64,000 nucleotides of DNA, taken from the IMG/VR virus record IMGVR_UViG_3300023174_000036, positions 248,001 through 312,000 of that record; one strand, 5' to 3'. The notes beneath the pieces were generated by a model. The model did not search any database and had not been told where the DNA came from. It saw nothing but the letters and a program-made list of their open reading frames with translations. The translations under genes were made by a program, and so were the position numbers. This document shows, one piece after another, positions 1-64,000 of the stretch (within the stretch, counting starts at the first letter, position 1; each line of letters begins with the position of its first letter).

Positions 1-425
1 TTGATTGGACAAACAATATTTTTTAAAAGTAATTCTTTAGTATATACATCAAATGAAATAGCAAAATCAAATTCTTTGTGTTCGCCGTATGGTAATGCTA
101 TTACTTTATTTTTATATCTATGTGAAGCAATATATTTCCCCGGAGAATCGAACGGTAACTTAATCTGAGTTATTTCATCATTATCTGTATTAACAATTAA
201 AATACTACATTCGTTGTATGGAAGAAATACTATAAAATTGTCTACTATAGTTCCGTACTGCCATTTTTCAAAACTTTCATCTGCTTCTAAATATATTTTT
301 GTAACATCGAAAGTTACAGGATCAACCTTTATCATATAATCAATACGTTCTTTCAATCCGTACGGAGGTACATAGATCATGTTGTTTTTTCCTACCGTAG
401 GAAAACTAAATGCTTGCGGGGTCAA
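1..425 (-). CDS. Partial hypothetical protein, possible beta-propeller-like repeats (runs off window start)
   Basis: Not in ORF track. Frame open from TTG at 425 to window edge: LTPQAFSFPTVGKNNMIYVPPYG...IVFLPYN...VIALPYG, with a repeated (V/F/A)LPY-like motif. Confidence 0.6.
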   Translation of the reverse strand, partial: MTPQAFSFPTVGKNNMIYVPPYGLKERIDYMIKVDPVTFDVTKIYLEADESFEKWQYGTIVDNFIVFLPYNECSILIVNTDNDEITQIKLPFDSPGKYIASHRYKNKVIALPYGEHKEFDFAISFDVYTKELLLKNIVCPI

Positions 426-861
426 ATTTTTCTCCAAATGCAGATTTAAGGTCGGCATGTAGCTTTATTAATATTTCTTCGTTACTGTACAGTCCCACAT
501 TATCCCAATCTATCATATATATTTTATCATCATCAATTATAATATTACTTAGTACCCAGTCATAGTGAGCATAAGGTGCAGTTTGTTTAATATTATCTAA
601 ACAAAATTTATATATTTTTTTTATGAAATCAGGACTGTGAGGAAATTTGTTGGCAGTAACTCCTGATATTTTTTTAACCTCTACCCACATCGTATCATGT
701 GACCATCCGTATTCCTTTATGTAGTCGGGCCATATTGTCTTCATAATGTTAACATGATTAATTAAAAGATCTATATCTTTATATTTCCAAACTTTTTTAT
801 AAGAATTTGGAAGCTCATATACATCTCTCTGTTTTGCAGGAGTTGATTTAATTAAGACCAT
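406..861 (-). CDS. Kinase/phosphotransferase-like protein (APH-type fold)
   Basis: HYDWVLSNII (HxDxxxxN) and IDWD motifs. Confidence 0.7.
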   Translation of the reverse strand: MVLIKSTPAKQRDVYELPNSYKKVWKYKDIDLLINHVNIMKTIWPDYIKEYGWSHDTMWVEVKKISGVTANKFPHSPDFIKKIYKFCLDNIKQTAPYAHYDWVLSNIIIDDDKIYMIDWDNVGLYSNEEILIKLHADLKSAFGEKFDPASI

Positions 862-1888
862 ATGCTGTTGCTACTTCTGGCAAGTAGTCTCTAATATTAA
901 TTTTCCGCCAACTATCTAATGCTGATATTTTAAATTTAAAATGTTCGATCATTTTTTCATCTGCAACACCCGCAGACCAGTTTCTTACCGAATTACTTTG
1001 ATACTGATCTTTAAGTCGTTGAGGAGCATTTTTGCAACTAAGCCATGCCGGACCATTTAAAATATTTTCATAGTAACCAAAATTATTTTTATCAGCATAT
1101 TCTTTTATATCATCAGTAAAGCTGGCATTGAGAACACTGATAGTAGGAGTTAAATCAACTTTGCAAAAATCTGCGTACCTATGAGCATTTTCATTTATGA
1201 CATCCCAGTTACTTCCGTATCTAATATAATCTATTCGTTTGTCGACTGCATCCAAACTTAATGCCATTAATACATTATTAAATTTCCTAAGAATTTTTTC
1301 AAGTTTTGGATTCCATATTGTACAATTTGTATTAAATCGTAGCGCAACACTGCTATCTAATCTTTCTAAAAATTCTGGTAGATGCCGGACCATCATGGGT
1401 TCGCCACCCGTTAGATAAACTTCTTTCATTTCAGCAGTTTCAATTTTACGAAATGTTTCCTCAGAAGCCCAGTTAAAATTGGGAATTTCTAAAATTCCAT
1501 ATATAGGCGCAGTTCCAGATTGTTGCATATCAATTGCTTCTTCAGCAATACTACTGCTACTCATTTCCCAACAGCTAATACATTTTAAATTACAACTATT
1601 TCCAAATCTCAAATCAAAATGACTCAGCCCGGGCCCATAAGGACGAGTCTTTTGACGTTGACTTTGTATTCCTTTTTCTTCTAAATTTTTACAAGGATGG
1701 CATGCTTCTGGCCAGATTTCGAGATCTAACTGTTTTCTGATATCTGTATGGAAATCACTGTCATGCCACTCTTGGGGAGTATGGGTATGTACAGTTTCTT
1801 TGTTAGTTGATTCTACGCTAACACAGCATAGCCGATATTGTCCGTCGGATCTTATACACGTTTGATGTTCTAAATATTTACATTTCAT
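848..1888 (-). CDS. Radical SAM protein with N-terminal Cys-rich (SPASM/twitch-like) region
   Basis: CNLKCISC (CxxxCxxC), YLTGGEP, FNTN motifs; N-terminal CC and CxxC. Confidence 0.85.
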   Translation of the reverse strand: MKCKYLEHQTCIRSDGQYRLCCVSVESTNKETVHTHTPQEWHDSDFHTDIRKQLDLEIWPEACHPCKNLEEKGIQSQRQKTRPYGPGLSHFDLRFGNSCNLKCISCWEMSSSSIAEEAIDMQQSGTAPIYGILEIPNFNWASEETFRKIETAEMKEVYLTGGEPMMVRHLPEFLERLDSSVALRFNTNCTIWNPKLEKILRKFNNVLMALSLDAVDKRIDYIRYGSNWDVINENAHRYADFCKVDLTPTISVLNASFTDDIKEYADKNNFGYYENILNGPAWLSCKNAPQRLKDQYQSNSVRNWSAGVADEKMIEHFKFKISALDSWRKINIRDYLPEVATAYGLN

Positions 1889-1953
1889 TAGGAGTCTTAA
1901 ATTAATATAGCATGGTAGTATTTACATAAGTATTGTGTGCAAGAAAAATAATT

Positions 1954-2664
1954 ATGAAACCACACATCAACCAATTAGAAGAATTTTGGCAAGAAAATTC
2001 TAGCAATTACAGCATACAATACCCTGATATGTTTGATCCAAAATGGATCATAATGGAGTCTGGATGGCCGTGGTTTAGACTCAGTGCATTGGACAACCAG
2101 CCTTGGAAAGAAATGCATGCCGAAGCGGAAGCATTATTGGATAAGTTCCATCCACATAGAGAAGATTACGGCCACGGTTGGGGAAGCCTCACGTTGCACG
2201 GGCTTAACGAAGATACACAAAGTCTAGGCCAGTATGGCGATAATAGAACAGATACATTAAAGCAACTAGAATGGACATGGGTAGCAGATCAGTGTCCGGT
2301 AACTAAAAAATTCTTAACAGATGTTTGGCCAGCAGAATATTTGAATCGAGTTAGATTCATGCTGTTGGAGCCTGGCGGATACATATTGCCTCATCAAGAC
2401 AGACCCAACGATCAAAAAAGGCTCAGTGTGTGCAACATCAGTCTCAACATGCCAGAAGGTTGTGAAATGATTATGAAAGATTTTGGTCGTGTTCCTTTTG
2501 ACAACAATGGTAGTGCATTCTTGATGGACATCAGCAATGTTCATGCTGTGGTTAACAACAGTGATAAACCACGTATACATATGATTATTCATTACGAATT
2601 GGGTAGACGTATAAGAGATTTCTTTTACGTATTAAGAAGCAGTTATTACACTAATAGACAATGA
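1954..2664 (+). CDS. Asp/Asn beta-hydroxylase-type 2OG-Fe(II) oxygenase
   Basis: RFMLLEPGGYILPHQD...HAVVN...RIHMII (HxD...H...R). Confidence 0.85.
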   Translation: MKPHINQLEEFWQENSSNYSIQYPDMFDPKWIIMESGWPWFRLSALDNQPWKEMHAEAEALLDKFHPHREDYGHGWGSLTLHGLNEDTQSLGQYGDNRTDTLKQLEWTWVADQCPVTKKFLTDVWPAEYLNRVRFMLLEPGGYILPHQDRPNDQKRLSVCNISLNMPEGCEMIMKDFGRVPFDNNGSAFLMDISNVHAVVNNSDKPRIHMIIHYELGRRIRDFFYVLRSSYYTNRQ

Positions 2665-4160
2665 CACAAGTACGCGATTGGAATTCTGTTTCTACCGGAG
2701 AACGATATTTTGAATTCTCCCCCAGTAGAGTCTCTACTTTTGTTGGAGTAGGCATGTTGGATCTCAGCCGAGACATTCCCAACAAGTTTGTAAGAAAACG
2801 AACGTTTGATATGACTTACTGGATGCTTAATCAAAGCCTGCAAATCAACTTGTGTAGGTACAGAGGATTTAGCGATAGTGTTAGCAAACTGTTAAACGAC
2901 AGTGCCGCGGCCGGAGATAACATTTGTATTATTGTTGCACAAGGCATGATGTTTCCAAAACTGTATAAGTTTATTGCCAAGGCTGTGGAGTATTTTAAAA
3001 AGAATCCTGAATTTTTTGTCATGGGTCACATCATGGCACGAGAAGATAGGTATCCTGGATTGCATCGCCAGTTGTTGGTAGTCAACATCAAGATGTGGAA
3101 ACAGCTGGGCAAGCCTGAATACTTGGAGCAGGGATATTTTTGGGATAGAAAACCAGAATATCCACAATACACTCTCAGTGAACAGACCATGAGTGCTGAC
3201 TATACTCCGTCTTGGATTCAAGCTGCCACCGGCACCGTAAAACCCACAGTGGTTGAAGAAGGAGCCAATTGGATTGCTCTAGCCCTAGAACATAACATAC
3301 GTATTGATAATTTTGATTTTGAAATGCGGGAGTGCAAAGCATTTTTATATCCGTATGATAATCCTGATTTATTAGAAAAAGTATGGAAAAATCTGCAAGA
3401 CGAAGAATCAGTTGATGCAATAAAAAATTATACTCAACGAGCATGGATACGAAAATTAGCATATCAGGAATATATTGAAAAGAATCGTGTGTATGCTTAT
3501 AATACAGAAAGACTGAGTGGAGAAGGCGTTCGAGCACCTAGTGCAGTTGACAGCATATTTTCAGCGGCAGCAGGATTTAAGACTATTGCATTGTTACGCA
3601 ATAACACATTCCACGAAAACACTGTTGTAAATTATTATGATTGGTGTGAATCCAGTTTGAATTTTAAAAAACATTTGTTAGAAACATGGAATGGTTTAAA
3701 TTTTGACGAGTGGTTGTTAGAGCACGATTTATCATATAATTTTTCCAGCACGTATCGTGGCAACTACAAAGAGTTTTGGCTTAGTGAAATCAAGAAAGAA
3801 TTTGGCAGTGCTGAACAGTTCAAAGAATTATGGGATCGTTATCGAAAACTAAAACATAATTATTTTGTTATTGATCTTGTTAACGAACCTGAAAAATTAT
3901 TCGAAGAAATTAACAAACAGTCCGGAGTCAAAGTATTGTGGACCACTAACATATGGGCCAGTATGATGTTGCATTGGAACGTAGAACCTGAGGTTGTGGA
4001 ACAAAAATATCTAAAATTTCAAAACCTAATACCCAACAATCTTGTGTTGTATGGACAAGATTATCTTGCACAGGATTTAGCTCATAGGATTCGCAGTGAA
4101 CGCTATTCAACACATCCCAGGTATGCAAGTACCAATAAATATGTTAACATGGGGATATGA
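2661..4160 (+). CDS. Hypothetical 499-aa protein in the modification cluster
   Basis: Long ORF, ATGA-coupled to upstream oxygenase; no motif recognised. Confidence 0.7.
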   Translation: MTQVRDWNSVSTGERYFEFSPSRVSTFVGVGMLDLSRDIPNKFVRKRTFDMTYWMLNQSLQINLCRYRGFSDSVSKLLNDSAAAGDNICIIVAQGMMFPKLYKFIAKAVEYFKKNPEFFVMGHIMAREDRYPGLHRQLLVVNIKMWKQLGKPEYLEQGYFWDRKPEYPQYTLSEQTMSADYTPSWIQAATGTVKPTVVEEGANWIALALEHNIRIDNFDFEMRECKAFLYPYDNPDLLEKVWKNLQDEESVDAIKNYTQRAWIRKLAYQEYIEKNRVYAYNTERLSGEGVRAPSAVDSIFSAAAGFKTIALLRNNTFHENTVVNYYDWCESSLNFKKHLLETWNGLNFDEWLLEHDLSYNFSSTYRGNYKEFWLSEIKKEFGSAEQFKELWDRYRKLKHNYFVIDLVNEPEKLFEEINKQSGVKVLWTTNIWASMMLHWNVEPEVVEQKYLKFQNLIPNNLVLYGQDYLAQDLAHRIRSERYSTHPRYASTNKYVNMGI

Positions 4161-4161
4161 A

Positions 4162-4887
4162 ATGGAAAGATTCATTAAAAATTACGATCCAAAAGACATA
4201 ACACTTGATTTGCTGTATAACACAAACGACTGGGATCTTATAGAGCTTAACTACGAGCTGGATCCAGATAAACTAACAGAGTGGTGGGCTGATGTGCAAT
4301 CTAAATTCCCGCATTTGTTTTTTGGATTTAATGATAACACACACAAATTGGATTTAGAAAAAAGCAAAGAGTTAGTGGAGCAAGGATATTGCGGTTATTA
4401 TTGCGGGCCAATCGAAGGACTTACACTGGCATGGCCTGTGGATCGAGATGAACCGTTACCTCCTCCCACGCAGGCAAATTTAGAATTATTTCCCGAAGTC
4501 AATAAAGATACATTTTTCCACGATGCTAAAATAATGGAAAAATTTGAATATGGTTACTTTAAAGAAATGATCGAAACACTTGGAAGAGATGCGTTCCGTC
4601 AGGCGATTATAACCTTGCACTATCCTGGTATGTATATCAAACAGCACATTGACAGCAAAGTTTTAAAATTGCATATACCAATTGAAACAAATGAAAATGC
4701 TTGTTTTACATTTGGAGAAAATAGAGAGACTGCTACTTCATATCATTTCAAACTGGGTAAAATTTATATCCTCAATACAGGTGATTGGCACGGCACTAGC
4801 AATGACTCGAAATTTAGACGAGCACATATTATTACACGCATAGCCGATTGGCATATTTTAGATGTAATCAATATGACTAATGAATGA
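4162..4887 (+). CDS. Asp/Asn beta-hydroxylase-type 2OG-Fe(II) oxygenase
   Basis: IKQHID...KLHIPI...WHGTSN...RAHII. Confidence 0.85.
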   Translation: MERFIKNYDPKDITLDLLYNTNDWDLIELNYELDPDKLTEWWADVQSKFPHLFFGFNDNTHKLDLEKSKELVEQGYCGYYCGPIEGLTLAWPVDRDEPLPPPTQANLELFPEVNKDTFFHDAKIMEKFEYGYFKEMIETLGRDAFRQAIITLHYPGMYIKQHIDSKVLKLHIPIETNENACFTFGENRETATSYHFKLGKIYILNTGDWHGTSNDSKFRRAHIITRIADWHILDVINMTNE

Positions 4888-5534
4888 AACGTTACATAGA
4901 AAAACATCAAGCTGTTGATCTTGGATTCAAAATAAAACCTTGGTTTAAAATAGATATTGATAAACTGAGATCATGGTATATGGATCTTGAAAATAATTAT
5001 GGAAGTTGGAAGTTTATAATGGGCGAACATGAACATGTGTGGCAGGATCCCATTGTAGATATGACTGGAAAAACAGGACATGTTATTCCGGACGATGCTG
5101 GATACTATACACTCTGCTGGGGTAGTGATGTTGAAGGACCACTGCCTTTCGAACAAGGTCAAGCAAAAATTGAATACAGAGACCACAACGACAACGACAT
5201 GCTTAATCCTCGCAAATGCTTTACAGGATATGCATATGATGTTGTTAGTAAACTACCGTTGCGTAGTAAAAAGTGGGTAGTGACTGATCATACACCAGGA
5301 ACTAAATTAATTACACATCAAGATAGTCCTGATAAAATACGTATACACATTCCTATCTATGTTGATAATTCCAGTAACTGGATCGTTGATGGCGAAGAGA
5401 TGTTTATGGAGCCTGGTTGGGTGTATGTTGTCAACACAACATTGCCTCACAGTATAGAAAATAAAGGCACTAGTAACAGGGTGCATTTGTATGGAAAGGT
5501 ATGGACCAAAGATGTACAACAACTTTTTAGTTAA
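4884..5534 (+). CDS. Asp/Asn beta-hydroxylase-type 2OG-Fe(II) oxygenase
   Basis: PGTKLITHQD...RIHIPI...PHSIEN...RVHL. Confidence 0.85.
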   Translation: MKRYIEKHQAVDLGFKIKPWFKIDIDKLRSWYMDLENNYGSWKFIMGEHEHVWQDPIVDMTGKTGHVIPDDAGYYTLCWGSDVEGPLPFEQGQAKIEYRDHNDNDMLNPRKCFTGYAYDVVSKLPLRSKKWVVTDHTPGTKLITHQDSPDKIRIHIPIYVDNSSNWIVDGEEMFMEPGWVYVVNTTLPHSIENKGTSNRVHLYGKVWTKDVQQLFS

Positions 5535-6108
5535 ACAACTTGATACTCCAGTCAATATGGATTGGGCCATAGAGTATTTGGATACTGTGGAGTACAAGTA
5601 TACTCATTTAAAATGGACAGCAGACGAAAACTTGTCCAGTGTAAACGATGCAGAATTACAAAATAATATCAAAGGTGTTTACGGATGGGGAGTACAGAGC
5701 AATTTAGAAGATTTGTCCGTACCTTGCCCTCCGTATAATATACACAAACAAGGCGGCGAAGTTTATCGTAATACTGAATTAGTTTTTGGATTTGCTGAAT
5801 GGATACTTGATATATTTCCTTATGCTAGACAAATCAGTATTGCGGCGCATCCTCCAGGTACACGAATCCGAACACACACTGATAGCGATAATTATTTTAA
5901 AATACATATTCCGTTAATTGCTAACGATGCCAGTTATTTTATTTTCAACAACGAGAAGTTTGCTATGAAAACAGGAAAAATGTATCTGGTTAATACATCA
6001 GTTCCTCATAGCACAAGCAACGAAGGAAGTACCACACGGGTACATTTATTTTTTAAAGTTCCAGTAGAAAAGGTAACAGAAATTGTTAACAGTTCAAGTT
6101 TATTCTAG
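5512..6108 (+). CDS. Asp/Asn beta-hydroxylase-type 2OG-Fe(II) oxygenase
   Basis: PGTRIRTHTD...KIHIPL...PHSTSN...RVHL. Confidence 0.85.
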   Translation: MYNNFLVKQLDTPVNMDWAIEYLDTVEYKYTHLKWTADENLSSVNDAELQNNIKGVYGWGVQSNLEDLSVPCPPYNIHKQGGEVYRNTELVFGFAEWILDIFPYARQISIAAHPPGTRIRTHTDSDNYFKIHIPLIANDASYFIFNNEKFAMKTGKMYLVNTSVPHSTSNEGSTTRVHLFFKVPVEKVTEIVNSSSLF

Positions 6109-6541
6109 ATACGGGTTTGAAGAAGTCACTGCATTTACAGACCAGAATGTGGATGAGTTTCCTAACGAATATTTTATTTGCATTCATGCCACTGGCTGGA
6201 TTCATGCTATTCCATATTTTAAACAACCACACAAAAATGTATTAAATCTAGTGTTTGATGATGTTGAAAAAGATAGAAAAAAATGGATTCACGAATATGT
6301 CCCAATACCATATAGTGCAATTGCTTGTACACAAGATCAGGCTAATTTGATGAAACAATTTATTGATAATATACCAGATAACAGCACAGTTCATGTGTAC
6401 TGCGCAAAAGGACAATCTAGGTCGCCAGCTGTGGCATCATTTATTGAAGAACATAAAAATAAAAATGCACACAGTAAATTTCATGATTATAAATATAATC
6501 AGCACGTATACAATTTATTAAGGAATACCGCAAATGTATAA
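6083..6541 (+). CDS. Cys-dependent (PTP/dual-specificity-like) phosphatase
   Basis: VHVYCAKGQSRS (Cx5R loop). Confidence 0.75.
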   Translation: MLTVQVYSRYGFEEVTAFTDQNVDEFPNEYFICIHATGWIHAIPYFKQPHKNVLNLVFDDVEKDRKKWIHEYVPIPYSAIACTQDQANLMKQFIDNIPDNSTVHVYCAKGQSRSPAVASFIEEHKNKNAHSKFHDYKYNQHVYNLLRNTANV

Positions 6542-7172
6542 ATTTGATTTTAAAATAAAGCGAATGGATAATCTTAAATTTGATTTCCAGGAACTGCTTG
6601 ATTATTACAATACCTTAGAAGAAAAATATCAGCATATGAAATGGGCAGTTGCTGATGTTTACACTCCGGACAGTAATCCTATTGATAAAAGTATTCATCA
6701 TGTGGACGGATTTTACAATTGGGCTATACAAAGCGATTTAAAAGATCCTACTAAACCTTGCCCAGCATACAAAGAAGGTGTGACGGAAGAAATGGCTCGT
6801 ACGCAAATGAGCGGAAATTACGATGTACCAACTGAATTAATATTTGGTTTTGGAAAAAAGATTGTTGATTATTTTGCAAATATACAAGCTACTCAAGCAC
6901 TGATGGTAGTGCATCCACCTGAAACAAGATTGGGGTTTCATGTGGACACCGGCGATTATGTGAAGATTCATTTTCCAGTAAAGACAAATTCTGAAAGTTT
7001 CTTTGAGTACGAGGATGAAAAATTTCTAATGGAGCCTGGATATGCATACTTAACAAATGTATCTGTTCCACATGCAACAATCAACGGAGGAGACACAGAT
7101 CGCGTTCATTTGATTTTTAGAGTTCCTGAAGAATTTACTAGCTATTTAGAAACTCACGAATTTTCAATATAA
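6534..7172 (+). CDS. Asp/Asn beta-hydroxylase-type 2OG-Fe(II) oxygenase
   Basis: LGFHVD...KIHFPV...PHATIN...RVHL. Confidence 0.85.
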   Translation: MYKFDFKIKRMDNLKFDFQELLDYYNTLEEKYQHMKWAVADVYTPDSNPIDKSIHHVDGFYNWAIQSDLKDPTKPCPAYKEGVTEEMARTQMSGNYDVPTELIFGFGKKIVDYFANIQATQALMVVHPPETRLGFHVDTGDYVKIHFPVKTNSESFFEYEDEKFLMEPGYAYLTNVSVPHATINGGDTDRVHLIFRVPEEFTSYLETHEFSI

Positions 7173-7732
7173 AGATTTCTTTCACGGAGATACGTTTCTG
7201 TGTTTAATTTCCAAATATTTTGTAACGTATTATACAATATTGTGTCTTTACTATGCAATGTAAATATGCCTTGTTTAACTAGCTTAGGCATTATTGTTTT
7301 ATCCAAGCGGGAACTAACTCCTGCTTTTTTATTGTCTACATTTGTGCTAATATAAAAATCAGCATTTGGATCTATCTGTTGCACTAGTTTAATTTGATAA
7401 TACATCAAGTGAGACAAGTGTATCCAACTTTTGAATATATTAACACTCCAGACTGGAGTATAGCCTGGGAGCTGGGCGCCGCGAAACAAACAACGCCATG
7501 CGTTGTTGCCCAGTTCTGGAAGATGATGCACTCCTGCAAAAGTAACAATTGTTGATTGATCTAACCCAACAAAAAATTGACCGTAGGGCATTTTCATTTT
7601 GTCAAGTTTAATTGATTCAAATGATTTGTTATTTTCGTATCCGAGTTTCTCGCACTCTGTACAAAAATTTGCCAGTGCTGGAAGATCGGACTCGACCAAA
7701 GGTCTAAACGTTAGATTTCCAAGTCTTTCCAT
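7154..7732 (-). CDS. Hypothetical protein, possible GNAT-like acyltransferase
   Basis: Overall alpha/beta pattern only (FVG..IVTFAGV..RCLFR); adjacent to adenylation enzyme. Confidence 0.4.
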   Translation of the reverse strand: MERLGNLTFRPLVESDLPALANFCTECEKLGYENNKSFESIKLDKMKMPYGQFFVGLDQSTIVTFAGVHHLPELGNNAWRCLFRGAQLPGYTPVWSVNIFKSWIHLSHLMYYQIKLVQQIDPNADFYISTNVDNKKAGVSSRLDKTIMPKLVKQGIFTLHSKDTILYNTLQNIWKLNTETYLRERNLYIENS

Positions 7733-8354
7733 TTGCTGTATCTTTGCGTTTTAAAAACTTTCTTCCAGCCACATCAAATAAATCACCAGTGTACCAACCG
7801 TTTACAACACATTCGCCTTCATCTGTAAAATCAACATTGTAGTTCTTTTTAGGTTTAAAATCAAATGTTTCAGAATTAATACCCACAAATACAGGCGGCG
7901 GCATCTCAGTCATGCCATACCAGTTTGCCACACACTGCACTCCCCTATCTACAAACGAATCAATCATGGTTTGCGAACATGTGCCGCTTCCTGTTACCAT
8001 GTATCGAACACAACTCATATCAAAGTTTTCCCAGCCTTTGGTTTTTGATAACAACTCCCAGTGTTTTGGAATCAAACTAATGTATGTGGGTTGATATTTG
8101 TTGAATAGTTCAATATATGTGTACGGGTTGAAATTAGCTGATATCAGTTGGGCACCTGCAAGTTGTGCAGGCAATGCTGTAACTGTGAAGTGTGCTATAG
8201 TATTGCCAGGAAATACGTCTAATACCCGATCTTTGCTAGTTAACTTAATTTCTTTAACTGATTGCAATGCTCGATGATGTATAAACACCCAAGGATGCGT
8301 TATCTCTTTAGGTTCAGTAGTACTTCCTGAAGTGAATAAGATTAAATTGCTCAT
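7704..8354 (-). CDS. Short class I adenylate-forming (AMP-binding) enzyme
   Basis: ILFTSGSTTEPK (A3), YGMTE (A5), YTGDL (A7), R in A8; only 216 aa. Confidence 0.8.
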   Translation of the reverse strand: MSNLILFTSGSTTEPKEITHPWVFIHHRALQSVKEIKLTSKDRVLDVFPGNTIAHFTVTALPAQLAGAQLISANFNPYTYIELFNKYQPTYISLIPKHWELLSKTKGWENFDMSCVRYMVTGSGTCSQTMIDSFVDRGVQCVANWYGMTEMPPPVFVGINSETFDFKPKKNYNVDFTDEGECVVNGWYTGDLFDVAGRKFLKRKDTANGKTWKSNV

Positions 8355-9229
8355 ACTTGAGATAGAATTAAGTCGGCTGCTTCTCCATGTAATCCAATTC
8401 CTGGATGAGAATAATACCCTTCTGGCCTTACACGCACGTCTCTACCAAAGCAATAATTTATATCATCACTATGTGAGCTCATGTCAACTCTTTTAATGCC
8501 GTTATCCGAGATAAACGGTTCAGTTGGTTCGTCAAAACTGACCTCTACAAATTTTATTCCTAATCGTTTACAAGTTGATTTCATCATATTGCGATATAAA
8601 TTTGATTCGTGCAGAAAGTGATCAGTTTCCGCTATTTTTTTATAAGATTCTATATGATTGGTAAATTGTTTACCTTCAGGCAAATGTTTTAATGTTCCAT
8701 GCGAGTTATGTATATGCACAAAATTATTATCAGAGTAATATGTCCAACAATTGGTTTTATGATATTCCATAACAAATATTTTAGGCAGCGGCATATCAGT
8801 ATCTAAGAAATTAAAAAACGAAATAGCATTTGTCTTGATTGTGAATGTTGGCCCACCGTGCGGAATAAAATCTAAACCCAGTTCTGCACTTACACGATTA
8901 CAAAATCTATCTTCTTCTGCAACACCTAATCCTTGTGTATAGCTGGTACCTGAAAATAAGATATAGTCTTTATCAACAGCATGTACACTCTTAGGCATTC
9001 TGAGTCCTTGCTCGTTGTAGTTATAGGTAATTTTCTTAGTTCTATAAATCCAGTTCTCAGGCAAATTTCTAAGATTACGTTTATACAATGTTTCGTGATC
9101 AGTTCCGGACCAATCAAAACTTTGATTTGGAATCATAGTAGTATGTCGATACGGCCATAAATCTAACGGATGTGGAACTACTGCATTGAGTTGAAGGGCT
9201 TCTCTTAGTGTTTTACCAGTAACTGTCAT
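8351..9229 (-). CDS. SGNH/GDSL-like hypothetical protein
   Basis: LFSGTSYTQG block I-like motif and C-terminal HPG. Confidence 0.5.
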   Translation of the reverse strand: MTVTGKTLREALQLNAVVPHPLDLWPYRHTTMIPNQSFDWSGTDHETLYKRNLRNLPENWIYRTKKITYNYNEQGLRMPKSVHAVDKDYILFSGTSYTQGLGVAEEDRFCNRVSAELGLDFIPHGGPTFTIKTNAISFFNFLDTDMPLPKIFVMEYHKTNCWTYYSDNNFVHIHNSHGTLKHLPEGKQFTNHIESYKKIAETDHFLHESNLYRNMMKSTCKRLGIKFVEVSFDEPTEPFISDNGIKRVDMSSHSDDINYCFGRDVRVRPEGYYSHPGIGLHGEAADLILSQV

Positions 9230-9230
9230 G

Positions 9231-9962
9231 TTATCCTATATGCATGGAAGTTTTTAAAAGTTTATCAATTGAATTTGCGGTTGGGTTGTTGTGTAACATT
9301 ATCCATGGGCTTGCGCTTTCATTGCGGGCCGCATGTTTAACTGCTGTGTTATACAAATAAACCCTGCCTTGTTCAAATGTATATTTACGATCCATATCTT
9401 CGCCAAATTTCCACCAGGCGTTGTCATCAATTTGAATTTGCAAATGCATCCTAATTAAAAATTCTGGATTTTGTATGTCCACATGAGTACGCAATCCCAC
9501 GTCTTGATTCATTTTTACCAAACGTGTTACTTCAAAACAATCCGGACCAAATGTATTATAATATGTTTCGTACATTCCAAACAAGTACTTTGGAAGATTC
9601 TTATTAAACTTTTTTTGAAAATCAGTGTCTGAGATTTCTGGAAATTGTGCTGGATCAGCAAGTTGCAAGAATGGAAGTTTTCCTGGTCTATCGTAAGACC
9701 ACTGAAGAGTCCACTGTAGTGGTTGCCCCCACACTAAATTATTTGGCATAAAAGACAGCGCAAATTCTTTTTTAGCTGGGTCGGCTAAATCCATATCATC
9801 CAGAGGGCTGTAACAACAATCGGCAAATTGTTCTTCTATGGCATTGAACCATTCCAACATTTTAGCAGAATCTACTGTGATGTTAGTTTGTATCACATCC
9901 CAGTCATAATTTTGAAGATCATCAAATGTATAATTTTCTGGATCTGTAATAAATCTATTCAT
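9231..9962 (-). CDS. Asp/Asn beta-hydroxylase-type 2OG-Fe(II) oxygenase
   Basis: LRTHVD...RMHLQI...KHAARN. Confidence 0.8.
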   Translation of the reverse strand: MNRFITDPENYTFDDLQNYDWDVIQTNITVDSAKMLEWFNAIEEQFADCCYSPLDDMDLADPAKKEFALSFMPNNLVWGQPLQWTLQWSYDRPGKLPFLQLADPAQFPEISDTDFQKKFNKNLPKYLFGMYETYYNTFGPDCFEVTRLVKMNQDVGLRTHVDIQNPEFLIRMHLQIQIDDNAWWKFGEDMDRKYTFEQGRVYLYNTAVKHAARNESASPWIMLHNNPTANSIDKLLKTSMHIG

Positions 9963-10023
9963 TAGAAAGCCCCTGTTGTAGGATATTTATTATCCTAACA
10001 TACAAGGGCTTTTAATTATGATA

Positions 10024-11277
10024 TTAGGCAGCTACTGATTTTACAACTGCAAAATTCAATACAGGAGCTTCAGCTACTGCAACTGCATTTGGAGTATAAA
10101 CACTGATTGTAAATGAATCCAATGCGGTATTAGTAACACTGACCATATGGAAGCCTGTGGCGGTTTTTACGCTTACTGATACCACATCAGTTGGATCAAC
10201 TATTGTGTTATTGACTGTGAATGTAGTCACTTGTCCAGCAGTGGCAGTTGTATTAAACAACGTGATAGTGCCGCATGGTGCATTGATAGTAACAGGAGTT
10301 GTTCTGCTAGTACCCTGCGATACAGCACTACCAGCACCTGTTCCGTAGCCAATACCAGCCGCTGAAATTTTAGATTTAGAAATAAACGCCGGGGCGGTCC
10401 ACACGCCTGGAGCAGTAAACTCGCTCAAATAAGCAGTTGCAAAATCATTTGGGGTATTGGGATTAACTAAAATAAATTGTAGTTTTCCCGAAGGTGCAAT
10501 GGTAGTGCCGTTACCCATGTTGGTTACATTGCCAACTATTCCAGCAACTGATGTAAAACCGTCCGAAGGAGCTACTGGAGTAGTTGTAAATCTTGCACGG
10601 AATTGTACTGCACCTAACCCGTCACCAACTTGCGAAATTTGTGGAGCTAACAATGTTCCACGCATTCCGCTGAATGACACGCCCTGAGTGAACGGCATTA
10701 TCTGTATGATATCCAATGACGGTTGTCCAGTATTTTGTGGACCAATTTGTACAACCTTTGCATCAGCACCGCCCAGCGAAAAAATAGTTGGGCCGTCAAT
10801 GGTGTTTGTATTTTGGCCGTTTATTTCAAGTTGGGTGCCAGTAAGTCTAGCTCCGGTAAGGTTAGCAGAAAATGTACCTGCTCCAGTGATATCAATGTTA
10901 CCTGTTCCTGTAATGCTTCGTGTATTTAAGTTTAAGTTTGAGCCTAATCCTGTGACAGACAACGTGCCGCTTACTGTGATACTACCTGTTCCGGTGATAT
11001 TTCTGTTGTTTAGATTTAAATTCCCGCCTAATGTTGGGTTAGTGTCTGCTTGTACACTTACAATACCCGTACCAGAACCGTTAAAGTCTAATCTCTGTGT
11101 AACGTTGTTCCAAACAAGTCCAGTGCCTGCACTAGATGCTAAGATGTTTTTGCCGCCAAGATTAACTCCGTCACCAACATATAGTTTATTGGTATCAGTA
11201 GTCCATACTATTTCACCCAAATCAAAGGCGGCGCTCGGTCTTTGAGCTTCTGTTCCTCGTCTAATACGTAGCGACAT
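10024..11277 (-). CDS. Tail fibre / virion fibre protein
   Basis: N-terminal LRIRRGT...LGEIVWTTDTNKLYVGDG (Mtd/hyaluronidase-type anchor); G/T/N-rich shaft with duplicated NLNLNxRxITGTG. Confidence 0.8.
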   Translation of the reverse strand: MSLRIRRGTEAQRPSAAFDLGEIVWTTDTNKLYVGDGVNLGGKNILASSAGTGLVWNNVTQRLDFNGSGTGIVSVQADTNPTLGGNLNLNNRNITGTGSITVSGTLSVTGLGSNLNLNTRSITGTGNIDITGAGTFSANLTGARLTGTQLEINGQNTNTIDGPTIFSLGGADAKVVQIGPQNTGQPSLDIIQIMPFTQGVSFSGMRGTLLAPQISQVGDGLGAVQFRARFTTTPVAPSDGFTSVAGIVGNVTNMGNGTTIAPSGKLQFILVNPNTPNDFATAYLSEFTAPGVWTAPAFISKSKISAAGIGYGTGAGSAVSQGTSRTTPVTINAPCGTITLFNTTATAGQVTTFTVNNTIVDPTDVVSVSVKTATGFHMVSVTNTALDSFTISVYTPNAVAVAEAPVLNFAVVKSVAA

Positions 11278-11371
11278 GCGTTTATCTCCAATATGCTGTA
11301 ATCAAAATTGATTGATCATTATAGTATATTTATTCATTTGAGCTAAACGCTTATGAGTTTAAACTGCTAAG

Positions 11372-11992
11372 TTAACCCAATTGGGCATGACTTCCATCGC
11401 AGATTAACTGAGTTGTTCGTAATCTACACGTACATAACGGTAACGCATCAGTCATATCGGGTACTAAATTATCACTGTTATACAGCATACCCACGCTTAA
11501 TCGGTCCGCCGTGACTGATTTTACTCGATGCCAATATATGCTGGGGAAAATCAAAATTCTACCTGCTCGAAACTCAACAGTATGCAACAACGAATTGTTG
11601 TCATATTCTCCATAAAAATTTAAATCTCCAGCACCTTTGAGCATTACTACAGCGGCCCAGGTGTTAAACATTGGCCAATCCCTATGTATTGTGTTGGACG
11701 GATCCGTGCTTTTTGGCATGTCATGTATGAACATCTGATACATTTCTATGTTGGCATTTGAGTTTATTTCAAAAAACTTACTGTCTACCAAGGACTTTAG
11801 TTCTTTACACCAGTCAGGAGTCCATTCAGCCCACGTATTCCCGTTTGGCAAAAAATATGGCACACTGGTTTTCCAGTCAAGATTCTCCAATATCATCCAT
11901 GGCAGTTTTTCGCTAGTTGGTTGGAAATCAGTATCAAAGACAAAAATATTTTTTAAATCCATGACATATTTATAATGTAAAATTCCAGTCAA
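11372..11992 (-). CDS. 2OG-Fe(II) oxygenase with C-terminal CDGSH motif
   Basis: IHRD...RILIFPSIYWHRV...R; C-terminal CTCRLRTTQLICDGSH. Confidence 0.75.
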   Translation of the reverse strand: MTGILHYKYVMDLKNIFVFDTDFQPTSEKLPWMILENLDWKTSVPYFLPNGNTWAEWTPDWCKELKSLVDSKFFEINSNANIEMYQMFIHDMPKSTDPSNTIHRDWPMFNTWAAVVMLKGAGDLNFYGEYDNNSLLHTVEFRAGRILIFPSIYWHRVKSVTADRLSVGMLYNSDNLVPDMTDALPLCTCRLRTTQLICDGSHAQLG

Positions 11993-12017
11993 AAAAATAG
12001 GGCCCTAAGGCCCTATT
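11991..12017 (-). terminator. Intrinsic terminator
   Basis: AATAGGGC-CTTAGG-GCCCTATT followed by T run on minus strand. Confidence 0.7.
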
Positions 12018-12029
12018 AAAGTACTACTA

Positions 12030-12635
12030 TTACATTGTGGGTCCGTTACCAGATTTAAATCCTACTGATCCGCCTTCTGCTTCAATGTTACGGATAACAT
12101 CTTCGAACAAGATAGGAGCAAAGTCCGGAGTTTGTTCCACGCATACGCAATGATAACGTGTATCGATATCGTCGCTGTAAAGGATTTCTCCAGTTCTAGC
12201 ATCAACTCCACGAGCCTTTTTCACACGATTTGCGTGTAAGTGTCCGTGAATGTTAACTCCAAAACGACCCATTGAATCTGAGTGTAACGGAATATGACTT
12301 AAGATCATTCCGTTCATAACGTGATAAGCTCTAAGTTCTCTAAAGTGGGCACGGTAGTCCTCATCTTTAAAGATATCGTGATTACCACGAATTAAAACTT
12401 TGTCTCCGTTAAGCCTACGCATGATTGCTAATGCTTTACGGTTGATCACAACATCGCCCAAATGGTACACCTTGTCAGTGGGCTTTACCCGTTCGTTCCA
12501 CGCCTTGACCATTGCTTCGTCCATTTCCTCAGCGGAGTCCCAAGGACGAAGTTTTGTAACACCATCGTTACGTGTGAAGCGGCATACACCTGTGTGTCCA
12601 AAGTGCGTGTCGCTTACTAAGAATACACTTGGCAT
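12030..12635 (-). CDS. Calcineurin-like metallophosphoesterase
   Basis: SDTHFGH, LGDV, GNHD, SHIP, HGHLH motifs. Confidence 0.9.
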   Translation of the reverse strand: MPSVFLVSDTHFGHTGVCRFTRNDGVTKLRPWDSAEEMDEAMVKAWNERVKPTDKVYHLGDVVINRKALAIMRRLNGDKVLIRGNHDIFKDEDYRAHFRELRAYHVMNGMILSHIPLHSDSMGRFGVNIHGHLHANRVKKARGVDARTGEILYSDDIDTRYHCVCVEQTPDFAPILFEDVIRNIEAEGGSVGFKSGNGPTM

Positions 12636-12650
12636 ATTATGCTCCTTTCT

Positions 12651-12824
12651 TTAATAAGTTTCTTTTACAATATTATACTCTTCGGCGGGCCATTTGGCCT
12701 TAAATTCATCAGACTTTACATACTCATTAAATGATTTAGCATCAAAAAACATTTTATGAAACTCTGTTTTCATTGAACCTTTTTTGGTTACTGTTAAGTA
12801 AACCGATTTTGCTTTGCCAGCCAT
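12651..12824 (-). CDS. Small hypothetical protein (57 aa, MAGKAKSVYL...)
   Basis: Translated by eye; AAGG SD upstream; fills the intergenic gap. Confidence 0.6.
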   Translation of the reverse strand: MAGKAKSVYLTVTKKGSMKTEFHKMFFDAKSFNEYVKSDEFKAKWPAEEYNIVKETY

Positions 12825-12850
12825 TGAGTACCTTTCTTGTTTAAGTAGTT

Positions 12851-12879
12851 ATTATACTACTTATTCCGCAATCAGTCAA
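12851..12879 (-). promoter_or_regulatory. Sigma70-like promoter TTGACT-N17-TATAAT
   Basis: Direct motif match. Confidence 0.75.
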
Positions 12880-13339
12880 CCGACCTAAAAGTTCGCCAAT
12901 CATCAATGTTTGGCTTTTCGTCCGTATCATAGGTCCATCCTAAAGCCTTCATCATACGATGTTTGACTAGCAGGTTAGGACTACGGAAACGTTCCGTATC
13001 GTTGAATCCCATCATAACACCAACTTCACAAACCGCACCCGATCTGCAAACGCCAGCATAGCAATGAACCACTACATTCATACGATTTTCCAATGCATGT
13101 TGTAGCAAACGAACTAACTCTGCGGCCTGCTCATGACTACATTTCATTGTTTCCTCTAGCACGGAATCTTTTTCTTCTACATCCAAGAACTCAAAATTGT
13201 GACGCTCTTTGAACTGATGTTTAGGTTCAGGTCGCCAGCTAGCTGGATCAACAATACTGATCAACATGCTATTAGGGCCAGCATCGTGATGAAATCCTGT
13301 TGGAATATCAGCGGCGGCCACATTTTCAATCCAAGGCAT
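12872..13339 (-). CDS. Cys-dependent (PTP-like) phosphatase
   Basis: VVVHCYAGVCRS (HCx5R). Confidence 0.8.
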   Translation of the reverse strand: MPWIENVAAADIPTGFHHDAGPNSMLISIVDPASWRPEPKHQFKERHNFEFLDVEEKDSVLEETMKCSHEQAAELVRLLQHALENRMNVVVHCYAGVCRSGAVCEVGVMMGFNDTERFRSPNLLVKHRMMKALGWTYDTDEKPNIDDWRTFRSVD

Positions 13340-13348
13340 AATGCCTCC

Positions 13349-13594
13349 TTATCTTTTCATTCGTTCGCTTGCAATTTGACAATCAATGCACATCTTGCAA
13401 CCTTTGACTGCTAGTTGTCTTGCTTTGGGAATTTCTTCTCCACATTCATCGCAATGACTTAAACTAGGGCCTGTGGGCAATGCCGCCCTAATCCTTGCTA
13501 CTGCATCAGCGTTCGCAGTAGTTGATAACAGCTGAGCCATATCGGATTCTTCTAAGTTGTCGCCTTGAATGCTTTCATACTCTCTAATGGTCAT
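13349..13594 (-). CDS. TraR/DksA-family C4 zinc finger protein
   Basis: CDECGEEIPKARQLAVKGCKMCIDCQ; N-terminal EESDMA resembles DxxDxA. Confidence 0.85.
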   Translation of the reverse strand: MTIREYESIQGDNLEESDMAQLLSTTANADAVARIRAALPTGPSLSHCDECGEEIPKARQLAVKGCKMCIDCQIASERMKR

Positions 13595-13603
13595 AATTTT
13601 TCC

Positions 13604-14065
13604 TTAAACAAACCAAATTTCTTCAAAACCTTCTTTGTTGGTAGGTTCTTCCCAATTGTCAATCATACCTTGTACAACTTCCCAAGGCACATCTTTACCT
13701 GGCCTGCTGGCTAAACGTTCTTTAAGAACGTCTACTGGCGGTGTACGGAACACAACTGCAATGTGCTTGTAATTTGGAAGCATATTAAACTTCCTAGCAC
13801 GACTTTTAACTGTGGTGCTAGTCTGATCCCAAATTACAGTATGTTCATGATCACGTGCAAATACTACTTGTTGAGCCATTAATTCTACTGCTGTAGGCAT
13901 ATAATCCTTAAACACTTCTGTGTAAGTCTTACCCCGTGTCTTTGCATAATCTTCTACAAACGGATCGGTACTGACCACAGTCAAACCCAAAGCCCAAATT
14001 TGATCTTTGATCCAAGTGCTTTTGCCTGCGGCAGGAACGCCAATTAACTGATAGCATACGGGCAT
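13604..14065 (-). CDS. P-loop kinase (AAA_33 / polynucleotide kinase-like)
   Basis: GVPAAGKST Walker A, IWDQT, RLASR lid. Confidence 0.8.
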   Translation of the reverse strand: MPVCYQLIGVPAAGKSTWIKDQIWALGLTVVSTDPFVEDYAKTRGKTYTEVFKDYMPTAVELMAQQVVFARDHEHTVIWDQTSTTVKSRARKFNMLPNYKHIAVVFRTPPVDVLKERLASRPGKDVPWEVVQGMIDNWEEPTNKEGFEEIWFV

Positions 14066-14250
14066 TAGATCAACCCTACCATTCTAAAATAATCATCATG
14101 AGCAACATAAAAATCTGTCTTTGGATCCCAGTACTTACCTTCTTTTGGATCATAATACAAAATCCAACCGTTAAAGTTAAACGGGCCCTCCAACTTTGGA
14201 ATTGGACCATAACCCTGCATATCTTGTTTTGGAAGAATCTTAAAACCCAT
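14065..14250 (-). CDS. Small hypothetical protein
   Basis: ORF directly downstream of a promoter and SD, coupled to kinase gene. Confidence 0.65.
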   Translation of the reverse strand: MGFKILPKQDMQGYGPIPKLEGPFNFNGWILYYDPKEGKYWDPKTDFYVAHDDYFRMVGLI

Positions 14251-14279
14251 TTCTCGCTCCTGTGTGTTTGTATGTATCT

Positions 14280-14308
14280 ATTATAACATCAAAAAGAAAC
14301 CCAGTCAA
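14280..14308 (-). promoter_or_regulatory. Sigma70-like promoter TTGACT-N17-TATAAT
   Basis: Direct motif match; -35 lies inside the upstream terminator stem. Confidence 0.75.
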
Positions 14309-14326
14309 CCTACGCCGACTGGGTTC
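14291..14326 (-). terminator. Intrinsic terminator of the DUF2828 gene
   Basis: GAACCCAGTC-GGCGTAGGTT-GACTGGGTTT-CTTTTT. Confidence 0.8.
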
Positions 14327-14351
14327 AAAACTGTTGTTTTATAACAACGGT

Positions 14352-15764
14352 TTACAACTTGTAACGATCACTCATTACAGTCTTAAGCATGATGCCTTCT
14401 GGAGTGAATTGATCCATGTCAGCGGCTAGCAAGCTAGTCATGATTGATGGACTGAATCCACTTACCAATGCGGCACCACTCTTGTCTGCCTTAACAGGTA
14501 CGTTATCTGAACTGTTTAGGTTCCAGAAAACAATCTGTGGCACGCTGTAGCCTGCGGCTTCGAACTTGCGTTCGATCATTTCCATTGCGCTGTCGTCGTA
14601 ACGGGCGCATTGGTTGAACTGCATGTCTGACAAGATCAGCAACATGGCTGGCATGTCGCTAGCTGGTACTGAACCCTTAACCGCAACGTCTAGGATCTTG
14701 TCCATAGCCGCATGTAGATTAGTGCTCATGTCCCAATCACTCTTGCTCATTTGAGCAACCTTATCAACAATGTTACCCTTTAGAGTAACAAGTTGTGGCT
14801 TGTCTGAGAAAGTCAAGAATGTGTCCTTGAACACGCCCTTGTTCTTGTCTGCTAGGTACAAGCCCAAGCTGATTGAAACATCCATGCAAGTTACATTAGT
14901 GTTCTTTCCTGCTGGGCAAGACATAGAACCGCTAACGTCTACGATTGGCATGATGCTAGCATCTCCAACGTAGTTTGGCAAGCTGTCCCATTGTGCGATC
15001 ACATGGTCAGTTTCTGTCTTGTCAAACTTTGCACGGTAGCTACCGATCACGCCCTTAAGGACATCGTGTGGGAAAATTGCCGAAGCATTAACCTTCACTG
15101 ATGGATCCTTAGCAATCAGAGCCGCAACATACTCAGCGAATGCTGGGCTGTGACGGTTGAAAGCCTTCTTGTAGATTCGAGAAGCTACAGAAGGAACGTG
15201 ACTGAAGTTGATGTTATCCCAATCTCCTGCACACATTTGGGTTTCAACAACCTTTGTAAGTGCCACAAGGCTTTTACGATATTGCTTTGGAGTCATGCCA
15301 AAGAAGGCACGAACTTCAGCGGCAATTTGACCCTTACGAGGAGTCCACTTTGCGGCCAAACCGTTGTTAGCACGAAGGGCATCACCCAACATGGTATAAG
15401 CGGCTGACTTCAGCACTGGGTTTGAGAAGACAAAGATGTCATCCCAACGGCCCACTTCTGGAACCTTCTTCAACAGGGCCAAAGCGGCGTCTGGGTCACG
15501 CTTTTCTAGGTGTACTAGAATGTCGCGGAACAGTTGACGTTCACCTGCGCCACCACGGACATCACGTGCCCATTGTGCGATGCGTAGTGCAACGTCTTGA
15601 TTTTCCACATAAGCGGCAGTGAAGTCGCCTGTGATGTCCTTACCACGGCTTGCGCCAATGTTATAGAACAAGTCAACACAAGCCGAAGCTGTTGACTTAC
15701 GTGCCTTCATACCGTTTGCGGTACGGGCTTCTTGATTTGCTACTGCTGTTACAAATGCGTTCAT
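14352..15764 (-). CDS. DUF2828-family TROVE/VWA (Ro60-like) protein
   Basis: RDVRGGAGERQLF, GRWDD, AAKWTPR, INFSHVPSVA, MIDAS DVSGS, ILSDMQF, IVFWNL, VSGFS motifs. Confidence 0.85.
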   Translation of the reverse strand: MNAFVTAVANQEARTANGMKARKSTASACVDLFYNIGASRGKDITGDFTAAYVENQDVALRIAQWARDVRGGAGERQLFRDILVHLEKRDPDAALALLKKVPEVGRWDDIFVFSNPVLKSAAYTMLGDALRANNGLAAKWTPRKGQIAAEVRAFFGMTPKQYRKSLVALTKVVETQMCAGDWDNINFSHVPSVASRIYKKAFNRHSPAFAEYVAALIAKDPSVKVNASAIFPHDVLKGVIGSYRAKFDKTETDHVIAQWDSLPNYVGDASIMPIVDVSGSMSCPAGKNTNVTCMDVSISLGLYLADKNKGVFKDTFLTFSDKPQLVTLKGNIVDKVAQMSKSDWDMSTNLHAAMDKILDVAVKGSVPASDMPAMLLILSDMQFNQCARYDDSAMEMIERKFEAAGYSVPQIVFWNLNSSDNVPVKADKSGAALVSGFSPSIMTSLLAADMDQFTPEGIMLKTVMSDRYKL

Positions 15765-15778
15765 TTTAATTACCTTTA

Positions 15779-15835
15779 CAGAATGTGTTGTTTTTCGATT
15801 ATAAGTGAAAAATTGAATTTGCTGTTAACATTCTA
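15779..15835 (-). ncRNA. Y-like ncRNA copy 1 (57 nt, ACAGCAA family; loop CUUAUAA)
   Basis: TAGAATGT-TA-ACAGCAA...ACATTCTG; stem covaries with copies 2 and 3. Confidence 0.65.
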
Positions 15836-15842
15836 AATTTAA

Positions 15843-16008
15843 CAGGATCGTTGTTGACTGCTTTTATTTTACTCAGGCCATCACTCTGAGCTCGTTAGTC
15901 TTGTTTCAATAGTTGCCTTCAACGCTCGGTGTTTTTACGCACTCTACTCCACCAACTACCACAGTGTCTAACAATCCATAGTATATGAATGTTGCTGTAC
16001 CGATCCTA
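15843..16008 (-). ncRNA. Y-like ncRNA copy 2 (166 nt, ACAGCAA family)
   Basis: TAGGATCG-GT-ACAGCAA...CGATCCTG with internal hairpins. Confidence 0.65.
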
Positions 16009-16041
16009 AAACTCTTTAGCATTGTTACTTGCTATACGACT

Positions 16042-16070
16042 ATTATAGTTGATCTACAATAGTTTGTCAC
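16042..16070 (-). promoter_or_regulatory. Sigma70-like promoter GTGACA-N17-TATAAT for ncRNA copies 2/1 and DUF2828
   Basis: Direct motif match. Confidence 0.65.
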
Positions 16071-16101
16071 TATATTTTGGCTAAACTGCTAAAATATATT
16101 T

Positions 16102-16178
16102 TGGAGTGGGTGACAGGACTCGAACCTGCATGGAACGGATTTGCAATCCGGGGCCTAACCATTCAGCGGCACACCCAC
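16102..16178 (-). tRNA. tRNA-Cys(GCA)
   Basis: Cloverleaf, U73, encoded CCA. Confidence 0.95.
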
Positions 16179-16183
16179 ATATT

Positions 16184-16258
16184 TGGTACCTGGACACGGT
16201 TTCGAACCGCGGACCCTCTCGGTGTAAACGAGACGCTCTACCCCTGAGCTATCCAGGC
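16184..16258 (-). tRNA. tRNA-Val(TAC)
   Basis: Cloverleaf, encoded CCA. Confidence 0.95.
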
Positions 16259-16265
16259 AAAATTA

Positions 16266-16526
16266 TTATTTTACTTTGTTAAGATATTTGCGTGGTTCAA
16301 TTTCGCCACGTTGAATTTCTTCAAGCGCAGTAACAATGCTGTGAACATGTTCACGCTTATCACTTTCTTTATTTTGTCTGCGGATTTCTCTTGCACGTTC
16401 ACTTGCGATCAGCACAAGATTAAAACGATTTCCGCCTGCGTGAGCTGTACAAATTTCAGTGTCGATGCCAGGCCCACGACTAAGGTCAAGCGGTTTACGT
16501 ACTTGATTGAATATGCGTTGTTTCAT
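16266..16526 (-). CDS. rpoZ: RNA polymerase omega subunit-like protein
   Basis: GNRFNLVLIASERAREI...IVTALEEI matches omega NRFxLVLxAxxRAR...ALxEI. Confidence 0.8.
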   Translation of the reverse strand: MKQRIFNQVRKPLDLSRGPGIDTEICTAHAGGNRFNLVLIASERAREIRRQNKESDKREHVHSIVTALEEIQRGEIEPRKYLNKVK

Positions 16527-16546
16527 ATGTGCTCCGTTAAAATTAT

Positions 16547-16575
16547 ATTATACAGATAGTTTGTGGAAATGTCAA
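16547..16575 (-). promoter_or_regulatory. Consensus sigma70 promoter TTGACA-N17-TATAAT
   Basis: Perfect consensus. Confidence 0.85.
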
Positions 16576-17256
16576 TTACTTCGGCAAGCTCATGGAGTAT
16601 ACAGTTAAGCCACCATTTTTGGCATTGAAAAAATTTCTAAAATCAACTAATTTATTTTGAAAACTTGGATACACTTTGTGGATGCCAAATGTGTCAAATA
16701 AACTTTTAAATTCTTTATCAGTAAAAGATACTTCAAACGGACAATGCTCTTGATCTATGTATAATATATCAGATGAGTATTGTACTTTTACAACACGTTT
16801 TAATAATTTTCCATACTTGTTGTAAATACCAATTACAACTTTGTCAGTTGCCAATTCATGTATTTTACTCACTGCTTGTTTGTATTTGGGCATATGATGT
16901 AGCACACCGTTAGACAACACTAAATCGTAAGTTTTATCAGTATTCCAAGTTAGAAAATCTTCTTTGTAATAGCTGATATTATAGATGCCATGATTGTTAC
17001 TAAACTGTTTGGCAACGTCAATACTGTCACTGAAGTCAACAGCATCAAATAGTATGTTAGGATGCCTACGTGCTAGGAAGTTGATGATAAATCCGCTTCC
17101 GCATCCAATATCTAAAACTGAACTTGACTGTGATACTGCATCATCAAATATTTTTAAATAGTCATTGCACACTGTACTATCGTAAAATTTCAAATCTTCA
17201 ATAGTATATGTTCCTGGAAATTGCAAACGCGAATAAAATTCTTTAACCTCATTCAT
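16576..17256 (-). CDS. Class I SAM-dependent methyltransferase
   Basis: VLDIGCGSG, AVDFS, YDLVLSNGVLHH. Confidence 0.9.
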   Translation of the reverse strand: MNEVKEFYSRLQFPGTYTIEDLKFYDSTVCNDYLKIFDDAVSQSSSVLDIGCGSGFIINFLARRHPNILFDAVDFSDSIDVAKQFSNNHGIYNISYYKEDFLTWNTDKTYDLVLSNGVLHHMPKYKQAVSKIHELATDKVVIGIYNKYGKLLKRVVKVQYSSDILYIDQEHCPFEVSFTDKEFKSLFDTFGIHKVYPSFQNKLVDFRNFFNAKNGGLTVYSMSLPK

Positions 17257-17893
17257 CTGTCTTTATTACACCAGTTATACTTTTAATATGTTCTTCATAT
17301 TTTGATTCTATTGCAAATAACAAATGAACTCTGTCCGAATTTCCATCATTGTACACACTGTGAATGTCTCTAGTGTCACACAAATATGCTTGTCCTGGTT
17401 GATCAAGTGGTTGATAACCATTCCATGTTAACCATTTAGCATCCTTGCTGGTGTATATTGGAACATGAACTCTGATTAAGTAATCTTCGTCTTTGTGCGG
17501 AACAATATGCGCACCCGGCACAAACACAGTTAAACTAACTTGTTTGGCATATGGACATATTTCCATCAGTTTTTTGATTATGCCAAACACCATAGGTGTT
17601 TGTTTTTCAGTTGCCAAATGTTCTGAACCGTACACAAAGTCCTTGTGTATATTGGTCCATGGCACTACTTTTTTGTTCTCACTCAGTATTTCAGGAACAG
17701 TGATAGCCCAACCAGATGCATTGCGTTTTTTGTTATATTGATTATTAAAATTATAGATGTCATCTCGAATATCCCCGGGGTTATCCATGTAAGACCAATT
17801 GTATTCTTGGTACGATAATCTAAGTTCGTCGTAGTAAGAACGCAGTTGATTTAAATCAATTTGGAAGTTTAAACGTTCAACAGAATCTTTCAT
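17249..17893 (-). CDS. Asp/Asn beta-hydroxylase-type 2OG-Fe(II) oxygenase
   Basis: PGAHIVPHKD...RVHVPI...IHSVYN...RVHL. Confidence 0.85.
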   Translation of the reverse strand: MKDSVERLNFQIDLNQLRSYYDELRLSYQEYNWSYMDNPGDIRDDIYNFNNQYNKKRNASGWAITVPEILSENKKVVPWTNIHKDFVYGSEHLATEKQTPMVFGIIKKLMEICPYAKQVSLTVFVPGAHIVPHKDEDYLIRVHVPIYTSKDAKWLTWNGYQPLDQPGQAYLCDTRDIHSVYNDGNSDRVHLLFAIESKYEEHIKSITGVIKTDE

Positions 17894-17899
17894 GATAAT

Positions 17900-19792
17900 T
17901 TAAAATTGTACTACTGACCCTAAAATTCTCCGCTCAGCCAATAACAAATTTCCATAAGTGTATTGGTTTGACCGTGTAACATCTTCGTAGAATTCTCTTT
18001 CGTCTTTATATAAATCAAAAGATATCTTTTTAATAAAACCTCTAGAAGTATTCAATCGCTTTGCACTGTAAATTATATTTCCTTCGTTATACACTAACGA
18101 CGGCGTGACACCTTTTTCAACAAACCATTTTTCAACAATAGGTCCAAGATTTTCATAATGTTTGAAATATTCCACAATAAAATAAATGAATCTATGTACC
18201 TGTGGCCCATCGTTGTTTAACCATGTTAAATTATGAAATGTCTCATTTATCTCGTCAGACACGAGTTCATCCAGATGTTTTTCAAAATGAGTGAATGATT
18301 CTAAACTAGCTAATTTTAACAACGGATAGCATTCATTATAAAACTGTCTTAAGAAATCTCCAAATTTTATATTTTTTATTGTTAACAACTGGTTAATAGA
18401 TTTCCGATAGACTCCACTTTGATTAAAGAAAATATATAGTGCATATGCAGTTGTGAATTCTTTATAGTCACTTCTTGTAAATGTACCACCTTCAACAACA
18501 ATTTCACTAGGAATACCATCAGGTGCCTGGTCAGCACGTTTGAGAGCTGTTTTAATACCCCATTTGGCTCTGTATTCTTTTTCATAACTTTCAGCTTCAG
18601 GTAACAGGTACCATTCATATGCTCGCACTAATATTTGTTTTTCGTACGGTATATTAAATTCATTGTACCATGTATCCAACGTGGTACCTGGAAGTCCCAT
18701 AATGATTTCAATAGTGGCTTCGTAACCAAACCCTGTTCGGAGGTAATCTGCTAATTCGAAATGCTCATTGGCTCGTAAGTCTGTGCGCTTGATGTTCTCC
18801 AATATTTCAGGAGTAAACGACTGTTGAGATATCTTATATGCATAAGACAATTTATTAACAGCCTCAATAGTAAAGATACGCTTTAAATAATCAAAGTGTT
18901 TGTTAGTTTTAGCATATCCGCCGTATTGCACATTTGGAAATCGATCTTTTGGATAATTTTGTTTTCTATCCGCAATGTATTGTACTATTTCAACATCGCG
19001 TTCGCCGTTAATTCCAAAATTAGCATCGCACACGTACACACTGCTGATATTATAACTCAGCAATATGTCTAAATCTTTTTTGACACAATCCAAATCTTTT
19101 AGAATTACTTTGGTGCCGATGCCGCCACCCCAATCACAAAATGTGCATTCGTAAGGACAACCCCTAGTTGTTTCAATTTTGCTGTGTAATGTTGGATTTT
19201 CTGAATTTGCATAGTAGTAATTGACATATTCTTGTATGTAATCTTTCTGCGATTCAAAAGCAGAAAAGTTCCATTTGAAATCTCGTTTGTAAGATGCTTT
19301 TGGACTACGCAACATCATGGAACGATCTTTGCTAGGATAAACCATTTGTTCTACAGTGTTCCAATTGATAGTATTTTCATCTGTTAAATTATCTAGTATA
19401 TCAGCAATAGCAATCTCGCCATATACTTCGCTGGGTAAACTTGCATCAATAAACCAATTTTTCTGAAACCAGTCTGCATGATGTTTAAAATATTGGTGGG
19501 GACCGCCTGTAACAATTATACATTTTGGCCATTGTTGTTTTGCCCATTTCAACAATGCCATTGTTCTATCATAATTCCATACATATAAACTCACGCCTAG
19601 AATATCAGGAGGATTTAATGCCAGCACACGTTTGTTATCTTCTATATCATTATGAACTTCAGAAGTTGGCAATATCCAATTGTACTTTTCAGGATGGTTG
19701 CCATACAATTCATAAAATGTTTTTGCACTGGGCCATAATACCGGGATAAAATCATTCCAGCCAGTTAGTGATAAAAGTTGTATGTTTTTCAT
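17900..19792 (-). CDS. B12-binding-domain radical SAM protein
   Basis: ILGVSLYVWN...VTGGPH N-terminal domain; TTRGCPYECTFCDW; IMGLPG. Confidence 0.85.
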   Translation of the reverse strand: MKNIQLLSLTGWNDFIPVLWPSAKTFYELYGNHPEKYNWILPTSEVHNDIEDNKRVLALNPPDILGVSLYVWNYDRTMALLKWAKQQWPKCIIVTGGPHQYFKHHADWFQKNWFIDASLPSEVYGEIAIADILDNLTDENTINWNTVEQMVYPSKDRSMMLRSPKASYKRDFKWNFSAFESQKDYIQEYVNYYYANSENPTLHSKIETTRGCPYECTFCDWGGGIGTKVILKDLDCVKKDLDILLSYNISSVYVCDANFGINGERDVEIVQYIADRKQNYPKDRFPNVQYGGYAKTNKHFDYLKRIFTIEAVNKLSYAYKISQQSFTPEILENIKRTDLRANEHFELADYLRTGFGYEATIEIIMGLPGTTLDTWYNEFNIPYEKQILVRAYEWYLLPEAESYEKEYRAKWGIKTALKRADQAPDGIPSEIVVEGGTFTRSDYKEFTTAYALYIFFNQSGVYRKSINQLLTIKNIKFGDFLRQFYNECYPLLKLASLESFTHFEKHLDELVSDEINETFHNLTWLNNDGPQVHRFIYFIVEYFKHYENLGPIVEKWFVEKGVTPSLVYNEGNIIYSAKRLNTSRGFIKKISFDLYKDEREFYEDVTRSNQYTYGNLLLAERRILGSVVQF

Positions 19793-19834
19793 TCAAATAC
19801 TTATCCTTTAAAAGTGGCCTGCCATAAATATTTC

Positions 19835-20506
19835 ATGATTTATATATTTGGTGGAAGTTTTCTTGCTCCTGGAGCGGCTGACAGTTGGATAACGCGACTG
19901 TCTAACAACTATGAGGTGTGCAATCTTGCCAAACAAAACAGTGCTAATCCAAATATATTTTTAACATTTCTATCTGCAAAAGACAAAATGGTTAAAGATG
20001 ATACTGTGATTATTGCATGGGATGATTACATGTTTCCAAATGTTAATAATGTTGACGATATTCCTGCTCGAAAAAGAGACACTGTTATGGGAACATATCT
20101 TGAATATTTTTTCAACAGTGATCTTGCCAAACTTCATTATAACTATTACTTAAATTATGTCAAAGACTATGCTGTTAACAACTCTATAAATTTAATTGTG
20201 TTATGGGCAGTACCAAGTAACTATATTACTACAGATACTTGGGCAAGTCAAGGGCCTTGGAGTTACGATTATCTTAAACCCAATGAATTTCAGTATGCTG
20301 TTAATTTTGATAATGAAATACGACCAGCTCTGATGTATTTTAGTAAAAAAGAACTTGCTGGTATGTCACCCAAAGCACTTGAGAAATATCTAATGGATGA
20401 TCCTCGTCCAAATCATATTAAAGACTTATCTGTGCATGATAAACTTTATTCAGCTGTGGCAGATTTTGTGGATAAAAAACAAACAGGATGTGTTAATTTA
20501 ACATGA
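19835..20506 (+). CDS. SGNH-like hypothetical protein
   Basis: IFGGSF block I-like; C-terminal HI; TAAATA just upstream. Confidence 0.5.
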   Translation: MIYIFGGSFLAPGAADSWITRLSNNYEVCNLAKQNSANPNIFLTFLSAKDKMVKDDTVIIAWDDYMFPNVNNVDDIPARKRDTVMGTYLEYFFNSDLAKLHYNYYLNYVKDYAVNNSINLIVLWAVPSNYITTDTWASQGPWSYDYLKPNEFQYAVNFDNEIRPALMYFSKKELAGMSPKALEKYLMDDPRPNHIKDLSVHDKLYSAVADFVDKKQTGCVNLT

Positions 20507-21165
20507 ACATATTAATATGCGGAGACAGTTTTGCCGCCGACTGGACAGTTAAATATTCTGGCCAAGGATGGCCAAATTTATTAGCACAGGAGTTTGCTGT
20601 GACTAATCTAGCACAAGCCGGTTGTAGTGAATACAAAATTCTCAAACAATTGGAATCAGTTGATTTAGCTGTGTATGATAAAATTGTCATTTCGCATACC
20701 AGTCCTTATAGGATTTATATCAAAAAACATCCTATACACTACAACGATCCTCTGCACAAAAATTGTGATTTAATCTATACAGATATAAAAGAACATGTAC
20801 TAAAAGATCAAACATTACAACCTATGGTTGACTATTTTGAAAATCATTTTGATTTTGAACATGCAAAATACATGCATACTTTGTTGTGTGAAAAGATAAT
20901 AAAATTATTGGAACCAGTACAAGATCGTGTGTTGCATATTTCCAATATAGATTGGGAAGACTTGTATCAATTTTCAAACATGGTTAATTTTTCTTATTTG
21001 TTTGAAACAAATAGGGGATTGATGAACCATTTTGATTTGGAGGGCAATCAAATTGTATTTAATAGACTCAAAAATTTATTGCAATTGGTTGCGGGGCTTG
21101 GATTTGAACCAAGGATGGCAATGGCTTATGAGACCACGCTGGTGACCGGACCCTCCCCGCGATAA
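20503..21165 (+). CDS. SGNH-like hypothetical protein
   Basis: ICGDSFAAD, NLAQAGCS, C-terminal NH; 3' end runs antisense through a tRNA. Confidence 0.6.
   Translation: MNILICGDSFAADWTVKYSGQGWPNLLAQEFAVTNLAQAGCSEYKILKQLESVDLAVYDKIVISHTSPYRIYIKKHPIHYNDPLHKNCDLIYTDIKEHVLKDQTLQPMVDYFENHFDFEHAKYMHTLLCEKIIKLLEPVQDRVLHISNIDWEDLYQFSNMVNFSYLFETNRGLMNHFDLEGNQIVFNRLKNLLQLVAGLGFEPRMAMAYETTLVTGPSPR
21086..21161 (-). tRNA. tRNA-Met(CAT), initiator-like (C1xA72) with atypical D arm
   Basis: CGCGGGG/CCCCGCA-A-CCA, loop CT-CAT-AA. Confidence 0.8.
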
Positions 21166-21176
21166 CTTATAGTGGT

Positions 21177-21803
21177 TTATGTTGCAATGTCGTAATCTAA
21201 ATTGCCAGCAATACATATCCTATACTCGTCGCTGGTATAAAACGGATGAACGCTATGTGACATCCTTGATGGAAACATAATCATCCTACCTTCCCAACTA
21301 TTATCAACTGGCATGGCATTTAATTGCACTTGACCTAACACATCTGTGTAATGTATATTGAATGAAGGACCTGTTATTGATGTTTTTTCCGATAAAGTAT
21401 TGTGATTTAATTCGTCTGCCATCATAAATGGTACTCGCAACCAGATTACAAAACTAAGTATTCCTTCATGAAAGTGTGCAGACATAAATTCTGTTTTTTC
21501 TTGAAAATTCACCCAACATTTTGTTATCTTTAATTTTCGATTAGTATTCAAATCTCTATAATTAAATGTTGATTTAAACTCGTTCGTTAATGGAATTATT
21601 TTTGACTCTAGATAACTTAAACAATCTATTATTGCAAATTCTTTTTTTACATTGCCGGCATGAAAATGATTTACAAAACTAGCATTCTCGCTATTGAGAA
21701 TAGAATTAACTTCTTTCCACAGAGGTTTTAATTCATCATCTGAAAGCGAGTTTCCTAAAATACCTATATTGGGAAAATGTAGTTGTAAACTTTGATCTAA
21801 CAT
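21177..21803 (-). CDS. 2OG-Fe(II) oxygenase (phage TIGR02466-like)
   Basis: CWVN...HFH...MFPSRMSHSV...RICIAGN. Confidence 0.8.
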   Translation of the reverse strand: MLDQSLQLHFPNIGILGNSLSDDELKPLWKEVNSILNSENASFVNHFHAGNVKKEFAIIDCLSYLESKIIPLTNEFKSTFNYRDLNTNRKLKITKCWVNFQEKTEFMSAHFHEGILSFVIWLRVPFMMADELNHNTLSEKTSITGPSFNIHYTDVLGQVQLNAMPVDNSWEGRMIMFPSRMSHSVHPFYTSDEYRICIAGNLDYDIAT

Positions 21804-21861
21804 TTAAAATCCTTCTACTTGTAAAAATTAATTCCTTATGTTTTTACTTATCAAGTAAATT

Positions 21862-21938
21862 TGGTCGGAGTACAAGGATTCGAACCTTGGACCCCCTGGT
21901 CCCAAACCAGGTGCGCTACCAGACTGCGCTACACTCCG
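21862..21938 (-). tRNA. tRNA-Pro(TGG)
   Basis: Cloverleaf, CCA. Confidence 0.95.
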
Positions 21939-22177
21939 AATTGTTTCTTTCTAATCTTCATTCCAACATAAGTGCCACAAAATGCGCCTGCCATTGCTGG
22001 AATAATTAGCCAGTGATTGGTTGTGTAATTTATAACGGCTACACTTCCTAAAATATAGCAGGCTACACTCCATCCGCTGGCTTTTAATACTTGTTCGTAT
22101 TGTATACATCTCAGATAGTATGTGTAAACAATATCAAGTAAAAAAATTGCAAAAAATGTTGTTATGTAATCTATCAT
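21929..22177 (-). CDS. Small membrane protein
   Basis: Three hydrophobic segments. Confidence 0.65.
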   Translation of the reverse strand: MIDYITTFFAIFLLDIVYTYYLRCIQYEQVLKASGWSVACYILGSVAVINYTTNHWLIIPAMAGAFCGTYVGMKIRKKQFGV

Positions 22178-22181
22178 ATCA

Positions 22182-22255
22182 TGGAGCGGGATAAGAGAAT
22201 CGAACTCTTGACCGAAGATTGGAAATCTGCTGTTTTACCATTAAACTAATCCCGC
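22182..22255 (-). tRNA. tRNA-Gly(TCC)
   Basis: Cloverleaf, CCA. Confidence 0.95.
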
Positions 22256-22260
22256 ATACT

Positions 22261-22351
22261 TTATTAGAATACATTTAAGCCTTTTTCATCACGCTGATGG
22301 TGGCCGGTCCTTGCTACTCAAACTATGTTCAAGCTAAATGTACTTTAATAA
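22261..22351 (-). ncRNA. Stem-capped small RNA A (UUUGAGUAG-CAAGGACCGGCCA motif)
   Basis: Long terminal stem; motif shared with element B at 24274-24406. Confidence 0.5.
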
Positions 22352-22352
22352 A

Positions 22353-22554
22353 GTGTCCGGCTACTCACACCACATGAGCCCCGGACTGAGCGGTTACTCT
22401 GTCCACGTTCTTTTCCATTTAGACGGGCAACGTCCCTGCCTTTGTGATTTCTCAAGTCGTTCCTAAAGAGAACCTTGCGGTAGATCCAACGCACCGTACA
22501 GTTATCGTTACTGTAATGACGCACTTTATTAACGTAAAAGTGTAATCCGGGGTC
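22353..22554 (-). ncRNA. Unassigned ~200-nt multibranch structured RNA
   Basis: Closing stem GACCCCGGAT/GTCCGGGGCTC and several internal hairpins; no ORF. Confidence 0.5.
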
Positions 22555-22558
22555 TTTT

Positions 22559-22634
<76 letters not shown>

Positions 22635-22650
22635 AAGCTATTACTTATTT

Positions 22651-22884
22651 TTAAGTAGTACTAGTACTAGCAGTTCCGGTATCGTTAGTTTGATATCCAG
22701 TAGGGCCGTTTCCACGTAGTGCATTTTTATCACGTGTAGGAGTTTTGATAACAATTTCACTACATAACTGAGCATCAATCATCATTCGCTTGTATTGATT
22801 TCGTTGATCAGCAGTTGCGCCTTTCATCAATCCAATCATGCGTTTTGTTGTTTTACTCAGTTTAAATGTCTTGTTTGGTTTCAT
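22651..22884 (-). CDS. Hypothetical protein
   Basis: ORF with AAGG SD between tRNA genes. Confidence 0.65.
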   Translation of the reverse strand: MKPNKTFKLSKTTKRMIGLMKGATADQRNQYKRMMIDAQLCSEIVIKTPTRDKNALRGNGPTGYQTNDTGTASTSTT

Positions 22885-22903
22885 GTTTTACCTTTTAGTT
22901 ATT

Positions 22904-22993
22904 TGGCGGAACGAAAGAGACTCGAACTCTTAAACCGACTTTCGCCGATCGACGGATTAGCAATCCGCTCCAATACCATTATGGGACCGTTCC
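22904..22993 (-). tRNA. tRNA-Ser(GCT)
   Basis: Long variable arm, G73, CCA. Confidence 0.95.
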
Positions 22994-23019
22994 TTGTTCT
23001 TTTACTTATTACTAATACT

Positions 23020-23104
23020 TGGTGCGAGTGGCCGGAATCGAACCGGCACGACCGAAGCCGAGAGATTTTAAGTCTCTTGTGTCTACCTATTTCACCACAC
23101 TCGC
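23020..23104 (-). tRNA. tRNA-Leu(TAA)
   Basis: Long variable arm, CCA. Confidence 0.95.
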
Positions 23105-23108
23105 AATT

Positions 23109-23339
23109 TTAAACTCGTTCTCGCTTTGTTCTGCCAATGCGGCTAGCTTTGTTCCAATTGTAAACAGCACCATCCGGGCATTTACCATTTGCAACAGTGT
23201 CTACACCAAATCGTCCCACTACTTCAAAATCTGGACCTTTAATAGTTACAAATACCCCAACGGCCTTGGCGTATGCCATTGCTTCGTTTAAGGTTATAAA
23301 TCTTTCTAATTCTCTGTCATTACATATAACTTTGTACAT
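23109..23339 (-). CDS. Hypothetical protein (MYKVICNDRE...)
   Basis: ATG just downstream of the 23346-23374 promoter; the longer ORF-track start lies inside tRNA-Trp. Confidence 0.65.
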   Translation of the reverse strand: MYKVICNDRELERFITLNEAMAYAKAVGVFVTIKGPDFEVVGRFGVDTVANGKCPDGAVYNWNKASRIGRTKRERV

Positions 23340-23345
23340 GTTGTT

Positions 23346-23374
23346 ATTATACTCTCTTCTGGTGCTGTTGTCAA
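23346..23374 (-). promoter_or_regulatory. Consensus sigma70 promoter TTGACA-N17-TATAAT
   Basis: Perfect consensus. Confidence 0.85.
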
Positions 23375-23387
23375 CACTTATTTTATA

Positions 23388-23461
23388 TGGCGTACCCTCA
23401 GGGACTCGAACCCCGACCGACAGTTTTGGAGACTGTAATGCTGCCATTACACTAAGGATAC
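23388..23461 (-). tRNA. tRNA-Trp(CCA)
   Basis: Loop CT-CCA-AA, G73, CCA. Confidence 0.95.
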
Positions 23462-24004
23462 ATATTCTTTAAAAATTTCTTCTGCTTGGTTCCAACACAA
23501 TGGTTTGTTATCTTTTATTAATGGAAAAGAAAAACAATACCTTTCAGAATCAACTGCTGATATATTGTGTAACATACCAACATTGACTAAACTTGGTTGT
23601 CCTACTTGGGCCGAATATACTAGCTCGCAATCCTCTTCCTCTGCTAGTATATAATCAGTTCCTGTTGGAGTTTTTAGACATTTTAATTTACTTGGATCTT
23701 TACAAACAAACCAATTCATTTTTGATGGTGTATTGCAATACACAAAATTAATTTTTACATGATTGTCAAAATCTTCATCGTCCAAATGAATTGGTAGTTT
23801 ATTGTATTCGCCCTCATTGGCTGGATTTGATTTTAAATGAAATAGCTCTGCTTTACCAATTTCTATTTGTAGTGATGACAACCAGTCTATCAATTCTTTA
23901 TTGATTAAACTTTTATCGTACATCGATATTACCGGAGCGTTTTCCAGAAAAACTGGCATAAATTTAACCGGAATATTTAAGTTATGATGGAATGTATTTT
24001 TCAT
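23447..24004 (-). CDS. Hypothetical protein, possible 2OG/cupin fold
   Basis: IHLD...HNI...RY pattern. Confidence 0.5.
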   Translation of the reverse strand: MKNTFHHNLNIPVKFMPVFLENAPVISMYDKSLINKELIDWLSSLQIEIGKAELFHLKSNPANEGEYNKLPIHLDDEDFDNHVKINFVYCNTPSKMNWFVCKDPSKLKCLKTPTGTDYILAEEEDCELVYSAQVGQPSLVNVGMLHNISAVDSERYCFSFPLIKDNKPLCWNQAEEIFKEYVSLV

Positions 24005-24017
24005 ACGTTATTTATTA

Positions 24018-24107
24018 TGGCGGAAGCGGTGAGATTCGAACTCACGGTGCCTTTCGACACGACAGTTTTCAAGACTGTTGCAATAAGCCGGACTCTGCCA
24101 CGCTTCC
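24018..24107 (-). tRNA. tRNA-Ser(TGA)
   Basis: Long variable arm, CCA. Confidence 0.95.
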
Positions 24108-24112
24108 TAATT

Positions 24113-24197
24113 TGGTGCCCCCCAAGAGACTCGAACTCTCACACCTTTCGATACCAGAACCTAAATCTGGCGCGTCTACCAATTTCGCCAAAGGGGC
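24113..24197 (-). tRNA. tRNA-Leu(TAG)
   Basis: Long variable arm, CCA. Confidence 0.95.
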
Positions 24198-24203
24198 AAA
24201 TAG

Positions 24204-24267
24204 AAACACACTAAGGGCAATGCCATCTTACTATCCCAGTATGTCGGGTGTTGCTTAGTGTGCTTTT
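24204..24267 (-). ncRNA. Stem-capped small RNA C
   Basis: AAAGCACACTAAG...CTTAGTGTGTTT terminal stem. Confidence 0.4.
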
Positions 24268-24273
24268 ATATAC

Positions 24274-24406
24274 TTCCATATAGGTGCTCTCTGCGGCGCT
24301 TGAATCCTCGGTAGCCCTTCTCTTCATGGCCGGTCCTTGTACATGGTCGACATTGACAAGTATTTCGGTGTTCCACTGTAGCTACTCAAAGAGCACGTAT
24401 ATGGAA
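24274..24406 (-). ncRNA. Stem-capped small RNA B (UUUGAGUAGC...CAAGGACCGGCCA motif)
   Basis: Stem TTCCATATACGTGCTCT/AGAGCACCTATATGGAA overlapping tRNA-Glu CCA; motif shared with A. Confidence 0.5.
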
Positions 24407-24476
24407 GAGCCAAGGGGAGTCGAACCCCTCTTCTCAGGATGAAAACCTGATGTCCTAACCGATAGACGATGGCTCC
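24402..24476 (-). tRNA. tRNA-Glu(TTC) copy 1
   Basis: Cloverleaf, loop TT-TTC-AT, CCA. Confidence 0.9.
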
Positions 24477-24527
24477 ATATGTAATTTTAATTTTTAATGA
24501 ACGAGACTAATTGCTTAGTATGTGACT

Positions 24528-24556
24528 ATTATATAACAACAATATAAGTTAGTCAA
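24528..24556 (-). promoter_or_regulatory. Sigma70-like promoter TTGACT-N17-TATAAT within tRNA array
   Basis: Direct motif match. Confidence 0.75.
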
Positions 24557-24564
24557 CCTTTATC

Positions 24565-24639
24565 TGGCCGGCCATGCAGGAATCGAACCCACACCCTCTG
24601 TTTCGAAGACAGAGATGATATCCATTTCACCAATGGCCG
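24565..24639 (-). tRNA. tRNA-Arg(TCG)
   Basis: Loop CT-TCG-AA, CCA. Confidence 0.9.
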
Positions 24640-24653
24640 TAATATATATTTAC

Positions 24654-24728
24654 TGGTCCGGCTAGCAGGAATCGAACCCACATTCATGAGGTAGAAGCTC
24701 ATTGTACTATCCATTGTACTATAGCCAG
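24654..24728 (-). tRNA. tRNA-Arg(TCT)
   Basis: Loop CT-TCT-AC, CCA. Confidence 0.9.
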
Positions 24729-24729
24729 C

Positions 24730-24810
24730 TGGTACCCCAGGCGGGATTTGAACCCGCATCTAAATTTCTCCTTTTGAGAGAGACGACTTTGCCAATTTGT
24801 CTACTGGGGC
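24730..24810 (-). tRNA. tRNA-Leu(CAA)
   Basis: Loop CT-CAA-AA, CCA. Confidence 0.9.
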
Positions 24811-24816
24811 ATTGTT

Positions 24817-24892
24817 TGGTGCAACCTCCAGGAATCGAACCTGGTTCAACGGTTCTTCAGACCGCCGCTATGACCACATCAGCTAAAGTTGC
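24817..24892 (-). tRNA. tRNA-Phe(GAA)
   Basis: Cloverleaf, CCA. Confidence 0.95.
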
Positions 24893-24894
24893 AT

Positions 24895-24986
24895 TGGTAC
24901 CAGCGGAGGGGATCGAACCCTCTCAAGAACGCTAATCTGGCGCTAAAAGTCTTATAAGGACTCTCTGACTACCAAGTCTCGCTGGC
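24895..24986 (-). tRNA. Atypical tRNA with TAT anticodon (Ile by anticodon), long variable arm, reduced D arm
   Basis: GCCAGCG/CGCTGGT-A-CCA, loop CT-TAT-AA, 92 nt. Confidence 0.75.
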
Positions 24987-24994
24987 ATTAAAAT

Positions 24995-25070
24995 TGGGGT
25001 GTTAGATGGGGAACGATCCCATACTATCGCTTTCACAGAGCAATGTGCAGACCACTACACTACTAACACC
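24995..25070 (-). tRNA. tRNA-His(GTG)
   Basis: G-1:C73, loop CT-GTG-AA, T loop GATCG variant. Confidence 0.9.
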
Positions 25071-25075
25071 ATAGA

Positions 25076-25149
25076 TGGCACCCGGACTAGGGATCGAACC
25101 TAGGCTAACAGAGTCAAAGTCTGTTGTGCTACCATTACACAATCCGGGA
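25076..25149 (-). tRNA. tRNA-Gln(TTG)
   Basis: Cloverleaf, CCA. Confidence 0.95.
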
Positions 25150-25327
25150 ATAAATATTTGTGTGAAGACTTACGAACACATAACACCGCAAGGGTTACAT
25201 TTTCATCTTTGTTTATACGAAGGTGTATGCTGTGTCATGGTACAGGATGTGTACGACAATACATATTTTGAACTACAGTACTTCACTGATGTTAACAAAG
25301 CATTGCGCTTTATCAATAACTTATAAA

Positions 25328-25401
25328 TGGAGCGGGTAGCGAGAATCGAACTCGCGAATAAACCTTGGCAAGGTTTCAGGTTACCATTACATCATACCCG
25401 C
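25328..25401 (-). tRNA. tRNA-Gly(GCC)
   Basis: Cloverleaf, U73, CCA. Confidence 0.95.
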
Positions 25402-25660
25402 ATAAGAAATTAGTAAAAAGCTCTGAGAAGTTTTGGTCCGCACTCAAGCGAAACATGGCTACCCGCGGTTCACAGCCGCGCCCTACTTGTCTAGCAAACA
25501 TGGAGTATCACTTACTTTCGAGGATCTCCCGGACTGTAATCCTGATCCACCACCCGGTTGAAGTGCAGTTTATAACTGCAAAATCATTTGAGGCTTCCGA
25601 CCTTTGATGATTACTCTTGCGAGACTTCTCGATACCTTGAGCCTTTTACTAATTGCTTAT
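25402..25660 (-). ncRNA. Unassigned ~255-nt multibranch structured RNA
   Basis: ~22-bp interrupted closing stem (AATTAGTAAAA/TTTTACTAATT), nested GAGAAGT/ACTTCTC, GNRA-capped hairpins. Confidence 0.55.
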
Positions 25661-26268
25661 GAAAATTCTGGACGTTTAAAATTTATATTAAACGAAATAC
25701 TTATACGTTCATCATCTGTGTAATTTGCAGGAACACCGTGATTTAACCAGCCCGGAAACAAAATAAATTTACCAATCTTAGGTTCGTAAGATACGTTGTT
25801 TGGAAGATGTTCAAGCAAATATGTTGAAAACTGCGGAACTGGATTCATAAAATTTATGCTGCCGTCATCGCCATTTGTTCTGTAATAATAAACACCTGCA
25901 ATGTCTACACTGCCATGATTGTGTGTATGTGCAAATTCATTTTTTCCAGTATTGGTCATCCAAGATTGTATAATTCTAAATTCTTGTATCTTGCTCACTG
26001 GCACGTCTAGCATTCGCATGTACTCAAACACATGAAACTTCAAAGCGTCAATAAACGCAGTGGTTTGATAGTCCAACAGTAGATTGGATTCGAACGATGT
26101 GTCTGACAATTTGTGTGTGTTTGGCAACCATTGCTCGTTGTGTTTGAACGAATCCTTTGCTTTCAAATCCGCAACTACCCGATCTAATTCTGATTGTACT
26201 GCAATTAATTCGTCGCCCTCAATCACACTGTTATAAATTGGTGTTGCAAAGTATCCATGAACGCTCAT
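25657..26268 (-). CDS. 2OG-Fe(II) oxygenase (phage TIGR02466-like)
   Basis: SWMT...HTHNH...LFPGWLNHGV...RISISFN. Confidence 0.85.
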   Translation of the reverse strand: MSVHGYFATPIYNSVIEGDELIAVQSELDRVVADLKAKDSFKHNEQWLPNTHKLSDTSFESNLLLDYQTTAFIDALKFHVFEYMRMLDVPVSKIQEFRIIQSWMTNTGKNEFAHTHNHGSVDIAGVYYYRTNGDDGSINFMNPVPQFSTYLLEHLPNNVSYEPKIGKFILFPGWLNHGVPANYTDDERISISFNINFKRPEFS

Positions 26269-26304
26269 ACATATCCTTTATTTTAGAATATTTATTTTTA
26301 TGCT

Positions 26305-26379
26305 TGGTGGTAATAGTAGGATTTGAACCTACACCTTGCTCCGTATGAAGGAGGTGCACTACCGTTATGCTATATTACC
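26305..26379 (-). tRNA. tRNA(CAT): elongator Met or Ile2
   Basis: Loop TT-CAT-AC, G1-C72, CCA; identity not decidable by eye. Confidence 0.85.
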
Positions 26380-26380
26380 A

Positions 26381-26481
26381 TATGTAAACACACTAAGGTG
26401 TATTAAGTATGCGGGCTATGCCTATCGCAGTGACTGGGATACCAAACCTGATCTTTTTACAGATTAAAGTATGTTTACATA
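26381..26481 (-). ncRNA. Stem-capped small RNA D
   Basis: TATGTAAACATACT...AGTGTGTTTACATA terminal stem between two tRNAs. Confidence 0.4.
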
Positions 26482-26556
26482 TGGTAGGGGCACAGGGAAT
26501 CGAACCCTGATAGACTGGTTAAAAGCCAGCTATTCTAGCCGTTGAATTATACCCCC
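26482..26556 (-). tRNA. tRNA-Lys(TTT)
   Basis: Loop CT-TTT-AA, CCA. Confidence 0.95.
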
Positions 26557-26560
26557 ATAT

Positions 26561-26636
26561 TGGTCCACTCAGTCGGATTCGAACCGACACCTCATTGATT
26601 AAGAGTCAAGTGCGCTACCATTAACGCTACAAGTGG
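26561..26636 (-). tRNA. tRNA-Lys(CTT)
   Basis: Loop CT-CTT-AA, CCA. Confidence 0.95.
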
Positions 26637-26747
26637 TTGGTCGTAATTAAATTGATTTAATGTGCCAACCAGGACCAATACGGGGTCTAGATTGACACTA
26701 ACGTTTAGCACGTTTCATGTCGTTCTCCTTATGAACATTTTTAAAAA

Positions 26748-26804
26748 CAGGATGCTTATTTTTCAATTAAAAGTTGAATTTTTGAATTTGCTGTTCGCAT
26801 CCTA
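26748..26804 (-). ncRNA. Y-like ncRNA copy 3 (57 nt, ACAGCAA family; Lys(UUU)-like anticodon arm)
   Basis: TAGGATGC-GA-ACAGCAA...TTCAA-CTTTTAA-TTGAA...GCATCCTG. Confidence 0.65.
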
Positions 26805-26808
26805 AACT

Positions 26809-26883
26809 TGGTACTCCGAACGGGTTTCGATCCCGCTTCTCCAACTTGAAAGGCTGGCGTCCTAGCCACTAGACGACCGGAGT
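26809..26883 (-). tRNA. tRNA-Glu(TTC) copy 2
   Basis: Loop CT-TTC-AA, CCA; sequence divergent from copy 1. Confidence 0.9.
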
Positions 26884-26888
26884 ATATT

Positions 26889-26963
26889 TGGTAGCCAATG
26901 ATGGGAACGATCCATCGACCCTCGCCTTATCAAGACGATGCTCTACCACTGAGCTAATTGGCT
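26889..26963 (-). tRNA. tRNA-Ile(GAT)
   Basis: Cloverleaf, CCA. Confidence 0.95.
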
Positions 26964-26968
26964 ATATT

Positions 26969-27044
26969 TGGTGGAGGTGACAGGGATCGAACCTGCGACA
27001 TCTTGCTTGCAAAGCAAACGCTCTCCCAACTGAGCTACACCCCC
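26969..27044 (-). tRNA. tRNA-Ala(TGC)
   Basis: G3:U70, CCA. Confidence 0.95.
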
Positions 27045-27052
27045 ATATTATA

Positions 27053-27802
27053 TTATTTGATGGAGTTTATTTTAACTAGACCAAAAAATTTCAAAATTAA
27101 AATTATCCCATACGCCAGATCAAATTCCCACCATTTTTCTGAAAATTTAGCTTTAGTGGTATCATCATGATGGTTGGCAGCCAACTCTTCGCCGACGTAC
27201 AGCAGTCCTATAGGAAACATGTTCCGAGAACGATCAGCGCCTTTGGCTGGCCTATTTCGATATCCTATTGTGTGACTTAGATAGTTATGCGCACGAAGAT
27301 GGAACTGTGTATATACAAACAAGATAACACCAAATACCACTCCCCATATACCAAACGCAATTAAAGCCAAAATTCCTGCTATTGGATATCTATATTTAGA
27401 ATACTTTACTAATTGATGTTCTAGTTTATCAGTGTATACAGGCACATCGTTACCCCATTTTTCAATTTCCTCAGGAGTCAAATAGTACGCTGGAGTAGCT
27501 GGAGATGGCTCTTGAGTGAAAAACAAATCTATTTTACTGAAGTAAATTGGACTGTGTGGATCATCCGGTGTGTCAGAAGTAGCATGATGCTTTCTATGAC
27601 CCGCAACAAATGCACGGACAGAATCACCAGGATACCAAAAACCTATAAACCATAACCATGTTCTAGAAAAATATTCTAATCTAGTACTTACTATAGAAAC
27701 TGATCGATGGGCCAATATTCTATGAATATAAATTGCATAAACATTGCAAGTTATGAAAAAAATTGTTAGATAACACCACAACATCCACTGATAATCAAGC
27801 AT
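27053..27802 (-). CDS. Membrane fatty acid (acyl-CoA/acyl-lipid) desaturase
   Basis: His boxes HRILAH, HRKHH, NHH; DPHSP; FDL. Confidence 0.85.
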   Translation of the reverse strand: MLDYQWMLWCYLTIFFITCNVYAIYIHRILAHRSVSIVSTRLEYFSRTWLWFIGFWYPGDSVRAFVAGHRKHHATSDTPDDPHSPIYFSKIDLFFTQEPSPATPAYYLTPEEIEKWGNDVPVYTDKLEHQLVKYSKYRYPIAGILALIAFGIWGVVFGVILFVYTQFHLRAHNYLSHTIGYRNRPAKGADRSRNMFPIGLLYVGEELAANHHDDTTKAKFSEKWWEFDLAYGIILILKFFGLVKINSIK

Positions 27803-27862
27803 GTATTGCTCCTTAAATATATTGAATATTTATTGATAACTCAGTATGCTTGATTACTTGAT

Positions 27863-27938
27863 TGGCTCCACAGCCTGGGCTCGAACCAGGGACCAAATGA
27901 TTAACAGTCATCTACTCTACCAACTGAGCTACTGCGGA
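27863..27938 (-). tRNA. tRNA-Asn(GTT)
   Basis: Cloverleaf, CCA. Confidence 0.95.
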
Positions 27939-27945
27939 ATAAACT

Positions 27946-28020
27946 TGGCGGTCCCAAGGAGGATCGAACTCCTAACCTCGGCGTGACAAGCCGACATTAT
28001 AACCATTTAACTATGGGACC
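27946..28020 (-). tRNA. tRNA-Asp(GTC)
   Basis: Cloverleaf, CCA. Confidence 0.95.
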
Positions 28021-28026
28021 TAAATT

Positions 28027-28112
28027 TGGTGGAGTATCCTGGGATCGAACCAGGCGTGCCATTACGACGGCGGATTTACAGTCCACTGCATCACCATTGA
28101 TGCTTCTACTCC
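28027..28112 (-). tRNA. tRNA-Tyr(GTA)
   Basis: Long variable arm, CCA. Confidence 0.95.
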
Positions 28113-28126
28113 ATGTTTTAATTGTA

Positions 28127-28339
28127 ACACTCTCCTTTGACTATGTCAAGCACTATTTCAGGTAGTGTTGGAAAGTGTGTATTAAAGCACTCTTCATGGA
28201 TGAACCCACTTGCCTTACGGCCTGAGAATGCTTTAATACGCTACCATTTTCTTCACACAAGAGTGAATGCCATCCGGTAGGCCGCCCGTTCGCCCCATGT
28301 TTTACGTGCAGGGCAGAGTCCTCGTTACTCTGTATTCAC
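28127..28339 (-). ncRNA. Three tandem stem-capped small RNA units (G 28127-28178, E 28179-28239, F 28263-28339)
   Basis: Closing stems ACACTCTCC/GGAAAGTGT, GTATTAAAGCA/TGCTTTAATAC, GTGAAT/ATTCAC; no ORF. Confidence 0.45.
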
Positions 28340-28347
28340 ACGTTGTA

Positions 28348-28524
28348 CTAGTTTACACTAAACGTTGGTGCTTTCACTAACGCTTCGTGATATACTCTAG
28401 CACGTTCAAACTTATCTTGAATAAGTTTCTGAAGCTGTTCTTTAGTAAGTGTATCACCAAAAGCAGTTTCATAAGCCTGTTCTACAATTCGTTCATTTAA
28501 TTTTTCATAATCTATCTGATCCAT
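28348..28524 (-). CDS. Hypothetical 58-aa protein (MDQIDYEKLNERIVEQAYE...), first gene after the attenuator
   Basis: Translated by eye; strong AAGGAG SD. Confidence 0.7.
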   Translation of the reverse strand: MDQIDYEKLNERIVEQAYETAFGDTLTKEQLQKLIQDKFERARVYHEALVKAPTFSVN

Positions 28525-28542
28525 TTTTCTCCTTTACAAAAC

Positions 28543-28574
28543 AAAAAACCCCAGGGTTTTTAATCCTAGGGTCC
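28543..28574 (-). terminator. Intrinsic terminator / attenuator hairpin upstream of the tRNA array
   Basis: ACCCTAGG-ATTAAAAAC-CCTGGGGT-TTTTTG. Confidence 0.8.
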
Positions 28575-28600
28575 TTGAAGTTTGCGGTGTATGTTTTACT

Positions 28601-28747
28601 TTACACTACGTCCTCCCGGACCCTGATAATCTCTGGTGTACGATCATATGATAAACTTCCACAATTAATCGTAGACCAACCAGAGGCTATAACGCCTGCC
28701 AGTTTGGGCATCGTATTAAATTGTTGATGTCTAAAATTCGATTGCAT
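28601..28747 (-). CDS. Putative 48-aa leader peptide (MQSNFRHQQF...EIIRVREDVV)
   Basis: Translated by eye; lies between consensus promoter and terminator; contains antiterminator strand AGGGTCC. Confidence 0.6.
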   Translation of the reverse strand: MQSNFRHQQFNTMPKLAGVIASGWSTINCGSLSYDRTPEIIRVREDVV

Positions 28748-28806
28748 TTTGTTTTCTCGTTTAACTCTTTAAAAATTTACTAGCGGAATGCTAGCGTCTT
28801 GTGTTA

Positions 28807-28835
28807 ATTATAGTGTCTTTCAACACCACTGTCAA
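28807..28835 (-). promoter_or_regulatory. Consensus sigma70 promoter TTGACA-N17-TATAAT heading the tRNA array
   Basis: Perfect consensus; second promoter TTGACA-N17-TACAAT at 28904-28932. Confidence 0.85.
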
Positions 28836-28970
28836 CAACTTTTGAAATCTTTTTTGTTGTATTTCTACAACGCTTACACAGGCAGTTGCTTGTGCATGTT
28901 CTTATTGTATAGTTATTTAGTCTTTGTGTCAAGACCATATTGGTAATATGGTCTTTTTAACACATTTTAT

Positions 28971-29108
28971 TTAGAAATTGGCATCCATGTAGTCTTCTTT
29001 ACCTACACCACACTCTGGGCAAGTGAAGTCTGCTGGCAAGTCTTCCCATTTACCTTCTAGTTCTTCGTCGTGGACATGTCCACATACAATACATACATGA
29101 TCGTCCAT
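28971..29108 (-). CDS. Rubredoxin (45 aa)
   Basis: Translated by eye: CIVCGHVHDEE...WEDLPADFTCPECGVGK. Confidence 0.9.
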   Translation of the reverse strand: MDDHVCIVCGHVHDEELEGKWEDLPADFTCPECGVGKEDYMDANF

Positions 29109-29557
29109 TATAGTGTCTCCAATACTTGTTGATATGCGTGAGCATGACGTTGCTCGACCTTTTGTAGTGCGGCAAAACGTTTTTCAGCTTTGGCTAGTAC
29201 TGCGGCAAATTGTTCAGCATGTTCTTTGCTTTCTTCAATTTGATGGCCTGCTTCAAATGCGGCTTTGGTATTGCCTTCGATCTCTGCGGCACGTTTAAAG
29301 TCTGGATACATTGTAGTGAACTCGTATGTTTCACCTTCGATGGCTTTCTCCAAGCACTCGCGGGTTGATGGCTTGCCAATCAGCAATTCCAAATGTCCCC
29401 AAGCGTGTTTGATTTCTTGATCTGCTGTGTGCTCAAAATGTTTTGCAACATCCTCGAAGCCTTCTTCGCGAGCGATCCGTGCGAAGTAACGATACTTGAT
29501 GTGAGCCATTGACTCACCAGCAAGTGCTGACTCCAAATTTTTCAATGTTATTGACAT
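29108..29557 (-). CDS. Rubrerythrin (ferritin-like)
   Basis: ALAGESMA...EIKHA...GETYE...MYP...ESKEH...EQRH. Confidence 0.9.
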   Translation of the reverse strand: MSITLKNLESALAGESMAHIKYRYFARIAREEGFEDVAKHFEHTADQEIKHAWGHLELLIGKPSTRECLEKAIEGETYEFTTMYPDFKRAAEIEGNTKAAFEAGHQIEESKEHAEQFAAVLAKAEKRFAALQKVEQRHAHAYQQVLETL

Positions 29558-29662
29558 AGTGTCTCCTTGTGTGTTTGTACTATTATATAGCCTATTGGAA
29601 CCTCAGGTCAATAGATTTTTACAATAATTATTTCTATTACGCTTATTGGTTTTTTCAATAAT

Positions 29663-29687
29663 AAAAAAGGACCCGAAGGTCCTTTTT
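29663..29687. terminator. Bidirectional intrinsic terminator
   Basis: AAAAAAGGACC-CGAA-GGTCCTTTTT. Confidence 0.8.
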
Positions 29688-29701
29688 AATCTAACCTAAA
29701 A

Positions 29702-30154
29702 TTAGAATGAGTACTTGGCACCAAACAAAACAGTGCTACCATCAAACGTGTTTACACGAGATTGACCTGCTTGATAACGATAATCAGCAGTTAGGGCAAC
29801 AGTTTTGCTAAGTGGGTAGCTTGCACCTGCGCCAACCAATGCGGCATAACCGTCTGCAACACGACCGGCGTTGTCAAGATATACTGCACCAGCCTTAACT
29901 GCAACGGTAGCACCAGCAACAGTGGCAACATCATATGAACCAACTAGGCTCCATTTGTTTTGATCAGTGTTTTTGGTGTAACGATCAAAGCCTGCTGTTA
30001 CCCCCATCTTGCCAAACTTTTCGCCAATAGTAATACCAGCGCCTGGACGGTCGTTTGCTCCGCCAAAGTCGTAGCTACCATTAACGCCAACTTCTACAGC
30101 ACTGGCTGACAATGCGGCCAAGGCCAACACGGATGCGATTGCTAATTTTTTCAT
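29702..30154 (-). CDS. Outer-membrane beta-barrel protein (OmpA/Ail/Lom-like)
   Basis: Signal peptide, alternating beta strands, C-terminal YSF. Confidence 0.8.
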   Translation of the reverse strand: MKKLAIASVLALAALSASAVEVGVNGSYDFGGANDRPGAGITIGEKFGKMGVTAGFDRYTKNTDQNKWSLVGSYDVATVAGATVAVKAGAVYLDNAGRVADGYAALVGAGASYPLSKTVALTADYRYQAGQSRVNTFDGSTVLFGAKYSF

Positions 30155-30225
30155 AATATAATTCCTTTTAAAATAATGACATTTGTCATGCTTATAGTAT
30201 ACATTAGTACTATCTATAGGTCAAG

Positions 30226-30250
30226 AAAAAAGGCACTCGAAAGTGCCTTC
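30226..30250 (-). terminator. Terminator after tmRNA
   Basis: AAGGCACT-TTCG-AGTGCCTTTTTT. Confidence 0.85.
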
Positions 30251-30592
30251 TTTGGTTATTGGTTTACAAGGCTAACCAGCCCCGGAGTTGCGGTTTCTTA
30301 GGCCGCCATTGCAAAGTCTGCATCATTAGCTGAAAAAGCTACTGAAGCTGGAACTTTGAAATACTCGAATGTATTTGCGTTTGCATTTACGAGTTTTGCT
30401 TGATTTACAGTCATCGCCTACTGAGTTGCCGTCTCCATTATCTCACCCTGTCGAAACCATGGCTGGCCCATCATAAACACATTAATGAGGAATCTAGGCG
30501 GATTGCAAGACCCAATGATTAATATGTTTATGGTGGACCAGGTGGGAGTCGAACCCACGTCCAGAATGCCTTCACTTTGAAGGGATTACAAC
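30251..30592 (-). ncRNA. ssrA: Circularly permuted (two-piece) tmRNA
   Basis: Acceptor piece with T arm and CCA at 30531-30592; hairpin intervening segment 30470-30530; coding piece starts GGGCCAG at 30469 (G3:U70); tag ORF 30384-30298. Confidence 0.9.
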
Positions 30593-30608
30593 TATCTCTT
30601 TAACCACA

Positions 30609-30812
30609 TTACTGTGGTTGAATATTTGCTGCCTGCAAGCCTTTTTGACCTTGTACTACATCAAATGATACTGATTGATTCTCTTGCAGAACTTTGAATC
30701 CTGATGTCTGAATCGCTGAGTAGTGAGCAAACAAATCCTCACCACCGTTGTCTGGAGTAATAAACCCAAAACCTTTGGTTTCATTAAACCATTTTACTTT
30801 ACCTGTTGCCAT
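30609..30812 (-). CDS. cspA: Cold-shock protein
   Basis: [15 protein letters not shown] (RNP1), DLFAHYS (RNP2). Confidence 0.95.
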
Positions 30813-30963
30813 TTACTTATTTTCCTATTAAAACACTATTATAGTGCCTTGTATTTAGTATAGCAAGTAAAATGGTACTTTAAAAGCTAAATATTATTGT
30901 AGGAACAAGTCGGGAGCGAATCGATTTTTAGCAGTAAACCCTTGAATAAAATGGAGCGAATCA

Positions 30964-31548
30964 ATGTCATTAATAGACTCAGTATTAAACATGGTCAGCA
31001 AGACCCCAAAAGACCCAGACGCACCTAAACCACCGGCTGGTTCACGTAGCGAGCGAGAAGCAAAGATCAAAGACAAAGCAGGTATGGTCATCAACGTTTT
31101 TGCGTTGTTGCTGGCGGTTAATGCTTATTTTGGTGGTACTTATTCCAGTACTATTCTAGGCAACACAATCAAAGCAGGCAGTGAGTGGAGTTTTTATCAA
31201 GCCAAGAGCATTAAGAAAACCGCGGCAGAATATGCGTTATATGATGCACAAAAAGCCAACGACACCAAGCGTGTAGCGGAACTTACTGCCAAAATTGACC
31301 GTTATGAAAATGAACCACATGACGGCATGAAAGACATTATGGCCCGTGCTAAAAAGTTAGAAGCAGACCGTGATGCCGCTAAACTGCGTAGTCCCTGGAT
31401 GAGTTATGCTAGCACAGCATATCAATTGGCAATTGTTTTACTATCCGCAAGTATACTTGCTGTTAGTATGCCGTTGTTCTGGGGAAGTTTTGTAGTTTGT
31501 GGAGCTGGCATTTTTCTAATGAGCCAGGGTCTGTTCCTCTGGTTCTAA
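30964..31548 (+). CDS. DUF4337-like membrane protein
   Basis: SEWSFYQAKSIK motif with flanking TM helices. Confidence 0.65.
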   Translation: MSLIDSVLNMVSKTPKDPDAPKPPAGSRSEREAKIKDKAGMVINVFALLLAVNAYFGGTYSSTILGNTIKAGSEWSFYQAKSIKKTAAEYALYDAQKANDTKRVAELTAKIDRYENEPHDGMKDIMARAKKLEADRDAAKLRSPWMSYASTAYQLAIVLLSASILAVSMPLFWGSFVVCGAGIFLMSQGLFLWF

Positions 31549-31561
31549 AGGAGCTAGTGGT

Positions 31562-32176
31562 GTGGACCCAATCACAATCGGCCTTGCGTTCACCGCCGCC
31601 CAAACCGCAGTCAGTCACATAAAACAAGCCATTGCCCTGGGCAAAGACATCAACAGTCTTGCAGGGCAATTCGGCAAATTCTTTGAATCATCCGATGCTA
31701 TCCATCGTGAACGGTCAAAGATAAAAGCCAAAGCCAGCCGATTAGGCAAAACAGATGCAGAATTAGGCCACGAAGCTTTACAAATTGCCATGCACAGCGA
31801 TGCTTTAAGACAAGCAGAACGCGAACTCAAAGACATGATCCTTTGGCAATTAGGCAAACCTCAAATCTGGGAACAGATGATTCAGGAACGCACTAGACTG
31901 TTTAAAGAACGTGCAGAAGCAGAACAGGCTGAAGCCGAACGTCAATTAGCACATAAGAAGAAGATGGCAGATATGTTTATATTTGCCATGTATTTTATAG
32001 CAGGGTCTGTTATTTTATTTGCACTTGCTATGGGTGGTGTTGCAATATATGGCGCCGCAGAAGAAAAAAGAATTTATGAACAAAAGGTGGCGGCGAGAAA
32101 CGCACTTGTAAGACAACAACAAAAAGAACGCGAAGCCCGTGAAAAGAAAGAACGCGACGATTACGCTAAAAATTAA
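31562..32176 (+). CDS. Coiled-coil membrane protein (paralog of 32451-33233)
   Basis: MDPITI.. N-terminus, shared EL(K/R)(D/E)..(W/Y)Q segment, C-terminal TM. Confidence 0.7.
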   Translation: MDPITIGLAFTAAQTAVSHIKQAIALGKDINSLAGQFGKFFESSDAIHRERSKIKAKASRLGKTDAELGHEALQIAMHSDALRQAERELKDMILWQLGKPQIWEQMIQERTRLFKERAEAEQAEAERQLAHKKKMADMFIFAMYFIAGSVILFALAMGGVAIYGAAEEKRIYEQKVAARNALVRQQQKEREAREKKERDDYAKN

Positions 32177-32186
32177 AGGATAAATT

Positions 32187-32300
32187 ATGTATTTTAATAT
32201 AATCATTACAATGAACGACATAATATTTTTCTTATGCATGATACCTTTGTTAATGGTTTTTAGTGTCATGTTCAAAGACTGGCTGAAAGATCGGAAATAA
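32187..32300 (+). CDS. Small membrane peptide (37 aa)
   Basis: Translated by eye; AAGGA SD. Confidence 0.45.
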   Translation: MYFNIIITMNDIIFFLCMIPLLMVFSVMFKDWLKDRK

Positions 32301-32304
32301 CCAT

Positions 32305-32463
32305 ATGCTTGAATGGATCTTAGCATTAGCACTAGCCAAGGAACCAGACGTTAAAAAATGGCCTGAGTGGGAGTGTGTGCGATGGACATGGTCAGGCGAT
32401 GTTTATAATCGGCGTGTAGTTTGCTTAGAATGGAGAAAACGGGAGAATAGATGGATCCCTTAA
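32305..32463 (+). CDS. Small Trp-rich hypothetical protein (52 aa)
   Basis: Translated by eye: MLEWILALALAKEPDVKKWPEWECVRWTWSGD... Confidence 0.55.
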   Translation: MLEWILALALAKEPDVKKWPEWECVRWTWSGDVYNRRVVCLEWRKRENRWIP

Positions 32464-33233
32464 CATTATTTGCACTTGCCAACGGAGCTGTGTCCGCAGT
32501 TAAGGCCGGCTGTAAACTTTACAAGGACATCAAAGGCGCGGCTGGCGATGTTAAAGACGTACTCAAAGATCTTGATGCACAGTTTCAAAAATTACACCCT
32601 CCTGAAAAACCCCCTACGGTAGCACAGAAGAATGCCTACATAGAAGAAAAAAATCGTGTAATAGCATTAAACAAAAAAGCTAATGCAGATGAACACACTA
32701 ATATCTACACAGAAATTGGCAATCATTTAGGTACATACTATGACAACTTTTACAAGTGTATGGCAGTGTTTGAGGAAGAAGAGCGCCGTGCTAAAACTGA
32801 AGTCTATACTGGTGACGACAGCATAGGCAAACGTGCTTTACAGCGTGTGTTAATGAAAAAACAATTAGAACAAATGGGCACTGAACTCCGTGAAATAATG
32901 GTATATCAAAGCCCGAAAGAACTTGGCGCATTATATACCGAAGTTGAAGAAATGATGAAACAAATGGGGAAGGAACAAAAAGTTCTGATTACTCAGCAAA
33001 TGCAACGTCAAGCTATAGAAAAAAAACGTAAAGCCGCAAAGAGAAAACAACTTAATATTCAGTTTGCTTGGGGGATAAGTGTGCTGTTTATAATCTTTTT
33101 TTTCTTTTTTGTCATGATGTTAGTAGCACAAAGTCGACAACAAATGTACCCACAATACGGTAACGATTTTTTTCCAAAAACTGAGGAAGAACGACGACGA
33201 GAAGCCCAACCGCAAATCTACATAGGTAGATAA
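32451..33233 (+). CDS. Coiled-coil membrane protein (paralog of 31562-32176)
   Basis: MDPLTL.. N-terminus, C-terminal TM. Confidence 0.75.
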   Translation: MDPLTLFALANGAVSAVKAGCKLYKDIKGAAGDVKDVLKDLDAQFQKLHPPEKPPTVAQKNAYIEEKNRVIALNKKANADEHTNIYTEIGNHLGTYYDNFYKCMAVFEEEERRAKTEVYTGDDSIGKRALQRVLMKKQLEQMGTELREIMVYQSPKELGALYTEVEEMMKQMGKEQKVLITQQMQRQAIEKKRKAAKRKQLNIQFAWGISVLFIIFFFFFVMMLVAQSRQQMYPQYGNDFFPKTEEERRREAQPQIYIGR

Positions 33234-33244
33234 ATATTTGTAAC

Positions 33245-33346
33245 AAAGAACACACTACCTTAGGACCTTATGGTTACTTGTGTGCGCCGGCTGCTGGCGC
33301 GAAGGGCTAGGCCGGGAATCTTAGACTTTCGAAAGTGAGCATTTTT
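33245..33346 (+). ncRNA. Unassigned ~100-nt structured RNA after TAAATA late-promoter motif
   Basis: GC-rich hairpins GCGCC-GGCTGCT-GGCGC and ACTTTCGAAAGT, ends in T run; no downstream co-oriented gene. Confidence 0.45.
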
Positions 33347-33984
33347 TATTTCATTAAATTGTTAACAAACTCAAGCAGTAATGAGTGATGACGACCTTGA
33401 TGATATTTTCCCTTCAACCAACTATAACCATCGTACCAAAATTGTTCGCTTTCTGGATGACATCCAATTAAGCCAATATTGTTTTGTACAATAGCCATAG
33501 GGTCACCATTTGCATAAGTAGCAATTGTTGTAAATTTATTACTATTGCCTACCAATGCGCACCCGTCATAGAAGAACATCTTATCTTGCACACCATTCCA
33601 TGTTACATCAATCGCTTTGGCATGTGGTCGTCTTGTATCTGTTTCTGGCTGTGTAATATATTGTACAGCATCAACGTTATCTAATATATTAAGATAGTGA
33701 CTCCCAGCCCAGTATGCACCCATACAAATACCTAGATATTTGCCGCCTTTACTAACAAAGTGACGGATTAGATCTCCGTTATTTCTAAGCAAATATCGAA
33801 AAGATTCAGAATCTCCAATTCCTCCAGGAACTGCTATCATATCAACATCATCAAAAAATACGTCTTCTAATGGGTTTTTTCCAAATATTTTAAATCTGTA
33901 ATGCGGGCTTAATGCCCGAATAATGCCGTTTGCGCTCTGAACTGAGCATTTTGGGTCGTGTACAAACAATGCTATGGTTTTCAT
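33346..33984 (-). CDS. BPL_N-like class I glutamine amidotransferase-fold protein
   Basis: VPGG, GGKYLGICMGAY, HPE. Confidence 0.8.
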   Translation of the reverse strand: MKTIALFVHDPKCSVQSANGIIRALSPHYRFKIFGKNPLEDVFFDDVDMIAVPGGIGDSESFRYLLRNNGDLIRHFVSKGGKYLGICMGAYWAGSHYLNILDNVDAVQYITQPETDTRRPHAKAIDVTWNGVQDKMFFYDGCALVGNSNKFTTIATYANGDPMAIVQNNIGLIGCHPESEQFWYDGYSWLKGKYHQGRHHSLLLEFVNNLMK

Positions 33985-34011
33985 AGTAGTCTTTATTAAG
34001 ATAAATATTGC

Positions 34012-34713
34012 ATGATAGAACTTATAGCAACTTTGGCAATGACTCATATTACAATAATATGCGTCACTCTGTATTTACACAGAGGACAAGCTCACAGGGG
34101 AATTATATTCCACCCAATTTTAGAGCATTTTATGAGATTTTGTCTTTGGTTAACAACCGGGCAAGTTACCAAACAATGGGTAGCTATTCACAGAAAACAC
34201 CACAGATTTAGCGATGTTGAAGGCGATCCGCATACTCCACACGTTTTTGGCATATGGCGTGTGCTATTTAAAGGTGCAATATTGTACCACAAAGCCAGTA
34301 AAGATAAAGAAATGATTCAACAATACGGAGTAGGAACTCCGGACGATTGGATTGAACGTAATTTGTACACTCCGCACAGTCGCCTTGGTATTCTTCTAAT
34401 GCTAGTCATAGACTTACTGTTCTTTGGACCATGGGGCTTAATCGTGTGGGGTGTGCAAATGCTATGGATTCCGTTTTGGGCCGCTGGTGTTATTAACGGA
34501 CTAGGACATTGGATAGGATACAGAAATGGCGAAACTAAAGATCAAAGTCGCAATATTAGTCCTTGGGGTATTATTATTGGCGGTGAATGTTTACATAACA
34601 ATCATCATCTCGAACCTGCAAATCCCAAACTGAGTAGACGCTGGTTTGAATTTGATATTGGTTGGATGTGGCTAAGTTTATTTAGGCTAGTGGGTTTGGC
34701 ACGTTTGAGGTAA
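34012..34713 (+). CDS. Membrane fatty acid desaturase
   Basis: LHRGQAH, HRKHH, DPHTP, LHNNHH, WFEFD. Confidence 0.9.
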   Translation: MIELIATLAMTHITIICVTLYLHRGQAHRGIIFHPILEHFMRFCLWLTTGQVTKQWVAIHRKHHRFSDVEGDPHTPHVFGIWRVLFKGAILYHKASKDKEMIQQYGVGTPDDWIERNLYTPHSRLGILLMLVIDLLFFGPWGLIVWGVQMLWIPFWAAGVINGLGHWIGYRNGETKDQSRNISPWGIIIGGECLHNNHHLEPANPKLSRRWFEFDIGWMWLSLFRLVGLARLR

Positions 34714-34791
34714 ATTACTTTACTTGCCACTCTAGCCACATCAAAAACATGATGGCTAACAAAGTTACTGTTAGAACAATTTGCGGTAATC

Positions 34792-35223
34792 TCATAATTT
34801 ATATAATTTAAAAAAGTAAGTTATTAGTGCGCCAGCAGTAAAACACCAGCAGAGCAAATCAACTTGCTTTTGTCTATCGTGATCCATAGCTGACATTTCA
34901 GCTTGGCGTTCTTTTTCCATAAGAGCTTTTTCTGCTTCCACTTTGATCCAAGCATCCTTGCCGTGCTTGCGAATAGTTTCTGCTTTTAGTCTAGCCACAT
35001 CTTGCTCGTACTTTATCTTAGACTCAAACTTTTCAAGAGCTCTATATTCAAGGGTTGATTTTCGTTGTTCTTCTGCCAGTTTGGCTGTTATCCTGGCCTT
35101 ATGATCGCGCTGAACAATAGCTTCTATATCAGCTTGCTGGCTTGATACAACTGCTCCTAGCTCCTTACCTGCGCTTTGTGCCGTCTTAAGGGCAGTCGTG
35201 GCGGATTTGACTCCGTCTATCAT
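34792..35223 (-). CDS. Coiled-coil protein with C-terminal TM
   Basis: ORF, helical heptads, hydrophobic C-terminus. Confidence 0.7.
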   Translation of the reverse strand: MIDGVKSATTALKTAQSAGKELGAVVSSQQADIEAIVQRDHKARITAKLAEEQRKSTLEYRALEKFESKIKYEQDVARLKAETIRKHGKDAWIKVEAEKALMEKERQAEMSAMDHDRQKQVDLLCWCFTAGALITYFFKLYKL

Positions 35224-35247
35224 ATATTCGCTCTCGTCTCTACTATG

Positions 35248-35685
35248 TTATTTATTCGCTAATGGATTATCTAAAGCCTGCTTGATCTTGGCATCCATTT
35301 CCTTGCGTAAAGCTCGCACATCTTGTTCAGTTTCACGCTGACTCTGCTTGCTTGTGCGCTCAACTTGCTCGACTACCTTTTCCATTCTACGTAGGTCATC
35401 TTTTAAATCGTTCTTAATATCACGAGTGTAGTCCGCAGTTTTTTGGCTATTTTCTTCTACTACAGCAAGACGTTTGTCAAAAGAGGATAAATCTGGTGCT
35501 ACATACTTTTGAATCTTGGCTTTCATATCTGTATAATCTTTGTAAAACTCAAATGCACCCCACATGGCTCCACCCACTGTTGTAGCAACGGGTATTGCCA
35601 TGGCTAAAAATGCACTGTTTAATTTTAATTTAAATCCTGCAACACTAAATTCATACGCTTCTTTCTTCTCACTATCCGCCATCAC
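35248..35685 (-). CDS. Membrane-anchored coiled-coil protein (paralog of 35692-36291)
   Basis: Shared FE(F/V)YKDY..MK.KI.KYV.PDL and ALDNPL. Confidence 0.8.
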   Translation of the reverse strand: MMADSEKKEAYEFSVAGFKLKLNSAFLAMAIPVATTVGGAMWGAFEFYKDYTDMKAKIQKYVAPDLSSFDKRLAVVEENSQKTADYTRDIKNDLKDDLRRMEKVVEQVERTSKQSQRETEQDVRALRKEMDAKIKQALDNPLANK

Positions 35686-35691
35686 CTTTCC

Positions 35692-36291
35692 TTATTTGTT
35701 ATTCAATGGATTGTCTAACGCTTTTTTAACTTTGTCATCCACTTCTGCTCTCAATGCTCTAATTTCAGCCTGAGTGTCTTTTTGATTTTTAACTAACTCT
35801 CTGTTAACTTCTTTTAGTGTGTTATCAACGTCACGTTTGATTTCTTTCACAGTGCCATCAACATCACGTTTGATTTCCTTCATGCCTGTGTCTGTCAAGC
35901 GTTGATCAGTTTTGCTTGAACGCTCGACATTTTCAACAACGCCCTCTAATCTACGAACATCACCTTTAAGATCGTTCTTAATATTGTTAGTGTACTCTGT
36001 CATTTTGGTAGTGTTGGCATCTAACACTTCCATTTTCTTGTAGATTTCAGTTAAGTCAGGTGTAACATACTTGGCAATTTTATCTTTCATCCCCATGTAG
36101 TCTTTGTACACTTCAAAACATCCGTATAGTCCGCCAAGTAATGACGATACTAACGTGAATGCCACCATCAGTTTAGCTGGAGTAAATTCATACCCGCCAA
36201 TACTGATAACAGTATCTTTACTGGCATACTTCTTTGCGGCCGCTTCAAGTTCATCAACTTTTGCGTTTACGTCTTTGATTTCTTCTGTCAT
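35692..36291 (-). CDS. Membrane-anchored coiled-coil protein (paralog of 35248-35685)
   Basis: As above. Confidence 0.8.
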   Translation of the reverse strand: MTEEIKDVNAKVDELEAAAKKYASKDTVISIGGYEFTPAKLMVAFTLVSSLLGGLYGCFEVYKDYMGMKDKIAKYVTPDLTEIYKKMEVLDANTTKMTEYTNNIKNDLKGDVRRLEGVVENVERSSKTDQRLTDTGMKEIKRDVDGTVKEIKRDVDNTLKEVNRELVKNQKDTQAEIRALRAEVDDKVKKALDNPLNNK

Positions 36292-36400
36292 AGTTCGCTC
36301 CTATTATTTTAAAATTAGAAAATATATTGCAATTCCAATCAGCGACACGATTAGTAAAGCGCCGCATACCAATTGATAAATGTATTCTTCTTTATCCACA

Positions 36401-38365
36401 TTAGTTTCCTAATTTGTATTGACTATCAACCATTTGTTGATGTTTGGCATCACTGCCGCCTGATAATCCTCGCAATAGTCTTGCGTTGTCCACTATTGTT
36501 TGATTTTTGTATATTGTTTCAGGTTTATAAAATGGTACATCGCGTAGAACAACTAGACTATACGCTTCGTAACCTTTTGGTATCTGCGCCATAGCGGCAA
36601 CGTCAACACCCCCGGCTAACTCATTTGGTTGCACATTCTTTTTTACAGTGTCTACACGTTGTTCTATGTTGGTTTGTAGCATGTCCATTCTTTGGTTCAT
36701 TAAATCTGATAATGGATTGCCTGCTTTACCCATGCTACCAAAACTGGCAATTTGCATTGGCGGTGTTTCTACTTCTATTTGACGTGTCTCTATCTTAGGT
36801 TGATACACAGGTGCTGTTTGTACAGGCACTGGCAACATACTATTAGAATTTATTGAATTAAAAGGGCTATAACTGTTAAATGTATTTTTACTAACTGTTA
36901 ATCCTGTGCCCGTATATTGTTGCTGTGTATCTTGTTGACCCGTTGATGTAGCTTGTTGTAGTTGTTGGACGCCTTTGTTAACTTGTTGCTGTTGAGAAGT
37001 TGACTGAACAGTTTGTTGTGATCCTTGAATCGATTGTACAGAAGTCTGCATACTTGTTTGTGTTGATTGACTGGAGAACTGCGCGGCCGCAGTAGCACTG
37101 TTAGCACTCATATCTTGATTCATACTGATTGCGGCATTGCTAGCCGCTTGTGACGATTGTTGAGTTCCTTCAAATGCTTTGGCCGCATTTTGTACGGCCA
37201 TCTGTTGCATTGCTTGTTCTTTGGCCTGTGCTGATTTAACTACACTCATTGCTAACTTACTAGGACCGCCACCACTGGTTGCTGGGCCTGCTTGTTGTGA
37301 GCCTGCACTTGGCGGAGGTGTAGATTGTGCTGTTTGCGGAGGGCCTCCAGCAGGTTGCGGACTTGTAGGTGCAGGGCCTGCTTGTTGCGGACTAGGCTGT
37401 GCTGGATTGTCCTGTGCTATACTAGGATTCTGATTTGCGTCTTGTTGTGTAGGCATTGGACTAGACTGTGCTTGGGGTTGTGCTTGCTGTTGAGGACTTG
37501 CTTGTGCCAATGCGGGTGCCGCATCTGCTATACCAGGAGCCGCCGCAGGAGCAGGTTGTGAGTAGTTCATTGACGGCACAAATGAAGTAGCACTTGCATT
37601 TGATACAGTAGATCCTAATATTGAATTCTTAACAGTGGCTAAGGCATATCCCGGACAAGTTGGGCTGGATAGTGGATCACTAATGCATGGATCAGGTTTA
37701 ACTGTGTATTTCAAACTAAAATTCACATTCATAATTTCTGGGCCGTAAGGTCCGACCCAGTAATTATTATCTCTACCTACAAACCCATACTCGGCCTTAC
37801 TAAAGGTAGTAGCCGCAACTGGGCTAGAAAAAGTTTCGCTGAAATTAAAAGTAGTCCAGTTATATTTTCTATTTGTTTGACTTGTATAATCATACAGTGA
37901 TGCCAAGCCGGTGGCGCTATTAGAAAACTTAACAAACGCACCTAAGTAATCTTGTTGTCCGTTGTCCCAACCGTTGCCGTTTTTAGCAGTGAATCCAAAA
38001 TTAAATCCGCTAAGTTGTACACCACTGCCGCCAATAGCCAACGCCTTGTTTATATCGACCACTTGGTTCAAGTTCACAGTACCGTAGGAGAAATTGATAA
38101 CATTACTTCCAGCACCCCATGCACTTACTCGAGGATTAGGACCGCAGTATCCCGGATCACCGCCACGCCAACATGTCAACGGCGCTCCTACACTGCCTGC
38201 GCCATTCCAATTGGATGTCGTATCGGTAGGGCTACCGGTAAAATTTACTAAATCACCGGTAGTACTAATAGTACCTGTCGCTGTATTTAAACTTTGACTA
38301 TTAGAATAACTTGAAGATAAGAGCACCAAGCAAAGCGCCAATGCCAACTTTCTTATATGTATCAT
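36401..38365 (-). CDS. Secreted protein with P/Q/A/S-rich low-complexity linker
   Basis: Signal peptide, Cys-containing beta-rich N domain, long PQA-rich region. Confidence 0.8.
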   Translation of the reverse strand: MIHIRKLALALCLVLLSSSYSNSQSLNTATGTISTTGDLVNFTGSPTDTTSNWNGAGSVGAPLTCWRGGDPGYCGPNPRVSAWGAGSNVINFSYGTVNLNQVVDINKALAIGGSGVQLSGFNFGFTAKNGNGWDNGQQDYLGAFVKFSNSATGLASLYDYTSQTNRKYNWTTFNFSETFSSPVAATTFSKAEYGFVGRDNNYWVGPYGPEIMNVNFSLKYTVKPDPCISDPLSSPTCPGYALATVKNSILGSTVSNASATSFVPSMNYSQPAPAAAPGIADAAPALAQASPQQQAQPQAQSSPMPTQQDANQNPSIAQDNPAQPSPQQAGPAPTSPQPAGGPPQTAQSTPPPSAGSQQAGPATSGGGPSKLAMSVVKSAQAKEQAMQQMAVQNAAKAFEGTQQSSQAASNAAISMNQDMSANSATAAAQFSSQSTQTSMQTSVQSIQGSQQTVQSTSQQQQVNKGVQQLQQATSTGQQDTQQQYTGTGLTVSKNTFNSYSPFNSINSNSMLPVPVQTAPVYQPKIETRQIEVETPPMQIASFGSMGKAGNPLSDLMNQRMDMLQTNIEQRVDTVKKNVQPNELAGGVDVAAMAQIPKGYEAYSLVVLRDVPFYKPETIYKNQTIVDNARLLRGLSGGSDAKHQQMVDSQYKLGN

Positions 38366-39530
38366 CTATTTTTACCTCGTCAACTGCTGGTACTTTTTCT
38401 GGATTTGCTTCCCATGATGCTTTGGCCTGAGCACCAATCTGTCCTTCGTACGGACAAGGTGTACCTGCTGCCATCATGGCATCAAATACTCGGCGATCCT
38501 GGCACATGGTGGCAACTGCGGCAACTTTCATTCCCATGTCATACAAAGTTTTACTCAATTTTAAGCGTTCACAATTCATGTCTCGAACAGTTCCGCCACT
38601 GCTTACACCAAAAATTTGTGTTTGTACACTGCCACTAGTGCCAGTTGAGCATAGGTCAGCATTGCCACCACTCATCATGGTTGGAGCAACTGCGGTTGGG
38701 GGAGGTTGAATAATACGCTGTGTAATATCTGACGTATTGATATTTCGATTAGTCATGTCGCCGCTATTGACATTGTTATTTTGATTAACGTTTTGATTAG
38801 TGCTAGTGCTAGTGCTGGCATTGTTATTATTGTTGTTATTGGTCATTGTACCAGTATTAACATTATTGTTATTATTAGTCATTGTGCCGCTATTAATATT
38901 TGTGTTAGTGTTGTTTGAAGTAGATGTATTAATATTACGATTAGTCATATCACCTGTATTAATATTATTGTTGGTATTTGTACTAGTGCTGACGTTATTG
39001 TTGTTGTTTGTATTCAAACTGGTGCTGGTACTAACATTATTGTTATTATAAGTCATTGTACCAGAATTGATGTTATTATTAGTATTAACACTGGTGCTGG
39101 TGCTGGTATTGACATTATTGTTATTATTGGTCATTGTACCAGTATTGACGTTATTGTTATTAAACGTCTGTGTACCACTATTAACATTGTTATTGTTGTT
39201 AGTATAGGTTACTGACCCACTCATAACATTATTGTTGTTGTTGTTATTGGTCATTGTGCCACTGTTAACATTATTGTTGTTATTAGTGTTGGTTGTGCCA
39301 CCACTTAACACAGTATTGTTATTGCTAGTGGTAGTACCACTGTTCACGTTGTTGGTGTTAATAGTACTGGTACTGGTGCTAGTACTATTAGTGTCAACAA
39401 GTGATTTAGAGTCATAGCCACCTTGATTGATGACTGTTTGTGCCATACTTGTGGTAGACACAAATGCCGTGATTAGTAATGTGGTGAGTAATTTTCTCGG
39501 CAACACACCGACGCCTGTCGTGCTTTTCAT
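38301..39530 (-). CDS. Secreted Asn/Thr-rich repeat protein with Cys-rich C-terminal domain
   Basis: Signal peptide; NNNNNVNSGTMT-type repeats; CERLKLSK...MCQD...GTPCP. Confidence 0.85.
   Translation of the reverse strand: MKSTTGVGVLPRKLLTTLLITAFVSTTSMAQTVINQGGYDSKSLVDTNSTSTSTSTINTNNVNSGTTTSNNNTVLSGGTTNTNNNNNVNSGTMTNNNNNNNVMSGSVTYTNNNNNVNSGTQTFNNNNVNTGTMTNNNNNVNTSTSTSVNTNNNINSGTMTYNNNNVSTSTSLNTNNNNNVSTSTNTNNNINTGDMTNRNINTSTSNNTNTNINSGTMTNNNNNVNTGTMTNNNNNNNASTSTSTNQNVNQNNNVNSGDMTNRNINTSDITQRIIQPPPTAVAPTMMSGGNADLCSTGTSGSVQTQIFGVSSGGTVRDMNCERLKLSKTLYDMGMKVAAVATMCQDRRVFDAMMAAGTPCPYEGQIGAQAKASWEANPEKVPAVDEVKIDDTYKKVGIGALLGALIFKLF
38760..39400 (-). repeat. Coding imperfect tandem repeat (poly-Asn + NSGTMT units)
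   Basis: Roughly a dozen degenerate units in the translation. Confidence 0.8.
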
Positions 39531-39710
39531 ATTGTCGCTCCTGATTTGACTATACCTCTTTTAGTCCAAAGTATTTACATTGGTTACAAATTTAATAAAA
39601 CTACGCTGTTATTATTACAACATGTTAATTTTTCAACAGTGTTATTTTTCCAACACTTAGTCGTGAAAATAGGACCTAAGTCCTATTTTGTATACTTTAT
39701 AGTTAATTTA

Positions 39711-41429
39711 TTAAAACTTTAGATGCACTATCTTTTGTTCCATCATAGCAGGTTCTTCCTTTTCTGGCATGCCTACTTGTCTAGGTGCTGGTGAAGTAAA
39801 TTCACTACCTTGTAATGTAGTAGTTGTGGGTGCTGTAGTTGTAGTATCTACAGGAGTTACATCTACTGGTGGAACTGCATGTTTTTTACGTGCAACTGGT
39901 TGTTTTGCAGTTGGTTTAATTTCTGTACTTGTTACTTGTTTGGGTTTATCTGCCGCAACTGATGTTTTTTGATATGTTAAGGTTGTTAGTTCCTTTAACA
40001 GATCTTTCATTTCAATTGTGTTCCAAATTTTATCGCCTGTTTGTGTAGAACTGTATCTAATAAACAACACAGGCTTGCCGCTGTTCTTGTCAACGATTCT
40101 AATTTCAGGACGCACTTCTGTACCGTCTTTGGACATGCCTTCTCTATGTATACATTCTAAATCAATGTGTTTAGCAACTAACTTTCTTTCAAGCCCTTTG
40201 AAGCTATGTACAGTACTGATATTTTTTGTTCCTAATGATACTAATTTGATATTAGGATCACCACTAGTTCCATGTTGTATTACTTGATTGGCTATTCTAT
40301 ATATCAAACCTGCTTCACTACGAACATCGTCGGCCGCTAGCATTTCAGTAAATTGATCAGCCGCTTCTTGATAAGCCTTTTGCCAAAAATCAACTTTGCT
40401 GGTTAATTTAATTGGCTGTCCATTTTCGTCAATTGGCTTGGATATTTGTACACCAAATGGTCCAAACAACTTATTAGCGGCAGTCCAAATACCAATCTGA
40501 CCTTTCATTTTGCCGGGTTTCTTAGGATCAGGATATTGATCAGCAAACGGATTCCATAACACACCTGCACCCACTTGACCAATGTGCGGACTACCAGCTT
40601 TTAAGCTGATGTTTAAGTTTTTAAGTTGACGACGATTGCCTTCGTCGTCTGTAACTATGGCTTCTAAGTCAGTTTTACGATCCTTAGATTCGCTTACTCC
40701 ATCACTTTTTACATTGATAGTATCTACACGACCATTTTTATAAAAGTAATCTGCGTAGCGGTCAATCTGTCCGCTGTTAGCATAATGCACCACTGAACCT
40801 AACAATGGATCGTAGCTGTCCCAAAACCCTGGACTTTTTAAGAAACCTAAGATTGGTTCTTTAACCACAATAGTAAATCTTATAACATCGGAAATTGTGC
40901 TGTTTTTATCTTCTACAACATATTCTAAATTAGGATCTTTCAATGCTTCGTCGAATACAAATTTAACATCGTCAGCTGTGATATCTTCAATGTTGTCGGC
41001 ACCACGTTTGATCAACTTGGCAACCACTGCGGCACTTAATACAGGTTCACTAGCATCGCCTTTGTTTTCAGCAGTACTGCCCTTTTCACCAGGAGCATGA
41101 TTCAGCATGCCTTGCAAGCTGCCGTCTGCACCTATCACTGTGAAGATACTGCCGTTTGGTCTACTGAACCAGCGACCGTTGCCCGACGATGCACGGCCTA
41201 TTTGAATCACTGGTATAGTGCCTTGGTCTTGTCTTACTTGCCCAATATCCGATGGCGGCGCAATCCAAGTTAGATCCTCAGTAGGATCAAAGTCTGGTAT
41301 TTGAGCTTGTATCCCACTCATTAAGGGAATACCTGCTTTTGCAGTTTTCACACGAACTTTGTGTCCAAAGGTATATTGCTTTGGTTTGGTGAATATACTG
41401 GCTTCTGATAAAATGTCAATTACACGCAT
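39711..41429 (-). CDS. Large hypothetical protein (possible PD-(D/E)xK-like segment)
   Basis: KTDLE...ISLKAG resembles nuclease motif spacing; TAAATA upstream. Confidence 0.7.
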   Translation of the reverse strand: MRVIDILSEASIFTKPKQYTFGHKVRVKTAKAGIPLMSGIQAQIPDFDPTEDLTWIAPPSDIGQVRQDQGTIPVIQIGRASSGNGRWFSRPNGSIFTVIGADGSLQGMLNHAPGEKGSTAENKGDASEPVLSAAVVAKLIKRGADNIEDITADDVKFVFDEALKDPNLEYVVEDKNSTISDVIRFTIVVKEPILGFLKSPGFWDSYDPLLGSVVHYANSGQIDRYADYFYKNGRVDTINVKSDGVSESKDRKTDLEAIVTDDEGNRRQLKNLNISLKAGSPHIGQVGAGVLWNPFADQYPDPKKPGKMKGQIGIWTAANKLFGPFGVQISKPIDENGQPIKLTSKVDFWQKAYQEAADQFTEMLAADDVRSEAGLIYRIANQVIQHGTSGDPNIKLVSLGTKNISTVHSFKGLERKLVAKHIDLECIHREGMSKDGTEVRPEIRIVDKNSGKPVLFIRYSSTQTGDKIWNTIEMKDLLKELTTLTYQKTSVAADKPKQVTSTEIKPTAKQPVARKKHAVPPVDVTPVDTTTTAPTTTTLQGSEFTSPAPRQVGMPEKEEPAMMEQKIVHLKF

Positions 41430-41440
41430 AGTGTAAATAT

Positions 41441-42124
41441 TTATCGTATTTCGGGGAACAAGCAATCCTGAATGAACACTTGCACATCTTCTTCACTTAG
41501 CCCTAAACTAACCATAACTTTGGGGGTATGCGGGTTTTGTTTTTGATTTTCACAGTAGTAATTCTGTGCTTCCGTGGTATCGTTGGCAGTGTTATTGGTT
41601 TCATCCACAGTTTCCAAGTAATGATTAACTAGAATATGTGCTAAACTTGCAATTTGTTTTAATTCGTTTTCATCGCTTACATTACCAGCGGCCACCATGT
41701 GTTCACTGAAAATACGTTCTGCCCAGTCGGGTAATTTGCGTTTTTTGTTCCATTCATAGCGACCAACTTCTTCGCCAAAATATTCAATCATGTGATGTTC
41801 TTTATCGCCAGCTGGGCTGTAGTCAATAAAGCATCCGGTAATTTTGTTCTTACCTGCTACGACATCAAATCCAAAGATAGGTGCTGGATTATGTGTATGT
41901 GGAAAAATGCAACAGTGCATCATCCACAACCCCTTGGTCTCACGAGCATCTACAACATCAATGTGTGCTCTGCGATAACGACTACTGGCCCATACTTTGT
42001 TAACCCATCCTGGTTGATTAAAACGATCCATACTGGGTTCGTTAATAATACTGCCAGTTGCATAAAACTGACTTTCAAAGTACTGTTCAATTTTGATCAG
42101 TGTATCCCATACATTACTCTCCAT
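41441..42124 (-). CDS. Ferredoxin-dependent bilin reductase (PcyA/PcyX-like)
   Basis: YRRAHI...MHCCIFP...PIFGFD...DYSP...LPDWA..IFS...QKQNPHT. Confidence 0.85.
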   Translation of the reverse strand: MESNVWDTLIKIEQYFESQFYATGSIINEPSMDRFNQPGWVNKVWASSRYRRAHIDVVDARETKGLWMMHCCIFPHTHNPAPIFGFDVVAGKNKITGCFIDYSPAGDKEHHMIEYFGEEVGRYEWNKKRKLPDWAERIFSEHMVAAGNVSDENELKQIASLAHILVNHYLETVDETNNTANDTTEAQNYYCENQKQNPHTPKVMVSLGLSEEDVQVFIQDCLFPEIR

Positions 42125-42656
42125 GATAAAGATCCTTCATCATTTTAATAGCGTATTCAAACGCCACACGAGCTTCGTCTCCAAGGTCGTCCGTGAGTTC
42201 TGCACGAATTGCGGCTTTGAGTGCATCAGCATCTTCAAACTGATAAAACTTACCGCTAGTATAAGGCACTTGTTTGGCAATAATTTGTCCGCCAAACAAG
42301 TCGCCCATGTGTCTGCAATACAAGTGTGCTTTGACCAAATGCTTACGTGCTGGATCGTTACACAATGCATGTAGATACGTTTGATACTCTAATGTGGCCG
42401 GAGTCAGATAGTGATAACTGCCATCGTCTAATTCATTAAAGTCTTGAACAATTGCCCGTAGTCTTGGTAATGTTGGCATGTTGTCAAAAAAACCTTGACG
42501 CTTGCCGTACCATTCGATTGGGTCGTAGATTGCTAGAAGATTGTACAAATAGTTTCTGTAGTCTGCTTTTTGAATTTTGCCACTTAGTAGTAACTGTGCA
42601 AATTTGGTTGTTTCTGCCTCATGATGGAGGTCTTTGGTAATTTCTCGTAAGCTCAT
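42114..42656 (-). CDS. Heme oxygenase
   Basis: T..LHHEAE, AHLYCRHMGDLFGGQII, FYQF. Confidence 0.9.
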   Translation of the reverse strand: MSLREITKDLHHEAETTKFAQLLLSGKIQKADYRNYLYNLLAIYDPIEWYGKRQGFFDNMPTLPRLRAIVQDFNELDDGSYHYLTPATLEYQTYLHALCNDPARKHLVKAHLYCRHMGDLFGGQIIAKQVPYTSGKFYQFEDADALKAAIRAELTDDLGDEARVAFEYAIKMMKDLYHGE

Positions 42657-42955
42657 TCTTCTTCCAATTTGATTTGGAGAGGATGATTATTAGTACGAGC
42701 TTGATTGGTTGCTTCAACTGCTTTGGCTTCAGCAATTTCAAAACTATAAACACCAGCAATTCCGCTACCAGTTTCATGCACTTCTGCCATCACATGATGT
42801 GCAGTATCTGGATTATGTTTAAAAATTTCAATCAATACCGAAACAACAAAATCCATTGGAGTTGAATCATCGTTGAGCAGGATAACCTTCCATCTTTTAG
42901 GTTCGCTTACTACTACTTTAATTTTCTCATCTAGTTGAATATCCGTGCCTGCCAT
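42653..42955 (-). CDS. clpS: ClpS N-degron adaptor
   Basis: WKVILLNDDSTPMDFVV...VHETG.GIAG. Confidence 0.95.
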   Translation of the reverse strand: MAGTDIQLDEKIKVVVSEPKRWKVILLNDDSTPMDFVVSVLIEIFKHNPDTAHHVMAEVHETGSGIAGVYSFEIAEAKAVEATNQARTNNHPLQIKLEEE

Positions 42956-42970
42956 TTAGTTCTCCAAAGT

Positions 42971-42990
42971 TGGGGGAGTTTCCTCCCCCA
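42971..42990 (-). terminator. Hairpin after hsp20
   Basis: TGGGGGAG-TTTC-CTCCCCCA. Confidence 0.6.
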
Positions 42991-43003
42991 TTGTTATTTA
43001 CAA

Positions 43004-43429
43004 TTATTTAATTTCAATAGTGCGTGGTTTGAGCGCATCTGGTACAACTCGTTTGATATCGATTTGTAACATACCGTTATCAACTTTTGCACCTACAACT
43101 TCCATATACTCGGCAAGAGTAAATGTTTGCTCAAAGTCACGAGCTGCCAATCCACGATGCAAGTATTCAATACCCACATCTTTGTTTGGACGATTCATAA
43201 CTCCTCTAATTGTCAGTTGATCTTGATCAACTTCAACTGCAATTTCTTCCTTGGTAAAACCTGCGACCGCAACTTCAATTGCATAGCTGGTATCGCTATA
43301 CTTAACAATGTTGTGGGGAGGGTAGTTACCATTTTGGTGACTTGGTACGTTAAAGTAACGATCAAATCCTACCAGTGCTTTGCTCAGTTGTGCCAAAGCG
43401 GCTGTGTCTATAGTTCTAAGTTGGTTCAT
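43004..43429 (-). CDS. Small heat-shock protein (Hsp20/IbpA-like)
   Basis: YPPHNI, IEVAVAGF, YLHRGLA.R.F...F.L. Confidence 0.95.
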   Translation of the reverse strand: MNQLRTIDTAALAQLSKALVGFDRYFNVPSHQNGNYPPHNIVKYSDTSYAIEVAVAGFTKEEIAVEVDQDQLTIRGVMNRPNKDVGIEYLHRGLAARDFEQTFTLAEYMEVVGAKVDNGMLQIDIKRVVPDALKPRTIEIK

Positions 43430-43482
43430 AATTTTCTCCTTTAAATAAGCAAGAACCTCGCAGGACCCCGAAGGCGTCCTGC
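43430..43482 (-). promoter_or_regulatory. ROSE-like RNA thermometer upstream of hsp20
   Basis: UUCG-capped 5' hairpin, then UUCUUGCUU pairing with AAGGAGAA with bulged G. Confidence 0.7.
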
Positions 43483-43496
43483 ATGTTTATATTATA

Positions 43497-45401
43497 TTAC
43501 TTCTTGTCTGCGGGGTCAACCTCTGTGAAGGCCGCATCCACAGTTTGTTCACCACCTTCAGTTTGTGGTGCATTTTTGGCCTGCTCAGCGGCTTGTTTTT
43601 TAGACATAACCGGATTGGCCGCTTCAAAAAATGCAGTTAACGAAGTAGTGATAGCTTCTACATCTTCACCAGCAATTGCTGTTTGCACAGATGCCAATGC
43701 TGTTTCGTATGCAGTCTTTTCTTCTTCAGTCAACTGATCTTTGAATTCTTCAAAGTCTTTCTTAACACCGTGCGTGGTAGATTCTGCATTGTTACGTGCA
43801 TCAATCAACTCACGAGCTTTTTTATCAGACTCTGCATTTTCTTCAGCTTCCTGTACCATGCGTTGGATCTCAGCTTCGGTTAATCCCGAGTCTGACTTAA
43901 TAGTGATATTGTTTTCTTTACCAGTATTTTTATCTTTAGCACTGATTTTCATAATGCCGTTGGCATCGATATCAAATGTAACTTCAATTTGTGGCATACC
44001 GCGTGGTGCAGGAGCAATGCCATCCAACTTGAACTCACCCAATGCTTTGTTGTATTTGAACAATTCACGTTCACCTTGTGCTACCTTGATGTCAACAGCT
44101 GGTTGATTGTCGTCCGCAGTACTGAATGTTTGACTAGCTTTGGTTGGGATAGTTGTGTTCTTTTGAATCAACTTGGTAAACACACCACCCATTGTTTCAA
44201 TACCTAGTGATAATGGAGTAACGTCCAACAATAGAACGTCTGTCTTATCGCCTGCCAACACAGCACCTTGTACTGCGGCACCAGCGGCAACTGCTTCGTC
44301 TGGGTTAACATCTTTGCGTGGCGCCTTGCCAAACAGTTTCTCAACTGCTTCTTGTACTTTAGGCATACGTGTTTGTCCGCCAACTAGGATAACTTCATCA
44401 ATGTCAGCGGAAGTCACTTTAGCGTCCTTCATAGCAATCTTACATGGCTCAATTGATCGCTCGATAAGTTGCTCAACCATTGATTCAAACTTAGCACGAC
44501 TAATAGTTACATTCATGTGCTTAGGACCGCTTGCATCTGCGGTAATGTACGGCAAGTTAACACTGGTACTTGCTGTGCTAGACAACTCAATCTTGGCTTT
44601 CTCAGCTGATTCTTTCAAGCGTTGCAGAGCCAACATGTCTTTCTTCAAATCAATGCCAGAATCTTTCTTAAACTCGTCAACCAAATGATCCATGATAACT
44701 TGGTCAAAGTCTTCACCACCTAGGAATGTGTCGCCGTTTGTGCTTAGTACTTCGATTTGTTTATCGCCGTCGATATTCGCGATTTCAATGATCGAGATGT
44801 CGAAAGTACCACCACCAAGGTCGTAAACAGCAATTTTCCTATCTCTTTTATCAGCTTTATCAACGCCATAAGCAAGAGCTGCCGCAGTAGGCTCATTAAT
44901 AATACGGAGTACTTCCAAACCGGCAATGCGGCCAGCATCTTTAGTTGCTTGTCTTTGGCTGTCGTTAAAGTACGCAGGAACTGTGATAACTGCTTGGGTA
45001 ACTTCATGACCTAAATAGTCCTCCGCGGTCTTTTTCATTTTACGCAACACTTCAGCTGACACTTGCTGTGGTGCAAGTTTCTCGCCGTTAGCTTCGATCC
45101 ACGCATCACCGTTGTCAGCTTTGATGATTGAATAAGGCATTAGATCAATATCTTTTTGCACAGCTGATTCGTCAAACTTGCGGCCAATGAGACGCTTGCT
45201 TGCGTAGATTGTGTTTTTGGGGTTTGTGACTGATTGTCGTTTTGCTGTGGCACCTACTAGAATTTCTTTTTCTGTATATGCAACGATTGATGGTGTTGTT
45301 CTAGCACCTTCGCTGTTTGGGATTACTTTAGCAACTCCGCCTTCTAGGATTGCTACACAGCTATTTGTTGTACCTAAATCGATACCGATGATTTTGCTCA
45401 T
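43497..45401 (-). CDS. dnaK: Chaperone DnaK (Hsp70)
   Basis: [36 protein letters not shown]. Confidence 0.98.
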
Positions 45402-45455
45402 AATTTTCTCCTTTAAATTAAGCAAGAATATGTAAAACCCTTACGGCGTTTTACA
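45402..45455 (-). promoter_or_regulatory. ROSE-like RNA thermometer upstream of dnaK
   Basis: GUAA-capped hairpin, then UUCUUGCUU-AAUUUA-AAGGAGAA; near-identical to hsp20 leader. Confidence 0.65.
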
Positions 45456-45467
45456 AATTTATTTATC

Positions 45468-45752
45468 TCAGATATTCTCTAAATTCTGAATATTTGACCA
45501 TTTTTTTAGTTTTTCAATCTTAGCTTCTTGGGCACGTTCAATGTTAGTATAGCTAACAATATCCATGCTTTGTAAGATATCAATCATGGCCAGCATATCG
45601 CCCAATTCTTCTTCAAGATGTTCTCTGTTAGTTTTGGGCTTTCCTGGTTTGAAATTATCTAGTCCAAAGCGGCTGATTTTACTTACCGCTTGTATAACTT
45701 CAGCACATTCTTCTTGGAGAATATCCATTACTTCTTTAGTTTGACTGTCCAT
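45468..45752 (-). CDS. MazG-like nucleotide pyrophosphohydrolase
   Basis: QEECAEVIQ...LEEELGDML. Confidence 0.85.
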   Translation of the reverse strand: MDSQTKEVMDILQEECAEVIQAVSKISRFGLDNFKPGKPKTNREHLEEELGDMLAMIDILQSMDIVSYTNIERAQEAKIEKLKKWSNIQNLENI

Positions 45753-45755
45753 ATA

Positions 45756-46340
45756 TTACCTTTGATTTGCAAATGGTGCGATATAATCGCCTGCACTGGT
45801 TGTGCTAGTGCGTAGTGTATTGTAGACATTTTGAATACCCACTGCTTGATTCCAAGCATCTTCCAATGCATGGTGGGCAGTAACTGGTGGGCGTTGTGGG
45901 TTGATACCTAAATCAAATGCTGTACGCACATCACGCACTTCCCAAAATTTCCAAGGAATAGCACGATTAATTTTGCGGTAAACATGCTCGCAAATGATGA
46001 TATCAAAGCAACTGCCATTTGCCCAAACACGTTTAGCACCCCAACAGAATTTATACAAGCGAGCAAATGCTTCTTCTATATCAAGTCTGTCAGTAGGATC
46101 AAAAGCCGCATCCTGGGCTTCTTTGCTTTGGCTAGCCCACCAAGCAATAGTATCATCGTTAGTGGTTAGTCCAATTCGGTCACAGCTATCTGTGTCTACC
46201 TTACAATAAAAACTATCCATTTTTGGCTCTTGTAATTCTCTGCCGAACGGATCAAATTTTACTGCGCCGATTGTAAGTATGGTTGCATCTGGAGTAGTGT
46301 TAAGCGTCTCCAAATCAATCATAACGTCTGTATTTGCCAT
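45756..46340 (-). CDS. DEDDh 3'-5' exonuclease
   Basis: MIDLETL, WANG..FD, HHALEDA. Confidence 0.9.
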   Translation of the reverse strand: MANTDVMIDLETLNTTPDATILTIGAVKFDPFGRELQEPKMDSFYCKVDTDSCDRIGLTTNDDTIAWWASQSKEAQDAAFDPTDRLDIEEAFARLYKFCWGAKRVWANGSCFDIIICEHVYRKINRAIPWKFWEVRDVRTAFDLGINPQRPPVTAHHALEDAWNQAVGIQNVYNTLRTSTTSAGDYIAPFANQR

Positions 46341-46368
46341 TTAAGTTCTTTCTTTATTAGGAACTTAA

Positions 46369-46397
46369 ATTATAGCATAACACAGACGTTATGTCAA
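46369..46397 (-). promoter_or_regulatory. Consensus sigma70 promoter TTGACA-N17-TATAAT
   Basis: Perfect consensus. Confidence 0.85.
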
Positions 46398-46624
46398 TAC
46401 ATTTTTTTAGGTAATTGTTGACTTTCGAGTTTCTTGCGCCAACGAGCTTTGGCCGCACCTTTTTTACGTTTGCGTTCTGTCGTTGGTTTTTCATAAAACT
46501 CATGCTTTCTAAGGTCGTCTAGAATACCTGCTTCCTCAATCTTTTTCTTAAATCTTCTCAAAGATTGATTAATATTTTCGTTATCTCTAACAGTAATCCC
46601 TGTGCCTTTACTCTTCTTCAACAT
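46394..46624 (-). CDS. rpsU: Ribosomal protein bS21
   Basis: [17 protein letters not shown]...[18 protein letters not shown]. Confidence 0.9.
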
Positions 46625-47018
46625 CTGTGTCGTCCTCGTCTTGTTTGATTTTTTCAATAATCCAGTCTAAATTATAAATTCTATTTTTACTAATCAACTT
46701 ATAAGGAATGGTATCATCGTTAGTTATATAGTAAGAATTAGGATGAGCCAATAAAAATGTAATAAAGTGACTTGTGATTAAATCACAATTATCAACATCA
46801 ATAATTATAACTTCAACTTGTTGTGCAATACTCAGTAACCAACCAATATCGTGATCGTCTTCGTCGTACACAAATACATTTACATCATCTAAAATCTGGC
46901 TTAAAATAATTTGAAACTGCTCTTTAACTTGAGTAGATGGTTTGATTAACAGATAGCTAAGGTTCATATTGAACAACTTATCCGGCGGTGTTATCAGGGT
47001 AATTTTTCCTAAGTTCAT
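46608..47018 (-). CDS. Hypothetical protein
   Basis: ORF in operon. Confidence 0.7.
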
Positions 47019-47322
47019 ATATCCTTCTTGCGAAATATTCCAGTTTATCTTTTGGATAACTATTAAACCTTGGACCGTCTGTGTTAGTTTTCTCTAAGAA
47101 ATCTGCCAATTCAGGTTCCGCGATATTATCTACTGCAACTTGTTCAAATGCACCTTGTGAATAATAAGTGTACAATTCGTCGATGGGTTTCATCTCGGGT
47201 CTTGCTATTATTCTATTCCAAATTGAGTTTGATTCTTGTTGTTCTTCGTTTTGTATGTAGCCTATTCTCGAGCCTTGATCTGTATCGTCCCTGTTTCGTC
47301 CTTGATCATGTAAGTCTTTTTT
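46978..47322 (-). CDS. Predicted -1 frameshift extension of the 47262-48512 protein (includes ORF 46978-47193)
   Basis: -1 frame open from A_AAA_AAG (47316-47322) to 46978. Confidence 0.55.
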   Translation of the reverse strand, partial: KKDLHDQGRNRDDTDQGSRIGYIQNEEQQESNSIWNRIIARPEMKPIDELYTYYSQGAFEQVAVDNIAEPELADFLEKTNTDGPRFNSYPKDKLEYFARRIYELRKNYPDNTAG

Positions 47323-48512
47323 TTTGACTCTTCTGATGCGGGCTCAATAACTTCTGTCAAATCAGGTTTGATTCTGTCACCTGTTACTTCTATGAAAGTA
47401 TTGTCAGCAGTTATTGTTTCAGGATGATAGCGTTTTGCCTCTTCTTGTTTTATAGCTTCATGTTCCAACTCGCGTTCAGCTTGTTCGATCATCTTGTTCC
47501 ATTTTTCTAGCTCTGACTCTTCAGTGAATGGTACTGAAGGTTCCTCCGATGCTGTTATATCACCTCCTAGTGCAGTCAACGGTGTTTCGCTTGGAACTTC
47601 TGTGTGTGTGGGTTCTATGACAGTAGGTTCGATAACTATGCTATTTCCGCTCTCCGTAGTCAGGCTGTCATCCTCTGCTGATTCTTCTTTGGGAATATAT
47701 TCTTGTGGTTGAGGTACAATGTCGTTAATACTTACAGGTACTGGTTCGACTTCTTCTTTCTTCCAACCAAAAGTCATCTGTGCGGCCAGCAACATGATAA
47801 CTGCTAGCGGATCAAACACAACAACAATAAGAACAATGATCCATGTTACTGCTTTTTCCAACATGTTTTCATCTGCGCCATGATCGCCGTAGATGAATTT
47901 AGCAATATATTTTATCGGACCAACTTCCGCTTCAACTTTTCGAACTTCGGCCGCAATTGGCGCACGTTCTTCGTTGAGTCCGGCGATTTTCTTTTGAGAC
48001 TCTGCAATGTCTTGAGCGATGCGACTACGTTCTTTCTGCTGGGCTTTTCGAATGGCAACGGCTTTTTCTGCGCCCTTTTCATCCGAACTGCGACCCATAA
48101 CTTGGTCCACCGATTCATCAAGCTGTTTGAGCACTTTGCGATTAGCATCTATGTTTTCTTTTTCTGTTTTGATTTTTTCGTCGTATATGGCAATCTTACT
48201 TTGAACATCGCCGCTGACTAAATTTTGATCATTGTGTGCTTTACTTAGGAATCCAAAGATGCCCATCGATGTTATAATCATTAACACAATCACCGCAGTG
48301 ATCATATAATATTTTATAAAACGTGGAGCACGTTCCCAATTGGCTTTTAACCAAGAGGCACACACAAGTTTACCAACTTCCAAAGCTGAACCCATAATGA
48401 TAATTGGAATTACTGCCGCTGAAAATATTGCGGTAAGACCTACTACTGAGTAATAGATCGCTACCGCAGATATTGTTAAGCCAGTAAGAAGTAGTAACCA
48501 GGCTAAAATCAT
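47262..48512 (-). CDS. Inner-membrane coiled-coil protein with acidic C-terminal region
   Basis: Three N-terminal TMs, coiled coil, IVVVFDPLAV TM. Confidence 0.85.
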   Translation of the reverse strand: MILAWLLLLTGLTISAVAIYYSVVGLTAIFSAAVIPIIIMGSALEVGKLVCASWLKANWERAPRFIKYYMITAVIVLMIITSMGIFGFLSKAHNDQNLVSGDVQSKIAIYDEKIKTEKENIDANRKVLKQLDESVDQVMGRSSDEKGAEKAVAIRKAQQKERSRIAQDIAESQKKIAGLNEERAPIAAEVRKVEAEVGPIKYIAKFIYGDHGADENMLEKAVTWIIVLIVVVFDPLAVIMLLAAQMTFGWKKEEVEPVPVSINDIVPQPQEYIPKEESAEDDSLTTESGNSIVIEPTVIEPTHTEVPSETPLTALGGDITASEEPSVPFTEESELEKWNKMIEQAERELEHEAIKQEEAKRYHPETITADNTFIEVTGDRIKPDLTEVIEPASEESKKKTYMIKDETGTIQIKARE

Positions 48513-48521
48513 TCGATAATC

Positions 48522-49097
48522 TTAATCAAAAAGTGTTGCTTCGTCAATAATTGAAACTGCAACAGTTCCAAACTGTTGTGTGGCTGTTGCACCTGTTGTT
48601 GTTACTGTAAGAGACATTTGGGTGTCTTCTGCTGTGGCACCGTTGTATACACGAACGTTGGCAACAGTTACATCTCTAATGCCACGTGTAATTGCATCTC
48701 TAATGGCCAATGCAGTTGTAGTAATTGCGGTAGATCCATCGACTGCTGTTCCGCTAACAGTAATTAAAGCAGGTCTGTCATACGCAACTGTAAATGCCAA
48801 ACTGGTTGCTTGAGCATCGCCGTTGGTTTCGGTAATGGTGATATCGCGAATTTGACAATCACCCAATCCTGTCAAACGATTAACTACGTTACGGAAACGC
48901 ATGTTTCCTCTAGCACGGGCTTTGCCTTTGGCCAGTGTGGTTGGCAATGTGGCAAAACTGTCCGATGCGCTTGGAGTAACTCCACCGTTATCGTCGCTAT
49001 CTGCGGTTGGGTAATATGTGCTATTACTCATTGTAATAGTGGCTCTATACATTTCAGCTTGTAGCTGATTTGCGTCGTTTTGAAATCCTGATGGCAT
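48522..49097 (-). CDS. Probable virion structural protein
   Basis: A/T-rich beta composition; TAAATA late motif upstream. Confidence 0.6.
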   Translation of the reverse strand: MPSGFQNDANQLQAEMYRATITMSNSTYYPTADSDDNGGVTPSASDSFATLPTTLAKGKARARGNMRFRNVVNRLTGLGDCQIRDITITETNGDAQATSLAFTVAYDRPALITVSGTAVDGSTAITTTALAIRDAITRGIRDVTVANVRVYNGATAEDTQMSLTVTTTGATATQQFGTVAVSIIDEATLFD

Positions 49098-49129
49098 TTT
49101 ATGTGCTCCTTAATATCTAATATTTATCG

Positions 49130-49465
49130 TTACTTGAACACTATTAGTGCTAAAAGAGCGGCCTGAACAAAGAATCCAAACCCAATTGTAACAATGTTTA
49201 ATACATCTTTTTGTATAGTGGCTTTGACAAAAAAGCAAAATAACCCACTCCATGCAAACAGTACCAAATCAACAGGAGGCATTTTCTCAGTTAATCCCGT
49301 TAATACTGCCAATAAAGTTGGAAGTGTAGCAAGATGCATGAGAACCACAGCAATCCATCCCATGGTTTCTGCTGAAATGTTGGGTGCGTGTTCTTTGATG
49401 TTTTTAACTAACAAATTTAAATCAAATGCATCGTGCGCAATTTTTTTAATGTGTTCAATATTCAT
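49130..49465 (-). CDS. Small membrane protein
   Basis: Three hydrophobic segments. Confidence 0.7.
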   Translation of the reverse strand: MNIEHIKKIAHDAFDLNLLVKNIKEHAPNISAETMGWIAVVLMHLATLPTLLAVLTGLTEKMPPVDLVLFAWSGLFCFFVKATIQKDVLNIVTIGFGFFVQAALLALIVFK

Positions 49466-49473
49466 ACTAGTCC

Positions 49474-50004
49474 TTAATTATAAAAAATGTGACGGCCAAT
49501 CTTGGCCACAGGTTGTTTGCCCCATTTTGGGTTAATATAATCGCCATGGAAATAAAGTGCATGTTTTATTGATGGCAATCTAAATCCTTCCAGCAATACT
49601 TTTTTGGCTACTTCCATACTTTCCGTGTACACCGGACCATTCATAGGCTTTTTAGCACTAGGGCCGTCACAATACCAACTGAATTGGCAAAGGACTTTTT
49701 CGTACACTACATTCTTTTGATATACTACTTGGCAGATGTCCGACGGAAATTGTCCACTTTCTGCTCTATTGATTGTTACTTGAGCAACAGCTACTTTGCC
49801 TTCGAAAGACTCGTAACCTGCTTCATGGTATATGTTACGAGCAAGACAGTCTAGTTGTTTTTGTCTTAATTGTGCTGTAACTGGGCTCGCTTGTTCACGA
49901 GCTGATTTCAAGGTATCGAATTTATAATTAACTGCTCTATACCCTGCAAATACTACTAGCGATATTGCTAGTAAAAATACTACTGCTTTTATGATGCGTA
50001 TCAT
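49474..50004 (-). CDS. Cell wall hydrolase (SleB/Hydrolase_2)
   Basis: CLARNIYHEA, VAVAQVTINR, QFSW, ALYFH, IGRHIFY. Confidence 0.9.
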   Translation of the reverse strand: MIRIIKAVVFLLAISLVVFAGYRAVNYKFDTLKSAREQASPVTAQLRQKQLDCLARNIYHEAGYESFEGKVAVAQVTINRAESGQFPSDICQVVYQKNVVYEKVLCQFSWYCDGPSAKKPMNGPVYTESMEVAKKVLLEGFRLPSIKHALYFHGDYINPKWGKQPVAKIGRHIFYN

Positions 50005-50172
50005 TTTATTTCTCCTTTACGCTGGATCACGGAATTGCTAGTCCCGCTGTTACAAATGGCTTCGATACATCTCCTTGTGCGTTAAAAGCCTACTGCTTAA
50101 TTGCCCTAAAACCTATTAGGGCAATATATAATTATCATCTGTGTACATGGTACAAAATACTAAGTTTATAGT

Positions 50173-50577
50173 TTAACGTCTCATACGACTAATGTCAACA
50201 GCTTGTTCATCGCTAAACACCGGTACTGCGTTGCTTTTATGCATGGTTGCAATGCCTTTAACCATTGTGCCTGTATAAACTTTGGATGGAGCAAGTGTAG
50301 CATTGCCACCTGTGTCTCTACTAGGAATATGTGACGTGCCACGACCTTCTGGAATAGACAAACTATAATGACCTTTTAAGGGTTCAGCTGTTAAGCCTCT
50401 CTTACGTTTTTTATCCTCAGCTTCAATAGCCCAACGTTTTTGTAATTCTTTCCAAGACTCATCCAATTCTCTAGCCTTTCTGGCATGCTCTGCCGAAGCA
50501 AATTTCTTTTTACCTTTTTTCTTGCCAGTGGTACTTAGCCACGGACCTTCTAAATGCATACTCAAAATAATCTCCAA
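50173..50577 (-). CDS. Conserved phage hypothetical protein
   Basis: KVYTG...GIATMHKSNAVPVF motif. Confidence 0.7.
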   Translation of the reverse strand: MEIILSMHLEGPWLSTTGKKKGKKKFASAEHARKARELDESWKELQKRWAIEAEDKKRKRGLTAEPLKGHYSLSIPEGRGTSHIPSRDTGGNATLAPSKVYTGTMVKGIATMHKSNAVPVFSDEQAVDISRMRR

Positions 50578-50596
50578 AAATAATAACGATACTAGT

Positions 50597-50625
50597 ATTA
50601 TACTAATAAAATTCGACTAAGTCAA
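50597..50625 (-). promoter_or_regulatory. Sigma70-like promoter TTGACT-N17-TATAAT
   Basis: Direct motif match. Confidence 0.75.
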
Positions 50626-50631
50626 AGGTTG

Positions 50632-50958
50632 TTATACTCGAAATGATTCACCGCATCCACAACGATCTCGTTCGTTGGGATTGATGAAATCAAAACCTTC
50701 ATTGAGTCCATTGCGAACCCAATCCATTGTCAAGCCATTTAGATAAGCTAGACTTTTGGCATCTATTAATACCACAAAGTCTTTTTGAGCAAAGTTGGTT
50801 ACACCCACTTCGGCAGTGTACTCGTCCACGTATTCCATAGTGTAGGCCAATCCACTACAACCAGTGGTTCTTACACCTATACGAATACCAACACCCTTGC
50901 CGCGTTTGAGTAAATTTTGTTTTATTTTTTTAGACGCTGTGTCGGTTACGGTAATCAT
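50632..50958 (-). CDS. iscA: Fe-S carrier IscA
   Basis: GCSGLAY, CGCGESF. Confidence 0.95.
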   Translation of the reverse strand: MITVTDTASKKIKQNLLKRGKGVGIRIGVRTTGCSGLAYTMEYVDEYTAEVGVTNFAQKDFVVLIDAKSLAYLNGLTMDWVRNGLNEGFDFINPNERDRCGCGESFRV

Positions 50959-51313
50959 TTACAGCCGCTTTGATAGCATCTTCTGCTAGAATAGAACAAT
51001 GTATTTTAACTGGAGGCAATGCTAGTTCTTCTGCAATTTGACTGTTCTTGAGATTAATAGCATCATTGATGTGCATACCTTTGACCCACTCCGTAACCAA
51101 ACTTGAACTGGCAATTGCTGAACCACAGCCGTATGTTTTGAATTTGGCATCAGTAATGATGCCATCTTCGTCTACTTTTATCTGTAGTTTCATTACATCG
51201 CCACATGCCGGAGCACCAACCATGCCAGTACCCACGGTGGGATCATCTTTTTCAAATGATCCCACATTGCGTGGATTTTCGTAGTGGTCGATTACTTTTT
51301 CTGAATATGCCAT
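50930..51313 (-). CDS. iscU: Fe-S scaffold IscU
   Basis: HYENPRNVG, GAPACGDVM, GCGSAIASSS, LPPVKIHC. Confidence 0.97.
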   Translation of the reverse strand: MAYSEKVIDHYENPRNVGSFEKDDPTVGTGMVGAPACGDVMKLQIKVDEDGIITDAKFKTYGCGSAIASSSLVTEWVKGMHINDAINLKNSQIAEELALPPVKIHCSILAEDAIKAAVNDYRNRHSV

Positions 51314-51314
51314 A

Positions 51315-51626
51315 TTATTGTATACAGGTCCTAGTTCTAGTTATTGTGCCATCTGAGTGCTGGGTTTCCGTCCATACTGTACAGCTTGGTTGCGGAGTTA
51401 CTGAATACACGGGTTGCGACTGTATGATAACTGGTTGTTGTACAACCACAGGAGGTTCATAGTAACGTGGACGATTTAACTCGTATCCAATTACTCCTCC
51501 AATAATCACAGGTGCAATCCAATTGTTATTATAGCCGCCGCGATAGTGTCCACCATGATGATGCCATTGTGCATTGGCCGTGCCTACCATTGCCAACATT
51601 GAGATTGCTAGTAATATCTGTTTCAT
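51315..51626 (-). CDS. Small secreted protein
   Basis: Signal peptide, H/G-rich segment, C-terminal Cys pair. Confidence 0.65.
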   Translation of the reverse strand: MKQILLAISMLAMVGTANAQWHHHGGHYRGGYNNNWIAPVIIGGVIGYELNRPRYYEPPVVVQQPVIIQSQPVYSVTPQPSCTVWTETQHSDGTITRTRTCIQ

Positions 51627-51674
51627 AATAGTCTCCAGGCTATACTAATATAACGCCTTAGGCGCTAGTTTCGT

Positions 51675-51794
51675 TTACTCTGCCTTCTTAAACATACCCA
51701 TTACTTTTGCTTGAATATTTTTGGCAAAATTTGGCTGAGGAAAGTTCCAGCCGATAAAAGCACCCAGTGCTAACCAAAATAAAGTTTCTAACAT
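51675..51794 (-). CDS. Small membrane peptide (39 aa)
   Basis: Translated by eye; AGGAGG SD. Confidence 0.6.
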   Translation of the reverse strand: MLETLFWLALGAFIGWNFPQPNFAKNIQAKVMGMFKKAE

Positions 51795-51832
51795 AATACA
51801 CCTCCTAAAAAGAGCGTACTATATTTATCAAA

Positions 51833-52036
51833 TTATTTTGCAACTTTTGCTTCAGATCTTGCGTTCTTAACTGCGGTAACATCGTTACGAGTTTCTTTGC
51901 ACAACTTGGCCAAATCTTGACAATGTTTACGTACACGGGTGCCGGCAGCGCCAACTTCCTTGTCATAAAACTTTTCGAAGTCTGCTTCCATTGCTTCTAC
52001 GATCTTTGTAAATTCTGCGTGTTTGTTTGTAGCCAT
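51833..52036 (-). CDS. Histone H1-like (Hc1-family) small basic protein
   Basis: FEKFYDKEVGAAGTRVRK motif. Confidence 0.7.
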   Translation of the reverse strand: MATNKHAEFTKIVEAMEADFEKFYDKEVGAAGTRVRKHCQDLAKLCKETRNDVTAVKNARSEAKVAK

Positions 52037-52107
52037 TTTTAATAATCCTTTATATGAAGTACAGAGTACTTATACCTAGTGTACAAGGGTTAAAAATAAA
52101 TGTCTAG

Positions 52108-52413
52108 TTAATTGGCAATAACGTTTGGAGAACCGGCAGTAATGGCACCGGCATCGGTAGAATCGCCCACCCGAGCAACACCAATACCGCCAACAAACAC
52201 ATTACCCGAACCAGCATTGATAGCCGCGCCATGTGGTACACAATTCCTTCCACTTTTGATTGTGTGAGCGGCTGTGGGGTTACCAATGCATTCAACAGCA
52301 ATACCATTTGCAAACACTTTGGCGCCAGCGCCAGTAGGACCAGTCACAGTTGTTGTACCGTCACAACCGTGACCTGTGGTAGTTGGATCTCCGTCTCTGG
52401 CTATTGCTGGCAT
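52108..52413 (-). CDS. PAAR-domain tail spike tip protein
   Basis: PAIARDGD..TGHG...VARVGD...AGSPNV. Confidence 0.9.
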   Translation of the reverse strand: MPAIARDGDPTTTGHGCDGTTTVTGPTGAGAKVFANGIAVECIGNPTAAHTIKSGRNCVPHGAAINAGSGNVFVGGIGVARVGDSTDAGAITAGSPNVIAN

Positions 52414-52421
52414 AATACTAT

Positions 52422-52712
52422 TTATTTTAAAGCAATGCCGGTAGTATTTTGAATATACTGATCCGAAGCATCTTTAGCAGTTGGTGCTAGCACCATAATA
52501 GTTGAACGCGAAATACTAACATTAGTATCCATTTCAACTGTAAACAAAAATGGCACAAGTGCAATACCTTTTTGACCTGCTGTTAACACCAATGGCTTAT
52601 TCACTGTAACTGACATTGGATTCTCGTCAACTAATTTAGCAACGATTTCTTCGCCTGCTGTTGTTTTGATTGTTACTACTTCGCCCGTTGCGATACCTTT
52701 ATTGATTAGCAT
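52422..52712 (-). CDS. Small beta-barrel (Sm-like) hypothetical protein
   Basis: VVTIK...GEEIVAKL pattern. Confidence 0.6.
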   Translation of the reverse strand: MLINKGIATGEVVTIKTTAGEEIVAKLVDENPMSVTVNKPLVLTAGQKGIALVPFLFTVEMDTNVSISRSTIMVLAPTAKDASDQYIQNTTGIALK

Positions 52713-52714
52713 GT

Positions 52715-52957
52715 TTACCCTTTGAGTGTGTTAAAAAATTCTTCGTCTTTACCTGCAAGGCCTTGAAAGCCGCCAGGAAGGAGAACGCCATCCTTGAAAA
52801 TTTGTGGAACACTACGCAGTCCCTGATCCATCAAGAACTCACGTGCAGTTGGTTCATCTTCCATTTTAATAACTGTGAACGGAACATCTTTACTTTCTAA
52901 TAATGCTTTGGCTCTGTCACAAAACGGACAGTTGTTTTTTGAATATACTGTGATCAT
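52715..52957 (-). CDS. Glutaredoxin
   Basis: CPFC, RSVPQIF. Confidence 0.95.
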   Translation of the reverse strand: MITVYSKNNCPFCDRAKALLESKDVPFTVIKMEDEPTAREFLMDQGLRSVPQIFKDGVLLPGGFQGLAGKDEEFFNTLKG

Positions 52958-52966
52958 TGTTTTCTC

Positions 52967-54067
52967 TTATAATTCTGGTAATGCATCATACTCTAATGTC
53001 TCGCTCATTACACCTAGTACGTAGTTAGTACTTTCGTTTTCTTGTAATGCAGTTTGTTTCTTGCTGGTATCACTGTGTTTGTTGAACCAAGGAATTGGTG
53101 TTGACTTTGGAGCACTTGATTGATATTTGATCCCAATTTGTTTAAGCGCATCAACTGCTGTGTAGTCCACAAAGTCACGAAGGATGTTTGCATTGAGTCC
53201 AATGACTGGCCCCATCTTGAACAGATAACTGGCCCAATCTTTTTCTTCACGAATCACATCCATGTACAGTGCGTAGACTTCTGCTTCACATTCTGTTTTG
53301 GCTTCAACAAAGCGTGGATCTTCTTTGACTACTTGATTGATCAAATACGCAGTCCAACCTTTGTGCAACAGTTCGTCTTGCAAGATCAAACTGATAATAT
53401 TACCATTGCCAATAAAGATTTTATTCTCAACCATGGCCAAACTAGTGGCAAACGATGTCATAAATCGAAACGCTTCCAAAGCATAGCTGGCATGCAATGC
53501 CATCCAAATGGCTCGAATATGTTCTTTCTCTGTGACTTCCATACCAAGTTCTTTACGACAATTAATTTGATGTAATGCATCGTAGTAATTACCCACACTA
53601 CTAGCCATGTCAATAATTTCTTTAGTGTCGTGGATTGTGTTGAACACATCCTTAGGCACGTTGTAAATGTTACGGATAATATGACTATAACTTTTGCTGT
53701 GAATATTGGTTTCAAAAAATCCCCAGTTGTACATCAATGCCTCAACTTCAGGCAAGCTACACACTGGTGTGAACACTTGTGTTGGCCCACGGCCTTGCAA
53801 ACTATCCAACGCTGTTTGACGTAACAAGTTGCTGGTAAAAATATGTTTCACAGCATCACTTGCTTCTTTGAAGTCGTTTGAATCTTTGGTAAGACTTACT
53901 TCTTCCGGTTGCCAAAAGAAGCCACGTGCAGTAGCATCAAAGTCTGCAATCTTTTTGTATTTGACTTCTTCAAAGCGTTGGATAGTCACCGGACCTGCTG
54001 GATCCAGAAACATCTTACGGCTTAGGTAGTCTGTTTTTGTTGTTAAGTTATATTGTGCGGTGCTCAT
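52967..54067 (-). CDS. nrdB: Class Ia ribonucleotide reductase beta subunit
   Basis: FWQPEEV, ETNIHSKSY, LEAFRF, DELLH, QENE..NY. Confidence 0.95.
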   Translation of the reverse strand: MSTAQYNLTTKTDYLSRKMFLDPAGPVTIQRFEEVKYKKIADFDATARGFFWQPEEVSLTKDSNDFKEASDAVKHIFTSNLLRQTALDSLQGRGPTQVFTPVCSLPEVEALMYNWGFFETNIHSKSYSHIIRNIYNVPKDVFNTIHDTKEIIDMASSVGNYYDALHQINCRKELGMEVTEKEHIRAIWMALHASYALEAFRFMTSFATSLAMVENKIFIGNGNIISLILQDELLHKGWTAYLINQVVKEDPRFVEAKTECEAEVYALYMDVIREEKDWASYLFKMGPVIGLNANILRDFVDYTAVDALKQIGIKYQSSAPKSTPIPWFNKHSDTSKKQTALQENESTNYVLGVMSETLEYDALPEL

Positions 54068-54723
54068 TAATATTTTCCTGATGCAAGTACTATCTTGCAA
54101 ATATGTTCTAATCTTTCTATGTGCTCATATGCACGCCAAGGACTAGTGTCAATAGCAACAACTCCGTGTCCTTTGATGCCTACAATGTCATAGGCAATGT
54201 TTCCCATCTTGTCTAATTGTAACATCTTATGACACTGATCCGCAAGCTCTTGACTGATAGGAGGTACATCTCCCACATTGGGTGCAACCTTGGTATAACG
54301 ATTCAATTCTGGAAACGCATCGCTAATAGTGCTGAGATCGATACCGGCATGCATTGCGGCAATACAGTAAGTAGGATGAACATGTACTACTACTCGAACT
54401 TCTCCACTGTGCTGGCCCATTTCTTTTTGTAAGCCAAAATGTAATGGAATCTCACCGCTGGGTACTAGATTTTTACTGATATCGGTATACGGCAAATCTC
54501 TCCAACTATAACCAAAGATGCCTGTGCCGTTGCCACTATTGATAGTTCTATCAATTGCAATTTTTTTGAACTGATCAGGTTGTAGAGTTTGTTTACGTAC
54601 ACCGCTTGGTGTAATGTAAAAGTGATCACGGTCGTGATGACGAATACTCACGTTACCATCACGACTGGTAATCCAGTTACGCTTGTAAGCGTCTACCATT
54701 ATGTCACATATTGTTTCTAACAT
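54067..54723 (-). CDS. Class II aldolase/adducin family protein
   Basis: DGNVSIR, ITPSG, SGEIPLH, HVHP, GHGV. Confidence 0.9.
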   Translation of the reverse strand: MLETICDIMVDAYKRNWITSRDGNVSIRHHDRDHFYITPSGVRKQTLQPDQFKKIAIDRTINSGNGTGIFGYSWRDLPYTDISKNLVPSGEIPLHFGLQKEMGQHSGEVRVVVHVHPTYCIAAMHAGIDLSTISDAFPELNRYTKVAPNVGDVPPISQELADQCHKMLQLDKMGNIAYDIVGIKGHGVVAIDTSPWRAYEHIERLEHICKIVLASGKY

Positions 54724-57044
54724 TACAGTTTACAAGACTCGCAGTCTTCCTCGCTATCAAAATCTATTGGCTCCAGCATTGTAGGAGCTTCTTCTGCTTT
54801 CATCTTACTGCCTGCTTTGTTAATCAAACTATAGTAAAATGTTTTTAAACCCCACATGTGTGCTTGCATCAAATTCTTAGCAATCAATGTGGTTGGCACT
54901 TTGCGATCTGCAAAATGTGCTGGATTATAGAATGTGTTGGTGCTGATACTTTGATCCACATATGCCGCAAGCACTGCACTGGTTTTCAAATAACCGTCAC
55001 AGTCTTTTTGATCCCACATCATTTGATACTTGTTCTTGAGTTTGTGATATTCTGGTACCACTTGCACAAACGATCCTGCTTTGGATTCTTTCACACTGAT
55101 CAAGCTCATTGGCATTTCGATACCGTTAGTACTGTTGATAACAACGCTTGAACTTTCTACCGGAGCGATAGCCATCAGTGTAGCATTGCGAACACCGTAC
55201 TGTTTCATATTGACTCGTAGGGTTTCCCAATCTAGTTCTGGGGTAAAGTCAGCTAGTTCATTTACACCGTTGGCTCGTAACTCCCACGGAAACGTACCCT
55301 GGCCGTATCGTGTGTGTGAGCTATGCTGACAAGCACCACGCTCTCGGGCCAACTCAACTGTTGCTTCCGTTAAGTAAAACGCTTGATGTTCCATCCATGC
55401 TTTAACGTCTTGTAATGCATCTTTTTCGCCGTAGCGTAACCCACGCTTGGCATGCCAGTAGGCAAGGTTAGTAACACCAATGCCCAATGGTTGTATTTCA
55501 TCATTGCTTAACTTAGACTGGATAGATAAGAAGTCTTGGTAATCAAGTATGTTGCATAGACTACGCTGTAAAATGCGGCAAGCACGGCGCATGTCTTCTG
55601 GATTACGGAATGCTCCCCAGTTGATCGAGCCGAGTGTGCAAAGAGCAATGCGGCCATCAGCATCATCAAGACGCTTGAAAGATTTAGTAGGTAATAGTAT
55701 TTCACAGCATAAGTTACTTTGGTAAATTGTATGATACTCTGGGTCGAATGGTCCTTGTTTCATTACATTGTCAATAAACACAAGATAGATACGTCCTGTA
55801 TCAGTGCGCTCTTTCAGTATGCCCGACTTGAACACTTCTTCGGCTGACATTGTTTTCTTGCGAAAACCTTTTTGTTTTTCATATTTTACGTACAATTCTT
55901 CAAACAGTTGTGTATTTGCATAAAAGGCTTCGTACAAGTCAGGTACTTCATTGGGGTCAAAGAATGTTATGTCTTCTTTGTTTTTAAATCGTCTCCAGAA
56001 GAAAGCACTAAGCACAACCCCATAATCCATATGACGGACTCGGGTTTCTTCTGTTCCTTGGTTGTTTTTAAGAACAATAAGATCATCAAACTGATGATGC
56101 CAAATAGGATAGAATACAGTAGCACTTGCATTGCGAATACCTCCTTGTGAACATGATCGCAAATCACCAAACCATTTCTTCAAGAAAGGTATCATACCAG
56201 TGTGCATGATTTCGCCGCCGCGAATCGGGGAGCCCAATGGGCGTAAGCGACCGATTTCCAATCCGATCCCCGCACGTTTACTGGCATACTTGGCCATCAT
56301 TTCGCCTGACGCGAAAATACTGTCCAAATCATCATCCGAGCGAATAAGAACGCAACTACTAAATTGCTTAGTAGGCGTACCAAGCCCTGCCAACACTGGC
56401 GTGGCCAATGTAAATAGTCCGTCACTTGCGGCATTGTAATACTCCTTAATGTAACGCATACGAGCTGTATTAGGCTCTTCTTTGTGAAAGATTGTTGCTG
56501 ATGCAATCATGTACCTAATTTGTGGAGTTTCGTAAGTTTGTTTAGTACTGCGGTTTTTAACAAGATACTTTTCAATCAATTGTTCAATGGCCGCATACGA
56601 ATATGTTTCGTCCTTTTCGTGATCCAACATATCGTCCATTCGATTCCAATCTTCTTCGGTATACCATTCCAGAAGTTCACTGGTATACAAACCAGTTGCT
56701 ACATTTTTCTGCACAATGGAATATAAACTGGGAACTTCATAATGACCATACACATCTTTGCGTAGCATACTCAGTCGTTGTTTGCCTGCCACATATTGAT
56801 AATTAGTGTGACCAACATCTGGATTATTTTCTACATCAATAAGGTCTACTATAGCACGGAGTGTTATACCATCAATTTCTTCTGTAGTGATTCCATCATA
56901 GAAGTGAGGCTGTGCTTTGATTTCTATCATACTCTGACTGACGTCAGCTATACCTTTACAGACTTTGGCCACCTGCGCTTGCCATTTTTCAATGGTCAAC
57001 GGTTCTTTTTCACCGTTTCTTTTTATTACTGTAATTTTATTCAT
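54723..57044 (-). CDS. nrdA: Class Ia ribonucleotide reductase alpha subunit (with ATP cone)
   Basis: VIKRNG, SSCVL, SNLCCEI, APVESSS, KTFYY, C-terminal CESC. Confidence 0.97.
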   Translation of the reverse strand: MNKITVIKRNGEKEPLTIEKWQAQVAKVCKGIADVSQSMIEIKAQPHFYDGITTEEIDGITLRAIVDLIDVENNPDVGHTNYQYVAGKQRLSMLRKDVYGHYEVPSLYSIVQKNVATGLYTSELLEWYTEEDWNRMDDMLDHEKDETYSYAAIEQLIEKYLVKNRSTKQTYETPQIRYMIASATIFHKEEPNTARMRYIKEYYNAASDGLFTLATPVLAGLGTPTKQFSSCVLIRSDDDLDSIFASGEMMAKYASKRAGIGLEIGRLRPLGSPIRGGEIMHTGMIPFLKKWFGDLRSCSQGGIRNASATVFYPIWHHQFDDLIVLKNNQGTEETRVRHMDYGVVLSAFFWRRFKNKEDITFFDPNEVPDLYEAFYANTQLFEELYVKYEKQKGFRKKTMSAEEVFKSGILKERTDTGRIYLVFIDNVMKQGPFDPEYHTIYQSNLCCEILLPTKSFKRLDDADGRIALCTLGSINWGAFRNPEDMRRACRILQRSLCNILDYQDFLSIQSKLSNDEIQPLGIGVTNLAYWHAKRGLRYGEKDALQDVKAWMEHQAFYLTEATVELARERGACQHSSHTRYGQGTFPWELRANGVNELADFTPELDWETLRVNMKQYGVRNATLMAIAPVESSSVVINSTNGIEMPMSLISVKESKAGSFVQVVPEYHKLKNKYQMMWDQKDCDGYLKTSAVLAAYVDQSISTNTFYNPAHFADRKVPTTLIAKNLMQAHMWGLKTFYYSLINKAGSKMKAEEAPTMLEPIDFDSEEDCESCKL

Positions 57045-57261
57045 TATTGTCGAAACCTAACATTCATCTTGTAATTAACCTTACGAGGAAGTATTTAGTG
57101 AGAAAATCTTATTCGAATATTCTTCTTCGTATACACCGTTTTATGGGTGTTTTAAGGCACTAACAAAATGACATTGGGCTAGAAAAGTCCTTATCATTAG
57201 CGTAAACTAAATTATATACGCATTTTTTAAACTTGTCTAGCCCAACGGCGGAAATATTTGA

Positions 57262-59175
57262 TTATAGGTAGCTGGAATAAGAATAGTTAAAATAACCCTG
57301 ATCAGTTTGGTTACCCCAAGCAAGATTGGTGTAATAAATTCCAATTGATGTTGGTACTTGTCCTGGTGCGCCCGTGAATACAACACCGGCAGCATCAATA
57401 AACTGAGCTTTGAAATCCAATAACATTTGGTTATTACCAGACGGGTCAGTGCCAGCAAAGTTATAGTCATCACTCAACTGTAATTTGGCATTTAGAACAT
57501 CAGCCACTATTTGAATAGTGCCTTGTCTAGTGAAATTTTGTGCTGTGCTTTTATAAAAATATTTGATAGTGTGTGTAATACTTTCTGTGGGAACTCCAAA
57601 TGCATCAGTTGAACATGGCAATCTAAAAGCCAAGTCAGCAGTGGTTCGATAACCTAAAATAATTTTATTAAACATTTGAGGAGCGTAACTACCATGTCCA
57701 GCAAACTCAGGCACATACTGAGTAGTCAGCACCAAAGAAGTTGCCATCTCAATGTGTCTATCAGATATATCATTCACACTGCCGTTGCCATATGTGGCAA
57801 AATATATTTGCGGATATCGGGCGCTGAGACTACTGGTGCCACCGTCATTGCCTACATTTTTGTATATGCAATTTCTAGTGGTATTGTTAGTGCCAAGACC
57901 TAGATACACTGCATGTCTTTTAATGTTGTTGAATCTGCAATTGGTAATATTGGTGTTGCGCGGTCCGTACTGTTGTCCCACGGTCTGTCCATCGGCACCT
58001 TCTCCAAACACAAAACTTTGATAACCGTTATCAAAGAAACAGTTTTCAAAATCGTTATCAATTATGTCTTGTTTTGCGTATACTGCGTATGTAAAGTTTG
58101 TAAATCGAATATTTTTAAACAAGTTAGCAGAGCAAGTGACCAAACTGCTAAAACTGTTCAATGCAATACCAACGTTTTTAGTATTGGTTACTCCGCCCCA
58201 ATCGCCTTGTAAATTTAAATCCGTAAACTTACTGTCTTTGACACAGTTCAAAGTCAAACATCCGTTTTTACCAGTAGGTGCATGAATAGTCATGCCTTCT
58301 AATTCAATGTTACGTGGTTGATTACTGTTGGTGGTTGATGAGATGATGGACGGATTTCCAACTGTTGATGTATCATTAACAAACTCTATGGCAGACTTGG
58401 TCAATGTAACAGTAAATGTTATGGCAGTTTGTGTGACTGTGGCGTTGGCGCTCAGCGTTACACTAACGTTGGGAACAACACTAACAATAGTAGCTCCAGC
58501 AGGAATTCCGTTGCCGGTTATCAATGCACCGACCATACGTGCATTTGCTCCGCTGGTAGTTAATAAAGACTGTCCATTAGTAGTTGCACCTGTAACAGTA
58601 GATACTGGATTATAATATATGAAAGTCTTATCGGCGCCTGCACCTACTATGCTTGCATATGCCGGAACATATAATGTAGACGATATGTTATATACACCAG
58701 GTTGTAGTACCAATGTTACTCTAGTTCGTTTGGCAATAACCGATGTACCTGACGATTTGGTAGTGGGATTTAAAAATAACTGATTGATAGCACGTTGTAG
58801 TGTAACAGTATCGTCCGCAACTCCATTGCCAGTTACACCAAAATCGTAAGCTGAAACAACATCATCTAATTTGTCTTGTAGTAATCGTGTAGTGGGATTA
58901 TTGGCTGTGGGACCAGTAGTTATGCTGGAATCGGTAGCATGATAAATGTGTTTGATAGTGTTAAGAATGTTGAATTGTGTTTCAAGATCCTTTTGCGTAA
59001 GAATTTTTGTATTTCCTACTGCCGGACTGCCTTCGCTGACAGCTCCGTTGCCAATGTACAATTCCTGACTATCAATGGCCCACGCCATTTCGCCCGATGC
59101 CAATTGAGGTAGCCCAGTACCACTATTAATTTTACCGCGTCGAACTTGAATTCGACTAATTTGAACCACAGCCAT
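57262..59175 (-). CDS. Virion/tail protein with pectate-lyase-like beta-helix
   Basis: ISRIQVRRG...GEMAWAIDSQELYIG anchor; DFGVTGNGVADDT. Confidence 0.8.
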   Translation of the reverse strand: MAVVQISRIQVRRGKINSGTGLPQLASGEMAWAIDSQELYIGNGAVSEGSPAVGNTKILTQKDLETQFNILNTIKHIYHATDSSITTGPTANNPTTRLLQDKLDDVVSAYDFGVTGNGVADDTVTLQRAINQLFLNPTTKSSGTSVIAKRTRVTLVLQPGVYNISSTLYVPAYASIVGAGADKTFIYYNPVSTVTGATTNGQSLLTTSGANARMVGALITGNGIPAGATIVSVVPNVSVTLSANATVTQTAITFTVTLTKSAIEFVNDTSTVGNPSIISSTTNSNQPRNIELEGMTIHAPTGKNGCLTLNCVKDSKFTDLNLQGDWGGVTNTKNVGIALNSFSSLVTCSANLFKNIRFTNFTYAVYAKQDIIDNDFENCFFDNGYQSFVFGEGADGQTVGQQYGPRNTNITNCRFNNIKRHAVYLGLGTNNTTRNCIYKNVGNDGGTSSLSARYPQIYFATYGNGSVNDISDRHIEMATSLVLTTQYVPEFAGHGSYAPQMFNKIILGYRTTADLAFRLPCSTDAFGVPTESITHTIKYFYKSTAQNFTRQGTIQIVADVLNAKLQLSDDYNFAGTDPSGNNQMLLDFKAQFIDAAGVVFTGAPGQVPTSIGIYYTNLAWGNQTDQGYFNYSYSSYL

Positions 59176-59202
59176 GAGAATATCCTCTATATAGGATATT
59201 TA

Positions 59203-59919
59203 TCAGTTTTCTCTGTAGTACTGCTCCACCCTATTCCACCACTGCTTTTCCCAGTGAGCAAACATGTCTGGGGTAAGAATAAACTCCTGATAAGCCGGTT
59301 CTCCCCAAACCATAGGTGTAATTTCGGGAGGTTTTACGCACATGAATACTACACCTTTGCGAATGTTGGTCTTATGTACTTCGTTATGAGCCAGCGCATA
59401 AGCCACCATTTGCAAGTAATAGTCTTCAATCCACTCTTCTTTTTTGGGTTTGTTGGTTTGTTTATGGTCCATGATTGCACCCTCATTCAAATGAAGTCCT
59501 ACACAATCAGTAGTTCCCGCATATAAACCTGGATAATACAAACCAACTTCAACACCCCACACTTCGTTAACGTTTTTAAGTCCATGTTCGATAATGTGTT
59601 TGGCCATCTTGTGACTTTGCACACTGTATGGATTTGATCCTGGATCGTTGAGTGTGCCTTGCACAATGTAATCTTCCAAATACTTGTGCATACGTGTACC
59701 GCGGCTGGCAGCTTCGGTAACAATCTCAGTGGCTTTCTTTTCGCCCACAGATCGCCGCCATGCTTGTAAGGCGGCAACTTTTTCTGCTGGTTTGGTTTTG
59801 TCTAGTATTGTTGTAACGGATGGCAGTTTGCCACCGTCTGGCGTGGCGTATAAACGCTTGCCTTCTACACTTTCTCTGTTTAGGGGAGTGTAGTCATATC
59901 TTTCAGTTAATAAGGTCAT
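59203..59919 (-). CDS. PD-(D/E)xK exonuclease
   Basis: PSVTTIL, RGTRMH, YAGTTD, IMDHKQ, QMVAYA. Confidence 0.9.
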   Translation of the reverse strand: MTLLTERYDYTPLNRESVEGKRLYATPDGGKLPSVTTILDKTKPAEKVAALQAWRRSVGEKKATEIVTEAASRGTRMHKYLEDYIVQGTLNDPGSNPYSVQSHKMAKHIIEHGLKNVNEVWGVEVGLYYPGLYAGTTDCVGLHLNEGAIMDHKQTNKPKKEEWIEDYYLQMVAYALAHNEVHKTNIRKGVVFMCVKPPEITPMVWGEPAYQEFILTPDMFAHWEKQWWNRVEQYYREN

Positions 59920-59956
59920 ACAGTATGTTAAACTATATGACCTTATTTGTCAATGC

Positions 59957-60319
59957 TTATTTGCCTAATTTGGTTGCACGTTTTGCCATTTTCTCAACTT
60001 CGCCGGTTTTTTCTCCGCCTTGTTGTTGTCTGTTTTGTTGATTATTGGTTTTTAACACAATGCCTTGACCATCAAATCGATCAATGAACTTTTTCAGTAA
60101 TGGGCCTTCTTGTGGATCATCCCAACGGGCAACAAATGCATCATATGCTTCAGCATCACTGTCACCCAGTGTGGGCATGTCTCTATTGGCCAATTCAGTG
60201 TTTAATGTATCCCATCGAAGATTGCCTTCGATTCCGTTAGGGCCTTGATTGTTTGCGTCTGATTGAAGAACCCAAAGAATACGTTCTAAGGGTTCTATGT
60301 TCTCAATTATTTTTTTTTT
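59957..60319 (-). CDS. Predicted -1 frameshift extension of the 60307-61302 protein (includes ORF 59957-60193)
   Basis: -1 frame open from the A10 run at 60310-60319 to 59957. Confidence 0.55.
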   Translation of the reverse strand, partial: KKKIIENIEPLERILWVLQSDANNQGPNGIEGNLRWDTLNTELANRDMPTLGDSDAEAYDAFVARWDDPQEGPLLKKFIDRFDGQGIVLKTNNQQNRQQQGGEKTGEVEKMAKRATKLGK

Positions 60320-61302
60320 GAAGCTAACAACATGCCCAACTTGCGGCTATAGTCAATGCTTTCACGCTTCTCACGACCCACTTCAGGTGCTGGAGGAGTT
60401 TCTTCTGCTGGTGCGGCGCCTGACATGTCAGCGGCCATGCCTGCCATTGCATCACCTCCCATGGAAGGCAATCCGCCTGTTGGTGCAGGTGCGCCCATTG
60501 TTGGTGCTTCACCGCCTGATACTAAAGATAAGCCTGTTGATAGACCGGTTCTTGAAGTTTCTAATGCTGTGTATACTGCCTCTAATGCAGGTTTAACTGC
60601 ATCTTGATATTGTTGTGCAACATCACTTCCTTGAGTTTCTCTTATAGAGTCCATTAGTTCAAGCAATTGTTCTGCTTTCATTGCGGCCACATCTTCTAGC
60701 CAGCCTGTAATACGGTCTACCATGTCTTTTGTAGCCATGATGATTTCGGCCTTGTCTTCTTCGCCTTCAGCAAGAATATAACTTGCTTGTGATTCTGTTA
60801 AGTCGTAACGAATTGATAATTCTGCTTTGAGTTCTGCGTTGTCGCTTTCGCCCAATGTCATTCGTTGAATTGCACTGTTGATCCAATTTGATGGAACTGA
60901 AAACCCTTTAGCACGTTGTCCAATAATGGTTGCTTTGTATTGGTTAACACTTTCATTTTTCTTTTGTTTTTTCATTGTTTCTTCTTCGTCTTGTGATTCA
61001 TCAAGATCGCACTCACATGGCGCTTTGTGGCAATCACTGCATTTGCCTTCTTCGCGTTCCATGATTTCTTGATTGATAACATCAAGCAAAGCACGAGTCT
61101 TTTGATAAGCTGGACTTCCACTCAATGAGTCAAAACTTTCATTCATTTCGAGTTGGCTCATTTCAGTGCGTAGTTTGTTTTGCACGTCTGAAAGCTGAAC
61201 ATCGTTGAATTGTTCCAGTTTCAATTTGTATCCAAAGTTCTTAGCTAGACTTTCGTTGAGTCTTTTGCTAGTAACAGGTTTTGATAGTTCTCTAATTTGC
61301 AT
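60307..61302 (-). CDS. Probable head-assembly/scaffold-like protein
   Basis: Acidic helical protein with P/A/G-rich tail; TAAATA upstream; function inferred only. Confidence 0.6.
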   Translation of the reverse strand: MQIRELSKPVTSKRLNESLAKNFGYKLKLEQFNDVQLSDVQNKLRTEMSQLEMNESFDSLSGSPAYQKTRALLDVINQEIMEREEGKCSDCHKAPCECDLDESQDEEETMKKQKKNESVNQYKATIIGQRAKGFSVPSNWINSAIQRMTLGESDNAELKAELSIRYDLTESQASYILAEGEEDKAEIIMATKDMVDRITGWLEDVAAMKAEQLLELMDSIRETQGSDVAQQYQDAVKPALEAVYTALETSRTGLSTGLSLVSGGEAPTMGAPAPTGGLPSMGGDAMAGMAADMSGAAPAEETPPAPEVGREKRESIDYSRKLGMLLASKKK

Positions 61303-61341
61303 GATGGCGTCCTAAGATATCTTATTGTGTATTTATACTTT

Positions 61342-61803
61342 TCAGCTGGCGAAAGTCCATTTAAAAGACTGTGATATTTGATTCTTGTAATGATCCGACC
61401 TATCCTGACTGTATTCCAACTTATTTAACAATATCAAATACCTATCATAATCAATAGACTTCTTGGCAATGTTGTTTTTGAATACTAGTGTATCACAATA
61501 ATGCGTCCAATAGTGCCTATCCAACTGCTTGATACTGTTGAATTTATTAAGGTCTAATCGATGATATGCTTTTGCGGCCATAAGAGCACAGGTTTTGAGA
61601 TAAAACTGTTCTATGAATGGCCCGGATTTGTAATGTAGTGCCCAGTTTTTAAATTTGTCTAATTTAATTACAAATTCTTTATAAACAATGTCGCCGTTAG
61701 GCTGTATGCTTATAGGCAGAGTTTTTGCAAGGTCTACTTCAAACTGTCCAGCAAGTTCTTTGATAAATTTAGGTTTGGGTTTATTTGATTTTTTCATTTG
61801 CAA
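61342..61803 (-). CDS. Hypothetical protein
   Basis: ORF in operon. Confidence 0.7.
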   Translation of the reverse strand: MQMKKSNKPKPKFIKELAGQFEVDLAKTLPISIQPNGDIVYKEFVIKLDKFKNWALHYKSGPFIEQFYLKTCALMAAKAYHRLDLNKFNSIKQLDRHYWTHYCDTLVFKNNIAKKSIDYDRYLILLNKLEYSQDRSDHYKNQISQSFKWTFAS

Positions 61804-62035
61804 CTACACTAGGATCGTTCATTCCTATTTTAGTTATCAAACTCTTGCGTATCATGACCTGAACTTTGAATTGATCTTGCTCACTCAGCTGACTGAGTTT
61901 AACTGGTTGTTTTAAACGTGCTAAGAGTTTAGCTTCTTCACGGGTAGTCCAAATATCAAATCCGTCAAGGATATTGTATATTTTTTCGTTCTTTGGACTG
62001 TGTTCGTAGCCGTCTAAAAGTTCGCTTATTTTCAT
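61781..62035 (-). CDS. Hypothetical protein
   Basis: ORF in operon, ATGA coupling. Confidence 0.7.
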   Translation of the reverse strand: MKISELLDGYEHSPKNEKIYNILDGFDIWTTREEAKLLARLKQPVKLSQLSEQDQFKVQVMIRKSLITKIGMNDPSVVANEKIK

Positions 62036-62838
62036 CTTAAGCCTGCGATAGTTCTCATTTTTTCTAGTAACTCATCATCAGCTTGTTTGGCCGCAGTGTC
62101 TGCACTTGGCGTCACCGGCTTAATAGATTGTGGTCTATCCGATGGTTGCTGACTTGTTGGCATATTGTCTGCTTGAGCCGCTAGTGATTTTAAGTCGTCA
62201 ATCATTTTTAAAAATTCTGGATCATTAAAAACCTGAGACATTTTTTGCATAGTCAACACTATATCAACATTACCATGCCCGTCTGGAACTATGAATTTCT
62301 TTGCAGATTCCATATCAGCTGGACTTAGATCCGTATCGTTTTCACGTGCTGTTTGTGCCAACCCTGCCATAAACTCTTCAGGAGTCATACTGAAACTGTC
62401 GTCTTGATCTTCGTAATTATAACTGCCTGTCACATGTGGTTTCACACTGACATCTTTGATAAAGTCATCAGTAGGATCTCCGCCGATATCTTCTGCGGCC
62501 GCAAGTTCAACATTCGCTCCTATTGCCGGACCCATTGGTTTATTAGGATCTTGATTGGCATCAGCTACTGCATCGGGATTCAAAGTAAACTTGTTAGGGT
62601 CAGTGGGATCAGCCATGACAGACGCTACTTTCTCTGGAGGCAGTATGAGTTGTGTGCCGTCTGGTTTGGCCAAAGTCAAACCAGTGTTGGGGTCGTTTTG
62701 TGTAACTTTGTATGCTTCACCATCTTCGTTGACATCAGCTTGAGGCATGCCGGGTTTGGTAGTTTGTTGTTGTGGCTTTTTGGTATAGAGCTTGGCTCTG
62801 TGGCCTTTTTTATGTTCTACAATATCTTTAATCTTCAT
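62032..62838 (-). CDS. Hypothetical protein
   Basis: ORF in operon. Confidence 0.7.
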   Translation of the reverse strand: MKIKDIVEHKKGHRAKLYTKKPQQQTTKPGMPQADVNEDGEAYKVTQNDPNTGLTLAKPDGTQLILPPEKVASVMADPTDPNKFTLNPDAVADANQDPNKPMGPAIGANVELAAAEDIGGDPTDDFIKDVSVKPHVTGSYNYEDQDDSFSMTPEEFMAGLAQTARENDTDLSPADMESAKKFIVPDGHGNVDIVLTMQKMSQVFNDPEFLKMIDDLKSLAAQADNMPTSQQPSDRPQSIKPVTPSADTAAKQADDELLEKMRTIAGLR

Positions 62839-63535
62839 CTTGTTCCCCGAGGCTTAGTTGTTTGCTTTGTAAGTGATCAATGCGTTTGCGCAATTTGTCT
62901 ATCTGTCCCCTGGAACGCAATAGCTTAAATGCCAAATTCTCAATGCTGTATTCGCCGCCAGATTCTAATCCAGCTTTGCGTAAACGATAGATGTGATCCA
63001 TTGTTTCTTCAGCAGTATTTAAGTCATTTGACCGTAGAGATTGGTTTATCTTTCCTGCGTAGTTGCGGGCTTTCTTTTTGATTTCTTTAGGATCTACATC
63101 AGGAGTAAGTTCTTTAGGCTCACTCAGCCATTTGCTGTCTAATACACTATAAATGCCTGCGCTATGATGTGGCTCTGCGGCATCTTGCACATACACTTCT
63201 ACAGGTATATCTTTAAGTGTAATTCGGTATTGGCTGTTGTACTGATTTTTCTTAGCATTGAACAGCTCCTTGAGATCTGGATGATCCTTGGGCATGTTGG
63301 CTATCAAGTGTAGATCTATGTCGCTGTGCTTGCTGTAACCAAAGCTGGCATTGCTGCCGCTGATGGTAATGTCAGTAAGATCCAAATTGGGTATGTTGAT
63401 GTAGTCTATAAAGTGCTTGGCAATTTGTAGCAGTTTATAACGGATTTCCAGTTTGAGTTCGGTGCCGTCCCACAGGCTGGGGTTTAGCTTGTTGTGCGTG
63501 GGTGCAAATTCTGATTGAGTTTCTTGAGCATACAT
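62828..63535 (-). CDS. Pol-beta-superfamily nucleotidyltransferase
   Basis: GSNASFGYSKHSDIDLH (GS...DxD), PVEVY. Confidence 0.85.
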   Translation of the reverse strand: MYAQETQSEFAPTHNKLNPSLWDGTELKLEIRYKLLQIAKHFIDYINIPNLDLTDITISGSNASFGYSKHSDIDLHLIANMPKDHPDLKELFNAKKNQYNSQYRITLKDIPVEVYVQDAAEPHHSAGIYSVLDSKWLSEPKELTPDVDPKEIKKKARNYAGKINQSLRSNDLNTAEETMDHIYRLRKAGLESGGEYSIENLAFKLLRSRGQIDKLRKRIDHLQSKQLSLGEQDED

Positions 63536-63554
63536 GGTACTGTATTTAACAGAA

Positions 63555-63902
63555 TCACAAGCCTAGGAACTTTAATACATGTGGAAAATTAATAGCGTTG
63601 ATCCAACCAGCACCTGCGGCAAATGCCAAACCTACCATGGCATACATGGTGTATTTGTTTTTGATCTTTTCTAAGCTGGTGATTTTGTCAGCTAGTTCTG
63701 CATGTTGCGTGTTACTGGCTGTGGCCATTTCACACAGTTTTGTGTCTAGCAAATCACGAGTGTTGTCTAGACAGTCGTGCATTTCTTTGACGCCTACTTT
63801 GAGTTCGTCAAGTTTTTCTTCTATTTGATGTACTTTGGTTTCAACTACTGCTACACGCTCTGGTAACAGTGCTAACTGTGCTACTGCTTCTTTTGTGGCC
63901 AT
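63555..63902 (-). CDS. Coiled-coil protein with C-terminal TM (holin/XhlA-like)
   Basis: Heptad pattern followed by hydrophobic C-terminus. Confidence 0.6.
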   Translation of the reverse strand: MATKEAVAQLALLPERVAVVETKVHQIEEKLDELKVGVKEMHDCLDNTRDLLDTKLCEMATASNTQHAELADKITSLEKIKNKYTMYAMVGLAFAAGAGWINAINFPHVLKFLGL

Positions 63903-64000
63903 TATTAGGCTTCTCCAATGTTATAAGTCAGGGACTCGCTCCGAGTCATGTGCCTAGTGTATGATTGAATGCCTAAGTGTTTACGTGGATAAATTGCCTA

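What the first reader, a model, noticed from the sequence alone, without database searches (positions are those of the whole stretch)
14352..16008. Ro60-like (DUF2828) gene with a family of Y-like ncRNAs sharing a covarying stem and ACAGCAA
Seen: three minus-strand elements share UAGRAUSN-NN-ACAGCAA ... NSAUYCUG. Copy 1 (15779-15835) is TAGAATGT/ACATTCTG, copy 2 (15843-16008) is TAGGATCG/CGATCCTG, and copy 3 (26748-26804, in the tRNA array) is TAGGATGC/GCATCCTG. Changes at stem positions 4, 7 and 8 are all compensated while ACAGCAA is invariant. Copies 1 and 2 lie between a sigma70 promoter and the DUF2828 start, and copy 1 ends 14 nt before the ATG. Established: TROVE/VWA Ro60 (Rsr) proteins bind Y RNAs through a conserved stem and in some bacteria are co-operonic with RNA-repair genes. 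Inference: this is a phage Ro60-like protein with its own class of Y-like RNA partners, which I do not recognise as a described family.
Basis: partly seen in the sequence, partly recalled or inferred. Interest (0 to 1): 0.9.

Follow-up and report, generated by a model that had tools for sequence, protein, structure and literature searches.

The report
Ro60-like protein with ACAGCAA partner RNAs
A jumbo phage encodes a ring-shaped Ro60-like protein next to small structured RNAs (a 7-bp stem plus ACAGCAA) that recur beside this protein family in hundreds of phages and bacteria and closely resemble the unexplained Class I RNAs of social amoebae.

Summary
Three minus-strand elements (15779-15835, 15843-16008, 26748-26804) share UAGRAUNN-NN-ACAGCAA...NNAUYCUG with compensated stems; none is expected by chance.

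The 470-aa DUF2828/DUF7788 protein folds like Ro60 (HEAT ring plus vWA with an intact MIDAS). Its eight best PDB matches are all Ro60/TROVE proteins, although Pfam TROVE does not match.

The RNA is a large, uncatalogued family:
- 135 distinct variants lie upstream of 72 of 80 related phage genes, all on the gene strand.
- A covariance model finds it next to DUF2828 genes in at least 43 of 80 divergent bacterial and archaeal loci, and in E. coli, Listeria and Mycobacterium phages.
- It finds nothing in the phage T5 tRNA region.
- All stem pairs covary.

Some members carry a YrlA-like tRNA-like module. Others are tRNA-like RNAs whose anticodon loop is replaced by hairpin-NN-ACAGCAA. RtcB or Rnl ligases are frequent neighbours.

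Best reading: a second Ro60/Y-RNA-type particle, probably acting in tRNA repair or quality control. Binding and expression are untested.

The family consensus matches Dictyostelium Class I RNAs (Rfam RF01414, 23-29 bits, below threshold). Whether they are the same family is open.

The parts
16042..16070 (-). Sigma-70-like promoter (GTGACA, 17-nt spacer, TATAAT) in front of copy 2, copy 1 and the gene
   Evidence: 11 of 12 consensus positions. A consensus match only; no transcript data.
15843..16008 (-). Copy 2: 166-nt member. The closing stem is 16008-16001 with 15850-15843, ACAGCAA is at 15998-15992, and a conserved structured cargo of about 135 nt lies inside.
   Evidence: Model R2 scores it 28.4 bits, E 0.036. 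36 distinct orthologues of this class were listed. 28 of them, aligned, keep internal hairpins, at least one with compensated changes by eye (CTCAG/CTGAG versus CACAG/CTGTG). No Rfam match for the cargo.
15779..15835 (-). Copy 1: 57-nt minimal member in the 5' UTR. The stem is 15835-15828 with 15786-15779 and ACAGCAA is at 15825-15819. It ends 14 nt before the ATG and 3 nt before the AAGG Shine-Dalgarno sequence.
   Evidence: R1 73.1 bits and R2 65.1 bits. Rfam RF01414 23.9 bits over the full model. The AGAAUGY class holds this position in nearly all related phage loci.
14352..15764 (-). Gene for the 470-aa Ro60-like protein (DUF2828 plus DUF7788/vWA). The MIDAS residues are D276, S278, S280, T348 and D380.
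   Evidence: Pfam. PHROG 850 'RNA-binding protein', E 6e-141. Alignment A1 invariants. Model pLDDT 90.6, pTM 0.89. Foldseek top 8 are all Ro60/TROVE. The profile against PDB sequences hits Ro60/TROVE only weakly, E 0.045-0.17.
14297..14326 (-). Intrinsic-terminator-like hairpin with a U tract that closes the promoter-RNA-RNA-gene unit
   Evidence: 13 pairs, followed by CTTTTT.
26748..26804 (-). Copy 3: 57-nt minimal member inside the tRNA array, 4 nt after tRNA-Glu. The stem is 26804-26797 with 26755-26748 and ACAGCAA is at 26794-26788.
   Evidence: R1 61.9 bits and R2 63.4 bits. Rfam RF01414 23.0 bits, E 0.024.
12030..14065 (-). Downstream genes that may heal RNA ends: AAA_33 P-loop kinase (13604-14065), DksA/TraR zinc finger (13349-13594), DSP/PTP phosphatase (12872-13339) and metallophosphoesterase (12030-12635). 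Their membership in the system is inferred only.
   Evidence: A separate promoter-like site lies at 14308-14280. No RNA ligase was found among the larger ORFs of the window that were scanned.

Best explanation
The locus encodes a ribonucleoprotein of the Ro60/Y-RNA type, built from a different protein branch and a different RNA recognition element.

The DUF2828/DUF7788 protein is a Ro60-like HEAT-repeat ring with a vWA/MIDAS domain. I infer that it binds small RNAs through a module made of a 7-bp terminal stem, variable in sequence but based on A-R-G paired with C-Y-U, plus the single-stranded ACAGCAA two nucleotides after the 5' arm.

The rest of each RNA is an exchangeable cargo. In this window the cargo is either minimal (copies 1 and 3) or a conserved 135-nt structured insert (copy 2). 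In relatives it can be a YrlA-like circularly permuted tRNA-like domain. In a further form the module sits in place of the anticodon loop of an otherwise normal tRNA-like RNA.

Copies 2 and 1 are transcribed with the gene from their own promoter, and copy 3 with the tRNA array. All would then be trimmed to the protected stem. By analogy with Rsr/YrlA, the cargo would tether the ring to tRNA-handling enzymes. The particle would help the phage repair or clear damaged tRNA and structured RNA during infection. Copy 1, which abuts the ribosome-binding site, may also let the protein repress its own translation.

Shown here: the fold, the RNA structure by covariation, and the genomic association. Inferred: binding, processing, tethering, the repair role and the autoregulation.
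For: Protein:
- The eight best Foldseek matches are all Ro60/TROVE over about 500 aligned columns.
- The MIDAS residues are invariant in 51 homologues at 40-57% identity.
- The best sequence-profile hits in the PDB are Ro60/TROVE.
- Homologues are annotated 'Ro-like RNA binding protein' in mycobacteriophages.

RNA:
- There are 198 motif hits in 72 of 80 related phage loci, all on the gene strand, each with a 3' arm that complements the stem from its second base (7 nt). The 17 copies with U at that base (TTGGAT) are the exception: their partner is TCATCCTG, leaving a U-U at the base.
- In a 52-member diverse alignment 94.7% of cells pair and all 8 pairs change on both sides. The covariation score is 0.746 against 0.278 for shuffles (0 of 500 reach it) and 0.07-0.24 for slid controls.

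Association:
- ACAGCAA occurs 171 times upstream on the gene strand in 80 divergent loci. It occurs 8 times on the opposite strand upstream, 21 and 19 times downstream, and 5-27 times for permuted motifs.
- All 81 R2 hits at E<=1 are on the gene strand.
- Elements flank the gene in Escherichia phage REP6, Listeria phage LP-125 and Mycobacterium phage DirkDirk.
- There is no hit in T5 positions 1-50000, which hold 25 tRNAs and no homologue of the protein.

Y-RNA likeness:
- YrlA model hits score 40.1, 39.8, 37.7, 33.6, 30.8 and 29.1 bits, carried by the tRNA-like module.
- 10 of 11 over-long tRNA-like hits carry hairpin-NN-[A/G]CAGC[A/U]A at the anticodon position.

Repair context:
- The next gene is an Rnl-type ligase in L110 and L123.
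- RtcB is the next gene in L160 and lies about 1.3 kb downstream, after four small genes, in LP-125.
- In the window a kinase and two phosphoesterases lie downstream.
Against: - No transcript, processing or binding data exist for any member.
- Pfam TROVE does not match. Foldseek TM-scores are only 0.4-0.6, so the protein is a distant relative and its RNA-binding surface cannot be transferred from Ro60.
- None of the three window copies has a tRNA-like module.
- The association was measured around DUF2828 genes, which is an ascertainment bias. The only negative control is part of one phage genome.
- 16 divergent loci with at least 2 kb of upstream sequence had no exact-motif element.
- No RNA ligase was found among the window ORFs that were scanned.
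- The one protein shown to bind a Class I RNA directly in Dictyostelium is an RRM protein, not a Ro-like one.
Confidence: 0.66

Rival explanations
1. The elements are cis-acting signals rather than partner RNAs. They would be recognition or stop sites for the nucleases that cut polycistronic tRNA and mRNA precursors, or a translational operator in the 5' UTR. The link to DUF2828 would then reflect only shared residence in tRNA-rich modules.
For: Copy 1 ends 3 nt before the Shine-Dalgarno sequence. Copy 3 and many relatives sit 4-10 nt from tRNA ends. Many lineages keep a copy just upstream of the gene.
Against: The T5 tRNA region has none. Up to 5-6 copies with different large cargos occur per locus, which a simple operator or cleavage signal does not need. 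The same module is built into tRNA-like and YrlA-like RNAs. The invariant single-stranded ACAGCAA persists across hosts as different as Mycobacterium, Listeria, E. coli and an archaeon, which points to a co-travelling reader rather than host nucleases.
Confidence: 0.14
2. The RNAs are tRNA decoys or sponges that act without the DUF2828 protein. They would soak up host anticodon nucleases, tRNA-modifying enzymes or an RRM-type protein. The neighbouring gene would be functionally separate.
For: tRNA-like bodies occur in many members. The known direct binder of Dictyostelium Class I RNA is the RRM protein Rnp1A.
Against: Minimal members, including copies 1 and 3 here, have no tRNA-like part yet keep the stem and ACAGCAA. 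In the tRNA-like forms the anticodon loop, which is the nuclease target, is the part replaced. Strand-specific adjacency to the gene holds down to 32% protein identity.
Confidence: 0.12
3. The elements are a dispersed DNA repeat, such as a miniature inverted-repeat element or a recombination site, with no RNA-level function.
For: Short terminal inverted repeats bracket inserts of variable length (49-265 nt).
Against: Orientation follows the gene in 198 of 198 and 81 of 81 cases. The arms covary instead of being conserved. The conserved ACAGCAA is on one side only. No target-site duplication was seen in the sequences read.
Confidence: 0.03

Closest known systems
Bacterial and phage Ro60 (Rsr) with YrlA/Yrn1 Y RNAs (Chen et al. 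2014, PMC4201824; Rfam RF02553)
   Same: - A ring-shaped HEAT-repeat plus vWA protein is encoded on the same strand within about 2 kb of its small RNAs.
[quoted passage not shown]
- In many members the effector part is a tRNA-like domain (T arm, closed acceptor hairpin, D arm).
- RtcB or other RNA ligase genes are frequent neighbours.
   Different: - The protein is DUF2828/DUF7788, not Pfam TROVE; identity to solved Ro60 structures is 10-17%.
- The recognition element is a 7-bp stem plus single-stranded ACAGCAA, not the GNCGAAN0-1G helix.
- YrlA scores reach only 29-40 bits against a gathering score of 69.
- Many members have no tRNA-like part, and a permuted form with the module in a tRNA anticodon position exists.
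- Chen et al. searched only genomes annotated with TROVE proteins.
Dictyostelium Class I RNAs (Rfam RF01414; Kjellin et al. 2021, PMC7919456)
   Same: - Length is about 60 nt (the median here is 61).
- A short covarying stem joins the 5' and 3' ends.
- Class I starts AAG and ends CUGU. The consensus here is A64 A70 R97 at the start and Y96 U74 G93 U69 at the end.
- ACAGCAA lies right after the 5' arm.
- The rest is variable and A/U-rich.
- Both are multi-copy, clustered genes.
- The same minor variants, GCAGCAA and ACAGCUA, occur in both sets.
- RF01414 is the best Rfam match for the minimal members, over the full model length.
   Different: - Scores are 23-29 bits against a gathering score of 41.5.
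- The linker is one nucleotide shorter, and only ACAGCAA of the 11-nt CCUUACAGCAA is fixed (the full 11-mer occurs in L100).
- The hosts are bacteria and phages, with no DUSE promoter.
- Class I RNAs were reported as unique to Dictyostelia and are bound by the RRM protein Rnp1A.
- Whether Dictyostelia encode a DUF2828 protein could not be checked here.
Thermus phage phiLo Ro60 (PDB 9l5y/9kop; PMC12135203)
   Same: It is a phage-encoded Ro60-type ring and the best structural match to the model (E 1.7e-7, TM 0.59/0.60).
   Different: It is a recognised TROVE protein with 16-17% identity to the window protein. No ACAGCAA RNAs are known for it.
Other TROVE-module particles (TEP1 with vault or telomerase RNA); own knowledge
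   Same: A TROVE-type ring plus vWA domain is dedicated to a class of small structured RNAs.
   Different: These are eukaryotic multi-domain proteins with unrelated RNAs. They were not examined here.

Membership tests
Ro60/TROVE proteins | Match to the Pfam TROVE domain (PF05731) | tested here: not met
   One search lists only DUF7788 and DUF2828 at E<=0.01. No NCBIfam model matches.
Ro60/TROVE proteins | HEAT-repeat ring followed by a vWA domain (overall fold) | tested here: met
   The Foldseek top 8 are all Ro60/TROVE structures, with 504-550 aligned columns and TM up to 0.60. The model has pLDDT 90.6.
Ro60/TROVE proteins | MIDAS motif in the vWA domain | tested here: met
   D276-x-S278-x-S280, T348 and D380 are invariant in 51 sequences. 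This stretch aligns to the Ro60 MIDAS in the profile search.
Ro60/TROVE proteins | Binds Y RNA on the outer ring surface and single-stranded RNA ends in the central hole | not testable with these tools
   No protein-RNA modelling or binding assay is available.
YrlA-type bacterial Y RNA (RF02553) | Reaches the Rfam gathering score (69 bits) | tested here: not met
   The window has no hit. The best hits in relatives are 40.1, 39.8 and 37.7 bits.
YrlA-type bacterial Y RNA (RF02553) | tRNA-like domain (T arm, closed acceptor hairpin, D arm) enclosed by the terminal stem | tested here: inconclusive
   It is present in relatives: L056:2318-2440, L034, L020, L022, L094, L163 and the L161 RNA annotated as 'tRNA-Thr'. 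It is absent from all three window copies.
YrlA-type bacterial Y RNA (RF02553) | GNCGAAN0-1G motif near the 5' end (the proposed Rsr contact; Chen 2014) | tested here: not met
   The conserved columns of A2, A4 and A6 hold ACAGCAA instead. In the YrlA alignment the basal stem is forced onto non-homologous bases.
YrlA-type bacterial Y RNA (RF02553) | Encoded next to a TROVE Ro60 gene | tested here: not met
   The neighbouring gene is DUF2828/DUF7788.
Dictyostelium Class I RNA (RF01414) | Reaches the Rfam gathering score (41.5 bits) | tested here: not met
   Scores are 23.9, 23.0, 28.6 and 28.1 bits, each over the full model 1-56.
Dictyostelium Class I RNA (RF01414) | Short stem joining the 5' and 3' ends, kept by compensatory changes | tested here: met
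   7 well-supported pairs, all with changes on both sides.
Dictyostelium Class I RNA (RF01414) | 11-nt motif CCUUACAGCAA next to the 5' arm (near-invariant U3, C6, C9, A10, A11) | tested here: inconclusive
   ACAGCAA is 84-100% conserved, so C6, C9, A10 and A11 are met. The U3 equivalent is U in 55%. The linker is 1 nt shorter. The exact 11-mer occurs in L100:656-673.
Dictyostelium Class I RNA (RF01414) | Starts AAG, ends CUGU, about 60 nt long | tested here: met
   The consensus of 80 distinct hits is A64 A70 R97 ... Y96 U74 G93 U69, with median length 61. The window copies read UAG...CUGU.
Dictyostelium Class I RNA (RF01414) | DUSE promoter about 60 nt upstream; dictyostelid host | tested here: not met
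   These are phage and bacterial loci with sigma-70-like or tRNA-operon contexts.

The most novel reading that the evidence does not exclude
The stem-plus-ACAGCAA RNAs and the Class I RNAs of dictyostelid amoebae would be one RNA family, read by DUF2828 Ro60-like proteins.

If so, Class I RNAs are not an amoeba-specific invention. They would be the eukaryotic branch of a widespread prokaryotic and phage Y-RNA-like system, possibly acquired from bacterial prey or their phages. Their conserved stem and CCUUACAGCAA would be the docking site of a Ro60-like ring.

[quoted passage not shown] DUF2828 also occurs in plants, so similar RNAs may exist there. One Arabidopsis candidate scored 40 bits in the published outgroup scan.
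Probability: 0.45. Interest if true: 0.92.

Novelty: new variant of a known kind. Interest (0 to 1): 0.82.

Why it matters
Ro60/Y-RNA particles are known from animals and from the roughly 5% of bacteria that carry a TROVE protein. This locus shows a second, apparently much more common branch. More than 6,000 representative DUF2828 proteins exist, and 706 cultured phages carry one, including Felix O1-like coliphages, Listeria P100-like phages and mycobacteriophages. This branch has its own RNA recognition code.

It gives a function-level hypothesis for an uncharacterised protein family. It explains odd features of phage tRNA arrays, such as over-long 'tRNAs' and 'tRNA-OTHER' annotations. It also offers easy laboratory systems for studying how phages protect or repair their translation machinery.

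If the match to Dictyostelium Class I RNAs reflects common descent, it would supply a missing protein partner and an origin for an abundant RNA class whose mechanism has been open since 2004.

Tried and rejected
- **Rfam.** At gathering thresholds the window and 20 divergent loci gave only tRNA, tmRNA and one freshwater-1 hit. No family covers the elements.
- **YrlA or Y_RNA in the window copies.** No hit even at E<=10.
- **Sequence searches of the protein.** The single sequence finds nothing in the PDB. The profile gives only weak Ro60/TROVE hits. NCBIfam gives nothing.
- **Nearest cultured phages by DNA.** No close relative.
- **Thermodynamic stability.** The single elements are not unusually stable (z -0.9 to -1.8). 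The support comes from covariation, not energy.
- **A fourth window copy.** The candidate at 20594-20610 (1 mismatch) lies in coding-looking sequence, has no closing arm, and is not found by either model. Rejected.
- **My stem-finder script.** It allows one G-U pair over 300 nt and accepts about 60% of random motifs, so I used raw motif counts and covariance-model hits instead.
- **Terminator reading.** Rejected: the loops are large and no U tract follows.
- **Dictyostelium protein check.** I could not find out whether DDB_G0281243 or any dictyostelid protein is DUF2828. No paper or supplement held here says so. The protein search tools list only the closest relatives, which are all phage-like.
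- **RNA ligase in the window.** None was found among the ORFs scanned.
- **Prior descriptions.** Literature searches for DUF2828, PF11443, DUF7788 and Ro-like phage RNAs found no earlier description.
Full report
**Observation**

- Copy 1 (15835->15779): TAGAATGT-TA-ACAGCAA...ACATTCTG.
- Copy 2 (16008->15843): TAGGATCG-GT-ACAGCAA...CGATCCTG.
- Copy 3 (26804->26748): TAGGATGC-GA-ACAGCAA...GCATCCTG.

The exact pattern occurs three times against none in 100 shuffles. The bare heptamer is not enriched window-wide.

Copies 2 and 1 lie between a sigma-70-like site (16070-16042, 11 of 12) and the ATG at 15764. Copy 1 ends 14 nt before the ATG. A terminator-like hairpin follows the gene at 14326-14297. 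The unit is therefore promoter, RNA, RNA, gene, terminator. Copy 3 sits 4 nt after the CCA end of tRNA-Glu in a 28-gene tRNA array.

The window is part of a 356-kb IMG/VR contig with no close cultured relative.

**The protein**

ORF 14352-15764(-), 470 aa, matches Pfam DUF7788 (E 3e-49) and the C-terminal part of DUF2828 (E 3e-24). It does not match TROVE. It also matches PHROG 850 'RNA-binding protein'.

The family is very large. There are 6,232 representatives at E<1e-3 among 50%-identity clusters.

In an alignment with 50 homologues at 40-57% identity, a DxSxS...T...D MIDAS set and an RDxRGGxGER block are invariant or nearly so. With that alignment AlphaFold2 gives pLDDT 90.6 and pTM 0.89.

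Foldseek against the PDB returns only Ro60/TROVE structures as its eight best matches:
- Thermus phage phiLo Ro60 (9kop, 9l5y)
- Xenopus Ro (1yvr, 1yvp)
- D. radiodurans Rsr (2nvo)
- human Ro60 (9nfa, 9nep)

Their E-values run from 1.7e-7 to 8e-5, with about 500 aligned columns and TM up to 0.60. The hits that follow are isolated vWA domains at E>0.02. The sequence profile also ranks Ro60/TROVE first, but weakly (E 0.045-0.17).

So 'Ro60-like' is justified as a fold statement. The protein is a distant paralogue, not a recognisable TROVE member.

**The RNA family in close relatives**

317 viral contigs encode relatives of the protein, and I fetched the best 80 (85-100% identity). A motif scan found 198 elements in 72 loci, all on the gene strand. 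Each has a 3' arm that complements the stem from its second base (7 nt), 49-265 nt downstream. The 17 TTGGAT copies are the exception: their partner is TCATCCTG, which leaves a U-U at the base. Seven of the eight loci without a hit have under 100 nt of upstream sequence.

There are 135 distinct sequences. The inner stem positions run through CG, GA, AC, GC, GG, AG and GT, each with its complement.

The members fall into size classes:
- Minimal, 49-63 nt. These include a class that always sits in the 5' UTR, like copy 1.
- 116-132 nt.
- About 160 nt, like copy 2. Its cargo is conserved and keeps internal hairpins.
- 200-265 nt.

The 116-132-nt class holds GGTTCGAATCC, then a closed hairpin, then TAGCTCAnTGGTAGAGC. 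That is a circularly permuted tRNA-like domain. It hits Rfam YrlA at 40.1 bits (E 2e-5 in the 59-kb search; 6e-8 when only that 181-nt stretch was searched), with three more hits at 29-34 bits. The match is carried by the tRNA-like part. The basal stem does not align with YrlA's.

**The RNA family in distant relatives**

A profile scan of one genome per prokaryotic species returned 80 loci. Protein identity is 32-68%, and the hosts are Clostridia, Akkermansia, Chloroflexota, Gammaproteobacteria, Treponema, a Woesearchaeote and others. Most look like phage or prophage DNA.

ACAGCAA counts in these loci:

| Region and strand | Count |
|---|---|
| Upstream, gene strand | 171 |
| Upstream, opposite strand | 8 |
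| Downstream, gene strand | 21 |
| Downstream, opposite strand | 19 |
| 20 permuted control motifs (upstream, gene strand) | 5-27 |

A covariance model built from the phage minimal forms (R1) found 55 hits, 53 on the gene strand. A second model built from 52 diverse members (R2) found 81 hits at E<=1, all on the gene strand, in 43 of the 80 loci by my count of the list. It also found the three window copies and nothing else in the window.

On the diverse alignment:
- 94.7% of cells pair.
- All eight pairs show changes on both sides.
- The covariation score is 0.746, against 0.278 for shuffles (0 of 500 reach it) and 0.07-0.24 for slid partners.
- The outermost U-G is weak (18 of 50 unpaired), so the stem is 7 bp.

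The alignment was fitted to the model, which favours pairing. The slid controls and the independent regex results argue that the signal is real.

The consensus of 80 distinct hits is A64 A70 R97 G82 N4 N2 A84 C100 A97 G100 C100 A97 A93 ... C82 Y96 U74 G93 U69. The median length is 61 nt.

**A permuted form**

Rfam tRNA hits of 109-138 nt occur upstream of many of these genes. Ten of eleven carry, in place of the anticodon loop, a 6-7-bp hairpin followed by NN and ACAGCAA, or its variants GCAGCAA and ACAGCUA.

This is the same two-dimensional object as the YrlA-like form, opened at the acceptor end instead of at the module stem. The conserved unit is therefore 'helix, two nucleotides, single-stranded ACAGCAA'. 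What it is attached to varies.

**Cultured phages and a control**

tblastn finds the protein in 706 phage records. These include Felixounavirus on E. coli and Salmonella, Listeria P100-like phages, Staphylococcus, Enterococcus, Campylobacter and Vibrio phages, and mycobacteriophages where it is annotated 'Ro-like RNA binding protein'.

R2 finds elements in each phage I examined:
- Escherichia phage REP6: right after the gene, inside the tRNA array. One is the annotated 131-nt 'tRNA-Thr', which is really a module with a tRNA-like cargo.
- Listeria phage LP-125: upstream of the gene, with RtcB downstream.
- Mycobacterium phage DirkDirk: downstream of the gene, including a YrlA-like member at 39.8 bits.

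Phage T5 positions 1-50000 hold 25 tRNAs, several stable RNAs and no homologue of the protein. That region has no R2 hit at E<=10. The element is therefore not a general feature of phage tRNA arrays. This is one partial genome only.

**Neighbours**

In the window the genes after the terminator encode an AAA_33 kinase, a DksA/TraR zinc finger, a DSP-type phosphatase and a metallophosphoesterase. This set could heal RNA ends, but it has its own promoter-like site, and I found no ligase among the window ORFs scanned.

Of ten downstream ORFs that I picked by size from eight of the divergent loci (two from L133), two are Rnl-type ligases with a PHA02142 OB domain. One more, the second ORF after the gene in L133, matches RNA_ligase weakly and below the Pfam cut-off. 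One is RtcB, and three are class V aminotransferases. LP-125 has RtcB 1.3 kb downstream. This mirrors the rsr-yrlBA-rtcBA arrangement known from Salmonella (PMC4201824; PMC7790460 appeared in the search).

**Mechanism**

What is shown: a Ro60-like fold, an RNA helix maintained by selection, an invariant adjacent single strand, and strand-specific adjacency across very wide divergence.

What I infer:
- The ring binds the helix plus ACAGCAA. In Ro60 the contacts are also mainly to the 5' strand of the Y RNA helix (Chen 2014 citing Stein 2005).
- The RNAs are cut out of the gene transcript or the tRNA precursors.
- The cargos tether partners, as YrlA tethers Rsr to PNPase.
- The particle serves tRNA and structured-RNA repair or clearance during infection.
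- Copy 1, flush with the ribosome-binding site, may additionally give autoregulation. That placement is tight only in this phage group.

The rivals are a pure cis signal, a protein-independent decoy, and a DNA repeat. They are listed with their evidence. I consider them less likely because of the multi-copy, multi-cargo architecture, the persistence of the element across unrelated hosts, and the covariation.

**The Dictyostelium connection**

The best Rfam match of the minimal members is RF01414, Class I RNA of Dictyostelium. It always covers the full model, and its ends coincide with the element ends:
- 23.9 bits for copy 1
- 23.0 bits for copy 3
- 28.6 bits for L073
- 28.1 bits for L100

All are below the 41.5-bit gathering score. 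Scores near 25 also arise by chance in whole eukaryotic genomes, so the score alone proves nothing.

The feature list of Kjellin et al. nevertheless coincides with the consensus derived here independently:
- about 60 nt;
- start AAG;
- a covarying 6-7-bp terminal stem with an invariant G-C;
- ACAGCAA directly after the 5' arm;
- a variable A/U-rich remainder;
- end CUGU;
- clustered multi-copy genes.

The minor variants seen in dictyostelid sequences, GCAGCAA and ACAGCUA, are the ones seen here. L100 even has the full CCUUACAGCAA.

Kjellin et al. reported the class as unique to Dictyostelia after scanning eukaryotes and one bacterium. The DdR-21 pull-down yielded Rnp1A, GuaB, NdkC and the uncharacterised DDB_G0281243. 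I could not determine whether that protein, or any dictyostelid protein, belongs to DUF2828. I therefore treat common descent as an open, testable hypothesis with a probability of about 0.45.

**Novelty and verdict**

No Rfam family, paper or preprint available to me describes the RNA family or characterises DUF2828. The only prior hint is the annotation label 'Ro-like'.

I class the finding as a new variant of a known kind, the Ro60/Y-RNA particle. It has an unusually wide distribution, ready laboratory models, and a possible bridge to a long-standing puzzle in amoebae.

Noticed in passing
window 30226-30644 (-): A two-piece (circularly permuted) tmRNA gene on the phage contig. Rfam tmRNA_permuted scores 136 bits and beta_tmRNA 126 bits, and ARAGORN predicts a tag peptide.
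   Followed up: no
window 16105-16178 (-), 28030-28112 (-), 24895-24986 (-): Rfam calls a tRNA (43 bits) that ARAGORN missed, just upstream of the promoter of the unit. There is also a weak tRNA-like hit (33 bits) and a 92-nt tRNA-Ile(UAU), which is unusually long.
   Followed up: no
window 9231-9962, 11372-11992, 16266-19792, 21177-21803, 25657-26268 (-): Putative modification enzymes lie in and around the tRNA array: three 2OG-Fe(II) oxygenases, two Asp/Arg-hydroxylase-like proteins, a radical-SAM/B12-binding protein, a SAM methyltransferase and an Rpb6/omega-like protein.
   Followed up: no
window 10024-11277 (-): A 417-aa protein has an Mtd_N (major tropism determinant) N-terminal domain. 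This hints at a target of a diversity-generating retroelement.
   Followed up: no
L100:1007-1068 (Micavibrio MAG contig): A freshwater-1 RNA (Rfam RF02979, 82.7 bits, above its gathering score) sits among the ACAGCAA elements and tRNA-like RNAs just upstream of the DUF2828 gene.
   Followed up: no
L162:1429-1980 (Listeria phage LP-125): A ROOL RNA match (87 bits, E 1e-16, under the gathering score of 99) lies about 1 kb upstream of the DUF2828 gene, with RtcB downstream. ROOL may belong to the same RNA-handling neighbourhood.
   Followed up: no
L161:5327-5457 (Escherichia phage REP6): The annotated 131-nt 'tRNA-Thr_GGT' straddles the end of one stem-plus-ACAGCAA element and the start of the next (L161:5377-5511), whose cargo begins with a T arm and, just past the annotation, a D-arm-like stretch. 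The neighbouring 'tRNA-OTHER' may be related. This is probably a misannotation common in Felixounavirus records.
   Followed up: partly
L127, L128, L133 (Clostridia loci), gene after the DUF2828 gene: A class V aminotransferase (cysteine-desulfurase-like) directly follows the DUF2828 gene in three loci. A second ORF with a weak RNA-ligase match follows it in L133.
   Followed up: no
L164:28000-41600 (phage T5): T5 carries several annotated stable and tRNA-like RNAs of unknown function in its tRNA region. None matches the ACAGCAA model.
   Followed up: partly
Supplemental Table S4 of PMC7919456: The published outgroup scan lists one Arabidopsis candidate (ath_can_1) at 40 bits, with a closing stem, AUUACAGCAA and a CUG end. 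The papers found mention DUF2828 in potato, poplar, wheat and Casuarina, so plants carry the domain and this candidate may deserve a look.
   Followed up: no
window 43497-45425 (-): The phage encodes a full-length Hsp70/DnaK (E 4e-258). Ribonucleotide reductase subunits lie at 52967-57044.
   Followed up: no

What the first reader, a model, noticed from the sequence alone, without database searches (positions are those of the whole stretch)
26748..26804. Y-like RNAs carry anticodon stem-loop mimics of tRNA-Lys(UUU) and tRNA-Ile(UAU)
Seen: copy 3 contains TTCAA-CTTTTAA-TTGAA, a 5-bp stem with a 7-nt loop identical to the anticodon loop of the phage tRNA-Lys(TTT) at 26482-26556. Copy 1 is also 57 nt and has CTTATAA at the same place, identical to the loop of the atypical TAT tRNA at 24895-24986 (its stem needs one bulged C). 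The two loops differ only at the middle anticodon base. Established: tRNA-Lys(UUU) is the target of anti-phage anticodon nucleases such as PrrC and PARIS AriB. Inference: Ro-tethered anticodon decoys or sensors that titrate host tRNA-cleaving defences.
Basis: partly seen in the sequence, partly recalled or inferred. Interest (0 to 1): 0.85.

Follow-up and report, generated by a model that had tools for sequence, protein, structure and literature searches.

The report
Phage Ro-partner RNAs mimicking anticodon arms
A jumbo phage encodes, inside its tRNA gene array, a small RNA of a large undescribed family partnered with a Ro60-like protein, whose tip copies the anticodon arm of lysine tRNA and may bait host enzymes that attack tRNAs.

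Summary
The lysine half of the interpretation survives a comparative test; the isoleucine half does not.

**What the element is.** The 57-nt element at 26804→26748 (minus strand) belongs to a large RNA family with no Rfam match: 226 covariance-model hits and 142 distinct sequences in related viral contigs. Members also occur in cultured Pseudomonas, Ralstonia, Synechococcus, Cronobacter and E. coli phages.

**Architecture.**
- A covarying 8-bp terminal stem.
- An invariant (A/U)ACAGCAA internal-loop motif.
- A covarying 5-bp apical stem.

**Copy-3 class (80 distinct sequences).** 62 have a 7-nt loop and 47 read exactly CUNNNAA. Positions 33, 37 and 38 are conserved and 34-36 vary. UUU (Lys) dominates, on seven different stems. 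Background hairpins in the window match CUNNNAA at 0.6%.

**Copy-1 class (42 distinct sequences).** Loops are mostly 9 nt (A-N-N-CAUAU-C). The UAU "Ile" loop occurs only in the window's own variant.

**Protein partner.** The adjacent DUF2828 protein is predicted to fold like Ro60.

**Context.** The RNAs lie in tRNA arrays, always on the tRNA strand.

**Function.** Acting as a decoy for anticodon nucleases is plausible but untested. This is a new variant of Y-RNA tRNA mimicry.

The parts
26748..26804 (-). Copy 3: short class A Y-like RNA (57 nt) with an apical mimic of the tRNA-Lys(UUU) anticodon arm
   Evidence: R1 covariance model, 74.7 bits, E 2.7e-13. Identical or near-identical copies occur in L053, L107, L142, L154, L159 and L195.
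26797..26804 (-). 5' strand of the 8-bp terminal stem (UAGGAUGC); pairs with 26748-26755 (GCAUCCUG)
   Evidence: 99% of cells are paired, and 4 of 8 pairs show changes on both sides, in a MAFFT alignment made independently of structure.
26788..26795 (-). Invariant AACAGCAA motif in the 5' side of the internal loop; probable protein-binding site (inferred)
   Evidence: These columns are invariant in the 40-sequence seed alignment. The motif is retained as ACAGCA(A) in Cronobacter phage S13, Pseudomonas phage Milchi and E. coli phage VpaE1, and as GCAGCAA in cyanophage BUCT-ZZ01.
26762..26778 (-). Anticodon-arm mimic: UUCAA / CUUUUAA / UUGAA (loop at 26767-26773)
   Evidence: All 5 stem pairs covary. 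For loop statistics. Relatives sharing copy 3's 3' internal loop (AAAUAA) keep CUUUUAA on the stems UUCAA/UUGAA, UUAGA/UCUAA and UUUCA/UGAAA.
15779..15835 (-). Copy 1: short class B Y-like RNA, ending 14 nt before the DUF2828 start codon. The loop ACUUAUAAUC is not a conserved anticodon mimic.
   Evidence: R1, 62.3 bits. Class B loops are mostly 9 nt, e.g. AAGCAUAUC.
15843..16008 (-). Copy 2: long (166 nt) member with the same terminal stem and GUACAGCAAC motif; interior structure unresolved
   Evidence: Sequence read. A consensus fold (RNAalifold) of 37 homologues of 155-172 nt found little beyond the terminal stem.
14352..15764 (-). DUF2828/DUF7788 protein (470 aa), predicted to fold like Ro60; the presumed protein partner
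   Evidence: Pfam hits. PHROG 850, 'RNA-binding protein'. AlphaFold2 model with pLDDT 91. The top 7 Foldseek PDB hits are all Ro60, E from 3.8e-7 to 1e-4.
26305..27044 (-). tRNA array in which copy 3 is embedded: Ala, Ile, Glu, copy 3, Lys(CUU), Lys(UUU), Met
   Evidence: ARAGORN and Rfam. Copy 3 starts 4 nt after tRNA-Glu. A promoter-like site lies at 27075→27047; it is a consensus match only.
26482..26556 (-). Phage tRNA-Lys(UUU), whose loop CUUUUAA is copied by copy 3; its anticodon stem (GCUGG/CCAGU) is unrelated
12030..14065 (-). Genes just downstream of DUF2828: a kinase resembling polynucleotide kinase, a DksA-like zinc-finger protein, a dual-specificity phosphatase and a metallophosphoesterase. 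Together they could heal broken RNA ends.
   Evidence: Pfam and PHROGs. A kinase and a phosphoesterase also follow DUF2828 in Stenotrophomonas phage DLP_6 and Ralstonia phage RSP15.

Best explanation
**Shown.**
- It lies on the tRNA strand inside a tRNA array.
- It folds into an 8-bp terminal stem, an asymmetric internal loop with an invariant (A/U)ACAGCAA motif, and an apical 5-bp stem with a 7-nt loop.
- In this class the apical hairpin evolves under the constraints of a tRNA anticodon arm: an A31-U39 closing pair, C32, U33, free 34-36, and A37 A38. In the window it carries the tRNA-Lys(UUU) loop.

**Inferred.**
- The RNA is made as part of the tRNA transcript and cut out by tRNA-processing enzymes.
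- DUF2828 binds the stem and ACAGCAA region, as Ro60 binds the Y RNA stem, and stabilises the weak AU-rich hairpin.
- The particle displays the anticodon arm to a factor that reads anticodon loops.
- The most likely partner is a host tRNA-cleaving defence nuclease, which the RNA would occupy or sequester as a decoy. The phage's own, differently stemmed tRNAs would keep translation going.
- Related phages carry panels with different triplets (Lys, Arg UCU, Thr, Cys, Tyr, Asn, Ser).

**Copy 1.** It belongs to a different class and is more likely a leader element or partner RNA of the DUF2828 gene than an Ile mimic.
For: **Family and fold.**
- R1 gives 226 hits and 142 distinct sequences.
- 95% of cells are paired, against 36-45% when the partners are slid, and all 5 apical pairs covary.

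**Anticodon-loop constraint.**
- 62 of 80 class A sequences have 7-nt loops and 47 are CUNNNAA.
- Information content is 1.54, 1.33 and 1.52 bits at positions 33, 37 and 38, against 0.57-0.84 bits at 34-36.
- Background hairpins match CU...AA at 0.6%.
- UUU sits on 7 different stem pairs.
- UUU persists in phages whose DUF2828 is under 50% identical to the window's: cyanophage BUCT-ZZ01 (UUUCAA-CUUUUAC-UUGAAA) and Pseudomonas phage Milchi (UUUGA-CUUUUAA-UCAAA).
- UUU is about 40% of the mimics but 2.3% of the 909 distinct phage tRNAs.
- The loops equal those of the cognate phage tRNAs.
- One variant matches the E. coli tRNA-Lys anticodon arm at 15 of 17 positions.

**Long relatives.**
- They are circularly permuted tRNA-like RNAs.
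- In L034 the Rfam tRNA model aligns the hairpin as anticodon arm, variable loop and T arm.

**Context.**
- All 209 hits that have a tRNA in the locus share the strand of the nearest tRNA, and 92 lie within 15 nt of one.

**Protein.**
- Predicted Ro60 fold.

**Literature.**
- AriB cleaves Lys UUU, Thr UGU and Asn GUU at U36AAUC|A41 and needs U39 (PMC12409363).
- gp130 of the Felixounavirus Bas63 is reported as structurally Ro60-like and counters the Ppl defence system (PMC11482910). E. coli Felixounaviruses encode DUF2828 proteins about 36% identical to the window's.
Against: - No expression, binding or cleavage data exist for any member.
- The window's apical helix is barely stable alone. Only 32 of 66 class A members show it in their minimum-energy fold.
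- 18 of 80 class A sequences have loops of other sizes (2-17 nt).
- Ralstonia phage RSP15 members have C33.
- The short RNAs in E. coli phage VpaE1 are not anticodon-like.
- RNAs at the same genomic position differ by single loop bases (UUU versus UGU in L179 and L181). Some triplet variation could therefore be drift.
- AriB also contacts the D loop (PMC12409363), which these RNAs lack.
- The host and its defence systems are unknown.
- So many tRNA-targeting nucleases are known that an overlap of targets is weak evidence.
Confidence: 0.4

Rival explanations
1. Tether model, as for classical Y RNAs. The anticodon arm recruits a tRNA-binding enzyme to the Ro-like particle. Candidates are a repair, modification or aminoacylation enzyme, or an exonuclease such as PNPase. 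The complex would carry out quality control or repair of phage or host tRNAs rather than inhibit a defence nuclease.
For: - Ro60-Y RNA particles tether PNPase, and YrlA mimics tRNA (PMC4201824).
- Thermus phage phiLo Ro60 and its Y-like RNAs assemble with host PNPase (PMC12135203).
- DUF2828 is followed by a kinase resembling polynucleotide kinase and by phosphoesterases here and in two cultured phages.
- Long relatives carry T-arm, acceptor and D-arm modules. One hits the Rfam YrlA model at 33.6 bits.
Against: - No RNA ligase was found next to the gene in the window.
- A panel of different triplets dominated by Lys UUU is not obviously needed for a general tether.
Confidence: 0.27
2. The 7-nt CUNNNAA loop is simply a U-turn hairpin that DUF2828 itself, or RNA folding, requires. 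The likeness to anticodon loops reflects descent from a tRNA-like ancestor and has no present role as a mimic.
For: - Long relatives are permuted tRNA-like RNAs, so the short forms may be reduced versions.
- The middle triplet changes by single bases between RNAs at the same genomic position.
- Some members have 3-5-nt loops.
Against: - UUU is kept across seven stem variants and across DUF2828 proteins under 50% identical. This argues for selection on the triplet itself.
- The triplets are confined to those ending in U or A, which is also what A37 A38 accompanies in real tRNAs.
Confidence: 0.17
3. Copy 1 only: a leader element in the 5' untranslated region of DUF2828. It would be a class B partner RNA that may allow the protein to control its own translation. 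It is not an Ile(UAU) mimic.
For: - It ends 14 nt before the start codon, with the ribosome-binding site AAAGG directly after the stem.
- This class always sits at that position in the loci.
- Its loops are mostly 9 nt with an A-N-N-CAUAU-C consensus. Only the window's own variant yields CUUAUAA.
Against: - Autoregulation is inferred from position only.
- The class shares the stem and ACAGCAA motif with class A, so it may equally be a processed trans-acting RNA.
Confidence: 0.5
4. AT-rich coincidence: the anticodon-like loop has no constraint behind it.
For: The region is AT-rich, and 10% of background hairpins in the window fit Y-U-NNN-R.
Against: - 47 of 62 7-nt loops are CUNNNAA, against 0.6% in the background.
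- The stems covary while the loop flanks stay fixed.
Confidence: 0.03
5. A minimal decoding tRNA without D and T arms, like the armless mitochondrial tRNAs, that is charged and used in translation.
For: The layout, a 7-8-bp terminal stem plus an anticodon arm, resembles armless tRNAs.
Against: - There is no CCA or discriminator context; the conserved tail is GUU.
- ARAGORN and the Rfam tRNA model do not call it.
- The phage already encodes cognate full tRNAs.
Confidence: 0.03

Closest known systems
Bacterial YrlA / Y RNAs with Ro60 (Rsr) (Rfam RF02553; Chen et al. 2014, PMC4201824)
   Same: - Small RNAs encoded beside a Ro60-fold protein, closed by a 5'/3' stem, with a tRNA-mimicking module.
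- Several paralogues per genome, including short hairpin forms (YrlB, Yrn2).
- The long relatives here share the T-arm, closed acceptor and D-arm core (33.6-bit YrlA hit).
   Different: - The protein is DUF2828/DUF7788, not Pfam TROVE.
- The conserved motif is (A/U)ACAGCAA, not GNCGAAN0-1G.
- No Rfam Y RNA or YrlA hit falls on the window copies.
- YrlA has no separate anticodon arm; as I recall, the Y stem takes that position. Here the anticodon arm is the displayed module, and in short forms the only one.
- The genes are scattered through tRNA arrays.
Thermus phage phiLo Ro60 with Yrl1/Yrl2 (PMC12135203; PDB 9L5Y)
   Same: A phage Ro60-fold protein (the best Foldseek hit) with Y-like RNAs encoded upstream of its gene. 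The authors propose it hijacks host RNA machinery to escape defence.
   Different: Those RNAs carry the CGAA motif and bind PNPase. No anticodon-arm mimic and no tRNA-array context are reported.
Phage tRNAs that escape anticodon nucleases (T5 tRNA-Lys, Thr and Asn against PARIS AriB; PMC11464382, PMC12409363)
   Same: - An RNA-level phage answer to tRNA cleavage, centred on Lys UUU, Thr UGU and Asn GUU.
- The authors note that over-expressed viral tRNAs might also inhibit AriB by competition.
   Different: Those are full, functional tRNAs altered to resist cleavage. Here the RNA is only an anticodon arm on a Ro-partner scaffold, it keeps U39, and it cannot decode.
Bas63 gp130, a Ro60-like anti-defence gene (PMC11482910)
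   Same: - A Ro60-fold protein encoded next to a phage tRNA array.
- It probably belongs to the same DUF2828 family, since E. coli Felixounavirus proteins are about 36% identical to the window's.
- ACAGCAA-motif RNAs lie downstream of the gene in the related phage VpaE1.
- It is experimentally needed against the Ppl defence system.
   Different: - Bas63 itself was not fetched.
- The short VpaE1 RNAs are not anticodon-like.
- The paper proposes that Ppl degrades DNA.
Armless mitochondrial tRNAs
   Same: A terminal stem plus an anticodon arm, with loops replacing the D and T arms.
   Different: A resemblance of shape only; nothing suggests these RNAs are charged or decode.

Membership tests
Y RNA / YrlA (Ro60-associated RNAs) | Encoded close to, and on the same strand as, a Ro60 orthologue | tested here: met
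   Copies 1 and 2 lie directly upstream of a protein with a predicted Ro60 fold. Copy 3 lies 11 kb away on the same strand. The protein is DUF2828, not Pfam TROVE.
Y RNA / YrlA (Ro60-associated RNAs) | Stem formed by the 5' and 3' ends, next to an internal loop or bulge | tested here: met
   8-bp terminal stem with covariation.
Y RNA / YrlA (Ro60-associated RNAs) | Ro-binding motif GNCGAAN0-1G (bacterial) or GGUCCGA bulged helix (animal) | tested here: not met
   The conserved motif is (A/U)ACAGCAA. Copy 3 reads UGCGAAC, which does not fit GNCGAA, and most members have CUAACAGCAA.
Y RNA / YrlA (Ro60-associated RNAs) | Match to the Rfam covariance models RF00019 or RF02553 | tested here: not met
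   No hit on the window copies at E≤10. A long relative, L034, reaches 33.6 bits against a gathering score of 69.
Y RNA / YrlA (Ro60-associated RNAs) | Physical binding to the Ro protein | not testable with these tools
   Needs immunoprecipitation or a gel-shift assay.
tRNA anticodon stem-loop (structural motif) | 5-bp stem | tested here: met
   All five pairs show changes on both sides; 88-89% of cells are paired.
tRNA anticodon stem-loop (structural motif) | 7-nt loop | tested here: met
   62 of 80 distinct class A sequences, but only 7 of 42 class B sequences.
tRNA anticodon stem-loop (structural motif) | Y32, U33 and R37 conserved, with 34-36 variable | tested here: met
   52 of 62 fit Y-U-NNN-R. 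U33 occurs in 57 of 62 and A37 in 55 of 62. Information is lowest at 34-36. Exceptions are the C33 members in Ralstonia phage RSP15.
tRNA anticodon stem-loop (structural motif) | Copy 1 specifically: the Ile(UAU) loop conserved among homologues | tested here: not met
   1 of 42 distinct class B sequences.
tRNA (RF00005) | Cloverleaf with D and T arms and an acceptor end | tested here: not met
   Neither ARAGORN nor the Rfam tRNA model calls 26748-26804 or 15779-15835.
Anti-defence decoy RNA against anticodon nucleases | Bound or cleaved by an anticodon nuclease and protective in vivo | not testable with these tools
   Only correlative support: the triplets include the AriB targets and U39 is retained (PMC12409363).

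The most novel reading that the evidence does not exclude
tRNA-rich phages from many host phyla carry a modular library of RNAs bound by a Ro60-like protein. Each RNA displays a piece of a tRNA: an anticodon arm alone, an arm plus a T arm, or a whole circularly permuted tRNA. The anticodon-arm members would form an RNA decoy panel that neutralises, or reports on, host nucleases that cut specific tRNAs. That would be a general RNA-based counter-defence working alongside phage tRNA genes.
Probability: 0.3. Interest if true: 0.9.

Novelty: new variant of a known kind. Interest (0 to 1): 0.78.

Why it matters
- **An unanswered question about phage tRNA arrays.** tRNA cleavage is now recognised as a widespread anti-phage strategy. 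Phage tRNA arrays are being re-read as counter-measures.
- **An overlooked component.** These arrays also hold a conserved, unannotated class of small RNAs tied to a Ro60-like protein. That protein occurs in over 700 sequenced phages, including Felix O1-like, KVP40-like, Listeria P100-like, staphylococcal and mycobacterial phages.
- **A clear structural signal.** A subclass is under the constraints of an anticodon loop.
- **A testable function.** This gives the Ro60-like protein family a concrete hypothesis. In the one phage tested (Bas63), a protein probably of this family is already known to counter a defence system.
- **Extension of a known principle.** It carries Y-RNA tRNA mimicry over to the anticodon arm.
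- **Usable model systems.** Culturable phages that carry such RNAs include Pseudomonas phage Milchi, Synechococcus phage BUCT-ZZ01 and Ralstonia phage RSP15.

Tried and rejected
- **Rfam.** At gathering and at E≤10 there is no Y RNA or YrlA hit on the window copies. Only chance-level Dictyostelium Class I RNA hits appear (E 1-2).
- **Sequence search of DUF2828 against PDB chains.** The single sequence found nothing. The profile gave only E≈0.04 hits to TROVE/Ro60. The relationship needed the fold search.
- **Do mimics sit next to their cognate tRNA gene?** In 6 of 56 contexts, against 3.1 expected. Not convincing.
- **Minimum-energy folding of copy 3.** It does not predict the anticodon-like helix. 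The structure rests on covariation.
- **Copy 2 (166 nt).** A consensus fold (RNAalifold) of 37 homologues found no convincing interior structure and no T arm.
- **Mini-ORF after copy 3 (MKRAKR, with a ribosome-binding site).** A related one occurs only in L195. Other relatives have a tRNA there.
- **Vibrio phage KVP40 locus.** No model hit.
- **E. coli phage VpaE1.** It has ACAGCAA-motif RNAs, but the short ones are not anticodon-like.
- **Binomial P value.** It ignores the relatedness of the sequences, so I do not rely on it. The argument rests on independent stem variants and on distant phages.

Full report
**Setting.** The window matches IMG/VR contig IMGVR_UViG_3300023174_000036, a 356-kb jumbo phage, with 100% protein identity at locus L001. 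About 29 tRNA genes and a two-piece tmRNA lie on the minus strand between 16.1 and 30.6 kb.

- On the minus strand, 26804→26748 reads UAGGAUGC GAACAGCAAAUUCAAAAA UUCAA CUUUUAA UUGAA AAAUAA GCAUCCUG.
- The loop equals that of the phage tRNA-Lys(UUU) at 26482-26556.
- Copy 1 (15835→15779) is also 57 nt and carries CUUAUAA, the loop of the 92-nt tRNA-Ile(UAU). It needs a bulged C to give a 7-nt loop.
- A 166-nt copy 2 (16008→15843) shares the stem and motif.
- Of 1178 other potential 5-bp/7-nt hairpins in the window outside the tRNAs, 0.6% are CU...AA and none is CUUUUAA.

**A large RNA family.**
- A scan of viral contigs for DUF2828 relatives, plus a motif scan, yielded 196 loci.
- A 40-sequence MAFFT alignment (A1) has invariant AACAGCAA columns.
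- On that alignment, made independently of structure, the two-helix model pairs 95% of cells, against 36-45% when partners are slid. Changes on both sides occur in 4 of 8 outer pairs and in 5 of 5 apical pairs. The same result holds on 95 distinct model-aligned sequences.
- The covariance model R1 finds only the two short copies in the window. It finds 226 matches in the loci, 142 of them distinct.
- Rfam has no family for them.

The short members fall into two classes.
- *Class A, to which copy 3 belongs (80 distinct).*
  - 62 have a 7-nt loop, 52 fit Y32-U33-NNN-R37 and 47 are exactly CUNNNAA.
  - Information is high at positions 33, 37 and 38 (1.3-1.5 bits) and lowest at 34-36 (0.6-0.8 bits).
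  - The closing pair is nearly always A31-U39.
  - The triplets are UUU (on seven different stem pairs), GCA, UCU, GUA, CUU, UGU, GUU, GCU, UGA, CGA and UCA.
  - Relatives sharing copy 3's 3' internal loop (AAAUAA) keep CUUUUAA while the stem changes among UUCAA/UUGAA, UUAGA/UCUAA and UUUCA/UGAAA.
  - The loops are identical to those of the cognate phage tRNAs. All 21 distinct tRNA-Lys(UUU) genes have CUUUUAA.
  - The tRNA stems are GC-rich and unrelated to the mimic stems.
  - UUU makes up 2.3% of the tRNAs but about 40% of the mimics.
  - One variant, UUUGA-CUUUUAA-UCAAA, matches the E. coli lysT anticodon arm at 15 of 17 positions.
- *Class B, to which copy 1 belongs (42 distinct).*
  - It always lies just upstream of the DUF2828 start codon.
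  - Loops are mostly 9 nt with consensus A-N-N-CAUAU-C.
  - Only the window's own variant gives CUUAUAA.
  - The Ile(UAU) reading is therefore not supported.

**Long relatives tie the hairpin to the anticodon arm.**
- Members of 120-138 nt are circularly permuted tRNA-like RNAs. Their order is hairpin, short variable stretch, T arm (GGUUCGAAUCC), a closed acceptor hairpin and a D arm.
- For L034, the Rfam tRNA model aligns UCGC-CUUAAAA-GCGA, AUGGU and the T arm as anticodon arm, variable loop and T arm. The YrlA model matches the T, acceptor and D core at 33.6 bits, below its gathering score.
- Several long forms carry 7-nt loops of the same kind in that hairpin: CUUCUAA, CUGAUAA and CUUGAAA.

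**Genomic context.**
- All 209 hits that have a tRNA in the locus lie on the strand of the nearest tRNA, and 92 lie within 15 nt of one.
- Copy 3 starts 4 nt after tRNA-Glu and precedes the two tRNA-Lys genes.
- A promoter-like site lies upstream of tRNA-Ala. It is a consensus match only and such sites are not enriched.
- Co-transcription with the tRNAs, and release by tRNA-processing enzymes, is an inference.
- Adjacency to the cognate tRNA gene is not significant.

**The protein.**
- ORF 14352-15764 carries the Pfam domains DUF7788 and DUF2828.
- Its AlphaFold2 model (pLDDT 91, pTM 0.90) matches only Ro60 structures at E≤1e-4. These are Thermus phage phiLo, Xenopus, Deinococcus and human Ro60, with TM-scores of about 0.4-0.6.
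- Relatives occur in 706 phage records. In the loci fetched, the gene lies beside or near tRNA genes.
- In the window, downstream genes encode a kinase resembling polynucleotide kinase and two phosphoesterases.

**Cultured phages carry the RNAs too.**

| Phage | Locus and coordinates | What is there |
|---|---|---|
| Synechococcus phage BUCT-ZZ01 | L197 5833-5901 | Short RNA with UUUCAA-CUUUUAC-UUGAAA, between a long member and a mid-sized one, just upstream of its DUF2828 gene |
| Pseudomonas phage Milchi | L205 11290-11825 | Four tandem members; one with UUUGA-CUUUUAA-UCAAA lies directly before tRNA-Lys |
| Ralstonia phage RSP15 | L204 | Three members, two with C33 (CCGUUAA, CCUUAAC) |
| Cronobacter phage S13 | L199 about 8153-8292 | Long member with a T arm |
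| E. coli phage VpaE1 | L207 9715-10500 | ACAGCAA-motif RNAs; the short ones are not anticodon-like |

**Mechanism.**
- *Shown:* the fold, the anticodon-loop constraint, the tRNA-array context and the Ro60-like neighbour.
- *Inferred:* DUF2828 binds the stem and ACAGCAA region and presents the arm.
- *My preferred reading (0.4):* the RNA is a decoy or sequestering bait for host nucleases that target anticodon arms.
  - The library of papers supports plausibility only. AriB cuts Lys UUU, Thr UGU and Asn GUU at U36AAUC|A41 and requires U39 (PMC12409363). The mimics keep U39.
  - gp130 of the Felixounavirus Bas63 is reported as structurally Ro60-like and counters the Ppl defence system (PMC11482910). 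E. coli Felixounaviruses encode DUF2828 proteins about 36% identical to the window's.
- *Main rival (0.27):* a Y-RNA-style tether that recruits a tRNA-handling enzyme. Support comes from the phiLo Ro60-Yrl-PNPase complex (PMC12135203) and the neighbouring end-healing genes.
- *Third reading (0.17):* the hairpin is a structural leftover of a tRNA-like ancestor.

**Weak points.**
- The AU-rich helix is marginal on its own.
- There are exceptions in loop size and at position 33.
- Single-base triplet changes occur between RNAs at the same genomic position.
- There are no experimental data at all.

**Novelty.**
- Full-text searches found no description of DUF2828-associated RNAs or of anticodon-arm mimicry by Y-like RNAs.
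- The closest hints are speculation that some Bas63 'tRNA genes' might be Y RNAs (PMC11482910), and that abundant RNAs of a Listeria phage might be Y RNAs (PMC12282133).
- I file the element as a new variant of Y-RNA tRNA mimicry, not as a member of YrlA. The defining motif and the Rfam model were both tested and not met.

Noticed in passing
window 30207-30644 (-): The phage encodes a two-piece (circularly permuted) tmRNA. ARAGORN reads the tag peptide as ANANTFEYFKVPASVAFSANDADFAMAA. It matches the Rfam families tmRNA_permuted and beta_tmRNA.
   Followed up: no
window 26702-26722 (-): A mini-ORF with a strong ribosome-binding site lies directly after copy 3 (AAGGAGAACGAC-ATG AAA CGT GCT AAA CGT TAG, peptide MKRAKR) and just before the two tRNA-Lys genes. 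L195 has a related MKRSSAKL ORF; other relatives have a tRNA there instead.
   Followed up: partly
window 24895-24986 (-): tRNA-Ile(UAU) is 92 nt long, with an extra-long region after the anticodon arm. Relatives have the same oddity (for example L174 3025-3120, 96 nt).
   Followed up: no
window 16105-16178 (-) and 28030-28112 (-): Two tRNA genes are found by the Rfam tRNA model but missed by ARAGORN. The first has a UUGCAAA loop (Cys GCA).
   Followed up: no
L034 1637-1758; L162 4285-4407; L196 383-517; L184 3180-3300: Long family members are whole circularly permuted tRNA mimics inserted in the Ro-partner stem. Their order is anticodon arm, variable stretch, T arm, closed acceptor hairpin, D arm.
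   Followed up: partly
L199 7896-8138 (Cronobacter phage S13): Two annotated 'tRNAs' of 121 and 113 nt carry an inserted element in the anticodon region (CAAACUGAyAAGUUUG followed by UAUUCAGCA). Its UUCAGCA recalls a variant of the family motif. Similar 114-nt 'pseudo-tRNAs' are annotated in Aeromonas phage Ahp1 and Citrobacter phage Ci1.
   Followed up: no
L207 9715-10500 (E. coli phage vB_EcoM-VpaE1): Four unannotated RNAs of the form CAGAAGACC..UUACAGCAAA...GGUCUGGU lie between the tRNA genes downstream of the DUF2828 gene of a Felix O1-like phage. Unannotated tRNA-like sequences lie at 9801-9876 and 9958-10037.
   Followed up: partly
window 12030-14065 (-); L202 8609-11013; L204 12702-14627: DUF2828 is repeatedly followed by a P-loop kinase resembling polynucleotide kinase and by metallophosphoesterases, a possible RNA end-healing set. 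No RNA ligase was seen nearby in the window.
   Followed up: partly
window 7154-27802: The tRNA region is interleaved with many oxygenase and radical-enzyme genes. These include several 2OG-Fe(II) oxygenases, two Asp/Arg hydroxylase-like proteins, a B12-binding radical SAM protein, a SAM methyltransferase and a fatty-acid desaturase-like protein. They could be RNA- or protein-modifying enzymes.
   Followed up: no
window 15765-15790 (-): The class B RNA ends 14 nt before the DUF2828 start codon, with the ribosome-binding site AAAGG immediately after its stem. This suggests the protein might control its own translation.
   Followed up: no

Follow-up and report, generated by a model that had tools for sequence, protein, structure and literature searches.

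A predicted leader-peptide attenuator with an all-amino-acid leader at the head of a phage tRNA array

Introduction

Phage tRNA arrays are usually discussed in terms of codon usage or escape from tRNA-targeting defences, and how their expression is controlled is essentially unknown. In a 64,000-nucleotide stretch of a giant freshwater phage (IMG/VR record IMGVR_UViG_3300023174_000036, positions 248,001 to 312,000; hereafter the window), a consensus promoter, a short ORF and an intrinsic terminator precede a small gene and a tRNA array. A sequence-only reading proposed that these elements form a leader-peptide attenuator that releases the tRNA genes when a ribosome stalls early in the ORF. Here, we asked whether this arrangement is real and conserved, whether the ORF behaves as a translated leader, and what the switch would sense and control.

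Results

Organization of the locus

We first examined the elements in the window and found the promoter, the 48-codon ORF, the terminator and the 7-nt complementarity to be present as described. The features, all on the minus strand, are as follows.

28807-28835, minus strand: leader promoter, TTGACA-17-TATAAT
28779-28798, minus strand: predicted 5'-UTR hairpin just after the transcription start
28601-28747, minus strand: leader ORF, 48 codons plus TAA, encoding all 20 amino acids
28631-28747, minus strand: inferred sensing track, codons 1-39, ending with the Glu codon
28676-28678, minus strand: Trp codon TGG (W24)
28604-28624, minus strand: antiterminator 5' strand, with the core AGGGTCC at 28624-28618, GGAG at 28616-28613 and the upper stem
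28601-28603, minus strand: stop codon, in the apical part of the antiterminator hairpin
28568-28590, minus strand: antiterminator 3' strand, whose core GGACCCT at 28574-28568 overlaps the terminator 5' arm
28543-28572, minus strand: intrinsic terminator, stem 28572-28565 with 28555-28548, 9-nt loop, T-tract 28548-28543
28348-28524, minus strand: 58-aa protein of unknown function, predicted helical hairpin
28120-28335, minus strand: conserved structured non-coding RNA
28121-28149, minus strand: internal promoter, TTGACA-17-TACAAT with TG, embedded in the last hairpin of that RNA
28030-28112, minus strand: tRNA-Tyr (GTA, by reading the anticodon), first tRNA of the array
21086-28020, minus strand: tRNA array of 26 tRNA genes with interspersed genes and further internal promoters

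The leader promoter matched the consensus at 12/12 positions. The terminator was composed of an 8-9 bp stem followed by T6-G-T4, and RNAfold gave -14.6 kcal/mol; a simple scanner missed it only because its loop limit is 8 nt. No terminator-like site was scanned on the minus strand between 28543 and the first tRNAs in the window. Two elements had been omitted from the sequence-only reading. In particular, a strong promoter (11/12, with an extended-10 TG) at 28149-28121 lies 8 nt before the tRNA-Tyr gene, which was missed by ARAGORN but found with the Rfam tRNA model (33.4 bits, E 7e-4). Additionally, a structured non-coding RNA of roughly 215 nt lies between the 58-aa gene and that tRNA. Further internal promoters were present within the array at 27075-27047, 24556-24528 and 23374-23346.

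Conservation of the unit in relatives

About 80 distinct relatives in IMG/VR were found to carry the same unit. A promoter scoring at least 10/12 lay within 110 nt upstream of the leader ORF in 79/79 relatives, of which 49 were perfect, and the pairs of the 5'-UTR hairpin, which was predicted in both the single-sequence and the alignment fold, showed several types (GC/GU/AU, AU/CG/GU) across 62 relatives. A same-strand tRNA array followed the unit in 59/60 loci, and tRNA-Tyr was the first tRNA in many relatives. In contrast to the window, no promoter of at least 10/12 lay between the attenuator and the first tRNA in 60/75 relatives, whereas such a promoter was present in 15/75. These relatives share ancestry, so the counts are not independent events.

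Megablast of the region against INPHARED found nothing, sensitive blastn found only tRNA-level matches and tblastn of the leader peptide found nothing; no cultured relative is therefore available. A DNA-pattern scan gave a single contig, binned in a Polynucleobacter MAG. The tRNA region of an unrelated T5-like Vibrio phage had small genes before its tRNAs but no all-20 ORF, which indicated that the device is not universal.

Two mutually exclusive helices

To understand whether the complementarity between the ORF tail and the terminator is more than chance, we compared the duplex between the ORF tail and the terminator 5' arm with shuffled tails. In 76 of 78 relatives, the duplex beat at least 95% of the shuffled tails (median -15.9 kcal/mol, median z -3.25). 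In the window, AGGGTCC at 28624-28618 is exactly complementary to GGACCCT at 28574-28568, and GGAG at 28616-28613 pairs with 28580-28577. The outermost pair was AU in 46, GC in 24, GU in 7 and other in 1 of 78 relatives, and the covariation score was 0.266 against 0.201 in shuffles (0/500). In diverged relatives, the whole helix was rewritten in a compensatory manner, as in GGGTTCC:GGAACCC, an 11-bp version in one relative, a 15-bp version in another and other versions in two more. The terminator stem also covaried; 93.6% of cells were paired and 5 of 8 pairs showed double changes, against 1.4 in shuffles (0/500), with a median energy of -15.5 kcal/mol across 78 relatives. In the fold of the truncated transcript, 7-11 nt of the terminator 5' arm were paired with the ORF tail, so that the two structures are mutually exclusive. 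A pairwise nucleotide alignment intended to count indels was too noisy to use as evidence.

The leader ORF

The frame of the ORF was open in 61/61 unique close relatives, against 2/61 and 0/61 for the other two frames, and an ATG ORF of 35-51 codons was present in all 79 distinct relatives, including every locus reached independently through the downstream gene. In 77 of 78 relatives, the antiterminator 5' strand ended 1-21 nt before the stop, mostly 11-15 nt, and in one it reached the first base of the stop. The motif was kept across frames; in one clade it sits in another reading frame, and nearby indels restore the frame before the stop. However, the Shine-Dalgarno sequence of the leader was weak (a GAG about 10 nt upstream), and some relatives appeared leaderless.

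The ORF did not evolve like a normal protein. Diversity by codon position was flat at 0.283/0.238/0.270, against 0.173/0.112/0.254 for the neighbouring gene, and in an alignment of 30 diverse leaders only M1 and W24 were invariant. Where Trp was single-copy, it always sat in the same alignment column (66/66). Searches against Pfam and PHROGs gave nothing for the leader peptide.

[quoted passage not shown] All 20 amino acids occurred in 73/79 distinct leaders, against 3.4% of background windows and a mean of 19.8 (max 31) of 79 after column permutation, although a few leaders lacked one or two amino acids. The same was observed for 40/45 leaders in the independently found set, and for 2 of 3 held-out loci, the third having 19. 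Single Cys, His and Tyr residues moved between positions; Cys was single-copy in 71/79 leaders but was spread over 13 alignment columns. All six split codon boxes were present in 66/79 leaders, against 10.5% of background. In the window, the leader was the only one of 131 ATG ORFs of 35-55 codons to contain all 20 amino acids. Only translation can exert such selection, which therefore provides indirect evidence that the leader is translated.

Position of the switch

We next asked where in the ORF a ribosome would decide between the two helices. In masked folding, the terminator was absent from the minimum-energy fold in 71-72/79 sequences with no ribosome or an early ribosome, and it was present in 75-79/79 with the A site 2-10 codons before the stop, which placed the switch point between 12 and 10 codons before the stop. 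The result for a ribosome exactly on the stop codon depended on the assumed footprint; with a conservative 15-nt 5' footprint, the 7-nt core was left free in 49/79 sequences, and the terminator then wins only with an 18-21 nt footprint, or if no helix can close around a ribosome. Removal of the last 9 codons still left all 20 amino acids in 65/79 leaders, whereas removal of 10-11 codons lost Glu. The all-20 segment thus lies upstream of the antiterminator strand, and we infer that the sensing part is the upstream ~39 codons. The sequence-only reading had pointed to the rare Arg codons AGG and CGG near the end of the leader. These codons lie inside the antiterminator strand and are fixed by RNA pairing, and a ribosome sitting on them predicts termination rather than read-through; their role as sensing codons was not supported.

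Elements immediately downstream

The first elements behind the terminator are a small protein gene and a structured RNA, not a tRNA. The 58-aa gene has a strong Shine-Dalgarno sequence and the codon-position pattern of a normal gene, and a homologue of 48-60 aa directly follows the terminator in 67/79 relatives. No Pfam or PHROG family matched the protein, a profile of the family against PDB sequences gave only chance-level hits, and AlphaFold2 predicted a plain two-helix hairpin at pLDDT 78.7. For the non-coding RNA, RNAalifold on 8 relatives gave 43 pairs, 26 of them with compensatory changes. Rfam at relaxed thresholds revealed no family for the leader or for this RNA.

Discussion

Every comparative test that we could run supported the core of the sequence-only reading, and we consider it probable (about 0.7), on comparative and computational evidence alone, that the unit is a ribosome-mediated transcription attenuator whose leader is a "pangram" containing each of the 20 amino acids, and most codon boxes, at least once. 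In the proposed mechanism, transcription starts at the consensus promoter and a ribosome translates the leader behind the polymerase. If the ribosome runs through to the last ~10 codons or the stop codon, it sits on the 5' strand and upper stem of the antiterminator hairpin, the GGACCCT segment is free to pair with CCUGGGG, and transcription ends at the T-tract. If the ribosome is held up anywhere in the first ~37-39 codons because any one aminoacyl-tRNA is scarce, or if it never loads, the antiterminator forms first and the polymerase reads through into the small protein gene, the structured RNA and the tRNA array. The result would be feedback in which tRNA genes are transcribed more when decoding is slow, and the cause could be host tRNA loss, cleavage by defence nucleases or host shut-off. 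That translation really decides termination, the direction of the response and its physiological trigger are inferences. Making more tRNA would not help against amino-acid starvation, which would also trigger the switch. In this particular phage, moreover, the promoter at 28149-28121 allows the array to be made without the attenuator, so gating is partial and the attenuator cannot be the main control of tRNA output here.

Other explanations appeared less likely. The same RNA switch, with the same need for leader translation, might instead report general translation or coupling status, such as ribosome availability, the stage of host shut-off or ribosome-targeting antibiotics, with the small protein and the structured RNA as its real targets and the tRNA array driven mainly by its own promoters. 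The promoters before and inside the array in the window, the conserved small gene in 67/79 relatives, the conserved RNA and the response of whiB7-type attenuators to many kinds of translation stress favour this view. A general stalling sensor, however, has no need for complete amino-acid and codon-box coverage maintained by compensatory turnover; 12/79 relatives lack the small gene, 80% lack a promoter before the first tRNA, and the unit heads a tRNA array in 59/60 loci. We therefore regard this alternative as unlikely, though it is the strongest of those considered.

An arrest peptide in the manner of TnaC or SecM, pausing in response to one particular ligand or factor, is suggested by the invariant Trp and by a D-R-T-P-E block whose codons are nearly invariant in the main clade, with variation mostly at third positions (CGT/CGC, CCA/CCG). 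Diverged clades nevertheless keep the switch and the all-20 property without this block, its spacing from Trp varies through indels, and the same nucleotides are predicted to pair with the start-codon region and with the terminator 3' arm, so RNA constraints could explain their conservation; nor would such a peptide explain the pangram. It is very unlikely that the ORF is an ordinary small-protein gene with its own terminator. Its presence and length are conserved, it has a promoter and a terminator, and tblastn finds relatives at 50-85% identity, but it shows no third-position excess, only two invariant residues and no protein family match, and its complementarity to the terminator arm is maintained through complete sequence changes. 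A riboswitch-like or protein- or tRNA-binding leader RNA with an incidental, untranslated ORF would be consistent with the strong nucleotide-level conservation, a fold more stable than shuffles (z -3.1) and the structure predicted inside the ORF. The conserved frame, the ATG and stop kept in every relative and the selection on amino-acid composition, together with the absence of any Rfam family match, T-box included, at E below 1, make this very unlikely.

The closest precedent is the whiB7 uORF attenuator of mycobacteria and other actinobacteria, in which efficient translation of a promoter-proximal uORF lets a Rho-independent terminator form and slowed translation lets an antiterminator form. 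It senses many kinds of translation stress, removal of Trp or His codons from the uORF removes sensing of that amino acid, and the M. smegmatis uORF holds every amino acid but Cys (PMC10274678). In contrast, whiB7 uORFs vary in coverage, as the M. tuberculosis uORF lacks several amino acids, and are specifically Ala-rich, whereas the window leader has 3 Ala in 48 residues and full coverage is itself the conserved, compensated trait. The target there is a transcription factor of a bacterium, and the likeness is functional only, with no homology expected.

The amino-acid biosynthesis attenuators of proteobacteria (trp, his, leu, thr, ilvGMEDA and pheA leaders) likewise combine a promoter, a short leader ORF and alternative hairpins sharing one strand, with ribosome stalling giving read-through. 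Those leaders are 14-32 codons with runs of the cognate codons and a 1:2 hairpin that gives termination when nothing is translated. Here, no run is present, the antiterminator 5' strand lies inside the ORF, before the stop, rather than after it, and no anti-antiterminator was found, so no translation should give read-through. No Rfam leader family matched at E up to 1 over 12 kb; the best match over 751 nt was the trpB motif at 20.8 bits against a gathering score of 59 (E 2.8). Antibiotic-sensing attenuators such as those of vmlR, bmrCD and mexXY also couple a translated uORF to an intrinsic terminator (PMC9226507), but they respond to drug-bound ribosomes at particular peptide contexts and control resistance proteins, and none is known to require full amino-acid coverage or to control tRNA genes. 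T-box riboswitches bind one uncharged tRNA directly through a specifier codon and the T-box bulge and need no translation, whereas an ORF is conserved here and neither Rfam search gave a hit to RF00230.

We found no description of a leader-peptide attenuator on phage or bacterial tRNA genes in full-text literature searches, which did not cover subscription-only literature. A bolder reading, which we judge only somewhat more likely than not, is that giant freshwater phages keep the pangram leader by selection as a universal aminoacyl-tRNA gauge that raises transcription of the tRNA array, the structured RNA and the small protein whenever any tRNA becomes limiting. This would be the first attenuator known to control tRNA genes, and the first regulatory ORF in which complete amino-acid coverage, rather than sequence, is the selected trait; it may act as a built-in answer to tRNA-cleaving host defences or to the phage's own destruction of host tRNA.

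The composition signature, all 20 amino acids in 35-51 codons kept by compensatory turnover, is a new and easily searchable hallmark for general translation sensors in other genomes, and such a sensor, in which loss of one amino acid from the leader should abolish sensing of that amino acid, could also serve as a compact synthetic reporter of tRNA or amino-acid limitation. The analysis also exposes a conserved structured RNA and a small protein that would be co-regulated with the tRNAs. A translated gauge containing every amino acid would mean that the phage measures decoding capacity directly and adjusts its tRNA supply.

Organization of the leader region

The elements described here are all on the minus strand. 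They were found in the following order, in the direction of transcription:

28835-28807, minus strand: a perfect sigma-70 promoter, followed by a 5'-UTR of about 55 nt with a hairpin
28747-28601, minus strand: an ATG ORF of 48 codons (the leader ORF), followed by a 25-nt spacer
28572-28565 with 28555-28548, minus strand: the stem of an intrinsic terminator, with a 9-nt loop and then T6-G-T4
28524-28348, minus strand: a 58-aa gene with a strong Shine-Dalgarno sequence
28335-28120, minus strand: about 215 nt of non-coding sequence
28149-28121, minus strand: a second promoter
28112-28030, minus strand: a tRNA-Tyr (GTA anticodon, long variable arm), followed by the rest of a 26-gene tRNA array

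The sequence AGGGTCC at 28624-28618 was exactly complementary to GGACCCT at 28574-28568, which is part of the terminator 5' arm. The sequence-only reading, which had reported the promoter, the 48-codon ORF, the terminator and this complementarity upstream of a small gene and the tRNA array, was therefore correct in every coordinate. The terminator was absent from the output of the consensus scanner only because the loop limit of the scanner is 8 nt. The tRNA-Tyr was missed by ARAGORN but was found by the Rfam tRNA model at 33 bits; it is the true first gene of the array and sits 8 nt after a promoter. Additionally, a second near-consensus promoter (11/12) was present at 28904-28932 on the minus strand, about 100 nt upstream of the leader promoter, with small hairpins between the two (28860-28903); tandem promoters and a similar TTGTA..TACAA hairpin recurred in relatives.

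Related loci

The window is part of IMG/VR contig 3300023174_000036, a 356-kb phage genome. The window has no relative among isolate phages; IMG/VR holds about a hundred related contigs. We reached these contigs in two independent ways, through the leader ORF (63 loci) and through the downstream 58-aa gene (46 loci); the second set is free of any bias towards an intact leader. The same unit was found in L110, a single 6.2-kb contig binned in a Polynucleobacter MAG (JBBAKF010000113.1, 5640-6223), which carried the leader with all 20 amino acids, the attenuator, the structured RNA described below and tRNA-Tyr, with no gene or promoter in between. This contig is probably a phage fragment. A phage-encoded tmRNA of the permuted (two-piece) type was located at 30207-30644 on the minus strand, about 1.4 kb upstream of the leader; it matched Rfam tmRNA_permuted at 136 bits and beta_tmRNA at 126 bits, and a 28-residue tag peptide was predicted by ARAGORN. 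tmRNAs occupied the same relative position in the loci L083 and L096. Together, the Polynucleobacter-binned contig and the betaproteobacterial-type tmRNA give a weak hint to the host.

Covariation of the antiterminator and terminator helices

The comparison of relatives supports the RNA switch. In an alignment of 78 distinct sequences, the outer antiterminator pair was A-U in 46, G-C in 24, G-U in 7 and unpaired in 1, and the covariation score exceeded all 500 shuffles and all slid controls. Most of the "unpaired" cells at two inner columns came from a one-column misalignment of the GGGGTCC clade. The loci that tblastn could not link to the leader were more telling, as they carried the same architecture with the helix completely rewritten on both strands: GGGTTCC with GGAACCC, an 11-bp version in locus L044, a 15-bp version in locus L022, and others in loci L013, L045 and L046. 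The upper part of the hairpin, which holds the stop codon, also changed with compensation. The terminator stem covaried as well; five of its eight pairs had double changes, against 1.4 expected (0/500 shuffles). The two helices share 7-11 nt and thus exclude each other. In 76 of 78 sequences, the duplex between the ORF tail and the terminator arm was stronger than at least 95% of shuffled tails.

The alignment fold also paired the start-codon region (UGCAAUCG) with the conserved GAUCGY of the D-R codons, closing a large domain inside the ORF (28639-28746, minus strand), and CCAG of the T-P-E codons can pair with CUGG of the terminator 3' arm. Both pairings are nearly invariant, so covariation cannot test them.

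Coding properties of the leader ORF

The comparative evidence indirectly suggested that the ORF is translated, although it is not an ordinary protein gene. Its frame was open in 61 of 61 unique close relatives, whereas the other two frames were open in 2 and 0, and every independently found locus had an ATG ORF of 35-51 codons in the same place. In 77 of 78 relatives, the antiterminator 5' strand ended 1-21 nt before the stop; in one, it reached the first base of the stop. In one clade, the conserved GGGTCC motif was read in a different frame, and two nearby indels restored the frame before the stop. Nucleotide diversity was nevertheless flat across codon positions (0.283/0.238/0.270), in contrast to the usual pattern of the neighbouring 58-aa gene (0.173/0.112/0.254). 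Only the start Met and one Trp were invariant across 30 diverse leaders, whose identity to the peptide of the window fell to 14%. In the diverged relatives L022, L026, L029, L031, L044, L045, L046 and L160, the region about 1-10 nt after the -10 box showed that the leader ATG starts 6-10 nt after the -10 hexamer, and these leaders would be leaderless mRNAs; in contrast, the clade of the window has the 5'-UTR of about 55 nt with a hairpin and a weak Shine-Dalgarno sequence.

Amino-acid coverage of the leader peptide

The decisive new observation was that the leader contains all 20 amino acids. Of 79 distinct peptides of 35-51 residues, 73 had all 20, four had 19 and two had 18. Random 48-residue windows of the ORFs of this phage reached 20 in 3.4% of cases, and of 131 ATG ORFs of 35-55 codons in all six frames of the window, only the leader reached 20. 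In the set found through the neighbouring gene, 40 of 45 leaders had all 20, including one of only 35 residues; of three held-out loci fetched later, two had all 20 and the third had 19. We shuffled residues within alignment columns, which keeps site conservation but breaks the links between sites, and the count dropped to a mean of 19.8 and a maximum of 31 of 79. The reason is visible in the alignment: Cys was present exactly once in 71 leaders but in 13 different columns, His once in 68 leaders in 9 columns, and Tyr once in 66 leaders in 6 columns. When one position loses the residue, another gains it.

Codon coverage was broad too. Both boxes of Arg, Ser and Leu were present in 66 of 79 leaders, against 10.5% of background windows; AUA occurred in 84% against 56%, and 76% of codons were distinct against 59%. 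Selection on composition regardless of position can only act through translation, and the only function that we can think of that needs each amino acid at least once is to test the supply of each aminoacyl-tRNA.

Predicted effect of ribosome position

To examine the geometry and direction of the switch, each transcript was folded up to the T-tract with a ribosome-sized stretch kept unpaired.

Table. Sequences (of 79) with the terminator in the minimum-energy fold, by ribosome state.
No ribosome: 8
A site at codon 10, 20 or 30: 7, 8, 8
A site 2-10 codons before the stop: 75-79
At the stop, 5' footprint 15 nt: 30
At the stop, 5' footprint 18 nt: 66
At the stop, 5' footprint 21 nt: 77
At the stop, no helix allowed to close around the ribosome: 79

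The result for a ribosome exactly at the stop depends on the assumed footprint, which is the weakest point of the model. The change-over lay between 12 and 10 codons before the stop. Fittingly, the set of amino acids was complete upstream of that point; dropping the last nine codons left all 20 amino acids in 65 of 79 leaders, and the Glu codon of the conserved P-E pair was the last one needed. The rare Arg codons AGG and CGG, to which the sequence-only reading had pointed, lie in the antiterminator strand itself. They are fixed by pairing, and a ribosome on them predicts termination, so they are not sensors. We found no anti-antiterminator, so a transcript that is not translated at all should read through.

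Comparison with known attenuators

The mechanism class is known, and the closest functional precedent is the whiB7 uORF attenuator. In that system, efficient uORF translation gives termination and translation stress gives antitermination, and experiments show that the amino acids present in the uORF determine which shortages are sensed (PMC10274678). Classical trp/his-type attenuators share the alternative-hairpin logic, although they use runs of cognate codons, place the antiterminator strand after the stop and have a third pairing that terminates untranslated transcripts. T-boxes and all Rfam leader families were excluded by search. Three things appear to be new: the target (tRNA genes, in a phage), the design principle (complete amino-acid coverage as the selected trait), and the co-regulated unknown RNA and protein. 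Full-text literature searches revealed no earlier description. The device was lacking in the tRNA region of L111, the unrelated T5-like Vibrio phage Cilsick (MN966730.1, 73049-83770), where many small annotated genes ended within a few bases of a tRNA gene but none was an all-20 ORF.

Genes downstream of the attenuator

In 59 of 60 related loci, a same-strand tRNA array began 400-1,200 nt after the start of the leader. Directly after the terminator, 67 of 79 relatives had a homologue of the 58-aa protein (48-60 aa) and 12 did not. This protein of unknown function (28348-28524, minus strand) is predicted to be a two-helix hairpin (pLDDT 78.7) and has no Pfam, PHROG or PDB relative. In the relatives examined (alignments of 8 and 12 loci), a conserved, highly structured non-coding RNA of about 215 nt followed, which corresponds to 28120-28335 on the minus strand between the attenuator unit and the first tRNA. 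It has five or six helices, and 26 of 43 predicted pairs showed compensatory changes in eight sequences; conserved loop motifs include AACGAGG and GAACGGGCGGC. It matched no Rfam family, and its function is unknown. The first tRNA came next and was often tRNA-Tyr.

Auxiliary genes were interleaved with the RNA genes at 28971-30154, 27053-27802, 25657-26268 and 21177-21803, all on the minus strand: rubredoxin-like (45 aa), rubrerythrin, an outer-membrane beta-barrel-like protein with a signal peptide, a fatty-acid desaturase and two 2OG-Fe(II) oxygenases. Beyond the distal end of the array, a cluster at 12030-15764 (minus strand) contained a DUF2828/DUF7788 protein (PHROG label "RNA-binding protein"), an AAA_33 P-loop kinase, a dual-specificity phosphatase-like protein and a calcineurin-like phosphoesterase, a set that is reminiscent of RNA-repair functions.

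The sequence-only interpretation, in which a ribosome that reaches the leader end favours the terminator and one that stalls earlier allows read-through into the tRNA array, is supported by strong comparative, though not experimental, evidence, with corrections on the sensing codons and on the extent of gating in this phage. A promoter of at least 10/12 preceded the leader in 79 of 79 loci, whereas such a promoter was present between the attenuator and the first tRNA in only 15 of 75. In most relatives, then, the leader promoter and its attenuator are the obvious source of transcripts entering the array. The window belongs to the minority with an internal promoter, which is embedded in the last hairpin of the structured RNA, and it has further promoters inside the array; no terminator-like site was scanned between the attenuator and the first tRNAs. 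In this phage, the attenuator adds to the transcription of the array rather than fully gating it.
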